Shown: positions 1 to 53,400, counted from the stretch's first letter. The stretch is DNA of 53,400 nt from Vulcanimicrobiota bacterium (GCA_003135555.1 PLCF01000082.1:1-53400); one strand, 5' to 3'. The notes: a model not told the origin generated them from the letters alone. Program-made: numbers and translations.

Positions 1-858
1 AACTTCAAGAACATCTATCAGAGTGCGCGCATGAAGCCGCCGTTCGGCATCGCGCAGATCGGCAAGTCGTTCCGCAACGAGATCACGCCCGGAAATTTCA
101 CCTACCGCTTGCGCGAGTTCGAGCAAGCCGAGCTGGAGTTCTTCGTCCCCGACGACGGCCACGATCTGGAGTGGTTCGAACGCTGGGTCAACGCGCGCAA
201 GCAGTGGTACAGCGACTACGGCGTCAAGGCGGAGCGCCTGCGCTTCTACGAGCTCACGCCCCAAGAGCGGCCGTTTTACGCCAAGGCCGGGATCGACGTC
301 GAGTACCTCTTTCCGTGGGGCTGGGGCGAGCTGGAATCCATCGCGCACCGCGGCACCTACGACCTCGATCGCCACATCGAGTACTCGGGGAAGGATCTGC
401 AATTCTTCGACGAGGCCTCCAAGCAGAAGTACACGCCGATCCTCATCGAGTCGTCGGCCGGGATGGACCGTACGACCCTGACGATGCTCATCGACGCGTA
501 CGACAAAGAGACGATCGTCGAAGGCGACAAACGCACCGAACGGACGGTGTTGCGCTTCCATCCGAAGATCGCGCCGGTGCAGGCCGGCGTCTTTCCGTTG
601 GCTCGCAACAAGCCCGAGCTCGTCGAGCGGGCGCAGTCGATCGAAAGCGCCCTGCGCATGCAGTGTCGCACGCAGTACGACGAGGGAAACGTCGGTCAGC
701 TCTACCGCCGCCAGGACGAGATCGGTACGCCGTACTGCATCATGATCGACTATCAGACCCTCGACGACGCCACGGTCACCGTACGCGATCGCGACAGCAT
801 GCAGCAAGACCGCATCTCCCAGGACGCGCTGGGGGAGTATCTGCGCGCGCGGCTCTAG
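1..858 (+). CDS. glyQS: Glycine--tRNA ligase (alpha2 / GlyQS type), 5'-truncated by window edge
   Basis: Frame is open from base 1 (NFKNIYQSARMKPPFGIAQIGKSFRNEITPG). Class II motif 2 FRLREFEQAELEFF, ELESIAHRGTYDL, IESSAGMDR and anticodon-binding YRRQDEIGTPYC are present. Confidence 0.95.
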   Translation, partial: NFKNIYQSARMKPPFGIAQIGKSFRNEITPGNFTYRLREFEQAELEFFVPDDGHDLEWFERWVNARKQWYSDYGVKAERLRFYELTPQERPFYAKAGIDVEYLFPWGWGELESIAHRGTYDLDRHIEYSGKDLQFFDEASKQKYTPILIESSAGMDRTTLTMLIDAYDKETIVEGDKRTERTVLRFHPKIAPVQAGVFPLARNKPELVERAQSIESALRMQCRTQYDEGNVGQLYRRQDEIGTPYCIMIDYQTLDDATVTVRDRDSMQQDRISQDALGEYLRARL

Positions 859-887
859 CCCGCGGCGCTACTGCGCTGCCGCCCGTG

Positions 888-1226
888 TCAGGCGTCGGCC
901 AACGACCACAGGATCCCGTACGCGGCGAGCCCGAGCCATAGCGCCGCGAGCACGAACAGCGGCACGCGCCGGGCCGGCGCCGCGAACGCAGCCGCGCCGG
1001 CCAGCGCCGCGCCCCCACCCGGGGCCAGGATGTACAGCCCCAGGTACCACGCCTGGCGCAGCGGCAGCGGCGAGGTGTTCGTAACCCCGAGCCGCGCGAA
1101 GACGGCGTCGAAGGCGTGCCCGGGGGCGGCGATTCCGAGGGCCGCGAGGCCGTGGACCGCGACCGCCGTTGCGGCCGGTGCGACCAAGAGCGCGGCGAGC
1201 AGCGTCAAGCCGATGCGACGATCCAT
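888..1226 (-). CDS. Hypothetical membrane protein (112 aa, about 3 hydrophobic segments)
   Basis: ATG ORF filling the gap between glyQS and pbpC, with strongly hydrophobic helices. Confidence 0.6.
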   Translation of the reverse strand: MDRRIGLTLLAALLVAPAATAVAVHGLAALGIAAPGHAFDAVFARLGVTNTSPLPLRQAWYLGLYILAPGGGAALAGAAAFAAPARRVPLFVLAALWLGLAAYGILWSLADA

Positions 1227-1298
1227 GGGCCGCCCTTCGCGGCTGTCGGTCGGTATCCTTTGTCATACAAAGCTGCGCCCTGATACCGGCGTGCCTCC

Positions 1299-3521
1299 CT
1301 AGCGAATCGTGAACCCCGCGCGGTGGGTGCGCGGCAGCGGGTCGCCGACGGTGAACGTGACGGCATCGACGCGCCCGGCGTCGTGCGCACGCAGCGTCCA
1401 GCGGCCGCGCGCCAGCGGGAGCGTCCAACGTGCGTCGCGCGCCGCGAGCGCGCGGCCGTTGAGCTCCCACGTCGGACGTCGCGTACCGCGCGCGACGACC
1501 GCGATCCGCGCACCGGCGGCGGCGACGTAGACATCACCGTCGCGCGGCGCGACGATGCGCAACGCTTCGTGAGCGTGCGGCGGCTGGGCCGCGAGCCAAG
1601 CATCGTAGGTGCGGCCCAACGGCGCCGGCGGAGCTTGCCAGGCGACGAGGTCGCGCGCATCGAGCCACTCGCCGACCACGCTTGGGCAGTCGCGCGTCGG
1701 CCGCACCCCGGTGGTCGCGCAGATCGGCCGCCGCGCATATCCCGGCGGCGGCGCGAAGGCCGGCGGCGGGTCGCGCTCGGCTAGGTGCCGCACGATCCGG
1801 TTCCACAGCGGAGCCGCGCCGGTCACGCCGCTGACTCGCTGCATCGGCGCTCCGTTGAAGTTGCCGACCCACGTTGCGACGGTATAGTCGCGAGTGAAAC
1901 CGATCGTCCAGGTGTCGCGAAAGTCCGACGACGTGCCGGTTTTCACCGCGCTCGCGAACGGTGTGCGCAACAGCGACGCGACGCCGAACGCACGCGCCCG
2001 GGCGTGCGCATCGGCCAAGATGTCGGTGACCAGTGCCCATTCCGACGCAGCGCCGACGCGGTCGGCGGCCGGCGGCGCGCCCGCAGGGTCGGCCAGCGCG
2101 TGCACTCGCACGCGCCGCCCCGCGTTGGCGACGGCCGCGTATGCCCCGGCCAGCTCCTCGAGCGACACCTCGCCGTCGCCCAACGCCAGACCGAGCCCAT
2201 AGTGGTCGGCGTCGCGCGTGAGATGCGCGAATCCCAGCGCGCGCAACCGCTCGAGGAACGGCGCGACGCCGACCTCGCTGAGCACGCGCACCGCCGGGAC
2301 GTTGAGCGAGTCGGCGAGTGCGAGACGCGGACGCACCGGTCCCGCGAACCGCTCGCTGTAGTCGCCGGGGCTGTACGAGCGCAGCCCCGGCAGGGCGTAG
2401 GTGGTCGGCACGTCGGCCAAGATCGTCGTCGGGCGCACCACGCGCCGCTCGAAGGCGAGCTCGTACAGGAACGGCTTGAGCGTCGACCCCGGTTGGCGCA
2501 GCGCGGCGACGCCGTCGTTCTTCCCGGCCCCGGTGCGCGCGAAGTAGTCCGCCGATCCGACGTACGCGCGGATCGCGCCGTCGCGGTTGTCGATCACGAT
2601 CGCCGCCCCGTCCCGCACGCCGCGTTCGCTCAACCCGCCCACGACCTGCTGCGTCGCGTTCTCGGCGAAGGCTTGCAGCTCGCCGTCGATCGTGGTGCGC
2701 AAGCGTGTCGCGCTGGGCGCGGCGCTCCCGGCGAGCCGGAACAGCAGTTGCGCCGCGCCGCCGATCCCGTCGTTGCGCGGCTGCACGTCGACCCGCTCCG
2801 CCGCTGCGCGCGCCGCCTCGTCGGCGGCGACCGCACCGCCAGCGACCATTCGTGCGAGCACCAGCCTGCGCCGCGCTTCGAGTGCGTCGCGATGCGCGTA
2901 CGGATCGAGCCGTACCGGGTCGTTGGGCAGCGCGGCCAAGAACGCGGCGTGCGCGAGGTCGAGGTCGCGAGCAGGCGCGCCGAAGTACGTGCGGGCTCCG
3001 GCCTCCACCCCGACGAGGTCACCGCCCATCGGCACGCGGTTGACGTAGGCTTCGAGGATCGCGGCCTTCGGCGTTCCGGCCTCGATGCGGCGCGCGAGCA
3101 GCAGTTCCTCGAGCTTGCCCACGGGCGTTCGCGGCAAACCGAACCGCACCCGGGCCAGCTGCATGGTGATCGTCGAGCCGCCGCTGACCACGTGCCCGGT
3201 GCGCGCGAGCTGCCACGCCGCGCGCGCTAATGCGAGGGGATCGACGCCGTCGTGCGCTGCGAAACGCGCGTCCTCCGCGGCGACGATCGCCGCCAGAAAG
3301 CGTGGTGAGACCTGCGCGAGCGGGACGCGCACGGCGTGCTCGGTATCGCGCGCGAGGACGGTGCCCAGCTCGACGCCGGAGCGATCCTCGATGACGAGCG
3401 CGTTGGCCCCGCCGGCGAAGGCGCGCGGGCCGATCGGGCGGTTCGCGATCGCGAGCGCACTCAAGACGAGCGCGATGCCGGCCGCCGCGAGCCGCACGCG
3501 GTCGGCTTCGAAGCCGATCAT
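1299..3521 (-). CDS. pbpC: Penicillin-binding protein 1C (transglycosylase + transpeptidase + C-terminal BiPBP domain); start uncertain
   Basis: AEDARF..HDGVD, SGGSTITMQLAR, RQPGSTLKPFLY (SxxK), SLNVPAV (SxN), KTGTSSDFRDTW; adjacent to alpha-2-macroglobulin. Confidence 0.93.
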   Translation of the reverse strand: MIGFEADRVRLAAAGIALVLSALAIANRPIGPRAFAGGANALVIEDRSGVELGTVLARDTEHAVRVPLAQVSPRFLAAIVAAEDARFAAHDGVDPLALARAAWQLARTGHVVSGGSTITMQLARVRFGLPRTPVGKLEELLLARRIEAGTPKAAILEAYVNRVPMGGDLVGVEAGARTYFGAPARDLDLAHAAFLAALPNDPVRLDPYAHRDALEARRRLVLARMVAGGAVAADEAARAAAERVDVQPRNDGIGGAAQLLFRLAGSAAPSATRLRTTIDGELQAFAENATQQVVGGLSERGVRDGAAIVIDNRDGAIRAYVGSADYFARTGAGKNDGVAALRQPGSTLKPFLYELAFERRVVRPTTILADVPTTYALPGLRSYSPGDYSERFAGPVRPRLALADSLNVPAVRVLSEVGVAPFLERLRALGFAHLTRDADHYGLGLALGDGEVSLEELAGAYAAVANAGRRVRVHALADPAGAPPAADRVGAASEWALVTDILADAHARARAFGVASLLRTPFASAVKTGTSSDFRDTWTIGFTRDYTVATWVGNFNGAPMQRVSGVTGAAPLWNRIVRHLAERDPPPAFAPPPGYARRPICATTGVRPTRDCPSVVGEWLDARDLVAWQAPPAPLGRTYDAWLAAQPPHAHEALRIVAPRDGDVYVAAAGARIAVVARGTRRPTWELNGRALAARDARWTLPLARGRWTLRAHDAGRVDAVTFTVGDPLPRTHRAGFTIR

Positions 3522-3592
3522 ACCGGGCGCCTGCGCGGCGCCGCGCCGTCGGACAAGGGAGCACCTCCGCTCGGACGAAGATCGGGCGCAAC

Positions 3593-6500
3593 GTGATTAG
3601 GCATGCGCGCCGCGCAACAGCCTTCGCCACGCTGGCCGCCGCCCTCTTCGCGGCCGGTTGTGCTCCGCACGCTCCGACGCCGAAACGCGAGCCGCTGCCG
3701 GCCGTTTTGCCGCTGCCGGCGCCGCAAATGCAGGCCCCGATCGCTGCCGTCGCTCCGGTCGGCGACGTCGGCACGCTGGCGCAGATCCGCGTCGTCTTCA
3801 GCGCCGACCTGATCCCCCTCGAGCGACTGGAGTCGCCCGACGAGACCGCGTTGCTGGCCCATTTCTCGATCGCGCCGGCGTTGGCGGGGCACTTCCGCTT
3901 TCTGACCCCGCGCATGGTCGGTTTCGAAGCCGACCGCGCGTGGCCCGCGGCGACCCGCGTCCGCGTTACCGTCGCCAAAGGCTTGCGCGACCGGGGCGGT
4001 CGCACGCTCGCCGACGACCTGGCGTGGACGTTCCAAACCGATCCGATCAAGCTCGACGATTTGCCCGGCCGGTACGAGCACGATCAGATGCTCGATCTGG
4101 CGCCGAAGATCACGTTCACGTCCAACGTCGCGCTCGATCGCGCCTCGCTGGAGGCGCACGCCTCGCTGCGCCGTCACGGCGAGGGCGGTCCGGCGGTTCG
4201 GCTGGTCGTGCCGCCCGATACCGCCAAGGCGAGCGCCTCGCCCGGAGCGACGCCGCCGCCGGACCAGGAGTACGATCCGTCGCAGCAGGCTTGGCGCTAC
4301 GTGCTCGTTCCGGACGGTACGTTGGCCAAAGGCGCCCGTTACGACATCGCGATCGAACCGGGCCTCGTCGCGCGCGACGGCAATCTCCCGAGCGCTGTGG
4401 CCTTCACGGGCTCCTTCGTCACGCCGGGCGAGCTGCGCTTCGTGCGCGTCGGTCTGGTGAGCGGCGGGCGCTTCGCGAACGGCAACCCGCGGCTGATCTT
4501 CAGCACGCCGATCGATCCGAAGTCGCTCGGCGCGCTGGCGTTGGACCCGCCGGCGCCGCGCGGGACGACGCCGTTTGCCGCGACGTACAAGGACGTCGGG
4601 ATCAACGCATCGCTGCTGGCACCCAATACCGGCTACGCCGTCACGATCGGCGCCGATCTGCGCGACACCTACGGCCAACGCCTCGGCGCGCCGATGCGCG
4701 CGACCTTCCGCACCGGAGACCTGGCGCCCGACGTGTGGGCGCCGAGCGGGACGAATGTGTTCCCGGCGTCACGCGACGTGCGCCTCAACGTGGTCGCGGT
4801 GAACGCACCGGTCAATGTGCGCGCGATTTTCCGCCCGCTGCGCCCGGCCGACGTGGTGCAGTATCCCGACCTGTCCGGTGACACCGACCGCGGTGACGTG
4901 CTGCCGCCCTCGGCGGCGTGGCCGCCGTTCGACGTGCACGCGGCACGCAACGTCGAGCGCACCGTCGAGGTCCCGCTGCGCGCCAAGCTCGGCGCGCCGG
5001 GCGGCGTGCTGGGCTACGGGGTGACGGCGACGTACGGAAAGGATGCGCGGTTCGTGTCGTCCGGCGTCGTCCAACTGACCGATCTGGGTGCGTTCGCGCA
5101 ATGGTTCCCCGACGGCGGCTCGGTGCGCGTTCACCGCATCGCCGACGGCACGCCCGTCGCCGGCGCGAGCGTCGAGGTCTACCCGTCGCAAGCCGACGCG
5201 GAGACGAAGTCGGCGCCGGCCCTTTGCGCCACGGCCACCACCGACGCCGCGGGCGTCGCCGCGTTCCCGCGTTCGGCGTTCGGGCGCTGTGCGGCCTACG
5301 ACAAGGGCGAGGACAGCGCGCCCTCGTTCGTGACGATCGTGCGCCGCGGCGGCGACTGGACCTACGTCCGGACCGACTCGTCGAGCGGTGCCTATGCCGG
5401 CGACTTCTTCAACGGCTGGTCGTCGGCGAAGCCGCTCGCGCGCGGGATCATCTACTCGGACCGCGCGCTCTATCAGCCCGGCGAAACCGCCCAGTTGACC
5501 GCCGTCGGCTGGTTCCTCGTCGACGGCGTGCTCCGCCACGGCACCGCGCCGTCGTACGCGCTCACATTGAAGCTTCCCAGCGGCGAGAGCCGTGACTTGG
5601 GACGCCGTTCGCTCGACGCGTTCGGCAGCCTCTCGATCCCCGTCGCGCTGCCCAAGAACGCCGCGCTGGGATATTACTCGCTGCGCGCGTCGGCGGGCAA
5701 CGGCGAGACGATCGATGGTGACTTTCGGGTCGCCGAGTTCAAGCCCCCCAACTTCAAGGTCGATCTCGCGCTCGATCACGAGGTCGCCCCGCGCAGTGCG
5801 GTCGTCGCGGCGCGTGCCGTGAACGCGTACCTTTTCGGTGCGCCGCTCGCCGGTGCGTCCACGAAGTTCACCGTGACGCGCTCGCCGGCCGACTTCACAC
5901 CCAAGCGCCGCGAGTCGTTCACCTTCGGCCGCCATTGGTTCTGGCCCCAACAAGCGCCCGACGCGTCGACCGACGTCCTCGAGTCGACGGTCACCGTCGA
6001 TGCCGACGGCAGAAGCAGCGTCAGCGTTCCGGTCGCAGCCGACCTGCCGTTCCCGATGACGTATCGAGTCGACGCGGAGACGACCGACGCTTCGAACATC
6101 GCGGTCGCCGACTCGAAGTCGTTCACCGCGCTGCCGTCCGACACGCTGGTGGGCGTCAAGACCGACGACGTCGGGATCGCCGGCACGCCGCTCGCGGTCA
6201 GCGCGATCGCGACCGACCCGAGTGGTGCGGCGCGGTCGGGCACCAAGATCCACGTCGAGTTGCAGCTCGCGAGCTACGCGGACGCGACGCAGATCGTCGA
6301 AGGCGCCGAGCAAGCCCAGACAACCGTCACCTACGCGACCGTGGCGAGCGCCGACGCGACGAGCGCTGACGCGCCGGTGAGCGTCGCGCTCACGCCCCGC
6401 AAGCCCGGTTCGTATCGGTTGCGCGCCAACGTTGCGGGCGCCGCCGATGACGCCGGCGAGACCGATGCCGAAGTCTTCGTCGGCGGCAGCGGCGAAACGG

Positions 6501-9259
6501 TGTGGTTCGGGCGCGATCCGAACTCGCTGCGGCTCAAGCTCGACAAACCCACCTACAAGCCCGGCGACACGGCGACGGTGCTGGTGCAGTCACCCTTCCC
6601 GCACGCGGAGGTACACGTGGCGGTCGTCCGGCACGGCGTACTCTGGGAGACCACGCAACGCACCAGCAGCGCCGCGCCGACCGTGCGCTTCCGCGTCACG
6701 CCCGAGATGCTGCCCAACGCCGCCGTCGAGGCCTTCGCCGTACGGCGCGGCGCGCCGCCGTCCAAAGAGCTCGCCGACGGCGGCAATGCGCTCGCGCGCA
6801 CCGGGTTCGCCGCCTTCGGCGTCGCACTCGACGGGAAGTACATCACGGCGACGGCGAGGAGTGCATCCGCGGTGCTCGCGCCGGGCACCCGGCAAACCGT
6901 GCGCGTGCATTTGGCCGACGCGCAGCATCGTCCGCTGCAAGCGCAAGCGACCTTGATGGTGGTCAACGACGCGGTGTTGCGGCTGACCGGATACCGGCCG
7001 CCGGACCTGGTCAAAACGGTGTACGCCGAGCAACCGATCTCGACGCGCTACGCCGACAACCGCGCGGCCCTGGTGCTCAACACCCTGCGCCGGCCGCTCG
7101 AGAAGGGTTGGGGCTTCGGCGGCGGCCTGTCGGGAGAAGAAGCCGACCCGCGCGTGCGTCGCAAGTTCGAGGCGCTGGCCTACTTCGCCGGCGCGCTGCG
7201 CACCGACGCGCAAGGGAATGCCAGCGCGAGCTTCACCCTGCCCGACGATCTCACCACCTGGCGCGTCATGGTCGTCGGCGCGACCGCCGACGGCCGCTTC
7301 GGCAACGGCGAGTCGACGTTCCGCACGACCAAACCGCTCGTCGCGAACCCGGTCGTGCCGCAGTTCGCGCGGCCCGGCGACCGCTTCGACGCGGGCGTTT
7401 CGGTGACGAATGGAACCGGCGCCGGCGGAACGGTGCACATCGATGCGTCGCTGACGGGCCCGTTGGCGTTTCTCGTCAACGGAAAGCCCACCGCAACCAC
7501 GTCGCTCGATGCGCCGCTCGACCGCATCACCAAAGCCTACCGCTTCGCGGTGGTTGCGAGCGCAACCGGCGTCGCGACCGCGACGATGCGCGTGCGCGGG
7601 GCAGGGCGGGGCGATGCGTTCGCGATCCCCGTTCCCGTCCGCGACACCGACGTCACGGAATCCGTCGTGCAGACCGGCACCACCGGCGATCGCGCCGCGA
7701 TCGGGCTCGACGTCGCTTCCGGTACCCCGCGCGATGCGGGCGGAGTCGAGATTGCGCTCGCCTCGTCGTTGATCCCCGAGGTCACCGTGGCGGCGAACGA
7801 CGCGCTCAAGGGTGACGAGCGGCTGGCGATCTCCGCGGCGAGCCGCCTGTCGATCGCGGGCGACCTCGTGCTGCTCGCCAAGCGCACCGGCGCCGATGCG
7901 CGCACGGCGCGCGACCGCGCGCTGCTCGAGCTGGCGATCCTGCACGATCTGCAGCGCGCGGACGGCGGCTTCGCCCCGTACTGGCGCTCCGACACGTCGG
8001 ATCCCTGGGATTCGTTGCCCGCATTGGCCGCGCTGGGGCGCGCCGGCGAGGCCGGGATCCCCGTCGACTCAGCGATGCTCAGCGGCGCCCAGCGCTACGC
8101 GGCGAGCGTGCTCGCCGACCCGACGGCGCGCGCGAAATGGTGTCGCCAGGATCTCTGCAAGGCCCAGTTGCGTCTCTACGCGCTCGATGGGCTCGCGGCG
8201 ACCGGCGTTCGCCGTACGACCTTCTTGAGCGACATCGCGGCACAGGGCGACGCGCTCTCCTTTGCCGATCGCGCGCGGTTGGCGCGCCTCATGACGCCGG
8301 CGGCCGGGTATGGCGTGCAAGCTGCGGCGCTCACCAAGTCGATCGACGACCAACTCTACCTCACCGGTCGCGGCGGCGCGGTGAACCTGCCGGGTCGCTA
8401 CAGCTGGCTCGCCGACCGGGTCGTGGCGCAGGCGGAAGCGTTGCGCCTCGAGCTGGTGCGCAATGCCGACGGCGAAACGCTCGACCGGCTCACGCGCTCG
8501 CTGCTCGACATGCGCCGCAACGGTTCGTTCGGCTGTGCCTGCGAGAACGCCGCGGCGCTCGGTGCGATCGTCGAGGTGGCGCAACGCGAGCACCCCGCAA
8601 GCTTCACCGCGACGGCGACGCTGGCCGGCAAGTCCGTCGCCCGCGAGACGTTCAGCGGCGCTGCCGCGCCGCAGCGCAGCACCCGCATCGCGATGCGCGA
8701 TCTGCCCGGCGGCCGTAGCGGGCTCGCCCTGGCGAAGAACGGCTCCGGAACGCTGCACTACGCCGTGACGTACACGTATCGCCTCAGCGGCGCCGCGCCC
8801 GGCCGCCTGGCCGGCCTGCGCGTCACGCGCGTCATCCGCGAGGCGAACACCACCGCCGTGCTGGGCACCATGGGGCTCGCCGCGCCGGGCGCGGCGCTCG
8901 CGCTGCCCGCCGCGCACGTCTACGACATCGAGCTGCAGATCGTCAGCGACCACCCGGTCGAGCGCGTCGTCATCACCGACCCGCTTCCGGCCGGACTAGA
9001 AGCCGTCGACACGTCGTTCGCGACCACCTCGCCGGCGCTCCAGCTGCAGGCGGCGTCGTGGTCGATCGGCGATCAGCAGATTCGCGCCGACCGCATCGAA
9101 GCGTACGCCGATCAACTCGACGCCGGCGTCTATCGGCTGCACTATCTGGCGCGCACCGTCACGCCGGGGACGTTCGCTTGGCCGGGGGCGAACGCGCACC
9201 TCGTCGGCCGTCCCGACGAGTTCGGCCGCAGCGCAACCTCGGTTGTTGTGATCAAATAG
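3593..9259 (+). CDS. Bacterial alpha-2-macroglobulin family lipoprotein (1888 aa)
   Basis: Lipobox FAAG-C; SDRALYQPGE, FRVAEFKPPNF, LDKPTYKPGD, LPDDLTTWRVM, QRADGGFAPYW, DPLPAGLEAVD, YLARTVTPGTF. GTG start. Confidence 0.93.
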   Translation: MIRHARRATAFATLAAALFAAGCAPHAPTPKREPLPAVLPLPAPQMQAPIAAVAPVGDVGTLAQIRVVFSADLIPLERLESPDETALLAHFSIAPALAGHFRFLTPRMVGFEADRAWPAATRVRVTVAKGLRDRGGRTLADDLAWTFQTDPIKLDDLPGRYEHDQMLDLAPKITFTSNVALDRASLEAHASLRRHGEGGPAVRLVVPPDTAKASASPGATPPPDQEYDPSQQAWRYVLVPDGTLAKGARYDIAIEPGLVARDGNLPSAVAFTGSFVTPGELRFVRVGLVSGGRFANGNPRLIFSTPIDPKSLGALALDPPAPRGTTPFAATYKDVGINASLLAPNTGYAVTIGADLRDTYGQRLGAPMRATFRTGDLAPDVWAPSGTNVFPASRDVRLNVVAVNAPVNVRAIFRPLRPADVVQYPDLSGDTDRGDVLPPSAAWPPFDVHAARNVERTVEVPLRAKLGAPGGVLGYGVTATYGKDARFVSSGVVQLTDLGAFAQWFPDGGSVRVHRIADGTPVAGASVEVYPSQADAETKSAPALCATATTDAAGVAAFPRSAFGRCAAYDKGEDSAPSFVTIVRRGGDWTYVRTDSSSGAYAGDFFNGWSSAKPLARGIIYSDRALYQPGETAQLTAVGWFLVDGVLRHGTAPSYALTLKLPSGESRDLGRRSLDAFGSLSIPVALPKNAALGYYSLRASAGNGETIDGDFRVAEFKPPNFKVDLALDHEVAPRSAVVAARAVNAYLFGAPLAGASTKFTVTRSPADFTPKRRESFTFGRHWFWPQQAPDASTDVLESTVTVDADGRSSVSVPVAADLPFPMTYRVDAETTDASNIAVADSKSFTALPSDTLVGVKTDDVGIAGTPLAVSAIATDPSGAARSGTKIHVELQLASYADATQIVEGAEQAQTTVTYATVASADATSADAPVSVALTPRKPGSYRLRANVAGAADDAGETDAEVFVGGSGETVWFGRDPNSLRLKLDKPTYKPGDTATVLVQSPFPHAEVHVAVVRHGVLWETTQRTSSAAPTVRFRVTPEMLPNAAVEAFAVRRGAPPSKELADGGNALARTGFAAFGVALDGKYITATARSASAVLAPGTRQTVRVHLADAQHRPLQAQATLMVVNDAVLRLTGYRPPDLVKTVYAEQPISTRYADNRAALVLNTLRRPLEKGWGFGGGLSGEEADPRVRRKFEALAYFAGALRTDAQGNASASFTLPDDLTTWRVMVVGATADGRFGNGESTFRTTKPLVANPVVPQFARPGDRFDAGVSVTNGTGAGGTVHIDASLTGPLAFLVNGKPTATTSLDAPLDRITKAYRFAVVASATGVATATMRVRGAGRGDAFAIPVPVRDTDVTESVVQTGTTGDRAAIGLDVASGTPRDAGGVEIALASSLIPEVTVAANDALKGDERLAISAASRLSIAGDLVLLAKRTGADARTARDRALLELAILHDLQRADGGFAPYWRSDTSDPWDSLPALAALGRAGEAGIPVDSAMLSGAQRYAASVLADPTARAKWCRQDLCKAQLRLYALDGLAATGVRRTTFLSDIAAQGDALSFADRARLARLMTPAAGYGVQAAALTKSIDDQLYLTGRGGAVNLPGRYSWLADRVVAQAEALRLELVRNADGETLDRLTRSLLDMRRNGSFGCACENAAALGAIVEVAQREHPASFTATATLAGKSVARETFSGAAAPQRSTRIAMRDLPGGRSGLALAKNGSGTLHYAVTYTYRLSGAAPGRLAGLRVTRVIREANTTAVLGTMGLAAPGAALALPAAHVYDIELQIVSDHPVERVVITDPLPAGLEAVDTSFATTSPALQLQAASWSIGDQQIRADRIEAYADQLDAGVYRLHYLARTVTPGTFAWPGANAHLVGRPDEFGRSATSVVVIK

Positions 9260-9273
9260 GAACGCTGGTGGCC

Positions 9274-9338
9274 CATGCTTCGTCCTTCGACGGAGCTCAG
9301 GACGGCTCAGCATGACGATGATGCTCTGTCAGCATGAC
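9274..9338. repeat. REP-like palindromic element(s) between convergent genes
   Basis: catgcttcg-[tccttcgacggagctcaggacg]-gctcagcatgac. The 10-mer tcagcatgac occurs twice (9307, 9329). Confidence 0.5.
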
Positions 9339-9348
9339 AATGAACAGG

Positions 9349-9981
9349 TTAACGGATTAAGCCGCGGCGGTAGGCGGTGACGGCGGCGTGCGCGCGGTCG
9401 GAAGCGGAGAGCTTGGCCAAGATGTCGGCGACGTGACCTTTCACCGTGCCCAGGCTGATGTGAAGCTGCTCCGCGATCTCGGCGTTGCCGGTGCCGCCCG
9501 CGATCAGGGTGAGGATCTCGGTCTCGCGCGCCGACAGCGGCGACGGCTCGGGCTGCGCGGCGGAGCCCCCGAGGCGGCGCAATACGACGTGCGCGATCTT
9601 CGGATCGAAGTACGCGCCGCCGGCCGCGACGATGCGGACGGCGTCGATGACCACCGCCGGATCGGACGACTTGACGCAGTAGGCTTCGGCGCCGGCGGCG
9701 ATCGCAGCGAGGACCTCATCTCCGAGCTCGTGCATCGTGAGGATCACGATGCGCGGTGCGTTCGCGCGAGCCTTGAGCTCGCGGGTCAGCGCGATCCCGT
9801 CCTTTCCGGGCAGGCCGAGATCGACGACCGCAACGTCCGGCTGCGTCCGCACGATCGTGTCGAAGCCGCTGACGCCGTCCTGCGCCTCGGCGACGACGTC
9901 GATCCCCGCGGCTTCGAGCGACGCGCGCAGCCCCGCGCGAACGAGCGCGTGATCCTCGACCAAGACGACCCGCAGGCTCAC
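9349..9981 (-). CDS. NarL/LuxR-family DNA-binding response regulator
   Basis: REC domain (VVLVEDH, VVDLGLP, YCVKS) plus LuxR HTH LSARETEILTLIAGG..NAEIAEQLHISLGTVKGHV. Start overlaps the kinase stop. Confidence 0.95.
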   Translation of the reverse strand: MSLRVVLVEDHALVRAGLRASLEAAGIDVVAEAQDGVSGFDTIVRTQPDVAVVDLGLPGKDGIALTRELKARANAPRIVILTMHELGDEVLAAIAAGAEAYCVKSSDPAVVIDAVRIVAAGGAYFDPKIAHVVLRRLGGSAAQPEPSPLSARETEILTLIAGGTGNAEIAEQLHISLGTVKGHVADILAKLSASDRAHAAVTAYRRGLIR

Positions 9982-11516
9982 GAGCGTGCCTTCGGCAGCG
10001 CGAGCGTGAACTCCGACCCGCGCGGCTCGCGCGGCGCGTAGCGCACCGTGCCGTCGCTCTCTTCGGCGATGCGGCGGACGATGTAGAGGCCCAACCCCGT
10101 TCCGCCGCCGGCGCGCGACGCGGTCGAGAAGCGTTCGAACAGCGCGGAGCGCATGCGCGCGTCGATCCCGTAGCCGTCGTCGCTGACGGTCACCGTGACT
10201 CGGTCGCCGGTCGAGGCCACGCCGACGGTCACCGATCCTCCCTGGGGCGTGTGCTGCAACGCGTTGGCGACCAGGTTGGCGATCGCGCGTTTGAGGTCGC
10301 CGCGCGAGGCACGCACCGCGGGTACCGTGCCTGCCGCGATGACCAGCGCGATGCCGCGCGACTGCGCCAACGCCTGCAGCTCGACGGCGATGTCGTTCAC
10401 CACCGCGGCGAGATCGACCGGCTCGGACTGCGGGCGCCGGTCGCCCGATTCGATGCGCGCCACGAGAAGCAGCGTCTCGGCGAGCCGGCGCAGGTCGTCG
10501 ATCGAAACGAGGCTTTCGCGCAACACGCTCGCATAGCGCTCGGGGAGCGCGCCGAACGCGCCGTCCGAGGCTTGGCGCAGCGTCATCGAGAGCGCCGCGA
10601 GCGGCGTGCGCAAATCGTGCGAGAGCGCGTAGACCAGATCGCGAATGACGTCTTGACGTTCGCTCAGCGCCGCGTTGCGCTCGGCGAGCTCGCCGAAAAG
10701 CCGCGCTTGGCCTAGCGCGTTAACCGCCAGCGTGGCATAGGCGCGGGCCGTCGAGACCACCGCGTCGTCCGGCGCTTCCGCGTCCGAGGTCGCGATGAGC
10801 ACGCCGAAGGTGCGGCCGTGCTCCGCGAGCGGGATGGCGAGCGCGCTGCGCGCACGCAGACGATCGAGCACGAATCTTCCGACCGGATCGACGGCGCGCA
10901 CCACCGCGACGGCACGATCGTCGAGGACGCGTTGCGCCAGCGAAACGATCTCGGACGACGGCCGTTCGTCGACGACCTCGACCTCGGCGGCACCGCCGCG
11001 CGAAGCCAGGACCTCGCCGCCGGCACCCGACGGATACCAGTACGTCGCGACCGCTTCGAGCGCCGACGGTGCCTCGCGAACGATGGCACGGATGACGACC
11101 TCGGGAGAGAGTGAACCCCGAATGCGGTCTGCCGCCGCCGACAGCGTGGCTTCGCGGCGGGCCCGCGCCTCTTGCGCCGCGAGGCGCCCGACGCGCTCCG
11201 CGCGTTCTTGCACGGCGGTGCTGAGGTATCCGACGAGCACGATCGAGAGCATCGAAAGAAGCCGGTCGCCGACGCCGATCGGCTCCCAGCGGTAGCCGTC
11301 GTGAGCGGCGTTGATGCTGGCCGCGGCGCCATCCGCCGCGAGCGCCGCGATCACCAGCCACGCGGTGAGCCGGCGGCTGCGGGTGAGTGCCGCCAGGACG
11401 ATCGGAACGTCGAGCAAGATCGCGACGACCAGCGCTTGCGGCGTCAACACGTCGATGACGAAGACCGCCGCCAAGAGCGCGAAGGCGGTGACCGCGACGG
11501 CTCGCGAACGCACCAT
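9978..11516 (-). CDS. Membrane sensor histidine kinase (about 4 TM, GAF, HisKA, HATPase); resembles the C-terminal half of KdpD
   Basis: ATG 11516 follows GAAGG. Four hydrophobic segments, LSHDLRTPL H-box, NLVANALQHT, DDGYGI, GGTGLGLYIV. The ORF-track extension to 12308 is antisense to the next gene. Confidence 0.9.
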   Translation of the reverse strand: MVRSRAVAVTAFALLAAVFVIDVLTPQALVVAILLDVPIVLAALTRSRRLTAWLVIAALAADGAAASINAAHDGYRWEPIGVGDRLLSMLSIVLVGYLSTAVQERAERVGRLAAQEARARREATLSAAADRIRGSLSPEVVIRAIVREAPSALEAVATYWYPSGAGGEVLASRGGAAEVEVVDERPSSEIVSLAQRVLDDRAVAVVRAVDPVGRFVLDRLRARSALAIPLAEHGRTFGVLIATSDAEAPDDAVVSTARAYATLAVNALGQARLFGELAERNAALSERQDVIRDLVYALSHDLRTPLAALSMTLRQASDGAFGALPERYASVLRESLVSIDDLRRLAETLLLVARIESGDRRPQSEPVDLAAVVNDIAVELQALAQSRGIALVIAAGTVPAVRASRGDLKRAIANLVANALQHTPQGGSVTVGVASTGDRVTVTVSDDGYGIDARMRSALFERFSTASRAGGGTGLGLYIVRRIAEESDGTVRYAPREPRGSEFTLALPKARS

Positions 11517-11561
11517 TGCGCCTTCGGGGAGCCTTCCGGCCGCCCTGCGAACGTCGTCGTG

Positions 11562-13655
11562 ATGCGCGACGATCGGCGGTCGGACGCCTCCGCGGTGCTG
11601 GCCGAGCTGGGGCTCACGCCGCGGCTGACGATTTACCTCGCCGGCGCGCCGGGCGCCGGGAAGACGCATCGTCTGCTGAGCGACGCGCAGCGCGAAGCGC
11701 AGGCCGGGCGCCGGGTAGCGATCGGATGGATCGAAACCAAGAACCGGCCGCAGCTCGAAGCGCTCGCCGCCGGGCTGCCGCGCATTCCGCCGCGGCGCTA
11801 CCCGCTCGCCGAGACGACGGTCGAGGACTTCGATCTCGACGCCGCTCTGGCGAGTGACTTCGAGACGATCGTTTTGGACGAGCTCGCGCACGCGAACCCG
11901 CCCGGCGCCGCGCACGCGAAGCGCTGGCAGGATGCGCAGGCCCTGCGTGACGCGGGAAAATCGGTGCTCGGGGCGTTCAACGTGATGCACCTCGACACGG
12001 TGGCGCCGGTCGCCGAGCGCATCATCGGCTACCCGGTCCGCGAGCTCGTTCCGGTAGCATTCCTGCGTGCCGCCGATCGCGTGATCGCTCTTGACGTCGC
12101 CCCCTCGATACTCGAATCGCGGCTGCGCACCGGCCGCATCGTGCGCGATGAGGACGTCGAACGCGCCGCCGCAGGGGTCTTTGCGCCCAAGAATCTGAGC
12201 ATGATGCGCGAGCTGCTCTTGCGCGTCGTGGACGATCTCACCATTCCGGTCGTCGCACCGAGCAAGGTCTCCATCGCACTCGCCGTGGTCGCCGGCATCG
12301 GCGACCACGAGCCGTTCATGCGCCGGGCGGCGGCTTTCGCCGACGCGCTCGATCTAGCTCTGGAGTGCACCGCGGTCGACGCCGCCGACGTGCACCACTT
12401 CGCCGAGGCCGCGGCTCGGGTCGACGGCGGCGCGATCCCGCTCCCCGCGGGGTTGGCGGGCGGCGACCTGCGCGCAGTGCGCGCCTCGGTCGTGATCGTA
12501 CCGTTCGGCGCATTGGCCGGCCGAATCCTGACGCAACCGCTCGACCGCGACCTGCTCGTCGTCGATCCCCTGCGAAACACGCTGCCGCGGGCGTACGAAG
12601 CCGTGCGCCATCCCTATACCGCGGCGCTGGGTGACCGGCTGCGCATCGGTTACGGCACGCTGACCATCTACTTGGGTGCGGTGGCGGGAAGCGGAAAGAC
12701 GTACGCGATGCTCGACCGGGCCCACCAGCTCATCGAGGAAGGCATCGACGTGGTTGCGGCATTGGTCGAGACGCACGGTCGCGCCGAAACGGCGGCGCTG
12801 CTCGAGGGGATCGAGCAGATTCCGCGATTGGCGAACGGCGAGATCGATCTGGAGACCCTCCTGGAGCGACACCCCAAGGTCGCCTTGATCGACGAGCTCG
12901 CGCACACCAACGAAGGCGCCGGCGCGCGCGCGAAGCGCTACGACGACGTGATCGCCGTCTTGCGCAGCGGCGTCAGCGTCATCACGACGCTCAACGTGCA
13001 GCACTTCGAGGGCGTCGGCGACGCCGTCCAACGGCTGACCGGGACGCGGGTTCGCGAGACGCTCCCCGACAGCGTGCTCGAACTCGCCGACGAGGTCGTC
13101 TTCATCGACGTCACGCCCGACGTGCTCCGGCAGCGGCTGCGCGAAGGGAAGATCTATCCGGCCGAGCGCGTCGAGACGGCTCTGCAAAACTTTTTCCGCA
13201 CCGAGAACCTGGCGGCGTTGCGCGAGCTGACCGTGCGCGAGATCCTGCGGGCCCGGTCGGAACGGCGCCGCGAACGGCCGTTCGCGCGCATCGTCCTGGG
13301 CGTCGCGCCGCGCGCACGCGACGCCGCGTTGATCGGACGCGTGGGCCGGCTCGCGCGCCGGCTCGACGTGGACCTGCGCGTCGTCGTCGTGACCTCACGC
13401 GACGACGACGAGCTGCGCGCGATCGTCGACGTGCTGGCCCGCGCGGCCGGCACCGCGAAAGCGAGCTTCCTGGCCGACGTTGCCCCCGACCCGGCCGTTT
13501 GCGTGGCCCAGATGCTGTCCGATGGGGATGTCGTCGCGGTAGAGTCCCCGCGCCGGCGGCGCGGCTGGTTCGGGAAGCGGTCGTTCGCGGTGCGGCTGCT
13601 TGCCGCCGGAGCGCGCGAGATGCTCGTCCTCGCGCCGCACGAGGTTTCGGTTTAG
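11562..13655 (+). CDS. kdpD: Soluble protein with two tandem KdpD N-terminal sensor (+Usp-like) modules; no TM or kinase domain
   Basis: Copy 1: IYLAGAPGAGKT, DELAHAN. Copy 2: IYLGAVAGSGKTYAML, ETHGRAET, DELAHTN, TTLNVQH, ALQNFFRTENLAALREL. Confidence 0.88.
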   Translation: MRDDRRSDASAVLAELGLTPRLTIYLAGAPGAGKTHRLLSDAQREAQAGRRVAIGWIETKNRPQLEALAAGLPRIPPRRYPLAETTVEDFDLDAALASDFETIVLDELAHANPPGAAHAKRWQDAQALRDAGKSVLGAFNVMHLDTVAPVAERIIGYPVRELVPVAFLRAADRVIALDVAPSILESRLRTGRIVRDEDVERAAAGVFAPKNLSMMRELLLRVVDDLTIPVVAPSKVSIALAVVAGIGDHEPFMRRAAAFADALDLALECTAVDAADVHHFAEAAARVDGGAIPLPAGLAGGDLRAVRASVVIVPFGALAGRILTQPLDRDLLVVDPLRNTLPRAYEAVRHPYTAALGDRLRIGYGTLTIYLGAVAGSGKTYAMLDRAHQLIEEGIDVVAALVETHGRAETAALLEGIEQIPRLANGEIDLETLLERHPKVALIDELAHTNEGAGARAKRYDDVIAVLRSGVSVITTLNVQHFEGVGDAVQRLTGTRVRETLPDSVLELADEVVFIDVTPDVLRQRLREGKIYPAERVETALQNFFRTENLAALRELTVREILRARSERRRERPFARIVLGVAPRARDAALIGRVGRLARRLDVDLRVVVVTSRDDDELRAIVDVLARAAGTAKASFLADVAPDPAVCVAQMLSDGDVVAVESPRRRRGWFGKRSFAVRLLAAGAREMLVLAPHEVSV

Positions 13656-14512
13656 AGGTAATAGCTCAAACCGAAGCCGACCCCATGATACTTGCCGGTC
13701 GAGACGGTCGGCGACGTGCTCGCCGAGGCGTCGAGCTGCAAGCGTGGACCGAGGTCGTGGTAGAGGCCGTAGATGTACTGGGTGCGGGTCGGCGTCCCCG
13801 GGCCGTTGGCCAGCGAGAACTGCGCGATCTCGGTGAAGAGCCCCGTCGAGTTGGGCAGCGTCGCGCTCACGACGAACGACGGGACGAACGAGGACCAGCG
13901 CTGCGTGCCGTTGGTCAGCGACTGCGATTGCAGCGTCGTCGCGACCGAGAACACCGGCGAGAGCGTGTAGCCGGCGTTGAGCGCGTACACCGCCGTCGAA
14001 CCGTTCGCGGACGTCCCGTTCGTGCCGGTCGGCACGGTGAAGAAGACCTGGCCGCCGTAATTGAACTTCGCGGTGTAGCCGAAGACGTACTTGAGCCCGG
14101 CGCCGACGTCGCTCGAGCCGACCGTCGCCGGCGAGCCGCCGGCGCTCGAGCGAACGAGCTGCGGGGGCGACACCTGGAACTCGAGCGCCGGAATCTTCGT
14201 GCCCACGCGGATCAGCGTCTGCGGGTACGTCACGGTGTTCCCGGTCCCGGGGGTGGTCGTGTTGAGATAGCCGGTCTCGATCTCGACGTGGTTGGGGCGG
14301 ACGGTGCACACGGAGTTCGTCACGGACGGCCGGGTGACGATCGCGGAGATCGACGTGCACGGGTCGTTGTTGCCCAGCGCCGGTCCGATCGGATTCGGCG
14401 CCGGGGTCGGCGATGCGGTGGGCGCCGGTGCGGGCACGGTCTGCGCGGTCACGGTGAGCGGGATGAGCGAAACCAGGGCCGCGGCGACCATCGCCGTCGA
14501 GGGACGAATCAC
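13652..14512 (-). CDS. Secreted, probable outer-membrane beta-barrel / porin-like protein; last gene of the kdp operon
   Basis: GTG start overlaps the kdpC TGA (GTGA) with AAGGAG upstream. Signal peptide, Pro-rich linker, alternating beta-strand pattern, C-terminal GVGFGLSYYL. Confidence 0.7.
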   Translation of the reverse strand: MIRPSTAMVAAALVSLIPLTVTAQTVPAPAPTASPTPAPNPIGPALGNNDPCTSISAIVTRPSVTNSVCTVRPNHVEIETGYLNTTTPGTGNTVTYPQTLIRVGTKIPALEFQVSPPQLVRSSAGGSPATVGSSDVGAGLKYVFGYTAKFNYGGQVFFTVPTGTNGTSANGSTAVYALNAGYTLSPVFSVATTLQSQSLTNGTQRWSSFVPSFVVSATLPNSTGLFTEIAQFSLANGPGTPTRTQYIYGLYHDLGPRLQLDASASTSPTVSTGKYHGVGFGLSYYL

Positions 14513-15129
14513 GTGCTTAGGGCTCCTTGCGCGTCGAGCGCGCGGTTCAGTTCGAAGACGTTGACGTGCGGCTCACCCAGCAGCCCGAACTGGCGCGGGA
14601 TGACGTGCGCGGCGACGAGGCTGCGCAGGCGCTCGATCGAGACGCCACGCGCTTTCGCGACGCGCGGCACCTGGTAGTACGCACCCTCCGGCGAGATGTC
14701 GGGATCGATCCCGCTCGCGCTCGAAGTGACCAGGTCCATCGGCACCGGGCCGGTCGCATCCGGATTGGCCTTGCGCAGCGCCGCGATCGTGCTGCGCGTG
14801 CCGTCGATGAGCTTCTTGCTGGTCGGGCCGAAGTTCGTTCCACCCGTCGACGTCGGATCGTAGCCCTTGCCGGCGGCCGACGGACGGCCCCCGAAGTACT
14901 GGGGCTTGGTCCAGTTCTGCCCGACCAGCTCCGAACCGATCAGCTTGCCGCTCTGGTCGAAGACGAGCGAGCCTTGCGCCTGGTGGTGGAACAACGCCGT
15001 GCCGATCCCCCAGATCACGAGCGGATAGATCAGTCCGAGCGCGACCACGGAGACGACGGTATACAGCACCGAGGTGACGATGTGACGCAGCGTCCCCTCG
15101 CGGGTCTCGGGGGTCTGAACAGTCGACAT
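14509..15129 (-). CDS. kdpC: K+-transporting ATPase subunit C
   Basis: GLIYPLVIWGI, GSELVGQ, YFGGRPSAAG, DLVTSSASGIDPDIS, GEPHVNVFELNRALD. Confidence 0.97.
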   Translation of the reverse strand: MSTVQTPETREGTLRHIVTSVLYTVVSVVALGLIYPLVIWGIGTALFHHQAQGSLVFDQSGKLIGSELVGQNWTKPQYFGGRPSAAGKGYDPTSTGGTNFGPTSKKLIDGTRSTIAALRKANPDATGPVPMDLVTSSASGIDPDISPEGAYYQVPRVAKARGVSIERLRSLVAAHVIPRQFGLLGEPHVNVFELNRALDAQGALST

Positions 15130-17186
15130 CAGTGCGCTCCCGTGAGATGGAGTCCGACCAGGATCAGATCGATCGCCTTGATCCCGATGAACGGCACGAT
15201 GATCCCGCCCAGGCCGTAGATCAGGACGTTCTCGCGCAGCACGGCATCGGCGCCGCGCGGACGGTACGGAACGCCGCGCAAGGCCAGCGGGATGAGCGCG
15301 ACGATGATCAGCGCGTTGAAGATGATCGCCGAGAGGATGGCACTCTGATGGGTCGCGAGCCGCATCACGTTGAGCGCGTCCATCGCCGGGTAGGTAGCCG
15401 CAAACATCGCCGGCAGGATCGCGAAGTACTTCGCTATGTCGTTGGCGATCGAAAACGTCGTCAGCGAACCGCGCGTCATCAGCAGCTGCTTGCCGATCTC
15501 GACGACCTCGATGAGTTTGGTCGGATCCGAGTCGAGATCGACCATATTGGCCGCCTCTTTGGCCGCCTGCGTCCCGGTGTTCATCGCGACGCCGACGTCG
15601 GCTTGGGCCAAGGCCGGGGCGTCGTTCGTGCCGTCACCGGTCATTGCGACCAGCCGGCCCTCGCTCTGCTCGCGCCGGATGAGGGACATCTTCGTTTCGG
15701 GGGTTGCCTCGGCAAGGAAGTCGTCGACACCGGCGTCACGGGCGATGGCGCTCGCGGTCAGCGGGTTGTCGCCGGTGATCATCACGGTGCGAATGCCCAT
15801 GGCCCGTAGGCGGTCGAAGCGCACCCGCATGTTCGGCTTGAGGATGTCGCGCAACCCGATCATGCCCAGGATGCGATTCCCGTCGGCCACGAGCAGCGGC
15901 GTGCCGCCGGCGCGCGCGACCCGCTCGACCTCGGCGCTCAGAACGTCGGTCGCGACCGCTGCGCCGGCCGCAGCAGCGTTCTGGGAGACCCAGCCGCGTA
16001 CCGCATCGGGTGCGCCCTTTCGCGACCGAGCACCATCGGCGTAGTCGACGCCCGACATGCGCGTGTACGCGCTGAACGGAACGACGACGGCACCAGCCGG
16101 CAGCGCGGCCGCGTCGGCGGTCAGCCCGATATGGCTCCCGGCAAGCAGCACGATCGAACGGCCTTCCGGCGTTTCGTCGGCGAGCGAAGCGAAGTATGCC
16201 ACACGGTGGAGCTCGGCCTCGACGACCCCCGGCGCGGGGATGATCTCCGTCGCTTGGCGGTTGCCGAGCGTGATCGTCCCGGTCTTGTCGAGCAGCAGCG
16301 TGTCGACGTCGCCGGCGGCTTCGACGGCCCGGCCCGACATCGCCAGGATGTTGCGCTGCAGCACCCGGTCCATCCCCGCGATGCCGATTGCGCTGAGCAG
16401 CCCGCCGATCGTGGTCGGGATCAGGCACACCAACAGCGCGATCAGCACGACGACGCTGGGCGTCGCGCCGGCGTAGATCGAAAACGGCGCGAGCGTCGCG
16501 ACCGCGATCACGAAGATGATGGTGAGGCCGGCGAGCAGGATCGAGAGCGCGATCTCGTTGGGCGTCTTTTGCCGCTGAGCGCCTTCGACGAGCGCGATCA
16601 TGCGATCGAGGAACGTTTCACCGGGGTTGGCGCTGACGACGTAGACGATGCGGTCGGAAAGGACGCGCGTCCCGCCGGTAACCGAGGAGCGGTCGCCGCC
16701 GGCTTCGCGAATCACCGGAGCGGACTCGCCGGTGATCGCCGATTCATCGACCGTGGCCGCACCCTCGACGATCTCGCCGTCGGTCGCGATGAGGTCGTTC
16801 GCCTCGGCCACGACGCGATCGCCGCGCCGCAGGCTCTCCGCCGGAATCCGAGCTTCGACCCCGTCCGTGAGGCGCCGCGCGGTGGTCTCGGTCTTGGTGC
16901 GGCGCAAGTACTCGGCTTGCGCCTTGCCGCGGCCTTCGGCCATGGCTTCCGCAAAATTCGCGAACAGCACGGTGAACCACAGCCAGGCCGAGATCGCGAC
17001 GTCGAACGAAGCTTGCCCGTTACGCAGGTCACGGAGGGCGAAGAAGATCGAGACGAGGGCGCCGACTTCGACGATGAACATGACCGGGTTACGGAGCTGC
17101 ACCCGCGGGTCGAGCTTGACGAACGACTGCCAAACCGCCGGCCAGAGGATCTCGGGATCGAGCAGCGAGCGTGCACGCGTAGCCAT
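15129..17186 (-). CDS. kdpB: K+-transporting P-type ATPase subunit B
   Basis: [20 protein letters not shown] phosphorylation motif, [17 protein letters not shown]. Confidence 0.98.
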
Positions 17187-17275
17187 TAGGATTCGGCCTC
17201 CTGAGGGAGTCCGAACCCTCCTCGGCTACGCCTCGTCAACGACATGAACTGCGCCGCGAAAGGCTTGGTGGTCAT
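17186..17275 (-). CDS. Putative 29-aa coupling peptide between kdpA and kdpB ([29 protein letters not shown])
   Basis: ATG directly follows the kdpA TAG, and its TAA overlaps the kdpB ATG (TAATG). It fills the 89-nt gap exactly. Confidence 0.45.
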
Positions 17276-18976
17276 CTAGAAGGTCTTTCCTTGGAGGTTC
17301 AGGAGGTGCTCGACGATCGGCCCCAGCGCGTCGGCCGGGAAGAACGTCAGCGCGCCGACGATGACGATGACACCGATGAGCAGGACGACGAAGATCGGCG
17401 ACGTCGTCCGGAACGTTCCGGCGGTCGTCGCCACGGCTTGCTTTGCGACCAGCGAGCCGGCGAGCGCGAGCACCGGGATCATGATCGCGATGCGCCCGAA
17501 CAGCATCACGACGCCGCCCGAAATGTTCCACCACGTGTTGGGGGAGAGTCCCGCGAACGCAGAACCGTTGTTGTTCACCATCGAGGAGTAGGCGTAGAGG
17601 ATTTCACTGAAGCCGTGCGGTCCGCCGTTGTTGAGCGTCGCGGTCCCCGCGGGCAGGACCGATGCGATCCCGGCGGGGACGAGCGCGAACACCGGAACGA
17701 TGAGCGCCGCGAGGATGGCGAGCTGCACCTCGCGCCGCTCGATCTTCTTTCCGAGATACTCGGGCGTGCGGCCCACCATGAGCCCGGCGATGAAGACCGT
17801 CAAGACGGCGTAGTAGATGATCCCGTAGAATCCCGAACCGACGCCGCCGAAGACGACCTCCCCCATCTGCATGTTGAACAGCGGGATCAGCCCGCCCAGT
17901 GCGGTGAACGAATCGTGCATTGCGTTGACCGCGCCGCACGACGTACCGGTCGTCATCGTCGCGAACAGGGCCGACGCGGCAATCCCGAAGCGCGTCTCCT
18001 TGCCTTCCATGTTCGCGCCGGCCACACCGAGAGCGTGAACGGCCGGATTGCCGGCGGCCTCGGCGGCGTACGCCGCGACGAACCCGCCGACGAACAGCGT
18101 CGTCATCGCGGCGAAGAGCGCCCACCCTTGACGCTGGTCCTTGACGTAGCGCCCGAACGTGTACGTCAGCGCTCCGCCCAACATGAAGATGCAGACGAGC
18201 TCGATGAGGTTGCTCAGGCCGGTCGGGTTCTCCCAGGGCGACGCCGAGTTGGCGTTCACGAAACCGCCGCCGTTCGTTCCCAGCTCCTTGATGATCTCTT
18301 GCGAGGCCATCGGCCCCATCGGGATCGACTGCTTCGCGCTTTCCATCGTCGTTGCGGTGGGGTACGCGTCGAAGTTCTGCGGGACGCCCTGCCAGAGCAG
18401 CACCAGCGCGCCGACGAATGCGATCGGCAGCAGCACGTACAGGGTGCAGCGGGTGAGGTCGACCCAGAAGTTTCCGATCGTACTCATCTGGCGGCGCGCC
18501 AGTGCCCGCATCAAGGCGATAGCGATCGCGATTCCCATACCCGCGGAGACGAAGTTGTGCCAGGCGAGCCCGGCCATCTGCGAGAGATAGCTCATCGTCG
18601 ACTCGCCGCTGTAGAACTGCCAGTTCGTATTCGTCATGAACGAGATGGCGGTGTTCCAGGCGAGATCGGGGGCGAGGTTGCCGAAGCCTTGCGGATTGAG
18701 CGGTAGAAACGCCTGGAGCCGCAACAGCGCGTACAGGTAGGCGAAGCTCACCAGCGAGAACGCGATCACCGCGAACGCGTAGCCCTTCCACCCCATCTCG
18801 CGCGCCGGGTTGATGCGGCACAAGCGATAGATGAGACGCTCTACCGGTCCGATGACCGGCGTGAGGAAAACGCGTTCGCCCTCGAATACGCGCGCCATGT
18901 ACGCGCCGACCGGTTTCACCAGGAGGCACACGAGCGCAAAGACCAGAGCGGCCTGGAGCCACCCGACGATCGTCAT
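17276..18976 (-). CDS. kdpA: K+-transporting ATPase subunit A
   Basis: SFMTNTNWQFYSGE, KELGTNGGGF, TSCGAVNAMHDS, GRTPEYLGKKI, NNNGSAFAGL; GAGGAG upstream. Confidence 0.98.
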   Translation of the reverse strand: MTIVGWLQAALVFALVCLLVKPVGAYMARVFEGERVFLTPVIGPVERLIYRLCRINPAREMGWKGYAFAVIAFSLVSFAYLYALLRLQAFLPLNPQGFGNLAPDLAWNTAISFMTNTNWQFYSGESTMSYLSQMAGLAWHNFVSAGMGIAIAIALMRALARRQMSTIGNFWVDLTRCTLYVLLPIAFVGALVLLWQGVPQNFDAYPTATTMESAKQSIPMGPMASQEIIKELGTNGGGFVNANSASPWENPTGLSNLIELVCIFMLGGALTYTFGRYVKDQRQGWALFAAMTTLFVGGFVAAYAAEAAGNPAVHALGVAGANMEGKETRFGIAASALFATMTTGTSCGAVNAMHDSFTALGGLIPLFNMQMGEVVFGGVGSGFYGIIYYAVLTVFIAGLMVGRTPEYLGKKIERREVQLAILAALIVPVFALVPAGIASVLPAGTATLNNGGPHGFSEILYAYSSMVNNNGSAFAGLSPNTWWNISGGVVMLFGRIAIMIPVLALAGSLVAKQAVATTAGTFRTTSPIFVVLLIGVIVIVGALTFFPADALGPIVEHLLNLQGKTF

Positions 18977-18988
18977 GGTGCTAACTCC

Positions 18989-19078
18989 TCAGAAACGTTC
19001 GGGGCGCAGCATCGCATAGGTCAGATACACCAGCGCGCCGATGGCCAAGATCAGGCCGATGATGAGGTCCGCAGTCAT
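18989..19078 (-). CDS. kdpF: K+-transporting ATPase subunit F (29 aa, MTADLIIGLILAIGALVYLTYAMLRPERF)
   Basis: Translated by hand. Hydrophobic helix with the canonical YL..A.LRPERF end, directly upstream of kdpA. Confidence 0.93.
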   Translation of the reverse strand: MTADLIIGLILAIGALVYLTYAMLRPERF

Positions 19079-19170
19079 ATCTTCTCGCAGCCGATCACGT
19101 ACCGGTCGAGCAGCCAGAACGAGAGCGCGGTCAGAACGAGCAGTCCGAGCTCGATCGCGATAGTGTTCAT
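19075..19170 (-). CDS. Small hydrophobic kdp-associated peptide (31 aa, MNTIAIELGLLVLTALSFWLLDRYVIGCEKI)
   Basis: GAGGTG SD-like sequence upstream, ATGA overlap with kdpF, single TM helix and a GCEKI tail. Confidence 0.75.
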   Translation of the reverse strand: MNTIAIELGLLVLTALSFWLLDRYVIGCEKI

Positions 19171-19174
19171 CGTC

Positions 19175-19261
19175 TCACCTCAACGGGATGCGCGCGGAAA
19201 GCCGATCCGCTGCCAGCGCGACGACCGGACACACTGCAATCAGGGCGACAATCCAAAGCAT
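19175..19261 (-). CDS. Small hydrophobic peptide, first ORF of the kdp operon (28 aa, MLWIVALIAVCPVVALAADRLSARIPLR; alternative ATG at 19270)
   Basis: ATG lies 7 nt after a TACCAT box (leaderless-type). Single TM helix. The stop lies 4 nt before the next ATG. Confidence 0.6.
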   Translation of the reverse strand: MLWIVALIAVCPVVALAADRLSARIPLR

Positions 19262-19268
19262 CGGATTC

Positions 19269-19324
19269 ATGGTAGCGCGACGGGACTCCGGGCGGCACCC
19301 GCCGTTCGGCCGAACCGTTCGGCT
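19269..19324 (-). promoter_or_regulatory. kdp promoter: GCCGAA-ccg-TTCGGC box (19309-19323) and -10-like TACCAT (19274-19269)
   Basis: The 24-mer at 19301-19324 matches 21483-21506 at 23/24 positions, with identical spacing to a TAnnnT hexamer. Confidence 0.7.
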
Positions 19325-19335
19325 CGGCGCGCTGC

Positions 19336-19506
19336 TCAGAAGTCCCCGTAGAGAGCGGCGTCGGCGTCGGCGTCGGCATCCGCGTCGCCGTGCCCCAAGC
19401 CTCCTTCGCGAAGCGCTCGGGACTTGGCGCGATCTAAGCTCCGCCCCACGAGACTGGACAGACCGATGACCAGCGCAGCCGACAACGCACCGATGATGAT
19501 GTCCAT
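19336..19506 (-). CDS. Small membrane protein with acidic (DA)n tail (56 aa, MDIIIGALSAALVIGLSSLVGRSLDRAKSRALREGGLGHGDADADADADAALYGDF)
   Basis: Translated by hand. N-terminal TM helix and its own promoter motif upstream. Fills the kup-kdp gap. Confidence 0.6.
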   Translation of the reverse strand: MDIIIGALSAALVIGLSSLVGRSLDRAKSRALREGGLGHGDADADADADAALYGDF

Positions 19507-19515
19507 GGCGTCGCC

Positions 19516-19572
19516 AGCGTACGCCGATGGACGGCGCCGCGGGAGCTGTCTTCTAGCCGAACCTTTCGGCCG
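19516..19572 (-). promoter_or_regulatory. Promoter of the 56-aa ORF: GCCGAA-cct-TTCGGC box (19556-19570) and TACGCT (19521-19516)
   Basis: Same core palindrome and same 34-bp spacing as the kdp and kup promoters. Confidence 0.6.
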
Positions 19573-19573
19573 C

Positions 19574-21442
19574 TCAGAGGTTGACGGTGACGCCGAGCTC
19601 GACGCGGCGCTCGGCCGGGATCTTGAGATCGTCGGGCAAGGGGCGCGCGTTGAGCTGCAGCGTGGCGAACAGGTCGCGGCGCCAGGCCGGCATACCGTCT
19701 TTTATCGCCGGCTCGATCTTCGGATCGGCGTAGAAGAACGACGTGTCGTCGCGATCGAGCTCCAGACCGAACGCGCTGCACGATCGAAAGATGGGGTCGA
19801 TGCGCGGCGCCTCCATGTATCCGAACCGGGCGACGACCCGGATCAACCGCAACGAAAATCGCTCGACCGTGACGCGCTCCTCGTCGGTCAGGTAGGGTTT
19901 TCCGGCGCGTGCGATGTTGAGGATGACGATGCGCTCCTCTTGCGCGCGGTCGCGTATCCACTGGTGCCGGGCCAGGAATGGAACGCCGCGCGGGTCCGGC
20001 GTCAGGAACACCATGGTGCCCTGGTCGCCGACCCCGGGCGGTAAGCGCTCGAGCACGTCTTCGATCGGTATCTGCTGCGCGGCGAGCGCACCGGTCAAGC
20101 CGCGCCGCCCCTCGAGCCACGTGAGGCTTCCGATCACCAGCACCGTGCTGATGCCGATCGGGATCCAGCCGCCGTCGAGGAACTTCGGTAGCGAGGCGAC
20201 GACGAGGCTGCTGTCGACGACGGCGAAGAGTGCGACCACCAGCAAGGACAGTGCCCGGTTCCAGTGCAGAACCTTGGTGATGACCGCGTAGTACGCCAAC
20301 GAAGTGCACAGCATCGTGCACGCGACGGCTAGGCCGTACGCCGATGCGAGACGGTCGCTGGACCGAAACGCGACCACCAGGATCGCGCAGCCGATCGCGA
20401 GCCACCAGTTCACCGCCGGCACGAAGACTTGCCCCTTGTGCTGGTGCGACGTGTGCCGCACGAGAACACGCGGCGCCAGGTTGAGCGCGATCGCCTGCTC
20501 GACCAAGGTGAACGTCCCCGAGATGAGCGCTTGTGAGGCGATGACGGTCGCAATCGTCGCCAGCACGACCATCGGGATGAGGGCCCAGCCCGGCGCCAGC
20601 GCGTAAAACGGGTTGGCGAACGCGTGCGGATCGGCGACCAACTTCGCACCTTGGCCGAAGTAGTTCAGGATCAGCGCCGGAAAGACCAACGCATACCAGC
20701 CGGTGACGATCGGACCGCGCCCGAAGTGCGACATGTCGGCGTAGAGGGCTTCGACGCCGGTTACGGCCAGCACGACGCCGCCCAGAATCGTGAACCCGGC
20801 CAGACCGTTGCGGGTGAGGAACGCCAAGCCGTAACGCGGATCCAGCGCCCGCAGTACCTCGGGATCGTGGACGATCGCCACCAGTCCGAGCACGCCGATG
20901 ACGGCGAACCATGCGAGCATCACCGGACCGAACAGCGTGCCGACGCTCGCGGTGCCGCGGCGCTGCAAGGCGAAGAGCCCGACGACGACGGCGAGCGAGA
21001 TCGGCACGACGAACGGCTGGAACTCGCTCGACACGACGCTGACCCCTTCGACCGCCGAGATGATCGAAATCGCCGGCGTGATGATCCCGTCGCCGAGCAG
21101 CATCGACGCACCGATCACGACGATCAGGGTCAACCCCGCGGGGGCGATCATCTTGCCGAACGCCGGCGGCGGCGAGGCCAGAGCGAGCAGCGCGAGGATG
21201 CCGCCTTCGCCGTCGTGGTCCACGCGCATGATGAAGGTCGCGTACTTGATGCAGACCACGACGACCAGTGCCCACACCAGCAGCGAAAGGATCCCTAAGA
21301 CATCCCCCACGCCACCCTTGGAGCCCGCAAGCCCGAGGCAGACCTTGAGCGTGTACAGCGGGCTGGTGCCGATGTCTCCGAACACGACGCCCATGGCCGC
21401 GACGACGAGCGCGAGGCGGGCCGGCGCAGCGCGCAGAGTCAT
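19574..21442 (-). CDS. kup: KUP/HAK/KT family potassium uptake transporter
   Basis: GVVFGDIGTSPLY, DGEGGILAL, GDGIITPAIS, TGVEALYADMSHFG, ASQALISG, ARFGYME. Confidence 0.97.
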   Translation of the reverse strand: MTLRAAPARLALVVAAMGVVFGDIGTSPLYTLKVCLGLAGSKGGVGDVLGILSLLVWALVVVVCIKYATFIMRVDHDGEGGILALLALASPPPAFGKMIAPAGLTLIVVIGASMLLGDGIITPAISIISAVEGVSVVSSEFQPFVVPISLAVVVGLFALQRRGTASVGTLFGPVMLAWFAVIGVLGLVAIVHDPEVLRALDPRYGLAFLTRNGLAGFTILGGVVLAVTGVEALYADMSHFGRGPIVTGWYALVFPALILNYFGQGAKLVADPHAFANPFYALAPGWALIPMVVLATIATVIASQALISGTFTLVEQAIALNLAPRVLVRHTSHQHKGQVFVPAVNWWLAIGCAILVVAFRSSDRLASAYGLAVACTMLCTSLAYYAVITKVLHWNRALSLLVVALFAVVDSSLVVASLPKFLDGGWIPIGISTVLVIGSLTWLEGRRGLTGALAAQQIPIEDVLERLPPGVGDQGTMVFLTPDPRGVPFLARHQWIRDRAQEERIVILNIARAGKPYLTDEERVTVERFSLRLIRVVARFGYMEAPRIDPIFRSCSAFGLELDRDDTSFFYADPKIEPAIKDGMPAWRRDLFATLQLNARPLPDDLKIPAERRVELGVTVNL

Positions 21443-21450
21443 TGCCGTTC

Positions 21451-21518
21451 ATGCTACGCGGCTGCCCGCCGCGCCGGTACCAGCCGTTCGGCCGAACCTT
21501 TCGGCTGAACGCTTCGGC
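21451..21518 (-). promoter_or_regulatory. kup promoter: GCCGAA-cct-TTCGGC box (21491-21505), extra unit gctgaa-cgc-ttcggc, and -10-like TAGCAT (21456-21451)
   Basis: Near-identical to the kdp upstream sequence. ATG lies 8 nt after the hexamer, with no SD. Confidence 0.7.
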
Positions 21519-21534
21519 CCGCGCTACGCTAGCG

Positions 21535-21867
21535 TTACGGCTTGCCGTACTGTGTGGTGAGGTAGTCGACGATCGCGGGCATCGCATCGTCGGCGATCGG
21601 AGCGCCGTAGACATTCTTCATCTTGGTCACCTCGGCGGCCCATTGCGCCTTGCTCAAGACCGGCTGCGTCGAGACGTAGGCCGAGGAATGGCACGTCAGG
21701 CAATTCGCCTGCGCCGCGCCCACGCCGGGCCCGGGCTTGAACGCCATCCCGATGTCGCCGGGCAGCGAGATCGATGCCGAGCCTTTCGGCGGTGCGGGCG
21801 TTCCCGCGGCGACGGCGCTCGCTCCCAGCGCGCCGAGACAGGCGAGAACGAGGAGCGTCCGCTTCAT
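21535..21867 (-). CDS. Mono-haem cytochrome c, SorB-like subunit of sulfite:cytochrome c oxidoreductase
   Basis: Signal peptide MKRTLLVLACLG, CLTCH haem motif, W.AEVTKMKNVYGAPI; ATGA overlap with the molybdoenzyme. Confidence 0.85.
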   Translation of the reverse strand: MKRTLLVLACLGALGASAVAAGTPAPPKGSASISLPGDIGMAFKPGPGVGAAQANCLTCHSSAYVSTQPVLSKAQWAAEVTKMKNVYGAPIADDAMPAIVDYLTTQYGKP

Positions 21868-23063
21868 GATACCGACACCTTGTACGTCTCGATCGCATTG
21901 CGCAGGTAGCCGCTGGGGTTCCACCCCTGCGTGACGGGCTGCGTCGTCCCATCGTTTGCGGTCGCGCGGACCGCCACGACGAACGGCGTTCCCGCGCGAA
22001 CGTCGGCGGCGGCGTTCCACCGTCGAAAGCTGTACTTGCCGTAGTCTCGCTCCAGCGTGGCGTCGCGCCAGGTCGTGCTGCCGTCGGTGGAAACCTCGAC
22101 ACGTTTGATCCCGCTCCCACCGTCGAAGGCGATCCCGCGCAACTCTTGCGTCCCCCGTTTGATCGTGCCGCCGTCGCTGAGGTTGGTGATGAACGAACGC
22201 ACGCGCAGGCGGTTGATCGGGATCGTCGGGAAGCCGCTCGATCCCGGGGCCACGGCGTTGTCGGGCGTGTCGGGGATGCGATACGCGGTCTTCATCCAGA
22301 AGTTGTCGTCGACGTGATCGAGCACCGTGATCGCCGAGAGCATCTTGACCCAGTACGTCGAGTACCAGCCGGGCACGACGAGCCGCACCGGGTACCCGTT
22401 GAGCAGCGGCAGCGGCGCGCCGTTCATCGCGTACGCGACGATGACGTCGTCGCCGCGCGCGACGCCGACGTCGAGCGACTTCTTGAAGTCGGGGGTTGCT
22501 GGAAACACGCCGGCGTCGAGGCCGTCGAACTGGATCTGCTTCGCGCTGGGCTTGAGCCCGGCGCGGTCGAGGATGTCCCGCAGCCGCACGCCGGTCCACA
22601 CCGCGTTGCCCATCGCACCGTTGAACCATTGTCCGCCGGGAACGCGAGGCGACGAGAGCGCGCGGCTGTTGCCGGAGCACTCGTTGACCGCGGTGACCTC
22701 GACAGCAGGGAGCTTCGCGAGGTCGTCCATCGAGAGCAGGAGCGGGGTCGTGACCTCGCCGGAGACGCCGATGCGGTGCGCGGTCGCATCGACCTGCTGC
22801 GGGATGCTGGGCAGATGCCAGCGCACGAAAAAGGCGTCGTTGGGGGTGATCACGCCTTGATCGAACAGGGCGAACGGCGTCTCGAGCTGCGGCGGTCGCG
22901 GCGTCAACACGATCATCGGGCGCTTCTGCGGAAAGGCCATGAGCGGACGCTCTCCGTTGGCGAACGGGAATTGCACCGAATCCGCCCGGGCCTGCACCGG
23001 CAGCGCTCCGGCAGCGAACGCGGCGCCCGTGCCGGCCAGAAAATCGCGACGTCCGAGGTTCAT
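21864..23063 (-). CDS. Tat-exported molybdopterin oxidoreductase, SorA / sulfite oxidase family
   Basis: Tat motif GRRDFL, TPNDAFFVRWH, ECSGNSR (Mo-ligating Cys), LNGYPVRLVVPGWY, GIAFDGGSGI. Confidence 0.9.
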   Translation of the reverse strand: MNLGRRDFLAGTGAAFAAGALPVQARADSVQFPFANGERPLMAFPQKRPMIVLTPRPPQLETPFALFDQGVITPNDAFFVRWHLPSIPQQVDATAHRIGVSGEVTTPLLLSMDDLAKLPAVEVTAVNECSGNSRALSSPRVPGGQWFNGAMGNAVWTGVRLRDILDRAGLKPSAKQIQFDGLDAGVFPATPDFKKSLDVGVARGDDVIVAYAMNGAPLPLLNGYPVRLVVPGWYSTYWVKMLSAITVLDHVDDNFWMKTAYRIPDTPDNAVAPGSSGFPTIPINRLRVRSFITNLSDGGTIKRGTQELRGIAFDGGSGIKRVEVSTDGSTTWRDATLERDYGKYSFRRWNAAADVRAGTPFVVAVRATANDGTTQPVTQGWNPSGYLRNAIETYKVSVS

Positions 23064-23248
23064 GCAAGCGCCCTCCATCGATCCCGCCGACAGTGTGCTT
23101 CACGTCACGCGGCGGCATTCCTCGGCGGCGCAGAGCCCGGGCGTAATCTACTTTTCATCGGCTCCTCAGGCGGGTCCAATGCAGGCCGCCTTCGCCGGGC
23201 GTACGCTGCCGGTACAGGCTCTCATCTCGACAGGAGGTCACCCCTTAC

Positions 23249-24316
23249 ATGCGTAGCCCGATTCTCGCCGCGGTCATTGCGGCGTCGTTTCTCACCGCGT
23301 GCGGCGGCGGCGGAGGCAGCTCGCCCAGCCCGACGATCCCCGGTCAAACCGGGCAGAATTCCTCGCTCAACTCCACCGACGTCGTCCAAAGCTCTACCGA
23401 TGCCGCGTTCGAGCCGATGGACACCGGCGAAGCCGATGCCGGCGTCGGCAACGGCAGCCTCGGTGCGTCGGCGTCCGCACGCAGCGTGCAGGCGCTGCCG
23501 CACGCGTGCAAACACCGCACGACGCGGACGGTCACGGTCAACGCCGACGGCTCGATCACGGTCGAGACGATTCACTTCTTCGACGATGCTTGCACGCAGG
23601 TCGAACGCGATGCGGTCGCGGTTCATGCATCGAGCGGCGGCAGCGCCACCATCGCGCGCACCGTCACCACCTACAATCAAGCGCATCTCCAGCTCGGCGT
23701 GCGCAAGAGCAACTACGCCCTCACCGGTTCGTCGAACAACGGTTCCTGGACGCTGACCTCGGCGTTCTACGTGGGCACGTCGACGTCGCCGATCACGCAG
23801 TACGGCCACCAGGCATCCTTGAACGCCTCGGCCTACTCGGCGACGACCGGCCGCATCGCGAACGACGCGAAGCCGTCGATCAATGCGTCGTACGGGCACC
23901 AGTCGGCGGTCAGCGCCACGGTCACCAACGACGCCGCCGGAGACACGACCTTCACCGGCACGCGCAACGGCACGGCCTTCAAGGGCGCGCTGGGCGCGCT
24001 CACGCTCTCGGCGGCCCCGCCGTTCACCGTCTCGGGCGGTACCCAGATCGGCACCTCGGCGCTAACCGGCAGCGTCACGTTCGACTCGGACAGCGAGCTC
24101 ACCGCGGTGGCGCTCACCGGCACGCTCGTCAACGGCAACAGCCTGGTCGTAACGAGCTCGGCCGACGCCAACGGGATCGTCACGGTCAACGGCACCATCA
24201 CGTCGCCGTCGGGCGCGAGCGTCGCGACGTTCACGACCGACGCCAGCGGCGACGGGATCCTCACGCTCGCGAACGGGACGCAGGTTCCGATCGTCGACTG
24301 GCACGTGGTCTGGTAG
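23249..24316 (+). CDS. Secreted lipoprotein of unknown function (Ser/Thr-rich, beta-strand-rich)
   Basis: AGGAGG SD, lipobox FLTA-C followed by GGGGGSS, biased codon usage. Confidence 0.8.
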   Translation: MRSPILAAVIAASFLTACGGGGGSSPSPTIPGQTGQNSSLNSTDVVQSSTDAAFEPMDTGEADAGVGNGSLGASASARSVQALPHACKHRTTRTVTVNADGSITVETIHFFDDACTQVERDAVAVHASSGGSATIARTVTTYNQAHLQLGVRKSNYALTGSSNNGSWTLTSAFYVGTSTSPITQYGHQASLNASAYSATTGRIANDAKPSINASYGHQSAVSATVTNDAAGDTTFTGTRNGTAFKGALGALTLSAAPPFTVSGGTQIGTSALTGSVTFDSDSELTAVALTGTLVNGNSLVVTSSADANGIVTVNGTITSPSGASVATFTTDASGDGILTLANGTQVPIVDWHVVW

Positions 24317-24354
24317 GCTTCACCCTCCGAAGGCGAACGAGCCGCTGAGAACCC

Positions 24355-26373
24355 TCAGCGGCTCTTTCGCGTCTCGCGGATGGCGTGCCAGGCGTCGAGG
24401 ACCACCGCGACGCTCCAGGCTTGGGCGACCGCGCCGCGGGGCTCGAACGGTGCATCGCCGTCGGCGATCTCGGGCAACGTTCCGAGCGCCGGCCCGGAGC
24501 GGCTGCCGGTGACGGCGAGCACCATCTCCGCGGCATCCGGGTCACCGTAGACGCGCAGGTGCGCCTGTGCGAACGGTCCCGCGAGCCAGGTCCACACCGT
24601 GCCTTGATGGTACGCGGCGTCGCGGTCGAGGGTGTTGCCGGCGTAGCGCCCGTGATATTGCGCGTCACGCGGGTCGAGGCTGCGCAGCCCGGCCGGCGTC
24701 CACAGCCGCGACGCACAGGTGTCGACGATCGCGCGCCGGCGCGCCGCATCGAGCACCTCGATCGGCAGCGCCACCGCGAAGATCGCGTTGGGCCGCACGG
24801 TGGCGTCGTCGCCGCCCGGACCGTCGAGCACGTCGAAGCAGCTGCGCGTCGCGGGATTCCAGAAGCGCTCGAAGCTCGCTTCGGCCTGCGCCGCGGCGCC
24901 GGTGAGCGGCTGCGGGTCGTCGCCGACCGCGCGCGCGAACGCCGCGCAAGCGCGCAGCGCGTTGATCCACAGCGCGTTCACTTCGACCGGCTTGCCGATG
25001 CGCGGCGTAACGACCCAGTCGCCGGCTTTGGCGTCCATCCAGGTCACCTGCACGCCCGCCTCCCCGGCTTGCAGGAGGCCATCGCGAGGATCGACGCCGA
25101 TCCCGTAACGCGTTCCGGCGGTGTAGCTGCGAACGATCGCGGTGAGCGCGGGTACGAGCTCGAGGAGCGTCTCACGATCCTGCGTGGCCGCGTAGTACCG
25201 CCGCACCGCTTCGACGTACCACAGCGCCGCATCGACGGTGTTGTACTCGGCCGCCTGTCCGCCATCGGGAAAGTAGTTGGGGAGCATCCCGGCGTCGACG
25301 AAACGTGCGAACGTGCGCAAGATCGAGCGCGCGACGTCGTGGCGGCCGGTGACGAGCGTGAGGCCCGGCAGGGCGATCGCGGTATCGCGGCCCCAGTCGC
25401 CGAACCAGTGATAGCCCGCGATCACCGAGCGCGTCTGCGGATCGCCGGCCAGCGGGCGCCGCACGACGAATTGATCGGCGGCGAGCACGAGCGCGTTCAC
25501 CCAGGCCGGTGCGTCGGCGGCGAGCGCGCCTTGCTCGGCCGACCAGCTGCTCCGCAGCGTACGGTCGCGCGCGCGCCGGCGTTCGAGCGCGGCGATCGCG
25601 TCGACGGACTCGACCGCGTGGTCGGCGACGACGATCGTGAGCGTCTCGCCCGCACGCAGCGTCGCATCGAAGGTCGCGACGAGCAAATGGTCCTCAACGT
25701 CGTCGAGCCCGCGCGCGCGCTCCTGCGCGTACTCGAAATCGAAGTACCAGGTATGCTCGCGCGCGCACGTGGCGCGGTCGGCGCGCACGAAGATCGTCGC
25801 CGCGCCTGCATACGGCACCACGCGTACGCCGCCGGCGTCGGCGGTGACCTCCATCTGCCACCCGGCGGCGCGCGTGAGCGCGTGCAGGTCGCGGTGGTTG
25901 GCGAACGCGCGCAGCACAAGCTGCAGCGAGCCGCGCGCCGCGAGTACCGTAAACGAGCAGTAGGTGCGGTTGGCATCCTGTTCCATCCAGACCCGCCGCT
26001 CCAGCAGCGCGTCGCCGCAGGCGAAGGTCCACACCGGGATGCTGCCGTCGAGCGCGAAACCGATGAGCCGCTGCGCGCCGGTGGGCGCCGTCACGCCGTT
26101 GCGCCACCGGTCGTTCGCCAGCGCGTAGACGGCGCCGTCGTAGCGCACCTCGGGATCGATCTTGGGACACAGCAGCATGCGTCCGACCGGGGGCATGCGC
26201 GCGGCGAAGAGCAGGCCGTGGTAGCGCCGGGTCAGCGTGCCGCCGATCGTCCCCGAGGCGAAGCCGCCCAGCCCGTTGGTGACCAGCCATTCGCGCTCGA
26301 GATCTCCCGGGCTGAGCGAGCGGGCGTCTGCCTCCGAACCGAGCGGCGCGCGCTCGCGTTGGGTAACTATCAT
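24355..26373 (-). CDS. Glycogen debranching enzyme (amylo-alpha-1,6-glucosidase, GDE_N + GDE_C); start uncertain (26373 or 26394)
   Basis: REWLVTNGLGGFASGT, TRRYHGLL, IAGYHWFGDWGRDT, TWMDAK, PRIGKPVEVNALW, AYHQGTVWTW, QAWSVA. Confidence 0.92.
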   Translation of the reverse strand: MIVTQRERAPLGSEADARSLSPGDLEREWLVTNGLGGFASGTIGGTLTRRYHGLLFAARMPPVGRMLLCPKIDPEVRYDGAVYALANDRWRNGVTAPTGAQRLIGFALDGSIPVWTFACGDALLERRVWMEQDANRTYCSFTVLAARGSLQLVLRAFANHRDLHALTRAAGWQMEVTADAGGVRVVPYAGAATIFVRADRATCAREHTWYFDFEYAQERARGLDDVEDHLLVATFDATLRAGETLTIVVADHAVESVDAIAALERRRARDRTLRSSWSAEQGALAADAPAWVNALVLAADQFVVRRPLAGDPQTRSVIAGYHWFGDWGRDTAIALPGLTLVTGRHDVARSILRTFARFVDAGMLPNYFPDGGQAAEYNTVDAALWYVEAVRRYYAATQDRETLLELVPALTAIVRSYTAGTRYGIGVDPRDGLLQAGEAGVQVTWMDAKAGDWVVTPRIGKPVEVNALWINALRACAAFARAVGDDPQPLTGAAAQAEASFERFWNPATRSCFDVLDGPGGDDATVRPNAIFAVALPIEVLDAARRRAIVDTCASRLWTPAGLRSLDPRDAQYHGRYAGNTLDRDAAYHQGTVWTWLAGPFAQAHLRVYGDPDAAEMVLAVTGSRSGPALGTLPEIADGDAPFEPRGAVAQAWSVAVVLDAWHAIRETRKSR

Positions 26374-26407
26374 CCTATTCTCATCCGCATTCATTCTCGG
26401 AGGACCT

Positions 26408-26659
26408 ATGTTCAGCAGACGACTCACGATGCTCGTCTTGGCCGCGGCATTTGCGGCATCGAGCTCGATCGCGCTCCTGCAAAACGCCGGACCAGCGCTC
26501 GCGGACCGCGACGCCAACACCCGCCTGGCCCAGCAGCAGCGGCGCGACCGCGACGATTGGAACCGCAAGCATCATAAACAGCATGCCAATCCCCGCGTGC
26601 ACGCCAACAACGGCCACCACTACGGACAGCAGAAGCACCACGACCGCGACCACCGCTAG
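26408..26659 (+). CDS. Small secreted His/Arg/Asp-rich protein (83 aa)
   Basis: GGAGGA SD, signal peptide ending ALA-D, low-complexity His-rich mature part, terminator downstream. Confidence 0.7.
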   Translation: MFSRRLTMLVLAAAFAASSSIALLQNAGPALADRDANTRLAQQQRRDRDDWNRKHHKQHANPRVHANNGHHYGQQKHHDRDHR

Positions 26660-26680
26660 GCCGCGGCCGGCGAGAACCTC

Positions 26681-26716
26681 GAGCTCCGAAGCGCAGGCTT
26701 CGGAGCTCTCCTTTTT
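26681..26716 (+). terminator. Rho-independent terminator
   Basis: Perfect 12-bp stem gagctccgaagc-gcag-gcttcggagctc, then tccttttt, between convergent genes. Confidence 0.75.
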
Positions 26717-26728
26717 GCGCCGTTCGGC

Positions 26729-27721
26729 TCAGGTCGCGGAGGACTGCCGCGGCAGGGTACCGAGTTGCAGATCGCGCGGGCGCAGCTCGTGGCGTGCGTC
26801 GATCGTGCGCACCGAGCGGGTGTAGGTCGAGATGACGATCGATTGCGTGAAGGCGGAGCCGCGCCGGTAGCGCACGCCGTCGAGGAACTCACCATCGGTG
26901 ACGCCGCTCGCGGCGAACAGCGCGTCTTCGCTCGCGCACAGATCGTCGAGCGTGAGGGTCTTGCGGATATCGTGCCCCTCCTCGCGCGCGATCGCCTCGT
27001 CGCCCGCGTCGCGCGCCCACAAGCGTCCTTGCATCTCGCCGCCCAGCGCGCGTGCCGCGCACGCCGCGATCACGCCTTCGGGCGAGCCGCCGATCCCGGC
27101 CAACACGTCGACGTTCGCACGCTCCTCGAGGATCGCGTAGACGGCGTTGGAAACGTCGCCGTCGCCGAACACCCGCACCCGGGCGCCGGCCGCGCGCACC
27201 TGCTTCATGAGCGGCTCGTTGCGCGGGCGGTCGAGCAAGGCGACGGTGAGGTCGGAGACCTCACGGCCCTTGGCGCGCGCCAACGCGCGCAGGTTCTCCT
27301 CGAGCGGCAGGTCGATCGACACCACGCCGCGCCCGGCCGGCCCGGTCACCAGCTTGTCCATATACGGCACGCGGGTGCGGAAGAGCGCACCCCGTGGTGC
27401 GGCTGCGATCACCGAGATCGCCCCCGGCCCGCCGCGCGAAGCCAGCGTGGTGCCGTCGATCGGGTCGACCGCGACGTCGAGTGACGGACCGTCGCCGGTT
27501 CCGATCTCCTCGCCGTGGTAGAGCATCGGCGCTTCGTCTTTCTCACCCTCGCCGATGACGACGATCCCGGAGAGGATGGCAGTGGCCAGCGTCGTGCGCA
27601 TCGCCTCGACCGCGGCGCCGTCGACCGCGTTCTTGTCGCCCAGGCCGACCAGGCGGCCTGCGGCGATCGCGGCGGCCTCGGTCGAGCGGACGAAGGCGTA
27701 TTCGAGCGCATGGGTCTCCAT
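26729..27721 (-). CDS. glpX: Class II fructose-1,6-bisphosphatase
   Basis: RSTEAAAIAA, VVIGEGEKDEAPML, DVAVDPIDGT, YMDKL, LDRPRN, DGDV, GIGGSPEGV, SGVTDG. Confidence 0.95.
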   Translation of the reverse strand: METHALEYAFVRSTEAAAIAAGRLVGLGDKNAVDGAAVEAMRTTLATAILSGIVVIGEGEKDEAPMLYHGEEIGTGDGPSLDVAVDPIDGTTLASRGGPGAISVIAAAPRGALFRTRVPYMDKLVTGPAGRGVVSIDLPLEENLRALARAKGREVSDLTVALLDRPRNEPLMKQVRAAGARVRVFGDGDVSNAVYAILEERANVDVLAGIGGSPEGVIAACAARALGGEMQGRLWARDAGDEAIAREEGHDIRKTLTLDDLCASEDALFAASGVTDGEFLDGVRYRRGSAFTQSIVISTYTRSVRTIDARHELRPRDLQLGTLPRQSSAT

Positions 27722-27864
27722 GAGGATGCTATATCCGGGTGGCCGCTTGCTCAAAACCTCCCGCACCGGACGACCCGGGGGAAGTCGGCCGGTAGGTCGG
27801 GACCTTTGCCCCGTCGACGCCGGCTCGCGATGGGGGACAATGGCGCCAGGAACGGAGGTCAGAT

Positions 27865-29277
27865 TTGCGTCGTCTGGTGTCGATGCTTTGCGTCTTGGCA
27901 TTCGCGGCGTGCGGCAGTGGGACCGGGCGAACTGCGCTGCCGCCGACGGGCCTCGCCGCCACGTCCTCCGGCGGCGCAGCTGCTCCCGCTGGTACCGGCC
28001 CCGCCCCTGCGAGCGGGATCGTGCTGAGCACGCGGTCGATTGCATTCACCGCGACGGGCTGGGACGCGACGCAGGTCGTGAAGACGACGTGGACGGACGA
28101 TTCTCGCAAGACTGCCGTCACCTCGGACCCGTTGGTCGCGACCGTCTCGCCGCCGTACCAGCTAGCACAGTGGATCGCGCCGAACGCATATGGCGCGACG
28201 TACCGGATCACCCCGGTCGGCGCCGGAACGGCGACGATCACGTTCAGCGATCACAGCGGCGGCGAGTCCGCGCAGCTTTCCGTCACCGTGGTCGCACCGC
28301 CGACCGGTACGCTCTACGTCGCCGGCGGGTCCGAGGTCGACGCGTTCCCGGCGGCGGCGAACGGCAGCACCGTCCCCGACCGCAGGATCACGGGCTTCTA
28401 CCACGCGTCTACGCCGCCGTTTCACCATGACGGCAGCGGCGTCGGCACGCTCGGGACCGCGCCGGACGGCACGCTGTACGTCTTACGGAACTATCAAGTA
28501 GCCTACAATGATTTCGAATGCGATGCGATCGCGGAAAGTGCGACCGCCGTCGGCTCGAGCCCAACGCTGAGCGGGTTCCCTTGCGACGGCGGCCGCGGCT
28601 ACGGCGTCGCTCCGGGGCTCGGCGGCGAGATCGACATCCTCGTCCTCGGATATTCGACTGCTTCGATCGTCCGGCGCTTCGTGAGCGGTCAGCTGACATC
28701 GAGCCTGACCGTCCCCGGGAGTCCCCCCGCGTTCGGCGGTCTTGCGACGGATACGAGCGGAAACGTCTTCGTGTCGTCAAGCACTGCGGGTACGGCGACC
28801 ACGACGAGCAGCGCCCAGGTGCTGGAGTACGCGGCCGGCGCAGCGGACGGTGCCGCGCCGATCCGTACGATTCAGGCGCCGGCGGGAGCCTACTTCGAAG
28901 CGATCGCCGTCGCCGCGGACGGTACGTTGTATGCAACTCTCGATGTACCGAACTCTGCCACGGGGTCCTCGATCTACGCGTTTGGGCCTGGTGCAACGTC
29001 GCCGTCGCGCACGCTTGGACCGTTCGCGACGGATCTCATCGCCGGGCTGGCGTGCGACAGGGGCGGCGAACTCTACGTCGCCTTCAACTCGAGTGGCGGC
29101 GCCTCGCGCGTCGACGTCTACGCGCCGAATGCGAACGGGAACGCAGTGCCCGTCCGGACGATTCCGAATCCGATCCCGTCGAACACCGCGGGCGGGCCGG
29201 GCATCGTCGGAATCAGCCTGGGTCCGCCGCAGCCCTTGCCGCCCGAACAAGTCCTGAGCCGTAAGCGACGCCCCTAG
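27865..29277 (+). CDS. Secreted lipoprotein with Ig-like region and repeated beta-propeller-like blades
   Basis: Lipobox FAA-C; repeated (D/A)xxGxLYV ... V.VYAxxAxG.xxPxRTI units. Confidence 0.75.
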   Translation: MRRLVSMLCVLAFAACGSGTGRTALPPTGLAATSSGGAAAPAGTGPAPASGIVLSTRSIAFTATGWDATQVVKTTWTDDSRKTAVTSDPLVATVSPPYQLAQWIAPNAYGATYRITPVGAGTATITFSDHSGGESAQLSVTVVAPPTGTLYVAGGSEVDAFPAAANGSTVPDRRITGFYHASTPPFHHDGSGVGTLGTAPDGTLYVLRNYQVAYNDFECDAIAESATAVGSSPTLSGFPCDGGRGYGVAPGLGGEIDILVLGYSTASIVRRFVSGQLTSSLTVPGSPPAFGGLATDTSGNVFVSSSTAGTATTTSSAQVLEYAAGAADGAAPIRTIQAPAGAYFEAIAVAADGTLYATLDVPNSATGSSIYAFGPGATSPSRTLGPFATDLIAGLACDRGGELYVAFNSSGGASRVDVYAPNANGNAVPVRTIPNPIPSNTAGGPGIVGISLGPPQPLPPEQVLSRKRRP

Positions 29278-29315
29278 AGGGAGTACGCGTTCGCGCCCTG
29301 GGCGAACTCGTCGGC

Positions 29316-30446
29316 GTGCACGAACGTGACGTCGCGCTGTTCGACGCGATCGCGAGCGCTCTGACCGCAACGGATGTCGAGCAGGCGCTCGAGGCTGCGT
29401 TGCGCGAGATCGTGCATGCGCTCGACCTGGCGACCGGGTGGATCTGGCTGGTCGATCCCGAGACCGAGCGCTTCTATCTCGCTGCCGCGCACGAGCTGCC
29501 GCCGTACCTGCGCGAGCCGGTGCAGATGACCGGGGATCTCTGCTGGTGCATGGAGTCCTTCGTCGACGGCGACTTCGACTCGAAGAACGTCGACATCATC
29601 GCGTGTTCGCGGCTGCGGCGCGGCGCCGAGGAAGGTGGTTCGGCGCTGACGCTTGGGCTGCAGTCGCACGCGTCGGTCGTGCTGCGCTTCGGCGAGCGCC
29701 GGCTGGGGATATTGAACGTCTGTCCGGCACTTCCGCGCAAGCTCTCGGAGGCCGACCTGCGCTTACTGTCGGTGACCGGCGCGCAACTCGGACTGGCCGT
29801 CGAACGTGGGCGCCTGGCGGACGAAGAGGCCAGCGCGGCACGCTCGACCGAGCGCACGCGGCTCGCGCGCGAGATCCACGACACGCTCGCGCAAGACCTC
29901 ACCGCCATCGCGCTGCAGCTCGAAAGCGCGCTGCGCGACGTGCCGCGGGAGTCGCCGGCGTTCGAACGCGTCTCCACCGCGCTCGACGTCGCGCGCGCGG
30001 CGATGGCACAAGCGCGCGCCTCGGTGCTGAGCCTGCGAACCGATCCGCTCGAAGGCCGTCCGCTCGGCGCCGCGCTGGCGGCGCTGGCGCGCCGGCTGAC
30101 CTCGGAGACCGGGATGCGCGTGACGCTGCACGATCGCGCTGCCGGGGCGTTGCCGTACGAGGTCGAGGGCGAGTTGTTTCGGATCGCGTCGGAGGCGTTG
30201 ACCAACGCGCGCCGGCACGCCGGGGCTGCGCGCATCGAGATCGCGCTCGAGGACGACGGCGCCGCGGTCACGCTGCGCGTTCGCGATGACGGGATCGGTT
30301 TCGATCCGTCGGTGCGCGACCAGACGCGCTACGGGCTGCGTGGGATGGAAGAGCGCGCCCGTCTCGCGGGCGGCAGCCTGCGCGTGACGTCGGAGCGCGG
30401 CCGCGGCACGTCGATCGAAACGATCGTGCCGAGGGCGCGCGCGTGA
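29316..30446 (+). CDS. Soluble GAF-domain sensor histidine kinase (HisKA_3) with CWC-x18-C motif
   Basis: GAGGGAG upstream. ERTRLAREIHDTLAQ H-box, EALTNARRHA, DDGIGF, YGLRGMEERA; no TM segment. Confidence 0.92.
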   Translation: MHERDVALFDAIASALTATDVEQALEAALREIVHALDLATGWIWLVDPETERFYLAAAHELPPYLREPVQMTGDLCWCMESFVDGDFDSKNVDIIACSRLRRGAEEGGSALTLGLQSHASVVLRFGERRLGILNVCPALPRKLSEADLRLLSVTGAQLGLAVERGRLADEEASAARSTERTRLAREIHDTLAQDLTAIALQLESALRDVPRESPAFERVSTALDVARAAMAQARASVLSLRTDPLEGRPLGAALAALARRLTSETGMRVTLHDRAAGALPYEVEGELFRIASEALTNARRHAGAARIEIALEDDGAAVTLRVRDDGIGFDPSVRDQTRYGLRGMEERARLAGGSLRVTSERGRGTSIETIVPRARA

Positions 30447-31060
30447 TTCGCGTCGCCATCGTCGACGATCACCCCATCGTGACCGACGGCGTGGTCGCGA
30501 ACCTGCGCGCGGCGGCCGACATCGACGTCGTTGCGACCGGCGCGAACGCCGCGGATGCGCTGCGACTGGCTGCCACGGAGCGGCCCGACGTGCTGATCCT
30601 CGATCTCGAGCTGGGCGGAGCCAGCGGGCTCGACGCGATCCCGCGGGTGAAAGCGGCGTCGCCGGCGACGCGCATCGTCATCTTCAGCGCCTACGCCGGC
30701 GAGGAACGGGTCGCGACGGCCTTCGAGCGCGGCGCCGACTCCTACGTGCTCAAAGGGACGTCGAGCGACGAGCTGGTCGCGGTGGTGCGCGCCGTTGCGG
30801 GCGGCGGAACGCTGATCCCGCCCGAGATCGCGGCGCAGCTCGCGCGCGCCGTGCGCCAGCCGCGCCGGGACCGCCTGACCCAGCGCGAACGCGAGATCCT
30901 CGCGCTGCTCGCCGAGGGGCTTTCGAACCGCGCGGCCGGTCAGCGCCTGGGCATCACCGAACGCACGGTGAAGTTCCACGTCGGCGAGATCCTCGCGCGG
31001 CTGGGCGCCTCCAACCGCGCGCAAGCGGTGGCCATCGCGAAGGCGCGCGGGATCGTGTGA
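30443..31060 (+). CDS. NarL/LuxR-family response regulator
   Basis: IVDDHPIV, LILDLEL, LTQREREILALLAEGLSN..LGITERTVKFHV; GTGA overlap with the kinase. Confidence 0.95.
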   Translation: MIRVAIVDDHPIVTDGVVANLRAAADIDVVATGANAADALRLAATERPDVLILDLELGGASGLDAIPRVKAASPATRIVIFSAYAGEERVATAFERGADSYVLKGTSSDELVAVVRAVAGGGTLIPPEIAAQLARAVRQPRRDRLTQREREILALLAEGLSNRAAGQRLGITERTVKFHVGEILARLGASNRAQAVAIAKARGIV

Positions 31061-31081
31061 CGCTGTCCAAACCGGGACTTG

Positions 31082-31897
31082 TCAGCCCGATTTGATCGAG
31101 AGCGCTCGTCCGGCGCGTTCGCCGACCTGCTCGTAGCGATCGGTCCGAAGCCAGGCTGGTCTGATGGCCTCGAGCGCACTCCAAATTGCCGCATCGTCGT
31201 GCGTGCGAATGCCGTTGAGCACGTTGCCGCGAAAATAGTCGGCACTACCCGCACGATTGACGAGGGACTCGGCGATTTCGTTTGCCGATGCATAGCGGCG
31301 GTCGATCGGAGTCGGCTCCGTTGCCGTGGCGAGCAGCAGGTCGAACGCGATCGGCTCAGCTGAGCCGCCACCCGTCGGCCATCCGATCGTAAGCAGCCCG
31401 TCATGACTCACCGGTGCAGTTTCGTCGAGCTGCTTGTACGTTTCCCAGAACGTGGTGGCGAGATTGTACCGGAAACCGAAGCTTTGACCCCACTGCTCTT
31501 TCAAGCGTGGCGCGACGTCGGCGGCGGCATCGCCGAAGCCCACGCCAACAGTCCCGAACGTTTTCCAACGCGGCGCCCCATAGGAGTCGACGAGACCCTC
31601 AGCGATGGCAAGGGCGTGCACTTCCGCTTCGAGATCGGCGAGGGTCGAGACGGCCTTCTTACACGGGACCGCGTAGGCAACTCCGGCTTCGGCGCCGCGC
31701 GAAAGCGTCATGGTGTACTGCCCTTGCCACTCCCCGCCCGACGAGCACCGGCCATACCGAATCGGCGCGTCGACCGGCTGCTTTGCCGCCATGTCTAGAC
31801 GCTCGTATTGCCAGCGCGCGCGGTCGAGTTTCTTGAGGTCCCAAAGCGGCGACCCGATCATGAGGATCCCGACCCGAAGCCCGCGTGTTGACGTCAT
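31082..31897 (-). CDS. Hypothetical protein (271 aa), visibly lower GC than its neighbours
   Basis: GGAGGG SD before ATG 31897. Globular-looking sequence (GILMIGSPLWD, PIRYGR, YTMTLS, YFRGNVLNGIRT). Confidence 0.7.
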   Translation of the reverse strand: MTSTRGLRVGILMIGSPLWDLKKLDRARWQYERLDMAAKQPVDAPIRYGRCSSGGEWQGQYTMTLSRGAEAGVAYAVPCKKAVSTLADLEAEVHALAIAEGLVDSYGAPRWKTFGTVGVGFGDAAADVAPRLKEQWGQSFGFRYNLATTFWETYKQLDETAPVSHDGLLTIGWPTGGGSAEPIAFDLLLATATEPTPIDRRYASANEIAESLVNRAGSADYFRGNVLNGIRTHDDAAIWSALEAIRPAWLRTDRYEQVGERAGRALSIKSG

Positions 31898-31943
31898 GAC
31901 GTAGCCCTCCAGAGATCCCGACTTCGCCGAACACCCGGCGCTT

Positions 31944-32017
31944 CGCCCCCTGTCCGAACGGACGGGGGCGGGCCCGTCCCTCGGAGCGTCGCGCCGCGCC
32001 GGTTCGCGCGCTACGCT
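31944..32017 (+). promoter_or_regulatory. Inverted repeat (GTCCG-aa-CGGAC core) and TACGCT -10-like box ahead of the SDR gene
   Basis: cgccccctgtccgaacggacgggggcg at 31944-31970. TACGCT at 32012-32017 lies 6 nt before ATG 32024, with no SD. Confidence 0.5.
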
Positions 32018-32023
32018 CGGTAC

Positions 32024-32764
32024 ATGAACGATTATCCATGGTTCGAACGCGGCCACGTCGCGATCGTCACCGGCGCTTCCAAGGGCCTCGGGCTCGCCGT
32101 CGCGCGCGAGCTGGCGCGCGCCGGGATCGCGCTCGTCATCGACGCGCGCGGTGAGGAGTCGCTCGCCGCGGCCGAGCACGAGCTGTCGCAGCTCGGCCCC
32201 GTCGTCGCGATCGCGGGCGACGTCGCCGAGGGCGCGCACCTGCACCAGCTCGTCGAGGCTGCGGAGACGCGCTTCGGCCGCATCGACCTGATCGTCAACA
32301 ACGCGTCGACGATCGGCCGCTCGCCGCTGCCGGCACTCGAACACCTCTCGCCCGCGACCTTCGACCGCATCTTCACCACCAACGTCTACGCGCCGCTGCA
32401 CCTCATCCAGCACGCGTTGCCGGTCATGCGCCGCAACGGCGGCGGAACGATCGTCAACATCAGCTCCGATGCCGCGATCGAGGCGTACCCCGGCTGGGGC
32501 GGGTACGGTTCGGCCAAAGCGGCGCTCGAGCACGGGTCCCGCATCCTCGCCGCGGAGCTCGAAGGCTCCGGCATCGGCGTCATCGTCGCCGACCCGGGCG
32601 ACATGGACACCGAGCTGCACCGCGCCGCCGTCCCCGATGCCGAGCGCGCGTCACTCGCCGATCCGCGCGACGTCGCCCCGGCGCTGCTGCGCGCGATCGC
32701 GGCGCCGCGCGGCGCGTTCGTGCGGGTCGCGCTGCAATCCGCGGCCGTCGTCGCGAGCGTATGA
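32024..32764 (+). CDS. SDR family NAD(P)-dependent oxidoreductase
   Basis: VTGASKGLG, LIVNNAS, NISSDA, YGSAK catalytic motif, DPGDMDT. Confidence 0.95.
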   Translation: MNDYPWFERGHVAIVTGASKGLGLAVARELARAGIALVIDARGEESLAAAEHELSQLGPVVAIAGDVAEGAHLHQLVEAAETRFGRIDLIVNNASTIGRSPLPALEHLSPATFDRIFTTNVYAPLHLIQHALPVMRRNGGGTIVNISSDAAIEAYPGWGGYGSAKAALEHGSRILAAELEGSGIGVIVADPGDMDTELHRAAVPDAERASLADPRDVAPALLRAIAAPRGAFVRVALQSAAVVASV

Positions 32765-33780
32765 TCGGCGCACCGACCTGCGCGCTCCCGCCGGTCAACG
32801 AAGCGACGACGACGCCCGAACGGCGCGGTCTAGCGCGCGACGGCGTGCGGTTGCTGATCACCGATCTCGCCGGGGGCAGGCACGAAGATGCCGCGTTTCG
32901 CGACCTACCGGCGGTGCTGTGCCGCGGCGATCTGCTCGTCGCCAACGATTCCGCGACGCTGCCGGCGGCATTGCCGGCGCGGCGCGAGGATGGGTCCGGT
33001 CTGGCGGTGCACCTCTCGACGCGCATCAGCGACGATCTGTGGATCGCGGAGCCGCGCGGGGCGATTGTCGCCGGCGGGCGGGTGAGCCTGGCCGGCGGCG
33101 CGTCCGCGACGTTCCTGACGACCGTCGACGCGGCGCACCCGCGGCTCTGGTACGTCGTGTTGAGCCTGGGCGAGGACGTGGCACCGTTTCTCGCGCGCTA
33201 CGGCGCGCCGATTCGCTATCGCTACGTGAACGAGGCGCTGCCGCTGGCGGACTATCAGACGGTGTTTGCGCGGGTGCCGGGCTCGGCGGAGATGCCGTCG
33301 GCGGGGCGGCCTTTCACCCCGCGCGTCCTCGACGACGTGCGGCACGCCGGCGTCGACCTGGCGACGATCACCCTGCACACCGGCGTGTCGAGCCCCGAGC
33401 GGCACGAGCGGCCCTATCGTGAATGGTTCGAGGTCTCAGCGCACACCGCGGCGGCGGTCAACGCGGCGCGGCGCCGCGGAAACCGGATCATCGCGGTCGG
33501 GACGACCGTCGTGCGCGCTCTCGAGAGCGCGGTCGCCGGCGGCGAAACGTTCGCCGCGGCGGGCTGGACCGACCGCATCATCACGCCGGAGCGCGGCGTC
33601 ACGGTCGTCGACGGCCTGCTGACCGGCTTTCACGAGCCGCAGGCCAGCCATCTCGATCTGCTAGCGGCGTTCGCCGGCAATGCGTTGCTGGAGAGCGCCT
33701 ACGAGCGTGCCGTCGCCGCCGGCTACCTTTGGCACGAGTTCGGCGACGTGCACCTGCTCATTCGACGTTGCGGCCGCTGA
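32761..33780 (+). CDS. QueA-family (S-adenosylmethionine:tRNA ribosyltransferase-isomerase-like) protein, divergent subgroup
   Basis: GDLLVANDS, YQTVFA, IIAVGTTVVRALES, TGFHEP, HEFGD; ATGA overlap with the SDR. Confidence 0.85.
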   Translation: MIGAPTCALPPVNEATTTPERRGLARDGVRLLITDLAGGRHEDAAFRDLPAVLCRGDLLVANDSATLPAALPARREDGSGLAVHLSTRISDDLWIAEPRGAIVAGGRVSLAGGASATFLTTVDAAHPRLWYVVLSLGEDVAPFLARYGAPIRYRYVNEALPLADYQTVFARVPGSAEMPSAGRPFTPRVLDDVRHAGVDLATITLHTGVSSPERHERPYREWFEVSAHTAAAVNAARRRGNRIIAVGTTVVRALESAVAGGETFAAAGWTDRIITPERGVTVVDGLLTGFHEPQASHLDLLAAFAGNALLESAYERAVAAGYLWHEFGDVHLLIRRCGR

Positions 33781-33949
33781 GCGACACGAAACCGTAGCGC
33801 TTCTCGAGCCGCTTGCGGTCCTCGGCGAACATGTCCCGGATCCGCGTCGCCTCGCTGACGGCGGCCGCTTGGGCCTCTACGCCGCGTTTCTCTTTGCGGA
33901 TCTTCTCGGCGGCAGCTTCCGCTGCCCGGGTCGTCGTCTTTGCGCTCAT
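33758..33949 (-). CDS. Small basic helical hypothetical protein (63 aa)
   Basis: ATG ORF MSAKTTTRAAEAAAEKIRKEK... with coiled-coil-like composition; overlaps the QueA-like 3' end by 23 nt. Confidence 0.5.
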   Translation of the reverse strand: MSAKTTTRAAEAAAEKIRKEKRGVEAQAAAVSEATRIRDMFAEDRKRLEKRYGFVSLSGRNVE

Positions 33950-34010
33950 ATCCGTGGGTTTCGGATCGGGCTGAAACGACCTGCGACGAAGCAAGCGCTG
34001 GCCGCGAGTC

Positions 34011-34643
34011 TCAACGAATAGCGGCCGTCGCCGAAGCGGTCGGGGTCGTCGCGGGAACCGGTGACGCCGCGGGCGCGGGCGGCGGAGACTCGCCCGCGGT
34101 GAGCGGCCGGCAAACTCCCAACGCCGCGTCGTCGCCGAGGAACACGCCGACGCGCGTCCCGCGCGGGATGGTTGCGTCCTTGCCGTGGTGCATCGCATCG
34201 TAACCGCCGACGGCATAGCCGACGATCGGGATCAGCCCCAGCAGCCCGGGCGCGTTCGCGGTCGCACCGACCGCCGTCGAGGCTTCATCGTGCACGCGAT
34301 CGATGATCGCCGCCAGGTGGGCACCGCTGTCGAGCACGACGAAACGCGTCTCGAGCGCCAGGTAGCCGGCCCGTCCGCCACGGTCGGCGTGCGAGGCATT
34401 GGCGATGACGCCGTAGCCCAGGCTGCCGGCCGGGACGGCGGTGCCGTCGGGTGCCGTGGCGGCGTCGACGAGGCGGAAACGGAACACGTCACCGGCGTGC
34501 GCGCGTGCCGAGTCGACGCTGTCTTCCATCGCCACGAGGCTGCGAACGCACGGCTTGCGCGCGTCGGCCGGCGTCTGCGCCGCACCGGGCGCGGCGAGCG
34601 CCGCGAGCACGGCGGCGCCCAGACCGGCGGCGACGAAACGCAT
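34011..34643 (-). CDS. Secreted hypothetical protein (210 aa)
   Basis: GAGGA upstream, signal peptide MRFVAAGLGAAVLAALAAPGAA, VDSARAHAGDVFRF, HHGKDATIPRGT. Confidence 0.7.
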   Translation of the reverse strand: MRFVAAGLGAAVLAALAAPGAAQTPADARKPCVRSLVAMEDSVDSARAHAGDVFRFRLVDAATAPDGTAVPAGSLGYGVIANASHADRGGRAGYLALETRFVVLDSGAHLAAIIDRVHDEASTAVGATANAPGLLGLIPIVGYAVGGYDAMHHGKDATIPRGTRVGVFLGDDAALGVCRPLTAGESPPPAPAASPVPATTPTASATAAIR

Positions 34644-34763
34644 GGCGCGATTCCTCACCCGGCACCGATTCGGGGCCGGTGGAGCGGCTCCGGCCGGCGG
34701 GTCGAACGATCGGTACGGCGGCTGCGTTCCCGGGCTAGCATTTTTTCGATCACGGAGGTCCAC

Positions 34764-35243
34764 GTGCGCCTATCCATCCTCGCCGTCGCAACGGCGGCTG
34801 CGTTTTTCGCGGCCGGGGTCGCGGGCAATGCCGCGACGCCGGTTACGGCCGCTTCCGACACCACCCTGCGGCTCTCGCCGGCACACCCCATCCCGACCCA
34901 GGTCGCCGGCCAGCCCGGCCCGATCAAGATCGAGGGCTGCTTCTCGGATGGGCGGGGCACCGACGGTTTGACCCTGATCCACCACGCGCTGCGCATCTCC
35001 AACGGCGGCGACAAGCCGATCACGGCCGTCCGGGTGAAGTTCGCCTACTACGATGCCTTCGGCGACGTCAGCGCCACCCGCACCAACGTTGCCGAAGCGC
35101 GGATCGATCCCGCTCAGACCGTCGACCGGATCAACCTCGGCGAGCTCAGCGACGCCGGCCCGCCGGCGCGCATCACCTGCAGCGTCGACGCGATCCGCTA
35201 CCTCGACGGCACCGTGGTGCGGACCGACCCCGGCCAGCGCTAG
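34764..35243 (+). CDS. Secreted hypothetical protein (159 aa, Ig-like, two Cys)
   Basis: GGAGG SD before GTG 34764, signal peptide, ISNGGDKPITAVRVKFAYYDAFG ... CSVDAIRYLDGT. Confidence 0.75.
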   Translation: MRLSILAVATAAAFFAAGVAGNAATPVTAASDTTLRLSPAHPIPTQVAGQPGPIKIEGCFSDGRGTDGLTLIHHALRISNGGDKPITAVRVKFAYYDAFGDVSATRTNVAEARIDPAQTVDRINLGELSDAGPPARITCSVDAIRYLDGTVVRTDPGQR

Positions 35244-35313
35244 GACCGAAGTCCCGCGGCGCCGGGACGATCCGGACGTAAGCGGGCTGCGGCGCGCGGA
35301 GACAGTAGCGTAG

Positions 35314-35538
35314 ATGCTCTTCGCGCTCGACGCCCTCACCGTACTCCTGGGCAAGCCGCAATGCCACAGCCTCGTCTCGGACGAGCGCCGCAGCGTGCGG
35401 ATCTCGGTGAACTGGGCCTGCGGCTGCACGGCGACGGGCCCGAACTCGGCGCGGCTGGTCCTGGCTGGATGCGCGGCGCACGCGAGCGGCCGGCGGCGCG
35501 ACACCGTGGCCGCGACGGAGCTCGTTCCAGGCCGCTGA
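35314..35538 (+). CDS. Possible small Cys/His-containing protein (74 aa)
   Basis: ATG ORF filling the gap up to the convergent GGDEF gene; CH, CGC and CxxH motifs. Confidence 0.4.
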   Translation: MLFALDALTVLLGKPQCHSLVSDERRSVRISVNWACGCTATGPNSARLVLAGCAAHASGRRRDTVAATELVPGR

Positions 35539-35539
35539 C

Positions 35540-36862
35540 TCAGGGTTGGGGCTCCGCGTCGGCATCGGCGCAGCGTGCTTTTCCGGCGCGCTTGGCCGCG
35601 TACATCGCCTGATCGCCGGCCAGCAGCGTGGCTTCGGTGCCGCGACCGGCCCGCAGGTGCGCGATCCCAATGCTGGCCGTGACGCGCGGCGCACCTTCGA
35701 CCGTGGCGGCCGCCTGCGTAATGCGCGCGATGATGTCGTCCCCGATCGCCCGCGCGTCGGACACCGGCGCCTGCAACAGCACGGCGAACTCATCACCGCC
35801 GAGCCGGCCGACGATGTCGTCGACGCGGGTACGGTCGCGGATCGCCGCCGCGACCGCGACAAGCACCGCGTCGCCACAGTGATGACCGCAGGTGTCGTTG
35901 ACGTCCTTGAAGCCGTCGAGGTCGACCAGCATCAGCGTCCAGTCGGCGTCGTTGCGACGGGCCGGGCGGCGCTCGATCGCCGCCAGCCGCGCGCGCAGCA
36001 CGCGAACGAAACTGCGACGATTGTGCAATCCGGTGAGCGGGTCACGTTCGGCGAGCTGGCGCAACCGCGCCTCGCGCCGGCGCCGATCGGTGATGTCGTT
36101 GATGAGCAGCAGGATCGCGGCGTCGGGGGATCCTTGGCGCATGGCGACTGCATTGATCTCGCACCACGTCGCGACGCCGTCCGGCCGGCGCACGCGCATC
36201 TCGAGGTGGACCGAGGGGGTCCGGCCGGCGACGAGCCGCGCAAAGGCCTGACGCAACGCCACGCAGTCGTCGTCAGAGAAGAGCTCGACGATCGACGTCG
36301 CCGCAGCGCCGCCCAAAGCGAGAAACGCCATGTTGCTGCGCAGGACGCTACCGTCCGGATCGACGCTGCACATCGCGATCGGACTCTCCTCGAGGATTCG
36401 GTACGAGGCGTCCAGCGTGTCGATGATCTCGCGGTAGTGGGTGTTTTGTACTTCGACCGCGCGGCGCGCGGTCACGTCGGTGAGCGTCGACACGATCGTT
36501 TCGCCGGCGTCCTCGTCGCCGGCGACGCAGCGGCTCGAGATCGCGATCCAGGTCGGCGGAGCGGAGCCCGTGCGCACCGCGATCGTCAGGGCGCCGCGCG
36601 AGGACGCCTCCAAGAGCACCGTGCGCAACGGGTCGGCGCCGCGCAGAATCCGCCCGTTCTCCCATGTCAGGTGCCAACCGGAATCGAGCGGCGCGCGGCC
36701 CGTCAGTTGCTCGGCAGTCAGCCCGAGCAGGCGCAGCGCCGGTGCGTTCCATTCACGAACCGTGCGCTCGCTGTCTTGCAGAACGACACCGTCGTCGAGG
36801 GCGTCGAAGAGACGCCGGCGCCGTTCTGCGCCGCGTATCACGGGCGAAGTGCGGTCCACCAT
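35540..36862 (-). CDS. Diguanylate cyclase with two PAS domains
   Basis: DPLTGLHNRR, VDLDGFKDVNDTCGHHCGD, RVDD I-site, RLGGDEF, DQAMYAAK. Start chosen 7 nt after a TACTAT box. Confidence 0.92.
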   Translation of the reverse strand: MVDRTSPVIRGAERRRRLFDALDDGVVLQDSERTVREWNAPALRLLGLTAEQLTGRAPLDSGWHLTWENGRILRGADPLRTVLLEASSRGALTIAVRTGSAPPTWIAISSRCVAGDEDAGETIVSTLTDVTARRAVEVQNTHYREIIDTLDASYRILEESPIAMCSVDPDGSVLRSNMAFLALGGAAATSIVELFSDDDCVALRQAFARLVAGRTPSVHLEMRVRRPDGVATWCEINAVAMRQGSPDAAILLLINDITDRRRREARLRQLAERDPLTGLHNRRSFVRVLRARLAAIERRPARRNDADWTLMLVDLDGFKDVNDTCGHHCGDAVLVAVAAAIRDRTRVDDIVGRLGGDEFAVLLQAPVSDARAIGDDIIARITQAAATVEGAPRVTASIGIAHLRAGRGTEATLLAGDQAMYAAKRAGKARCADADAEPQP

Positions 36863-36978
36863 TACACTCATAGTATCGGCTGTTCGTACGCCGGCATGCA
36901 TAAAAAGGCTCACTTTGCGGTTTTCGAGCAAAGGCGAGCAGCCGGGAACTTGCTTCGAAACGGCTAACGCTGGCCGCG

Positions 36979-38403
36979 ATGTCGACGGCGACCGACCCCT
37001 GCTTTCTGGGCGCGACGGAGCTGGCGCGGCGGATTCGTGCCAAGGAGCTCTCCGCGACCGAGGTGATGACCGCGCACCTGCAGCGGATCGAGCGCGTGAA
37101 CCCCGCCCTCAACGCGATCGTGACGCTCCACGCCGACGAGGCGTTGGCGAGCGCGCGGCGGGCCGACGAGGAGCAGGCGCGGGGCGCCGAGCTGGGCCCG
37201 CTGCACGGATTGCCCGTCGCGCACAAAGATCTGGTGCTCACGCGCGGGATGCGCACGACGTTCGGCTCGCCGATCTACAAGGATTTCGTCCCCGACCACG
37301 ACAGCATCGTGGTCGAACGCCAGCGCCGTGCGGGCGCGATCAGCGTGGGAAAGACCAACACGCCGGAGTTCGGCGCCGGCTCGCAGACCTTCAACGAGGT
37401 CTTCGGTGCAACGCGCAACCCCTACGACCCGACCAAGACGTGCGGCGGAAGCAGCGGCGGCGCGGCGGTAGCGCTGGCCTGCGGGATGGTCGCGCTCGCC
37501 GACGGCAGCGATCTGGGCGGATCGCTGCGCAACCCGGCCAATTTCTGCAACGTCGTCGGCTTGCGCCCGTCGATCGGTCGCGTGGCGCAATGGCCCACGC
37601 ACGATGCGTGGAACACGCTGTCGGTCTGCGGGCCGATGGCGCGCAGCGTGGCGGACGTCGCGCTGTTCTTGAGCGTGTTGGCCGGACCCGACGCACGCGA
37701 CCCGATCTCGATCGCCGAAGGCGGCGCCGCCTTTCGCGCGCCGTTGGAACGTGATTTGCGCGGCACCCGCGTCGCCTGGAGCGCCGACTTGGGCGGGTTG
37801 CCCGTCGACCCCGCGGTGACGGCGGTGCTGGAATCGCAACGCTCCGTCTTTGTCGCGCTGGGTTGCCGGATCGAGGAGGCCGCGCCCGATCTGAGCGGGG
37901 CCGATACCGTCTTCCAAACGCTGCGCGCCGCCGCATTCGTGAACCATCCCGGCGCGCTGCTCGAGCAGCATCCCAATGCGTTCAAGGACACGATCGTCTG
38001 GAACGTCGAGCGCGGTCGCGCGCTAACCGGCGTGCAGATCGGTGAGGCGATGAAGCTCCGTTCGCTGATCTTCGCGCGCATGCACGCGTTCATGGAACGC
38101 TACGAGTTCCTGATCGCGCCGGTCAACCAGGTGCCGCCGTTCGCGGTCGATCAGCCGTACGTGACCGCGATCAACGGGGTTGCGATGGAGAACTACCTGG
38201 ACTGGATGCGGTCGTGCTCGGCGATCACGGTGACCGGACATCCGGCCATCTCGGTACCGTGCGGGTTTACCCCCGACGGTCTGCCGGTCGGCGTGCAGAT
38301 CGTCGGCCGCTACCGCGACGAGTTGGGCCTGCTCGGGTTCGCGCACGCCTTCGAGCAACGCACCAACGTGGGAGCGCGACGACCCCCCTTACTGTCGGCC
38401 TGA
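36979..38403 (+). CDS. Amidase signature family enzyme
   Basis: GPLHGLPVAHKD, GKTNTPEFG, GGSSGGAA, GSDLGGSLRNPA, GLPVGVQIVG. Confidence 0.95.
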   Translation: MSTATDPCFLGATELARRIRAKELSATEVMTAHLQRIERVNPALNAIVTLHADEALASARRADEEQARGAELGPLHGLPVAHKDLVLTRGMRTTFGSPIYKDFVPDHDSIVVERQRRAGAISVGKTNTPEFGAGSQTFNEVFGATRNPYDPTKTCGGSSGGAAVALACGMVALADGSDLGGSLRNPANFCNVVGLRPSIGRVAQWPTHDAWNTLSVCGPMARSVADVALFLSVLAGPDARDPISIAEGGAAFRAPLERDLRGTRVAWSADLGGLPVDPAVTAVLESQRSVFVALGCRIEEAAPDLSGADTVFQTLRAAAFVNHPGALLEQHPNAFKDTIVWNVERGRALTGVQIGEAMKLRSLIFARMHAFMERYEFLIAPVNQVPPFAVDQPYVTAINGVAMENYLDWMRSCSAITVTGHPAISVPCGFTPDGLPVGVQIVGRYRDELGLLGFAHAFEQRTNVGARRPPLLSA

Positions 38404-40389
38404 GCCGGTCGCGGCGCGCGCGTGCGCGAACTCGACGTACCAGTCGAGCGCCGCGGGCTGCATCATCGCTTCGCGGCTGGCGGCTTTTTCCGGCGGCGTG
38501 CCGGCGAGGATGCGGCGGACCGGGATCTCCATTTTCTTGCCGGTGAGGGTGTAGGGTATTGCCGCGACGGCGTGGATTTCGTCGGGGACGTGGCGCGGGC
38601 TGCAGTCGGTTCGCAACTTGTTCACGATGCGCGCGTGCAGCGCGTCGTCGAAGAGTGCGCCGTCAGCGAGCCGCACGAACAGCGGCATGTAGAACGCTCC
38701 GCCCGGAAGCTCGAGGCACACGACGAGGCTGTCCGCGATCTCGTCGAGCTGCTCGACGGCCCGGTAGATCTCCGCGGAGCCGATGCGCACGCCGTAGCGG
38801 TTGAGCGTCGAGTCCGAGCGCCCGTAGATGTAGCAGCCGCCGCGCGCGTTGAGCTTGATGAAGTCGCCGTGCCGCCATACGCCGGGGAAGTGCTCGAAGT
38901 ACGTTTCGCGATAGCGCGCGTCGTTCGGATCGTTCATGAAGCGCAGGGGCATCGACGGCGACGGGCTGGTGACCACCAGCTCGCCGACCTCGTCGATCAC
39001 CGGGACGCCGGCGGCGTTCCAGGCGTGCACGTCCATCCCGAGCAGCCGCGTTTGGATCTCGCCGGCGTAGACAGGCAGTACCGGCGAGCCGCCGACCAAA
39101 CCGGCGCACAGCTCCGTCCCGCCCGACGGAGAGGTGACCCAGAGATCGCGTTTGACGTACTCGTAGAACCACGCCGTCGATTCGGGCGTGACGGGCGAGC
39201 CGGTGAGCAGGACGCTCTGCAACGCCGAGAGATCGAAGCGCTCGCGCGGGACCAGTCCGAGCTTCTGCATCATCTGCACGAACGTGGGACTTGCGCCGAA
39301 GGACGTCGCTTCCGCATCGGCTGCAAGCTGCCACAGTAGCGCCGGCGTCGGGTGTGCCGGATGCCCGTCGTAGAGCACGACCGACGCGCCTTGCAGCAGC
39401 GCCGACAGCAGCGCGTTGAACATCATCCAGCCGGTCGTGGTATAGAAGAACATCCGCGACTGCGGGTTGAGGTTCTGACCGAGCCCGGTGCTCTTGAGGT
39501 GCTCGAGCAGAATGCCGACGTGCCCGTGCACGATCGGCTTCGGCAACCCCGTCGTGCCCGAAGAGAAGAGCACCCACAGCGGATGATCGTGCGCGACGTA
39601 CTCGTAGGCGAACGTCGCGGCGTCGACCGGCGGGCGATCGAGCAGCTCGGCCCACGCGAGCGCCGGCTCGACCGGTGCGCGTGACGCCGGATCGAGGTAC
39701 GACAGCCAAACGACGTGCTTCACCGTCGGCAGTTCGGCCAGGATCGTGCGGATCTCATCGGCGCGATCGAAGTCCTTGCCGCCGAAGCGGTACCCGTCCG
39801 CGGCGAAGAGCACCATCGGCTCGATCTGCGCGAAGCGGTCGATCACGGTCCGAGCCCCGAACTCGGGTGCCGCCGACGACCACACGCCGCCGATAGCCGT
39901 GACGGCGATCATCGCGACCACCGTCTCCGGGATGTTCGGCATGTAGGCGACGACGCGGTCGCCGGGGCGCACGCCGAGCGCGCGCAGCTGCGTCGCCAGG
40001 ATGCGCACCGCGCCGCCGAGTTCGCTCCACGACATCCGCGCGAGCGGGCGAAGCTCCGAGCTGTGCACGAGGGCCGCTTCGCCGGACGCGGCTGAGCGCT
40101 CGTGCCGCAGCAGGTGCTCGGCGTAGTTCACGCGCGATCCGGCGAACCAGACGGCGCCCGGCATCTCGCGCGAACTCAGCACGCGTTCGTACGGCTGCGT
40201 CGCGTGGACGTCGAAGAACTCCCACACCGCCGCCCAAAAGCCGTCGAGGTCGGTCACCGACCAGCGCCGCAGCTCCTCGTAGCTCTCGAACGCGTGGCCC
40301 TGCGCGGCGAGCCGGCGCATGAAACGTGCGACCGTGGACTGCGCGGCTTGCACGGGATCGGGCGTCCACAGTAGCTCGCCTTCGGTCAT
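38389..40389 (-). CDS. Acetoacetate--CoA ligase
   Basis: DHPLWVLFSSGTTGLPKPIVHGH, YTTTGWMM, SGGTE, VWRHGD, GRSDSTLNRYGVRIG, TLTGKKMEIPV. Confidence 0.92.
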   Translation of the reverse strand: MTEGELLWTPDPVQAAQSTVARFMRRLAAQGHAFESYEELRRWSVTDLDGFWAAVWEFFDVHATQPYERVLSSREMPGAVWFAGSRVNYAEHLLRHERSAASGEAALVHSSELRPLARMSWSELGGAVRILATQLRALGVRPGDRVVAYMPNIPETVVAMIAVTAIGGVWSSAAPEFGARTVIDRFAQIEPMVLFAADGYRFGGKDFDRADEIRTILAELPTVKHVVWLSYLDPASRAPVEPALAWAELLDRPPVDAATFAYEYVAHDHPLWVLFSSGTTGLPKPIVHGHVGILLEHLKSTGLGQNLNPQSRMFFYTTTGWMMFNALLSALLQGASVVLYDGHPAHPTPALLWQLAADAEATSFGASPTFVQMMQKLGLVPRERFDLSALQSVLLTGSPVTPESTAWFYEYVKRDLWVTSPSGGTELCAGLVGGSPVLPVYAGEIQTRLLGMDVHAWNAAGVPVIDEVGELVVTSPSPSMPLRFMNDPNDARYRETYFEHFPGVWRHGDFIKLNARGGCYIYGRSDSTLNRYGVRIGSAEIYRAVEQLDEIADSLVVCLELPGGAFYMPLFVRLADGALFDDALHARIVNKLRTDCSPRHVPDEIHAVAAIPYTLTGKKMEIPVRRILAGTPPEKAASREAMMQPAALDWYVEFAHARAATGSGRQ

Positions 40390-41957
40390 TGCGGGATCCG
40401 CGTGTGCGCATGATCGAGCGCGAGCAGAACCCGGCGCAGGACGGTGTTGTCGATCTCACCGCGTTCGCGCAGCTCGATGAGCGCGTGGCGCTCGGCCTCG
40501 ATCACCTCGCGTTCCGCGCTCGACCGGCGTCGTGCCGCCTCGCGCACTGCGGGATCGCCAGGGCGGTCCGAGCTCTCGCGCAGCTGGGCGTAGCGCCGTC
40601 GCAGGACTGCGGCGTGCTCGGGGTCGAGCCGACGCTCGCGCTCCAGCGCGTCGACCCGCGCCAGTGCGGCCTTGGCTGCGCCCGCCAGCGCGCGTTGCAT
40701 GTCCTCAGTCTCCTCGCGCCCGCTGTCGCTCACCTTCAGCCGCGCGATCGCGGCCGGGAGCGTGAGTCCGCCGCCGACCAGCGTCACGACGATGACCGTG
40801 AAGGTGAGGAAGATGATGAGTTCACGATGCGGGAACGGCGTCCCGCCGGCGGCGGTGATCGGGATCGCGAGCGCGGCCGCGAGCGAGACCGCTCCGCGCA
40901 GCCCCGACCATGAAACGATCAACGCGTGCTTCCAGTCCGGCTCGGCGTGCTCCGAGGAACCGCCGACAAAAGGCAGGTACTCGGTCAGCAAGACCCAGCC
41001 GAAGCGAACGAGGATCACGGTCGCGTTCGTCGCCAGCGTCGCCCACAGGACGGTTTGCCAGGCGTTTTGCCGGAACACGCCGGTCGCGATGTCGTGCAAC
41101 TGCAGCCCGACCAGCAGAAAGAGCAACGCGTTCGCGACGAAGACGAAGGTCTCCCAGAAACCGACGAGCCGCAGCCGCGTCGCCGGCGTCACCACGATCG
41201 GCGTAAAGCGGTTCACGTAGACGCCGGTCGCTACCACACCCAGGACGCCGGACGCACCGATCCGCAGCGCCGGCAAATAGGAAACGAAGGGTACCAGCAG
41301 TGAGATCACCGACTGCAGGTCGGTGTCTTTGATGCGCCGCCAGCCCGCGACGGCGATCCGTCCCGCGAGAAGGCCGACGAGCAGGGCGCCGACCGGACCG
41401 GCGATGAGGTACACCGAGATGTGGAGCGGCTCGACGACGCCCGTCACCACGGCGGTCAGCGCCGCCGCGTAGAGCACGAGCGAGAACGCGTCGTTCACCA
41501 GGCTTTCGCCTTCGACGATCGCGATGACGTGACGGGGGATCCGGAATCGCTCGAGCACCGGCGCCGAAGCGAGCTCGTCGGTCGGCGCGACGATCGCGCC
41601 CAGGACGAACGCGACCGCCCACGGCAGATTCGGAATGACGGCGTGCGCGATGACCGCGACGGCGATCGTGGTGGCGAGGACGAGCCCGATCGCCAGCATC
41701 CCGATCTGCGTCAGGTTGGCGAGCATGATGTCGGTCGGCGCGGTGATTGCTTCCCAGTACAGCAGCGGCGGAAGGAAGATCAACAGCACGAGGTTCGGAT
41801 CGAGGTGCACGCTGGGCAATCCCGGGATGAATCCCAGCGCGAGGCCGCCCAGCACGAGCACGATCGGATACGGGACGTCGCCACGGCGCGCCAGCGCGAC
41901 GAGCGGGATCGTCACGACGAGCAAGCCGATCACCGCCTCGATCTGCGTTTCGAGCAT
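40386..41957 (-). CDS. Na+/H+ antiporter, CPA1 (NhaP-like) family
   Basis: FLPPLLY, GAIVAPTD, EGESLVNDA, SGVLGVV, WSGLRGAVSLAAALAIP. Confidence 0.92.
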   Translation of the reverse strand: MLETQIEAVIGLLVVTIPLVALARRGDVPYPIVLVLGGLALGFIPGLPSVHLDPNLVLLIFLPPLLYWEAITAPTDIMLANLTQIGMLAIGLVLATTIAVAVIAHAVIPNLPWAVAFVLGAIVAPTDELASAPVLERFRIPRHVIAIVEGESLVNDAFSLVLYAAALTAVVTGVVEPLHISVYLIAGPVGALLVGLLAGRIAVAGWRRIKDTDLQSVISLLVPFVSYLPALRIGASGVLGVVATGVYVNRFTPIVVTPATRLRLVGFWETFVFVANALLFLLVGLQLHDIATGVFRQNAWQTVLWATLATNATVILVRFGWVLLTEYLPFVGGSSEHAEPDWKHALIVSWSGLRGAVSLAAALAIPITAAGGTPFPHRELIIFLTFTVIVVTLVGGGLTLPAAIARLKVSDSGREETEDMQRALAGAAKAALARVDALERERRLDPEHAAVLRRRYAQLRESSDRPGDPAVREAARRRSSAEREVIEAERHALIELRERGEIDNTVLRRVLLALDHAHTRIPQ

Positions 41958-41965
41958 GCGGAGCC

Positions 41966-42346
41966 TTAGCGCAGGGCGGCGATGACCGCGCGCGCGGCCT
42001 CGGCGTCGCTCACGATCATCACCATGTCGGCGGCCTCGCGCAGCGCCGCGAGCCGCGGCGAGCGGCCCAGGGCGGCTTTGTCGCTCACGACGATCGCGGC
42101 GACCAAGATGCCGCGGTCGCGCGCGGCTTCGGCGACGGCGATCGGGTGCGGCATCTGCGCCACGTCACGTGCGTCGGTGACGAAGACGAGCATGTCCGTT
42201 TCTCGTAGCATCTCGTCGAGGTCGCCGACGGCGTCGGGGGCGAGAAACCGAACCCCGTCCAACTCGGCGCGCAGGAACGAGCGCGCTGCGGTGCCGGTCA
42301 CCGTGATGCGTGCGCCGGCACGTCGCGCCGCCGCGATGCTCATCAT
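41966..42346 (-). CDS. Small hypothetical protein resembling a truncated FtsZ/tubulin-type Rossmann core
   Basis: ATGA-coupled to the Rieske gene; pattern DMLVFV...VAEAARDRGILVAAIV...LREAADMVMIVSD. Confidence 0.6.
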   Translation of the reverse strand: MMSIAAARRAGARITVTGTAARSFLRAELDGVRFLAPDAVGDLDEMLRETDMLVFVTDARDVAQMPHPIAVAEAARDRGILVAAIVVSDKAALGRSPRLAALREAADMVMIVSDAEAARAVIAALR

Positions 42347-43626
42347 AGCGAGACGAAGGCGGTCTTGGGCTGCAGGCGCAGCGCGTCGGCGGCGCCGTCT
42401 TGGAATGGAACGTCCTTGGGCAGCAGCAACGAGGCCGAGCGCACGCGCTGCGCCGCGGTGTCCAGCCCGGGCGGGACGTCGCCGGCCGCAACCTCGGCGG
42501 CGCGCAGCAGGCGCTGGCGCGCCATGATGATCCCGCTGTCGCTGGTGCCGAGCCGCTCCCGCAGGCGGTCCTGGATCGGTCCCATGCTCTCCTGCAGCGA
42601 GGCGTCTTGCATCGCGATCCCGGCGACGCCGCTGAACGACTTCTGCTCGCGTTGCGCGCGCCGGTCGATGAGGTAGTCGTTGCTCGCGTCGGCGAGCGGC
42701 TCGTAGGTTCCGGGCTTGTAGACGCAGTGAATCCCGCCGCCGGCACGCATATCGTCACGCTCCGTGTCGAGCAGCTCGCGCACCGGGTGATAGTTGATGC
42801 TCCAGGCCCAGCAACTCTCGTCGTCGATCGGAACCCAGGCGTGCGCACCGATCAGGTTCTCGCCGAACGGCGGGATGATCGTGTACCAAGGCATCACGTA
42901 CTGCGTGATGCGCCAGTAGTAGCGGTCGTCGCCGGCGTTGCGGCGCGCGCCGATCAACAGGCCGCCGGCCGATTCGACGACCTCGAAGCGCGGGCGGCCG
43001 TCTTGCTTGAGGTAGACGTTGCCGAGCGAACCGCGGTGCAGCGGATCGTCGTCGAGGCTGAAGCGGTGGGTGAACGAGACGTGGCTCGAGTCGATCCCGC
43101 CCTCGAGCGCCTGCAGATAGTTCGTGCGTTGCAGCCGCTTGGAAATGTATACCTGCGACGGCGGCAGCGTTGCCCATTCGAGTTGGGGCTCCGCCGGGCG
43201 AGCGTTCACGGGTCCCATGTAGGTCCAGAACACGTCGCCGAGCCGCACCAGCGGGTAGGCCCTGAGGCGCACCTTGTCCTTGAAGTTGCTCTCTTCGGGT
43301 TCCGACGGCATGTCGATGCAGCGGCCTTCCACGTCGTACTTCCAGCCGTGGTAGGCGCAGCGCAGCCCGCACTCTTCGTTGCGGGCGTAGAAGAGCGAGA
43401 CGCCGCGGTGCGCGCAGAAACCGTCGATCAACCCGTAGCGCCCGGTGGTGTCGCAGAATGCGATCAGATCCTCGCCCAGCAGCCGTACTCGCACCGGAGC
43501 GCAGTCGGGCTCGGGGAGCTCCTCGGCGAGCAGCGCGGGGATCCAATAGCGGCGGAACAGGTCGCCCATCGGGGTCGCGGCGTTCGTCGAGACGAGAGTC
43601 TGCTGTTGCCGTTCGGTCAGCGCCAT
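42343..43626 (-). CDS. Rieske non-haem iron oxygenase, phthalate 4,5-dioxygenase / LigX-like alpha subunit
   Basis: AAGGAG SD. TPMGDLFRRYW, CAHRG...CAYHGW Rieske motif, EGGIDSSHVSFTH iron motif, QDASLQESMG. Confidence 0.92.
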   Translation of the reverse strand: MALTERQQQTLVSTNAATPMGDLFRRYWIPALLAEELPEPDCAPVRVRLLGEDLIAFCDTTGRYGLIDGFCAHRGVSLFYARNEECGLRCAYHGWKYDVEGRCIDMPSEPEESNFKDKVRLRAYPLVRLGDVFWTYMGPVNARPAEPQLEWATLPPSQVYISKRLQRTNYLQALEGGIDSSHVSFTHRFSLDDDPLHRGSLGNVYLKQDGRPRFEVVESAGGLLIGARRNAGDDRYYWRITQYVMPWYTIIPPFGENLIGAHAWVPIDDESCWAWSINYHPVRELLDTERDDMRAGGGIHCVYKPGTYEPLADASNDYLIDRRAQREQKSFSGVAGIAMQDASLQESMGPIQDRLRERLGTSDSGIIMARQRLLRAAEVAAGDVPPGLDTAAQRVRSASLLLPKDVPFQDGAADALRLQPKTAFVSL

Positions 43627-43646
43627 GGCGGTGTTTGTGTTCTCCT

Positions 43647-44408
43647 TTAGTGCCGCGGACGAGCGGGGATCAGGATCCGCTCCACTTCGTTGAGCAGCAC
43701 GGTGAGGGCGAAGCCGATCACCGCGATCGTGATGATGCCGACGTACATCACGTTGACCTGGAAGATCTGCCAGGCGTTGAGGATCACGAAGCCCAGACCG
43801 CTCGGCGCGCCGAGCATCTCGGCCACCGCGATGAGGATCAGCCCCAGCCCCGCGCCCAGCTTCACGCCGGTCATGATGACGGGCAGCGCGCCGGGGAACG
43901 CGATCGTGCGGAACACGGCCCAGCCGCGCGCGCCGTAGTTGCGCCCGACGTCGAAGTACATGCGGTCGATCTGGCGCACGCCGGCCGCCGTGTTGATCAC
44001 GACGGGGTAGAACATCCCGATCGCGACCATCGCGATCTTGGAGGCCTCGCCGATGCCGAAGACGAGCAGGATCAGCGGCAGGATCGCGCTCTTGGGGACC
44101 GGGTACGTCGCCGAGATCAGCGGATCGACGATGGCGTAGATGGGCCGGTAGAGCCCCATCGCCAACCCGAGCAGGAGCGCCGGCACGCCGCCGACCACGA
44201 TCCCGATGGCGAAGCGTTCGAGCGTGATCAGCGTATTCGCGAGCAGCGTTCCGTTGGCCAGCATCGTGCCGAAGGTGCGGGCGATCGACGACGGAGCCGG
44301 GTAGAAGCGAACGTCGATCCAGTGCGCGCGCGCGGCGATCTCCCACAGGACGAACAACGCGATCGGCGACGCGACGCTCAGCAGCCGGTCGCGCGCGTCG
44401 ACGCTCAT
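43647..44408 (-). CDS. ABC transporter permease (SsuC/TauC-like)
   Basis: LWEIAAR, PAPSSI, YPVPKSAILPL, FPGALPVIMTG, LIAVAEM. Confidence 0.92.
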   Translation of the reverse strand: MSVDARDRLLSVASPIALFVLWEIAARAHWIDVRFYPAPSSIARTFGTMLANGTLLANTLITLERFAIGIVVGGVPALLLGLAMGLYRPIYAIVDPLISATYPVPKSAILPLILLVFGIGEASKIAMVAIGMFYPVVINTAAGVRQIDRMYFDVGRNYGARGWAVFRTIAFPGALPVIMTGVKLGAGLGLILIAVAEMLGAPSGLGFVILNAWQIFQVNVMYVGIITIAVIGFALTVLLNEVERILIPARPRH

Positions 44409-45193
44409 GCGGCGGGCTCGGGGACGGGGAAGCGGATCTCGTCGCGCAACTCGGCCCAAATGTCCCCGAACAGCCGGCCGTACTCCGGCGTCGCGCGCAG
44501 ATCGAGCACGGAGCGCGGGCGCGTGAAAGGCACGTCGACGAACGCTTTGGGGCGGCCGCGGTCGCTGCTCATGACCATGATGCGGTCGCCCAAGCTGACC
44601 GCTTCGTCGACGCTGTGGGTGATGAAGACAACGGTCTTCTTGGTCTCGTCCCAGATGCGCAGCAGCTCTTGTTGGAGCAGCGTTCGGTTCTGCTCGTCGA
44701 GCGCCGAGAACGGCTCGTCCATGAGCAGCACCTCGGGGTCGCAGGCGAACGCCCGCGCGATCGACACGCGTTGTTTCATCCCGCCCGAGAGCTGGTGCGG
44801 GAACGCATCCGCGAACGCGCGCAGCCCGGTGCGGTCGAGATAGTGGCCGACGACGTCGTCGATCTGCGCTCGCGGCGCGCCTCGCATGCGCAAGCCATAG
44901 GCGGCGTTCTCGCGGACCGTCATCCACGGAAAGAGCGACTCCCCTTGGAACACCATCGCGTTCTCGGGGCGGTCGCCGTCGCCGCGCGCGATCGTGACGC
45001 GGCCCGACGTCGGCGCCTCGAGTCCGGCGGCGATGCGCAACAGCGTCGTCTTCCCGCAGCCGCTCGGCCCCACGATCACGAAGAACTCCCCGGAACCCAC
45101 CTCGAACGAGACGCCGCCGAGCGCCACGTGCTCGCCGTCGCGAAGGAAGAAGCGCTTCTCGACCTGCTCGAAGCGAATCTTCGCGTCGGCCAT
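44405..45193 (-). CDS. ABC transporter ATP-binding protein (SsuB/TauB-like)
   Basis: GPSGCGKT, LSGGMKQR, LLMDEPFSALD, ITHSVDEA. Confidence 0.95.
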   Translation of the reverse strand: MADAKIRFEQVEKRFFLRDGEHVALGGVSFEVGSGEFFVIVGPSGCGKTTLLRIAAGLEAPTSGRVTIARGDGDRPENAMVFQGESLFPWMTVRENAAYGLRMRGAPRAQIDDVVGHYLDRTGLRAFADAFPHQLSGGMKQRVSIARAFACDPEVLLMDEPFSALDEQNRTLLQQELLRIWDETKKTVVFITHSVDEAVSLGDRIMVMSSDRGRPKAFVDVPFTRPRSVLDLRATPEYGRLFGDIWAELRDEIRFPVPEPAA

Positions 45194-46239
45194 CAGCCGT
45201 GCTGGTACTTGCCGGTGATCTTGAGCGCCGCTTCGACGAACGATCCGTCGTGCACCGCGTCGGCCGTGACGTTGCCGGTTACCAAGCCTTGGGCTCTGAA
45301 GAAGGCGAGGTCCTTGCGCAGGCTCTCGAGGTTCACCCGGCCGTCGGGGTCGTTGCCGTTGGGCGTGGCCTGTTCGTAGATCGTCCGGTCCTTCACCGCC
45401 GTGTACTCGGTGAGGATGTCGACGATCTCCTTACCGTTCTTGCCGGTCAGGGAGCCGTGGCCGGTGCGCTTGTCGCGCGCCAGGCCGTCGTTGTAGAAAC
45501 GGACGGCCTTGATGTAGGCGACCATGAACTTACGGCCCAGCTCGGGTTTTTTCTGCGCCATCGTGGCGCCGTAGAGCAGTACCGCGAGCTGCTGCTTGGG
45601 ATAGAAGACGTCGTCTCCGGCGTAGCGCACGGCGTTGCCGCTGCGTACCGCGAGCGTTGCCGACGGTTCGGTCGTGAGGCTGGCGTCGATGCTCTTGCCG
45701 GCAAAGGCCGCGACGTGGGTGGGGAAGCCGAGGAACTCGTGGGTCACGTCGGCGTAGACGAGGTGAGCCTGCTTGAGCGCCTCGTTGAGGGTCGACGACG
45801 TGGCCGTGCCTTGCGCGGGCTCGGCGACCTTCATGCCCTTGAGGTCTTTGTAGCTGAAGTGTGCCGCCAGATCGGCGCGGACGAGCAAGGGCAGGTATCC
45901 GAACCCGTGCGGCGTCGAGCCTTTGTCGGCGACGATCTTGAGATCGATGCCTTGCGCGACGGCATTGTAGAGTCCGGCCGACGGCGCTCCGGCGGCGACG
46001 TCGAGCTGATTGGCGCCCAGCGGGACGACCATCTTCGCCGCGGAGTCGAACGCCGTCCACTTGACCGCGAGCCCCTGTTCGCGAAAGAACCCCTTCTTGT
46101 CGCCGATGAAGAACGGGACGTCGCTGCTGGAGTTGACGGTACCGACGGTGATCAGATCTTCTGCCCAAGCGTAGCGCAGGAACGCCGGGGCGCTGACCGC
46201 GCCCGCCGAAACCAGAGCCGAGAAGGTGCTGCGCTTCAA
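45193..46239 (-). CDS. ABC transporter substrate-binding protein (NMT1/SsuA-like)
   Basis: TTG start after GAGGTG, KRSTF Tat-like leader, KKGFFREQGL, LKIVADKG, DLKGMKVA. Confidence 0.88.
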   Translation of the reverse strand: MKRSTFSALVSAGAVSAPAFLRYAWAEDLITVGTVNSSSDVPFFIGDKKGFFREQGLAVKWTAFDSAAKMVVPLGANQLDVAAGAPSAGLYNAVAQGIDLKIVADKGSTPHGFGYLPLLVRADLAAHFSYKDLKGMKVAEPAQGTATSSTLNEALKQAHLVYADVTHEFLGFPTHVAAFAGKSIDASLTTEPSATLAVRSGNAVRYAGDDVFYPKQQLAVLLYGATMAQKKPELGRKFMVAYIKAVRFYNDGLARDKRTGHGSLTGKNGKEIVDILTEYTAVKDRTIYEQATPNGNDPDGRVNLESLRKDLAFFRAQGLVTGNVTADAVHDGSFVEAALKITGKYQHG

Positions 46240-46321
46240 ATGACCACCTCGCCGGGGCACACCCTAACAGGCTCGGGACGTACGCGTCGAGCGGGTCGCT
46301 TTCCTATCCGGAATTTCGCGG

Positions 46322-47407
46322 CTAGGTCGTCGCCTTGGCGTCAGAGTCGGGCTTTTTCCCGGCCGCCCGCACGTTTGTCAGGCAGCTGAGCGCGTCGAAC
46401 CAGAACGGTGCGCCGAGCGAGAGCGCGATCACGGTGATTCCCAGCCCAAGCACCTTGGACAAGAGGTACAAGAACCACGTCTTCACGCCCGCGGGTGGGA
46501 CGTTTGCGGCTGCGTCCTCCTTGACGTAACACGCGATCGGATCGTCAAGGAGCCTGTTCCCCTGTGGCGCCCATCCTAACGGAACCGCCTGTAGCATCCC
46601 AGGGACGACACCGCTAGGCGTTGCGCTGGTGTTCTTCGCGGCGGCGGCGGTGGCGGCGGCAGAAACTGACCCGCGTAAGGCCGAGTTGCAGCTGAGCCCT
46701 TCATAGAGCCGCACGGAATCGATGTTGAAAATCACCGCCAACAGCGCGCCGATGATGATCAGAATCTTGTGCGACTCGCGCTTGTACCAGCCCGAGACGC
46801 GGTCCATGTGGTCGTCGTACAACGTCTCGATACCGGAGACGAACGCGTTGATGTCGGCACCGGACTTCGCCAAGACCGCGCCGACCTGAGGCCCCACGCC
46901 CAACGCGTCTCCGGCGGCTTGAATGCTCTGGACGGCGTTCGCGGCGACTGCTGCTGCGGCCATCGCGGGCGTCGTGCCGGTAGCCGGGTTTACGGTGGTC
47001 GCGGCACTCGCCGCACTCGCAGTCGCGCTCGCGGCCGCGGCCACCTGCGCGCCCTTCGATGCGAGCATGTTCATGAAGATCGCGCTGAACTGCTCCCTCG
47101 ACATGTACGAAGGACCGTTCTTCGCGAGTGCCGCCGGATCGGCGACGGCCGCCGGCGCCGCTGCTTGCGCGGTCTGCACCGTGTTCTGTCCGGCTTGTTG
47201 CAGCGCGATGAATATCGGATCTTGGGTGAATTGCGTGAACGCCGTTTTGTCGCCGTTCAAGAGCTGATAGATCCCGTTCACGAGCCCTTTGGAACGCAGA
47301 TCGAGCGCCGACGCGGCTCGTTCGTTGCACCAAGAAGCCAGGAGACTGAATGCGACGTAGACGCCGGCCATGCCGATGAGGACGTCGAGAATGGGAGAGA
47401 GTGACAT
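46322..47407 (-). CDS. Uncharacterised membrane protein (361 aa)
   Basis: N-terminal LDVLIG TM helix, PSYM, MDRVSGWYKR, PLGW, C-terminal ALSLGAPFWFDAL; Ala-rich inserts. Confidence 0.8.
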   Translation of the reverse strand: MSLSPILDVLIGMAGVYVAFSLLASWCNERAASALDLRSKGLVNGIYQLLNGDKTAFTQFTQDPIFIALQQAGQNTVQTAQAAAPAAVADPAALAKNGPSYMSREQFSAIFMNMLASKGAQVAAAASATASAASAATTVNPATGTTPAMAAAAVAANAVQSIQAAGDALGVGPQVGAVLAKSGADINAFVSGIETLYDDHMDRVSGWYKRESHKILIIIGALLAVIFNIDSVRLYEGLSCNSALRGSVSAAATAAAAKNTSATPSGVVPGMLQAVPLGWAPQGNRLLDDPIACYVKEDAAANVPPAGVKTWFLYLLSKVLGLGITVIALSLGAPFWFDALSCLTNVRAAGKKPDSDAKATT

Positions 47408-47484
47408 CTGCGGCTACCCCCGGGAAGCTGTGGATGACCGGGAGGGTTCTTCCCTCGCCCGTTCAGGCCTCCTGAGTAACCGTC

Positions 47485-47964
47485 TCAGCGCTCGCGGCGG
47501 CGCGCCGTGAGGACGCCGGTGTTCATCCCGCCCATCGCCAAGCCGCCGTCGAAGCGCGCGGATTCGACCTTGATGCAGCGGTCGACGACGACCTCGAGCC
47601 CGGCTGCATCGGCGAGCCGGATCGCCTCGTCGTTGATGACGCCGTACTGGAACCAAATCGCCTTGGCGCCCGCCGCGATCGCGTCGCGCGCGACTTGCGG
47701 CGCATCGTCGGGTTTGCGGAACACGTCGACGATGTCGGGCGGCCCCTGCTCCGCGGCGTAGGCGGCCAAGGTCGGGTAGGCGCGCACGCCGTCGATCTCG
47801 GCGATGGCGGGGTTGATCGGCGCGACGTTCAGCTTCCCGCGTGTGCGCAGGTACGAGAACACGAAGTAGCTCGGCCGCGTGTGCGTCGCCGACGCGCCGA
47901 CCATTGCGACGGTCTGCGAGCGGTCGAGCAGCGCGCGGCGTTGGGCCGGAGTTTCCAGGATCAA
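47485..47964 (-). CDS. CoA-binding domain protein (YccU-like)
   Basis: TVAMVGAS, RPSY, DIVDVFRK, AKAIWFQYGV, VVDRCIKVE; overlaps the metY stop. Confidence 0.9.
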   Translation of the reverse strand: MILETPAQRRALLDRSQTVAMVGASATHTRPSYFVFSYLRTRGKLNVAPINPAIAEIDGVRAYPTLAAYAAEQGPPDIVDVFRKPDDAPQVARDAIAAGAKAIWFQYGVINDEAIRLADAAGLEVVVDRCIKVESARFDGGLAMGGMNTGVLTARRRER

Positions 47965-49286
47965 GCGCGGACCTCGGTGAGACGGCGCGCAGCGGCGAGG
48001 CCGCGCTCGAGGTCCCAGATCAGGTCCTCAACGTCCTCGATGCCGACCGAGAGCCGGACGGTTTCGGGGCCGACGCCGGCGGCGCGCATCTCGTCGTCGG
48101 AGAGCTGCTGGTGCGTCGTCGACGCGGGATGGATCACCAGGCTCTTCGCGTCGCCCAGGTTCGCCAGATGGCTCCACAGCTCGAGCCCCTCGATGAAGGC
48201 GCGGCCCGCGTCACGCCCGCCACGCAAGCCGAACGTGAACACCGAACCGGCGCCCAGCGGTAGGTACCGGGCCGCGAGTGCCCGATCCGGGCTGTCGGGG
48301 AGGTCGGCGAACGACACCCAGGCGACCTCGTCGCGACCGCGCAGGAACGCGGCGACGGTGCGGGCGTTGGCGACGTGCTGCGGCATCCGCAGCGCCAAAG
48401 TCTCGAGCCCTTGCACCAAAAGCCAGGCGTTCATCGGCGAGATCGACGCGCCCACATCGCGCAGTACTTCGACACGCGCGCGCTGCAAGAACGCGTACTC
48501 GCCGAACGTCTCGGAGAAGTTGAGCCCGTGATAGCCCGGGCTGGGCATGGTGAGCAGCGGATGCTTCGCGACGGTCCACGCAAACGTCCCGGCGTCGACG
48601 ATCGCGCCGGCGATCACGGTTCCGTGACCGCACAAGAACTTCGTCGCCGAGTGCACGACGATATCGGCGCCGTGCTCGATCGGGCGGCACAAATACGGGG
48701 TGGCGAAGGTGTTGTCGACGATCAGCGGCACGCCGCCCGCGTGCGCGATTCCGGCCAGCGCGGCGAGATCGGCAACGTTCCCGTTGGGGTTGCCGATCGT
48801 TTCGACGAACACCGCGCGCGTGGTGTCGCGCAACGCGGCGCGCACGCCGTCGAGATCGCCGACCGGCACGAACGTCGTCTCGATCCCCATGCGCTTGAGG
48901 GTCACGGAGAACTGCGTTACCGTTCCGCCGTAGAGGTTCGTCGAAGCGACGATGTGGTCGCCTTGCTGCGCCAAGCTCAAGATCACGACCAGCTGCGCGG
49001 CGAGCCCGCTGGCGGTCGCGATCGCGCCGAGCCCGCCTTCGAGGCTGGCGAGCTTCTCTTCGAAGGCGGCGACGGTGGGGTTGCTGATGCGCGTGTAGAT
49101 GTTGCCGTAGGTGCGCAGCGAGAACAACTCGACGGCATGCTCGGTCGAGTCGAACACGAACGCCGACGACATGTGGAGCGGCAGGGCGCGGGCCCCGGTC
49201 TCGCCGTCGGGCGGCGTCCCCGCATGCAGCGCGCGCGTGCGAAAGCCGAAGGTATGTTCGCCGTGCGGCGAGTCGGTGGTGGACAT
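47961..49286 (-). CDS. metY: O-acetylhomoserine aminocarboxypropyltransferase / sulfhydrylase
   Basis: [35 protein letters not shown] lysine, [20 protein letters not shown]. Confidence 0.9.
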
Positions 49287-49504
49287 GGGACGGCTCCCTT
49301 TCGCGCGAGCGGCCCCTCGCCCCCACGAAACCGCAGGGCGTCCGGCGGCGTACTTCTAGCGTCCCTCTAATGGGCACCGCGAACGGTTCGCGACCCGCTT
49401 TCGTTGAGGATATACCAGCGATCTACTCACCCGCCGGCTCAACCGGGCGTCGCAAGTAGTGGACGCCCGCGGCTGATACGTGAGGCCGCCGGCCCCCGGC
49501 GCGA

Positions 49505-50296
49505 TTATGCTGGTTGCGTCCGGCGCTCCACGAGCAGCGCTTGGGTGCCGGCGCCGAAATAGCCGACTGCATCGGCCAGCCGAAGCGTGGTCACGCCGAG
49601 GCCGTCCGAGCTGAGCGTGGTGCGTGCTTCGAGCAACGTCCACTCGCCGTGCGGATAGCGCTCGAGCGCGAGCGACAGCGACGGCGGGACGAACAGCCAC
49701 TCCGCCATCGGCAGCTCGCCGCTGATCCCGTTGGCCGAGTCCGCGATCAGCAAGGCCGCATCGAGCGGTGCCGGCGGCGCATCGTCGACCAGCGGAATGC
49801 GCGGCCGGGCCCACACGCACGCCGGCCCCGGCTTCCCGCCGCCGTAGACGTGGCGCCATTCGAACGCCTGACCGTAGCCGAACTGTTTCATCCACCCCGG
49901 TAGCGGCGCGGCGTCCGGAATCGGCGGCACCGGATCGGGCGCGGTCGCCGCGGGCGGCACGCTGCCTTCGGGTTGGGTTGCGATCCGCCACGCCCGTGCC
50001 GTGAGAACCTCGCGTCCGTCGCTTTCGACGACGCCTTCGAGCATCTCGATGCGCCGGCCGGGGCGCGCGACGCGCGTGCGCACGCGCATCGTGGCGAGCG
50101 GCAGCGTACCGAGAAACTCCGACGTGATGCGTGCGAAACGCATGTCCGGCCGGGGATGGTTCGCGCTCATGACGTGTGCGACCAATGCCGTCGGCGGCGC
50201 GCCGTGCTGCAGGCGCTCGTCCCACGGGCTCATCGTCGCGGCGGTGGCGGCGAACGTATCGGCATCGAGCCGTTGGTAGAATGAAGCGGGAGCCAT
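49505..50296 (-). CDS. Thioesterase family protein (double hot-dog)
   Basis: SPWD..QHGAPP, RPGRRIE, LIADSANG; GAAGGAGG SD. Confidence 0.85.
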   Translation of the reverse strand: MAPASFYQRLDADTFAATAATMSPWDERLQHGAPPTALVAHVMSANHPRPDMRFARITSEFLGTLPLATMRVRTRVARPGRRIEMLEGVVESDGREVLTARAWRIATQPEGSVPPAATAPDPVPPIPDAAPLPGWMKQFGYGQAFEWRHVYGGGKPGPACVWARPRIPLVDDAPPAPLDAALLIADSANGISGELPMAEWLFVPPSLSLALERYPHGEWTLLEARTTLSSDGLGVTTLRLADAVGYFGAGTQALLVERRTQPA

Positions 50297-50324
50297 CGCG
50301 GCCTCCTTCGCCGTCGCCGCGCCG

Positions 50325-51578
50325 CTAGGCGTTTCGCGGCTGAAGCTTGGATTGCAGATACGCCTGCTCGGCGATGTTCTGGGTGTACTTCAGCGCCGAA
50401 CGATACGCTTCGCGCGCTGCGGCGTCTCGGCCGAGCCGAGTCAGCGCGTCGGCGCGCGCGACGTGATAGTGGTGGTACTCGCCGAGCGCCTCGCGCGGGA
50501 GCGCATCGAGCGCGGCCAGCCCTGCGGCCGGTCCGTCGGCGAACCCGATCGCGACCGCGCGGTTCAGCGCGACGATCGGCGAAGGCGTCATCCGCTCTAA
50601 GTGCCCGTACAGCTCCGCGATCCCGTGCCAGTCGACCTCGCTCGCCGCCGGCGCCGATGCGTGCGCGTACGCGATGGCCGCTTGGAGTTGATACGGCCCC
50701 GGTGCGCCGTGGCGCGTCGCGCGCGCGAGCCAGTCGTCCGCCTCGGCGATCTTCGCGCGGTCCCACGCCGTGCGGTCCTGATCGGCGAGCGTCACCAGCG
50801 AACCATCGGGCCCGACGCGCGCCTCGCGCCGCGAGTCGTGGTACAGCATCAGCGCCAACAACCCCATCACTTCTGGCTCCTGCGGCATCAGCGACGCGAG
50901 CACGCGGCCGAGCCGGATCGCCTCATCGCAGAGTTCGCGCCGCACCAGCCGGTCGCCGGCGCTCGCGGTGTAGCCCTCGTTGAAGATGAGATACAGCACG
51001 GTACACACGTCGTCGAGCCGCTCGGGAAGCTGCGCCGCCGGCGGCACGTCGAACGGGATCGCCGACTCGCGAATCTTGCGCTTCACGCGCACCAGCCGCT
51101 GCGCCATCGTCGCATGCTGCACGAGGAACGCGTCGGCGATCTCTTCGGTCGTCAGCCCGGCGAGCGTGCGCAGCGTCAGCGCGATCCGCACTTCGATGCC
51201 GAGGGCCGGATGGCAGCAGGCGAAGATCAAGCCGAGCCGGTCGTCGGGGATCGCGGTCATCGCATCGTCCTGGGCGGCATCGCGCGCGGGCGCTGGAATG
51301 AGCGCTGCGAGCCGGTGCAGCTTCTCCCGACCGAGACGCTCGCGCCGGAGCCGGTCGATCGCGCGATTGCGCGCCGTCGCGAGGATCCACGCCGACGGCC
51401 GCGCCGGAAAGCCGGCGCGCGGCCAATGCTCCAGCGCGGCCAGGTACGCGTCTTGCAGCGCGTCCTCGGCGAGCTCGATGTCGCCGAGCGCCCGCGCAAG
51501 GGTCGCAACGGTGCGCCCCGCGTCGTCGCGGAAGCACCGTGCGACTCGTTCCGCTGCGTCAGCCTCACATGTCGACAA
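50325..51578 (-). CDS. ECF RNA polymerase sigma factor with C-terminal TPR-like extension (ECF42-like); start uncertain
   Basis: [66 protein letters not shown]. Confidence 0.92.
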
Positions 51579-51909
51579 TCGGCCGGACCTCCACCGACCC
51601 GTCCTTCGCCCCCGGGCACATCGCCGCCGCTTCGAGCGCTCCGTCGATCGAGGGTGCTTCGATGATGTAGTAGCCGCCCAGCCATTCCTTGGTCTCGGCG
51701 AACGGGCCGTCGGTTACGACGCGCTTTCCGTCGCGGACGCGCACGGTCGTCGCGCTGGCCGTGTTCGCCAGCGGCGCGGCGTCGACGTAGGCGCCGCGCT
51801 TGCGCAACTCTTCGCCGTACGCAATCCAGGCGGGCATCGAGGCGGCCCACTCTTCGGGCGTCGGTTCGCGGTCGCGCGGCGGGCTGTAGATGAGGAGCAT
51901 GTACTTCAT
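51565..51909 (-). CDS. YciI-family (DGPF) protein
   Basis: [45 protein letters not shown]. Confidence 0.92.
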
Positions 51910-51968
51910 AGTCGTTCCTTCCGGCACGGATGACGATCGCATCCGGACATAGGACGAGCGCTGGCTCC

Positions 51969-52538
51969 TCAAATCGACAGCGCCGCGGCGAGCGCCGACA
52001 GCTCGAGGTGGGCGAGCGGGATCGGCTCCGGCGGGACGGCCGCAGCGCCGCGCGGGGAGGCGATCGGGCGCTGCCACCAGGTGACGTCGCCCCAAGCGCC
52101 GTTCTTGAAGCCGACCTCGGTATACACGCCGATGTAGGTGAAGCCGGCGGCGCGGTGCAGGCCCAGGCTGGCGTCGTTCGGGAGCGCGATCCCCGCATAG
52201 GCGCGGTGGAAGCGCTGCCGTTCGAGGATGCGGAACAGGATCGCGTAGAGGGCGCGCCCCACGCCCCGCCGCCGCGCCCCGGCCGCAACGTGAACCGAGA
52301 CGTCGACCGACCAGCGATACGCGGCGCGCTCCCGGTGCTTGGACGCGTACGCGAAGCCGCGCACTTCATCGTCTTCGTACACGAGAAATGGATGGGTGGC
52401 GCCGATCGAAGCGATGCGGTCGCGCATCGCGGCGGCGTCGGGCGCGACCTCTTCGAACGAGATCCACGAGTCCTCGACCGCCGGACGGTAGATCGCGGCG
52501 CACGCCGCGGCGTCGTCAGCGCGGGCGAGCCGAACCAC
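51969..52538 (-). CDS. GNAT N-acetyltransferase, phosphinothricin acetyltransferase / ArsN-like
   Basis: ISFEEVAP, GFAYAS.HRERAAY.WS, RRGVGRALY, LPNDASLGLH, VGFKNGAWGDV. Confidence 0.88.
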   Translation of the reverse strand: MVRLARADDAAACAAIYRPAVEDSWISFEEVAPDAAAMRDRIASIGATHPFLVYEDDEVRGFAYASKHRERAAYRWSVDVSVHVAAGARRRGVGRALYAILFRILERQRFHRAYAGIALPNDASLGLHRAAGFTYIGVYTEVGFKNGAWGDVTWWQRPIASPRGAAAVPPEPIPLAHLELSALAAALSI

Positions 52539-53400
52539 GGGTCGCGGCGATCGTCTCGCGCAGGCGTTGCGCGGCGGTGCGCACTTCCTCGGCCGAGAGG
52601 ATCAGCGGCGGGACGAACCGCAGCGTGTTGCGCCCGGCGGCGTTGATGAACACGCCGTTGTCGAGGCCGTGCGGGATGAAGTCTGCCGCCTTCAAAGGCT
52701 CGCGCACGGGCAACCCGAGCATGAGGCCGTGTCCGCGCGGTTCTTCGAAAACGTCGGCGTGGTCGCGGGCGATGGCGGCGAGCTCGTCGCGCAAGAGGGC
52801 ACCGATCGCCGTCACGTGTGCGTCGAGGTCGACGACGTCCCGAATCGCGAGATGCTCCAGCGCCGCAGCCGCCGGAACGGGAGATCCGCCGAAGGTCGTG
52901 CCGTGGTCGCCGGGCCGCAGCGAGGTCGCGGCCTCGCCGCGCACGATCAACGTCCCGATCGGCAACCCGTTGGCCAGCGACTTCGCCAGGGTGAACGCGT
53001 CGGGCCGCACGTCGTAGAACTGGTGCGCGAACAGTCGACCCAGGCGCCCCATCCCGCACTGCACCTCGTCGAAGATCAGCAGCGCGCCGCGCTCGTCGCA
53101 CAGCCGGCGGGCCGCCGCGAGATACTCCTTCGTGGCGGGAACGACGCCGCTCTCGCCCTGCACCGGCTCGACGAGGAAGCACGCCGTCGTCCCGTCGATC
53201 GCCGCCTCGAGCGCCGCGATGTCGTTGAACGGGACGTGCGCGAAGCCGCGTGGCAGCGGTTCGAAGCCCTCGTGATAGGCCGGGTTGTCGGTGGCGGCTA
53301 GCGCGCCCATCGTGCGCCCGTGGAACGACCCGCCCGCCGCCAGGATGACGTTGCGGTCTTTCTCGCCCCGGCGCCAGGCGTGCTTGCGCGCCAACTTGAT
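52516..53400 (-). CDS. argD: Acetylornithine aminotransferase (class III), 5'-truncated by window edge
   Basis: KLARK, SFHGRTMGAL, EPVQGESG, FDEVQCGMGR, TLAKSLANG, HGTTFGG, LRFVPPL. Confidence 0.88.
   Translation of the reverse strand: MKLARKHAWRRGEKDRNVILAAGGSFHGRTMGALAATDNPAYHEGFEPLPRGFAHVPFNDIAALEAAIDGTTACFLVEPVQGESGVVPATKEYLAAARRLCDERGALLIFDEVQCGMGRLGRLFAHQFYDVRPDAFTLAKSLANGLPIGTLIVRGEAATSLRPGDHGTTFGGSPVPAAAALEHLAIRDVVDLDAHVTAIGALLRDELAAIARDHADVFEEPRGHGLMLGLPVREPLKAADFIPHGLDNGVFINAAGRNTLRFVPPLILSAEEVRTAAQRLRETIAATRGSARPR

Follow-up and report, generated by a model that had tools for sequence, protein, structure and literature searches.

The window analyzed here is a 53,400-nucleotide stretch from the assembly of an uncultured soil bacterium of the Eremiobacterota (3.57 Mb, 84% complete), and profile searches found all of its Kdp-related genes where a first-pass annotation had placed them. 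The pump operon lies on the minus strand and consists of kdpF (18989 to 19078; 29 amino acids [aa]; PF09604, 43.4 bits), kdpA (17276 to 18976; PF03814, 802.6 bits; TIGR00680, 752 bits), kdpB (15129 to 17186; TIGR01497, 1016 bits), and kdpC (14509 to 15129; PF02669, 224 bits; NF001454, 206.8 bits against a cut-off of 178), with all four proteins above the cut-offs of their own models. KdpB carries a TGES motif at residues 152 to 155; thus, its Ser155 corresponds to Ser162 of E. coli. The stop codon of a gene for a hydrophobic 31-aa micropeptide (19075 to 19170, minus strand) overlaps the kdpF start. This micropeptide belongs to no Pfam family, but tblastn placed matches immediately before kdpF in 12 loci from relatives (E values of 9e-13 to 2e-3), and kdpF itself is also conserved in relatives. 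Of the four micropeptides originally proposed for this region, these two stand; the ORFs at 19175 to 19270 and 19336 to 19506 have no homolog in any fetched relative locus or in the genome.

ORF286 (13652 to 14512, minus strand) follows kdpC, whose stop codon overlaps its start (GTGA), and its own stop overlaps that of a convergent gene described below. It encodes a putative signal peptide, recognized by eye, and a predicted outer-membrane β-barrel of 12 to 14 strands. No Pfam or NCBIfam family matched the protein. Its AF2 model (pLDDT 70.5) has 14 strands, and Foldseek related this model to NanC, KdgM, FapF, and the COG4313 channel (E of about 1e-6, TM of 0.5 to 0.6). ORF286 was present in all eight same-genus kdp loci and may be an outer-membrane channel that supplies the pump.

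The minus strand also carries a two-component pair. The regulator gene (9349 to 9981) encodes a 210-aa NarL/LuxR-type response regulator containing both a receiver domain (Response_reg, 80.9 bits) and a GerE helix-turn-helix (HTH; 59.9 bits), the combination that defines the NarL/FixJ type, and it begins with a GTG codon that overlaps the stop of the kinase gene (GTGA). For an OmpR-type KdpE, which has a winged-helix output domain, the model NF007820 matched the receiver part of this protein only, at 46.4 bits (45.4 bits in the genome scan) against a cut-off of 325. The kinase gene spans 9978 to 11516 (a mechanically called ORF of 9978 to 12308 is over-extended) and encodes a 512-aa membrane histidine kinase with an N-terminal transmembrane (TM) region followed, in order, by GAF (22.8 bits; cut-off, 22.4), HisKA (42 bits), and HATPase_c (96.3 bits) domains. 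Pfam gave no match to DUF4118 in this protein at E values up to 1. The kinase core scored 132 bits with PhoR versus 85.5 bits with KdpD (NF007793; cut-off, 1123), the top NCBIfam matches were PhoR, PnpS, and CztS, and among solved structures KdpD ranked only 11th. We count the missing DUF4118 match, the PhoR-like core, and the 11th rank of KdpD against the interpretation favored below. Compared with the DUF4118-GAF kinases of Alicyclobacillus, the protein is collinear from residue 30, within the TM region, at an hhalign probability of 100 that is driven by the kinase core. In a search of 72,556 plasmid records, it matched best to kinases encoded beside kdp in Allomeiothermus and Deinococcus, and both organisms have GerE-type regulators. 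The kinase shares 35% identity over 500 columns, TM region included, with DR_B0082, the sensor kinase of the D. radiodurans kdp region, and the regulator is 51% identical to DR_B0081 over 207 columns. Judged from its sequence, the kinase corresponds, in diverged form, to KdpD's C-terminal half, and it would sense K+.

As the first-pass annotation had described, a gap of 45 bp (11517 to 11561) separates the kinase gene from a double-KdpD gene transcribed back-to-back with it; within this gap, a stretch TTCGCAGGGCGG...CCCCGAAG is common to same-genus relatives. The divergent gene (11562 to 13655, plus strand) encodes a soluble 697-aa tandem protein in which a KdpD N-domain plus a Usp-like domain occurs twice. 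Its two PF02702 stretches together scored 451 bits in Pfam, above the cut-off, and in the genome scan they lay at 11622 to 12230 and 12654 to 13244 (257.3 and 199.6 bits). The AF2 model (pLDDT 85, pTM 0.80) matched 2r8r (TMt 0.89) and tandem USPs by Foldseek. Scores were 407.8 bits with NF038185 (KdpD-like non-kinase potassium sensor), below the curated cut-off of 550, and 370.5 bits with the canonical KdpD model NF007793; this value and the 85.5 bits of the kinase are both below the cut-off of 1123 for a canonical KdpD, in which KdpD-Usp-TM-GAF-HisKA-HATPase form one chain.

Each half of the tandem protein contains a Walker A motif (GxxxxGKT) as well as a Walker B motif (DE), both of which have been shown to be essential in E. 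coli (PMC11018627). The C-half, which is 44% identical to D. radiodurans KdpD-N, retains GKTY, DELAHTN, NVQH, and RLREGKIY, as do its counterparts in D. radiodurans and Allomeiothermus. Across the Eremiobacterota, GKTY and a DELAH-type Walker B were found in 15 of 15 C-halves, and regex searches of the 15 N-halves recovered Walker A in 12 sequences and Walker B in 14. The residue after GKT, which we take to be the equivalent of E. coli W39 (adenine contact) by position and not by alignment to the E. coli protein, is Tyr in all 15 C-halves and His or Arg in the N-halves (aromatic in 0 of 12). The C-terminal repeat may be catalytic and the degenerate N-terminal repeat regulatory. Neither Usp-like region contains the S. 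aureus c-di-AMP motif, the E. coli motif, or the USP ATP motif. The shortfall against NF038185, the absent Usp motifs, the N-half without an aromatic residue after GKT, and the placement of the gene outside the kdp operon and convergent to it are likewise points that we count against our interpretation.

The window had been noted to contain neither a full-length kdpD nor an OmpR-type kdpE, and this holds across the 84%-complete assembly: a genome profile scan detected no KdpD domains beyond the two of the tandem gene, and no protein reached the KdpE equivalog cut-off (best score with NF007820, 173 bits versus 325). A canonical kdpDE elsewhere in the genome, named in the first-pass annotation as a finding that would overturn its proposal, was not found in this assembly, whose incompleteness is itself counted against our interpretation. 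Five relatives with 94 to 99% complete genomes likewise yielded no KdpD domains other than the two of the tandem gene. The tandem form occupies one class of the phylum, with 56 genomes in a sample of 121. We found kdpABC, the tandem gene, the kinase, and the regulator together in 15 of 17 loci from three families, and 14 of the 15 complete loci preserve the head-to-head pairing of tandem gene and kinase (an insertion of 1.4 kb is present in L022). KdpA was found in none of five relatives without the tandem gene, and no kinase ortholog was found in these five either, the best match reaching at most 91 bits and covering the kinase core only.

The kup paralog of the window (19574 to 21442, minus strand) contains K_trans (PF02705, 557 bits) and K_trans_C (PF22776, 101.7 bits) domains and scored 600.6 bits with the E. 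coli Kup equivalog, below the cut-off of 883. The genome has three kup genes including this copy, with the paralogs on contig C46, and kup adjoins kdp in this genome only (0 of 17 relatives' loci). A repeat search identified a 21-nt element, CCGAACGGTTCGGCCGAACGG, that precedes the kdp leader (19302 to 19322, minus strand); a second copy, CCGAAAGGTTCGGCCGAACGG, roughly 40 nt ahead of the kup start (21484 to 21504, minus strand); and a half copy, GCCGAAAGGTTCGGC, 3 nt past the kup stop (19556 to 19570). The 21-mer CCGAAMGGTTCGGCCGAACGG has only two copies in the genome, even when up to 3 substitutions are allowed, and the palindrome GCCGAANNNTTCGGC occurs at six genome sites, three of which are at 19309, 19556, and 21491. 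The operator that the first-pass annotation assigned jointly to kdp and kup thus exists as a common cis-element unique in the genome, and its operator role is predicted. Among relatives, a degenerate form of the element matches at 14 of 14 positions in 9 of 15 kdp upstream regions and at 13 or more of 14 in 12 of them. Of the 15 perfect matches in 325 kb of relatives' loci, 14 fall inside such regions. In relatives the element lies at a near-constant distance upstream of kdpA (-257 to -292). It also precedes kup orthologs, located away from kdp, in 5 of 29 relatives. In more distant families the element takes the shape of a clean inverted repeat, CCGAACGG-n5-CCGTTCGG, the form expected for a dimeric HTH protein. 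The element is absent from the 45-bp gap between the kinase and tandem genes, which we also count against our interpretation.

The first-pass annotation had not recognized this combination of genes as described, but the literature already reports, in D. radiodurans, Anabaena, and Alicyclobacillus, a split KdpD alongside a separate two-component system (PMC5716572, PMC11018627). In D. radiodurans, kdpBAC and kdpD-N are divergent from the sensor kinase (DR_B0082) and response regulator (DR_B0081) genes, and knockout of DR_B0081 abolished kdp induction (Dani et al. 2017, PMC5716572). That system resembles the window in its kinase-less KdpD/Usp protein, its GerE/NarL-type regulator, its TM kinase without a Pfam DUF4118 match, and a kinase-regulator operon divergent from a kdp-system gene. 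However, the D. radiodurans KdpD/Usp protein is single and encoded last in the kdp operon, whereas the doubled protein of the window has a gene convergent to kdp and divergent from that of the kinase; no outer-membrane barrel gene follows kdpC in D. radiodurans; and the control-region sequences differ. The kdp region of Alicyclobacillus/Sporolactobacillus was reportedly a subject of Schleussinger et al. in 2006. In the loci that we examined from these genera, kdpABC is accompanied, as here, by a doubled KdpD/Usp gene, a separate TM-GAF-HisKA kinase, and a small hydrophobic ORF before kdpF, but the kinase has a clear DUF4118 (97 bits), the regulator is OmpR-type (Trans_reg_C), and the doubled gene lies after kdpC in the same orientation. 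The halves of the Alicyclobacillus/Sporolactobacillus protein pair with each other in a quick tree, which suggests a separate duplication. Split Kdp control is also found in cyanobacteria (Synechocystis Hik20/Rre19, Anabaena kdpD-N, and the doubled KdpD/Usp of Gloeobacter). A 753-aa protein of Gloeobacter kilaueensis combines two KdpD stretches with two Usp stretches, like the window protein, and its N-half groups with Eremiobacterota N-halves in the quick tree. Synechocystis Rre19, a NarL-subfamily protein paired with Hik20, has been called a KdpE counterpart (PMC7090099).

The supplement of PMC11018627 catalogs the classes "KdpD domain, Usp domain x2" and separate "TM, GAF, DHpCA" kinases, and the label for the doubled form occurs there at least 267 times, including in Alicyclobacillus and Gloeobacter; the supplement table has no Eremiobacterota entries. 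Some doubled-form entries are annotated with a degenerate first domain; set against these classes, the first KdpD domain of the window appears from its sequence to have kept Walker B (DE) and lost the aromatic residue after GKT. The window has the same overall domain set and the same pump as E. coli, where, in contrast, KdpD is one polypeptide that works with an OmpR-type KdpE. The locus is a lineage variant of an already described split-KdpD control and not a new kind of signaling pathway. What it adds is the class-wide spread of the tandem form, its synteny with kdp, the 21-nt element, the barrel gene, and the micropeptide before kdpF.

Our best explanation, to which we assign a probability of about 0.7, is an Eremiobacterota version of split-KdpD control in which the two-component pair activates kdp, and probably one kup, while the tandem protein brakes the pump. 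Under K+ limitation, the TM-GAF kinase and the NarL-type regulator would likely activate kdp transcription; the regulator may bind the 21-nt element, through which the pair probably also activates one kup paralog in this genome. The tandem protein is predicted to act on KdpB as an atypical serine kinase, phosphorylating Ser155 and so turning existing pumps off. A post-translational brake is more likely than a third signaling input because the N-domain of KdpD works as an atypical serine kinase, inhibiting KdpB by phosphorylation of Ser162 (Silberberg et al. 2024, PMC11018627). The first-pass annotation proposed a three-component pathway. In such a pathway the tandem protein would be a cytoplasmic sensor (of K+, a nucleotide, or a Usp partner), docking on the membrane kinase and tuning the balance between its kinase and phosphatase activities. 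This is less likely on the same grounds, and the isolated domain phosphorylates KdpB with no need of histidine-kinase domains (PMC11018627). Such a role would fit the divergent control region common to the tandem gene and the kinase operon, their conserved head-to-head pairing, the presence of sensor and kinase parts on one chain in canonical KdpD, and work cited in PMC11018627 in which a separated E. coli KdpD N-domain complements the C-terminal part. We consider it an unlikely alternative, and one compatible with serine-kinase activity.

Also fairly unlikely is a reading in which the 21-nt element does not serve the NarL-type regulator as its operator but is a site for another K+-responsive regulator or a structural RNA/DNA hairpin. 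Its core, GCCGAAnnnTTCGGC, can form a 6-bp hairpin, a half copy follows the kup stop, and the regulator's own divergent promoter is without it; nor was it seen by eye in the kdp control regions of D. radiodurans and Allomeiothermus, and the link between regulator and element is therefore not transferable from the tested homolog. Against this stand the near-constant distance from kdpA, a TAnnAT-like box seen by eye about 22 nt downstream of the element at both kdp and kup, the inverted repeat suited to a dimeric HTH protein, and the lack of any matching Rfam family. We strongly disfavor the idea that the kinase and regulator are an unrelated two-component system merely adjoining kdp. The generic kinase core would allow it, but the pair is syntenic with kdp class-wide (15 of 17 relatives' loci) and is homologous over its full length to the experimentally linked D. 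radiodurans pair, and no ortholog of its kinase was found in the five relatives where KdpA was not found, all of which supports the earlier view that the pair belongs with kdp. With respect to the predicted brake, c-di-AMP stimulates a short Deinococcus KdpD/Usp protein (PMC11018627), and a diadenylate cyclase is encoded in the genome.

We placed the genes of the potassium island, which lies in a window of about 70% G+C, by domain scan and by reading their ends on the DNA. The NarL-type regulator (9349-9981, minus strand) is preceded by a 512-aa kinase with a TM-GAF-HisKA-HATPase layout (9978-11516, minus strand), and next to the kinase stands the soluble, 697-aa tandem protein with two KdpD N-domains (11562-13655, plus strand). 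A mechanical ORF list is misleading here because the two central frames overlap; it gave a kinase of 776 aa and a tandem protein of 433 aa, both of which we rejected. The kinase starts at 11516 on the minus strand and the tandem protein at 11562 on the plus strand, which leaves the 45-bp gap that the first-pass annotation had claimed. ORF286 (13652-14512, minus strand) converges on the tandem gene so that their stop codons overlap. Between ORF286 and kup (19574-21442), which encodes a Kup transporter, lie kdpC, kdpB, kdpA, and kdpF. At four junctions (kinase/regulator, kdpC/ORF286, kdpB/kdpC, and micropeptide/kdpF), the stop codon of one gene overlaps the start codon of the next. A sigma-70 consensus scan of 9200-21800 returned no promoter-like site, and terminator-like sites in the same interval were no commoner than in shuffled sequence. 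No Rfam family matched anywhere in the window, and it therefore holds no c-di-AMP riboswitch. Upstream of kup, a 527-aa ORF (21535-23118, minus strand) ends in a CxxCH haem-binding motif and matches no Pfam family at E values up to 0.01.

The AlphaFold2 model of the tandem protein was confident (pLDDT, 85; pTM, 0.80) and contained two repeats, in each of which a P-loop domain precedes an alpha/beta domain. The structures that Foldseek matched to this model include 2r8r, a KdpD N-domain (TMt, 0.89), and tandem universal stress proteins. Identity to the KdpD-N protein of Deinococcus radiodurans is 44% for the C-half and 35% for the N-half. All four motifs of the Deinococcota proteins are kept in the C-half. 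The N-half keeps its Walker motifs in most sequences, carries His or Arg after GKT, and reads GRIV where the C-half has GKIY. Regular-expression searches of the tandem protein for the Staphylococcus aureus c-di-AMP, Escherichia coli Usp, and USP ATP nucleotide-binding motifs found none of them; the genome itself encodes a diadenylate cyclase. The named homologues belong to MAGs of Candidatus Eremiobacterota that carry the label Elarobacter or Baltobacteraceae. In public records, tandem proteins are called either "two-component system sensor histidine kinase KdpD" or "hypothetical protein"; the former name is wrong, because the tandem protein has no kinase core.

We compared 17 tandem-gene loci of relatives belonging to three families. 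In 15 of them, the tandem gene, the kinase, and the regulator occur together with kdpA, kdpB, and kdpC; of the two exceptions, one is truncated by a contig edge and the other retains only fragments of the kinase and regulator. Five relatives, three of which are at least 95% complete, lack the tandem gene; KdpA was found in none of them, and their best kinase match reached at most 91 bits and 38% identity, never extending into the TM region. Synteny and joint absence with KdpA both argue that the kinase/regulator pair belongs to kdp, in line with the first-pass annotation. Among 121 phylum genomes of at least 85% completeness, a near-full-length tandem gene was present in 56, all in two families of one class (50, including the genome under study, in one family and 6 in the other). 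A further 27 genomes from other families gave a single-domain match only, in frames of 327 to 941 aa, most of which measure 640 to 940 aa, the length expected of ordinary KdpD. The 121-genome tally includes one unpublished genome, G036, and the kup tally described below includes another, G048; dropping either alters its count by one and leaves the conclusions unchanged.

Individual loci vary. In L022 (G006, contig C5; 10947-12393), the tandem gene and the kinase are set apart by a 1.4-kb insertion, and a conserved intergenic stretch, CGCAGGGCGG...CCCGAAG, stands at both of its ends. In L026 (G031, contig C3; 13119-13934), an intact tandem gene lies beside fragments of the kinase (residues 1 to 76) and the regulator (residues 108 to 209), and no kdpABC was seen at a distance of up to 20 kb; the locus may be in decay. 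In L018 (G030, contig C11; 8297-9550), an ORF that by eye resembles an ammonium transporter lies between kdpC and the tandem gene.

No canonical kdpDE pair was found in the 84% complete assembly, in agreement with what the first-pass annotation had noted for the window. A search with the KdpD N-domain model PF02702 matched only the two domains of the tandem gene, and in each of five relatives (94 to 99% complete) it gave two matches, both within the relative's own tandem gene. The KdpE equivalog cutoff of 325 was not reached in the genome, where the best score was 173; the six full-length OmpR-type matches to the KdpE model all lie on other contigs.

The core of the kinase is generic by NCBIfam and structure searches, and the protein has no Pfam DUF4118 match. 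In a profile-profile comparison with Alicyclobacillus kinases, the alignment ran collinearly from TM helix 2 across GAF and on to the C terminus, and on this basis we read the kinase as a divergent C-terminal half of KdpD. When it was searched against 72,556 plasmid records, its best matches were kdp-adjacent kinases on an Allomeiothermus silvanus plasmid (95% coverage) and on D. radiodurans MP1. Pairwise, it is 35% identical over 500 columns, from the TM region on, to the D. radiodurans kinase DR_B0082, and the regulator is 51% identical over 207 columns to DR_B0081. The regulators of D. radiodurans and Allomeiothermus are both GerE-type, and a KdpD/Usp protein of 365 to 370 aa follows kdpC in both organisms. 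This same split has been described in D. radiodurans, where deletion of the regulator abolished kdp induction (Dani et al. 2017, PMC5716572). Synechocystis Hik20/Rre19 are described as counterparts of KdpD/KdpE, with Rre19 in the NarL subfamily (PMC7090099), and the commonest split is reported to pair a KdpD/Usp atypical serine kinase with a TM/GAF/DHpCA histidine kinase on separate chains (Silberberg et al. 2024, PMC11018627).

The first-pass annotation had proposed a rewired three-component pathway not previously described. Its assignment of the module to kdp and its shared DNA element stand, but the claim of an undescribed pathway does not, since split KdpD is published (PMC5716572, PMC11018627): the system in the window is a lineage variant of split KdpD. 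Judging by title and abstract, none of the literature matches for Eremiobacter and kdp deals with Kdp regulation. Current understanding is not overturned; a design studied in Deinococcus, cyanobacteria, and Alicyclobacillus is extended to a whole Eremiobacterota class, and the value lies in guidance for annotation and in candidates for biochemical study.

The doubled architecture itself also occurs elsewhere. The supplement of PMC11018627 applies the label "KdpD domain, Usp domain x2" to Alicyclobacillus and Gloeobacter proteins, with at least 267 occurrences in its table; the rows of that table retrieved by term hold no Eremiobacterota entry. Pfam confirmed the doubling in 9 of 9 proteins tested, including ones from Gloeobacter, Sporolactobacillus, Dormibacterota, and Chloroflexota, and it also occurs in Alicyclobacillus and Sporolactobacillus loci; in those loci, the kinase partner bears a clear DUF4118 domain and the regulator belongs to the OmpR type. 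The doubled Gloeobacter protein has the UniProt accession U5QMZ5, and U5QMZ1 is the protein listed there as "KdpE". In a quick tree of 102 domain sequences (matches shorter than 120 profile positions were dropped, and four Alicyclobacillus rows labelled "single" are in fact single halves of which one ORF piece was kept), the Eremiobacterota N-halves grouped with the Gloeobacter N-half and other tandem proteins (20 rows; SH-aLRT, 80). The C-halves clustered with single short KdpD/Usp proteins, and the Bacillota halves paired with each other. These three groupings suggest that doubled KdpD/Usp proteins arose by at least two separate duplications.

The palindrome GCCGAANNNTTCGGC occurs six times in the window at up to one mismatch (0.5 expected) and exactly at six sites in the genome, three of them in the window; the other three (contigs C40, C43, and C58) lack the extended element and lie beneath long open frames. 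In a genome scan, the 21-mer CCGAAMGGTTCGGCCGAACGG was found only upstream of the kdp leader (19302-19322) and upstream of kup (21484-21504); the shared element that the first-pass annotation had put forward as one operator for kdp and kup does exist. A degenerate form, CCGWWnGG-n5-CCGWWnGG, matched 14/14 in 9 of 15 upstream windows of kdp and at least 13/14 in 12 of 15; in relatives its distance from kdpA is -257 to -292. Across 325 kb of relatives' loci, 14 of its 15 perfect matches fell in such windows. In 5 of 29 relatives, the best Kup locus also has the element 60 to 80 nt upstream of its kup orthologue, and these five loci have no kdp gene within 1.5 kb. By eye, the 21-nt element was not seen in the kdp control regions of D. 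radiodurans or Allomeiothermus. We infer that the NarL-type regulator binds this element. No published binding site for NarL-type Kdp regulators was found in the literature consulted, and the element provides a testable predicted operator for them. The gene kup adjoins kdp in none of the 17 relatives' loci. Two more paralogues stand in tandem on contig C46 of the genome (21448-23292 and 23410-25248; sharing 51% and 78% identity with the Kup of the window), a similar pair occurs in most relatives, and genome-wide scans placed no copy of the element on C46.

Published work identifies the N-domain of KdpD as an atypical serine kinase that targets Ser162 of KdpB, and c-di-AMP stimulates the short Deinococcus KdpD/Usp protein (PMC11018627). 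By analogy, the tandem protein is most likely a serine-kinase brake of the pump. A more specific scheme, to which we give a probability of about 0.2, is that it forms a covalent pseudo-dimer acting together with the regulator and shared operator as a compact potassium regulon. Here, the degenerate N-repeat, with Walker motifs kept and the presumed adenine-contact aromatic lost, would now serve in regulation, reading either a nucleotide signal or the membrane kinase and gating the serine kinase of the catalytic C-terminal repeat. The NarL-type regulator, in turn, would act through one operator common to kdp, the operon-encoded outer-membrane channel, and a kup paralogue. A complex prediction that paired the tandem protein with the kinase's GAF-DHp part (score, 0.01; mark, 0.32) bears neither for nor against binding. 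If true, this scheme would join transcriptional and post-translational potassium control in an almost uncultured phylum; in the tandem protein, the KdpD serine-kinase domain is naturally repeated in asymmetric form and can be tested as such.

ORF286 begins with what resembles a signal peptide, is predicted to fold as a barrel, matches no Pfam or NCBIfam family, and occurs in all 8 same-genus loci. Among 9 loci of other genera, 6 (L017, L018, L019, L027, L029, and L030) have a BBP2 porin (PF07642, 175 bits) beside kdp instead. The kdp-adjacent gene encodes a predicted outer-membrane barrel in both lineages, but from two unrelated sequence families, a family-less 286-aa protein in the window's genus and an OmpL-like BBP2 porin in the others, which suggests that a channel was recruited repeatedly to the pump operon. 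No report of a kdp-linked porin was found among the literature matches listed, by title and abstract. The predicted outer-membrane barrel gene, together with its translational coupling to kdpC, can be put to the test.

The micropeptides noted in the first pass fared unevenly. The one at 19075-19170 is conserved in 12 relatives, but the small ORFs of the kup-kdp interval at 19175-19270 (31 aa) and 19336-19506 (56 aa, ending in an Asp-Ala repeat) matched nothing homologous in the fetched loci or the genome and are probably not genes. Comparable short hydrophobic ORFs stand before kdpF in loci of Alicyclobacillus, Sporolactobacillus, and D. radiodurans; in the first two (L075, L077, L086, and L068), the ORF upstream of kdpF is 27 aa long and reads MGD..FDK. 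For Clostridium acetobutylicum kdpZYABCXDE, a published passage names kdpZ and kdpY. A second small hydrophobic ORF beside kdpF recurs in Eremiobacterota, Alicyclobacillus/Sporolactobacillus, and D. radiodurans (region L033, 5395-6002).
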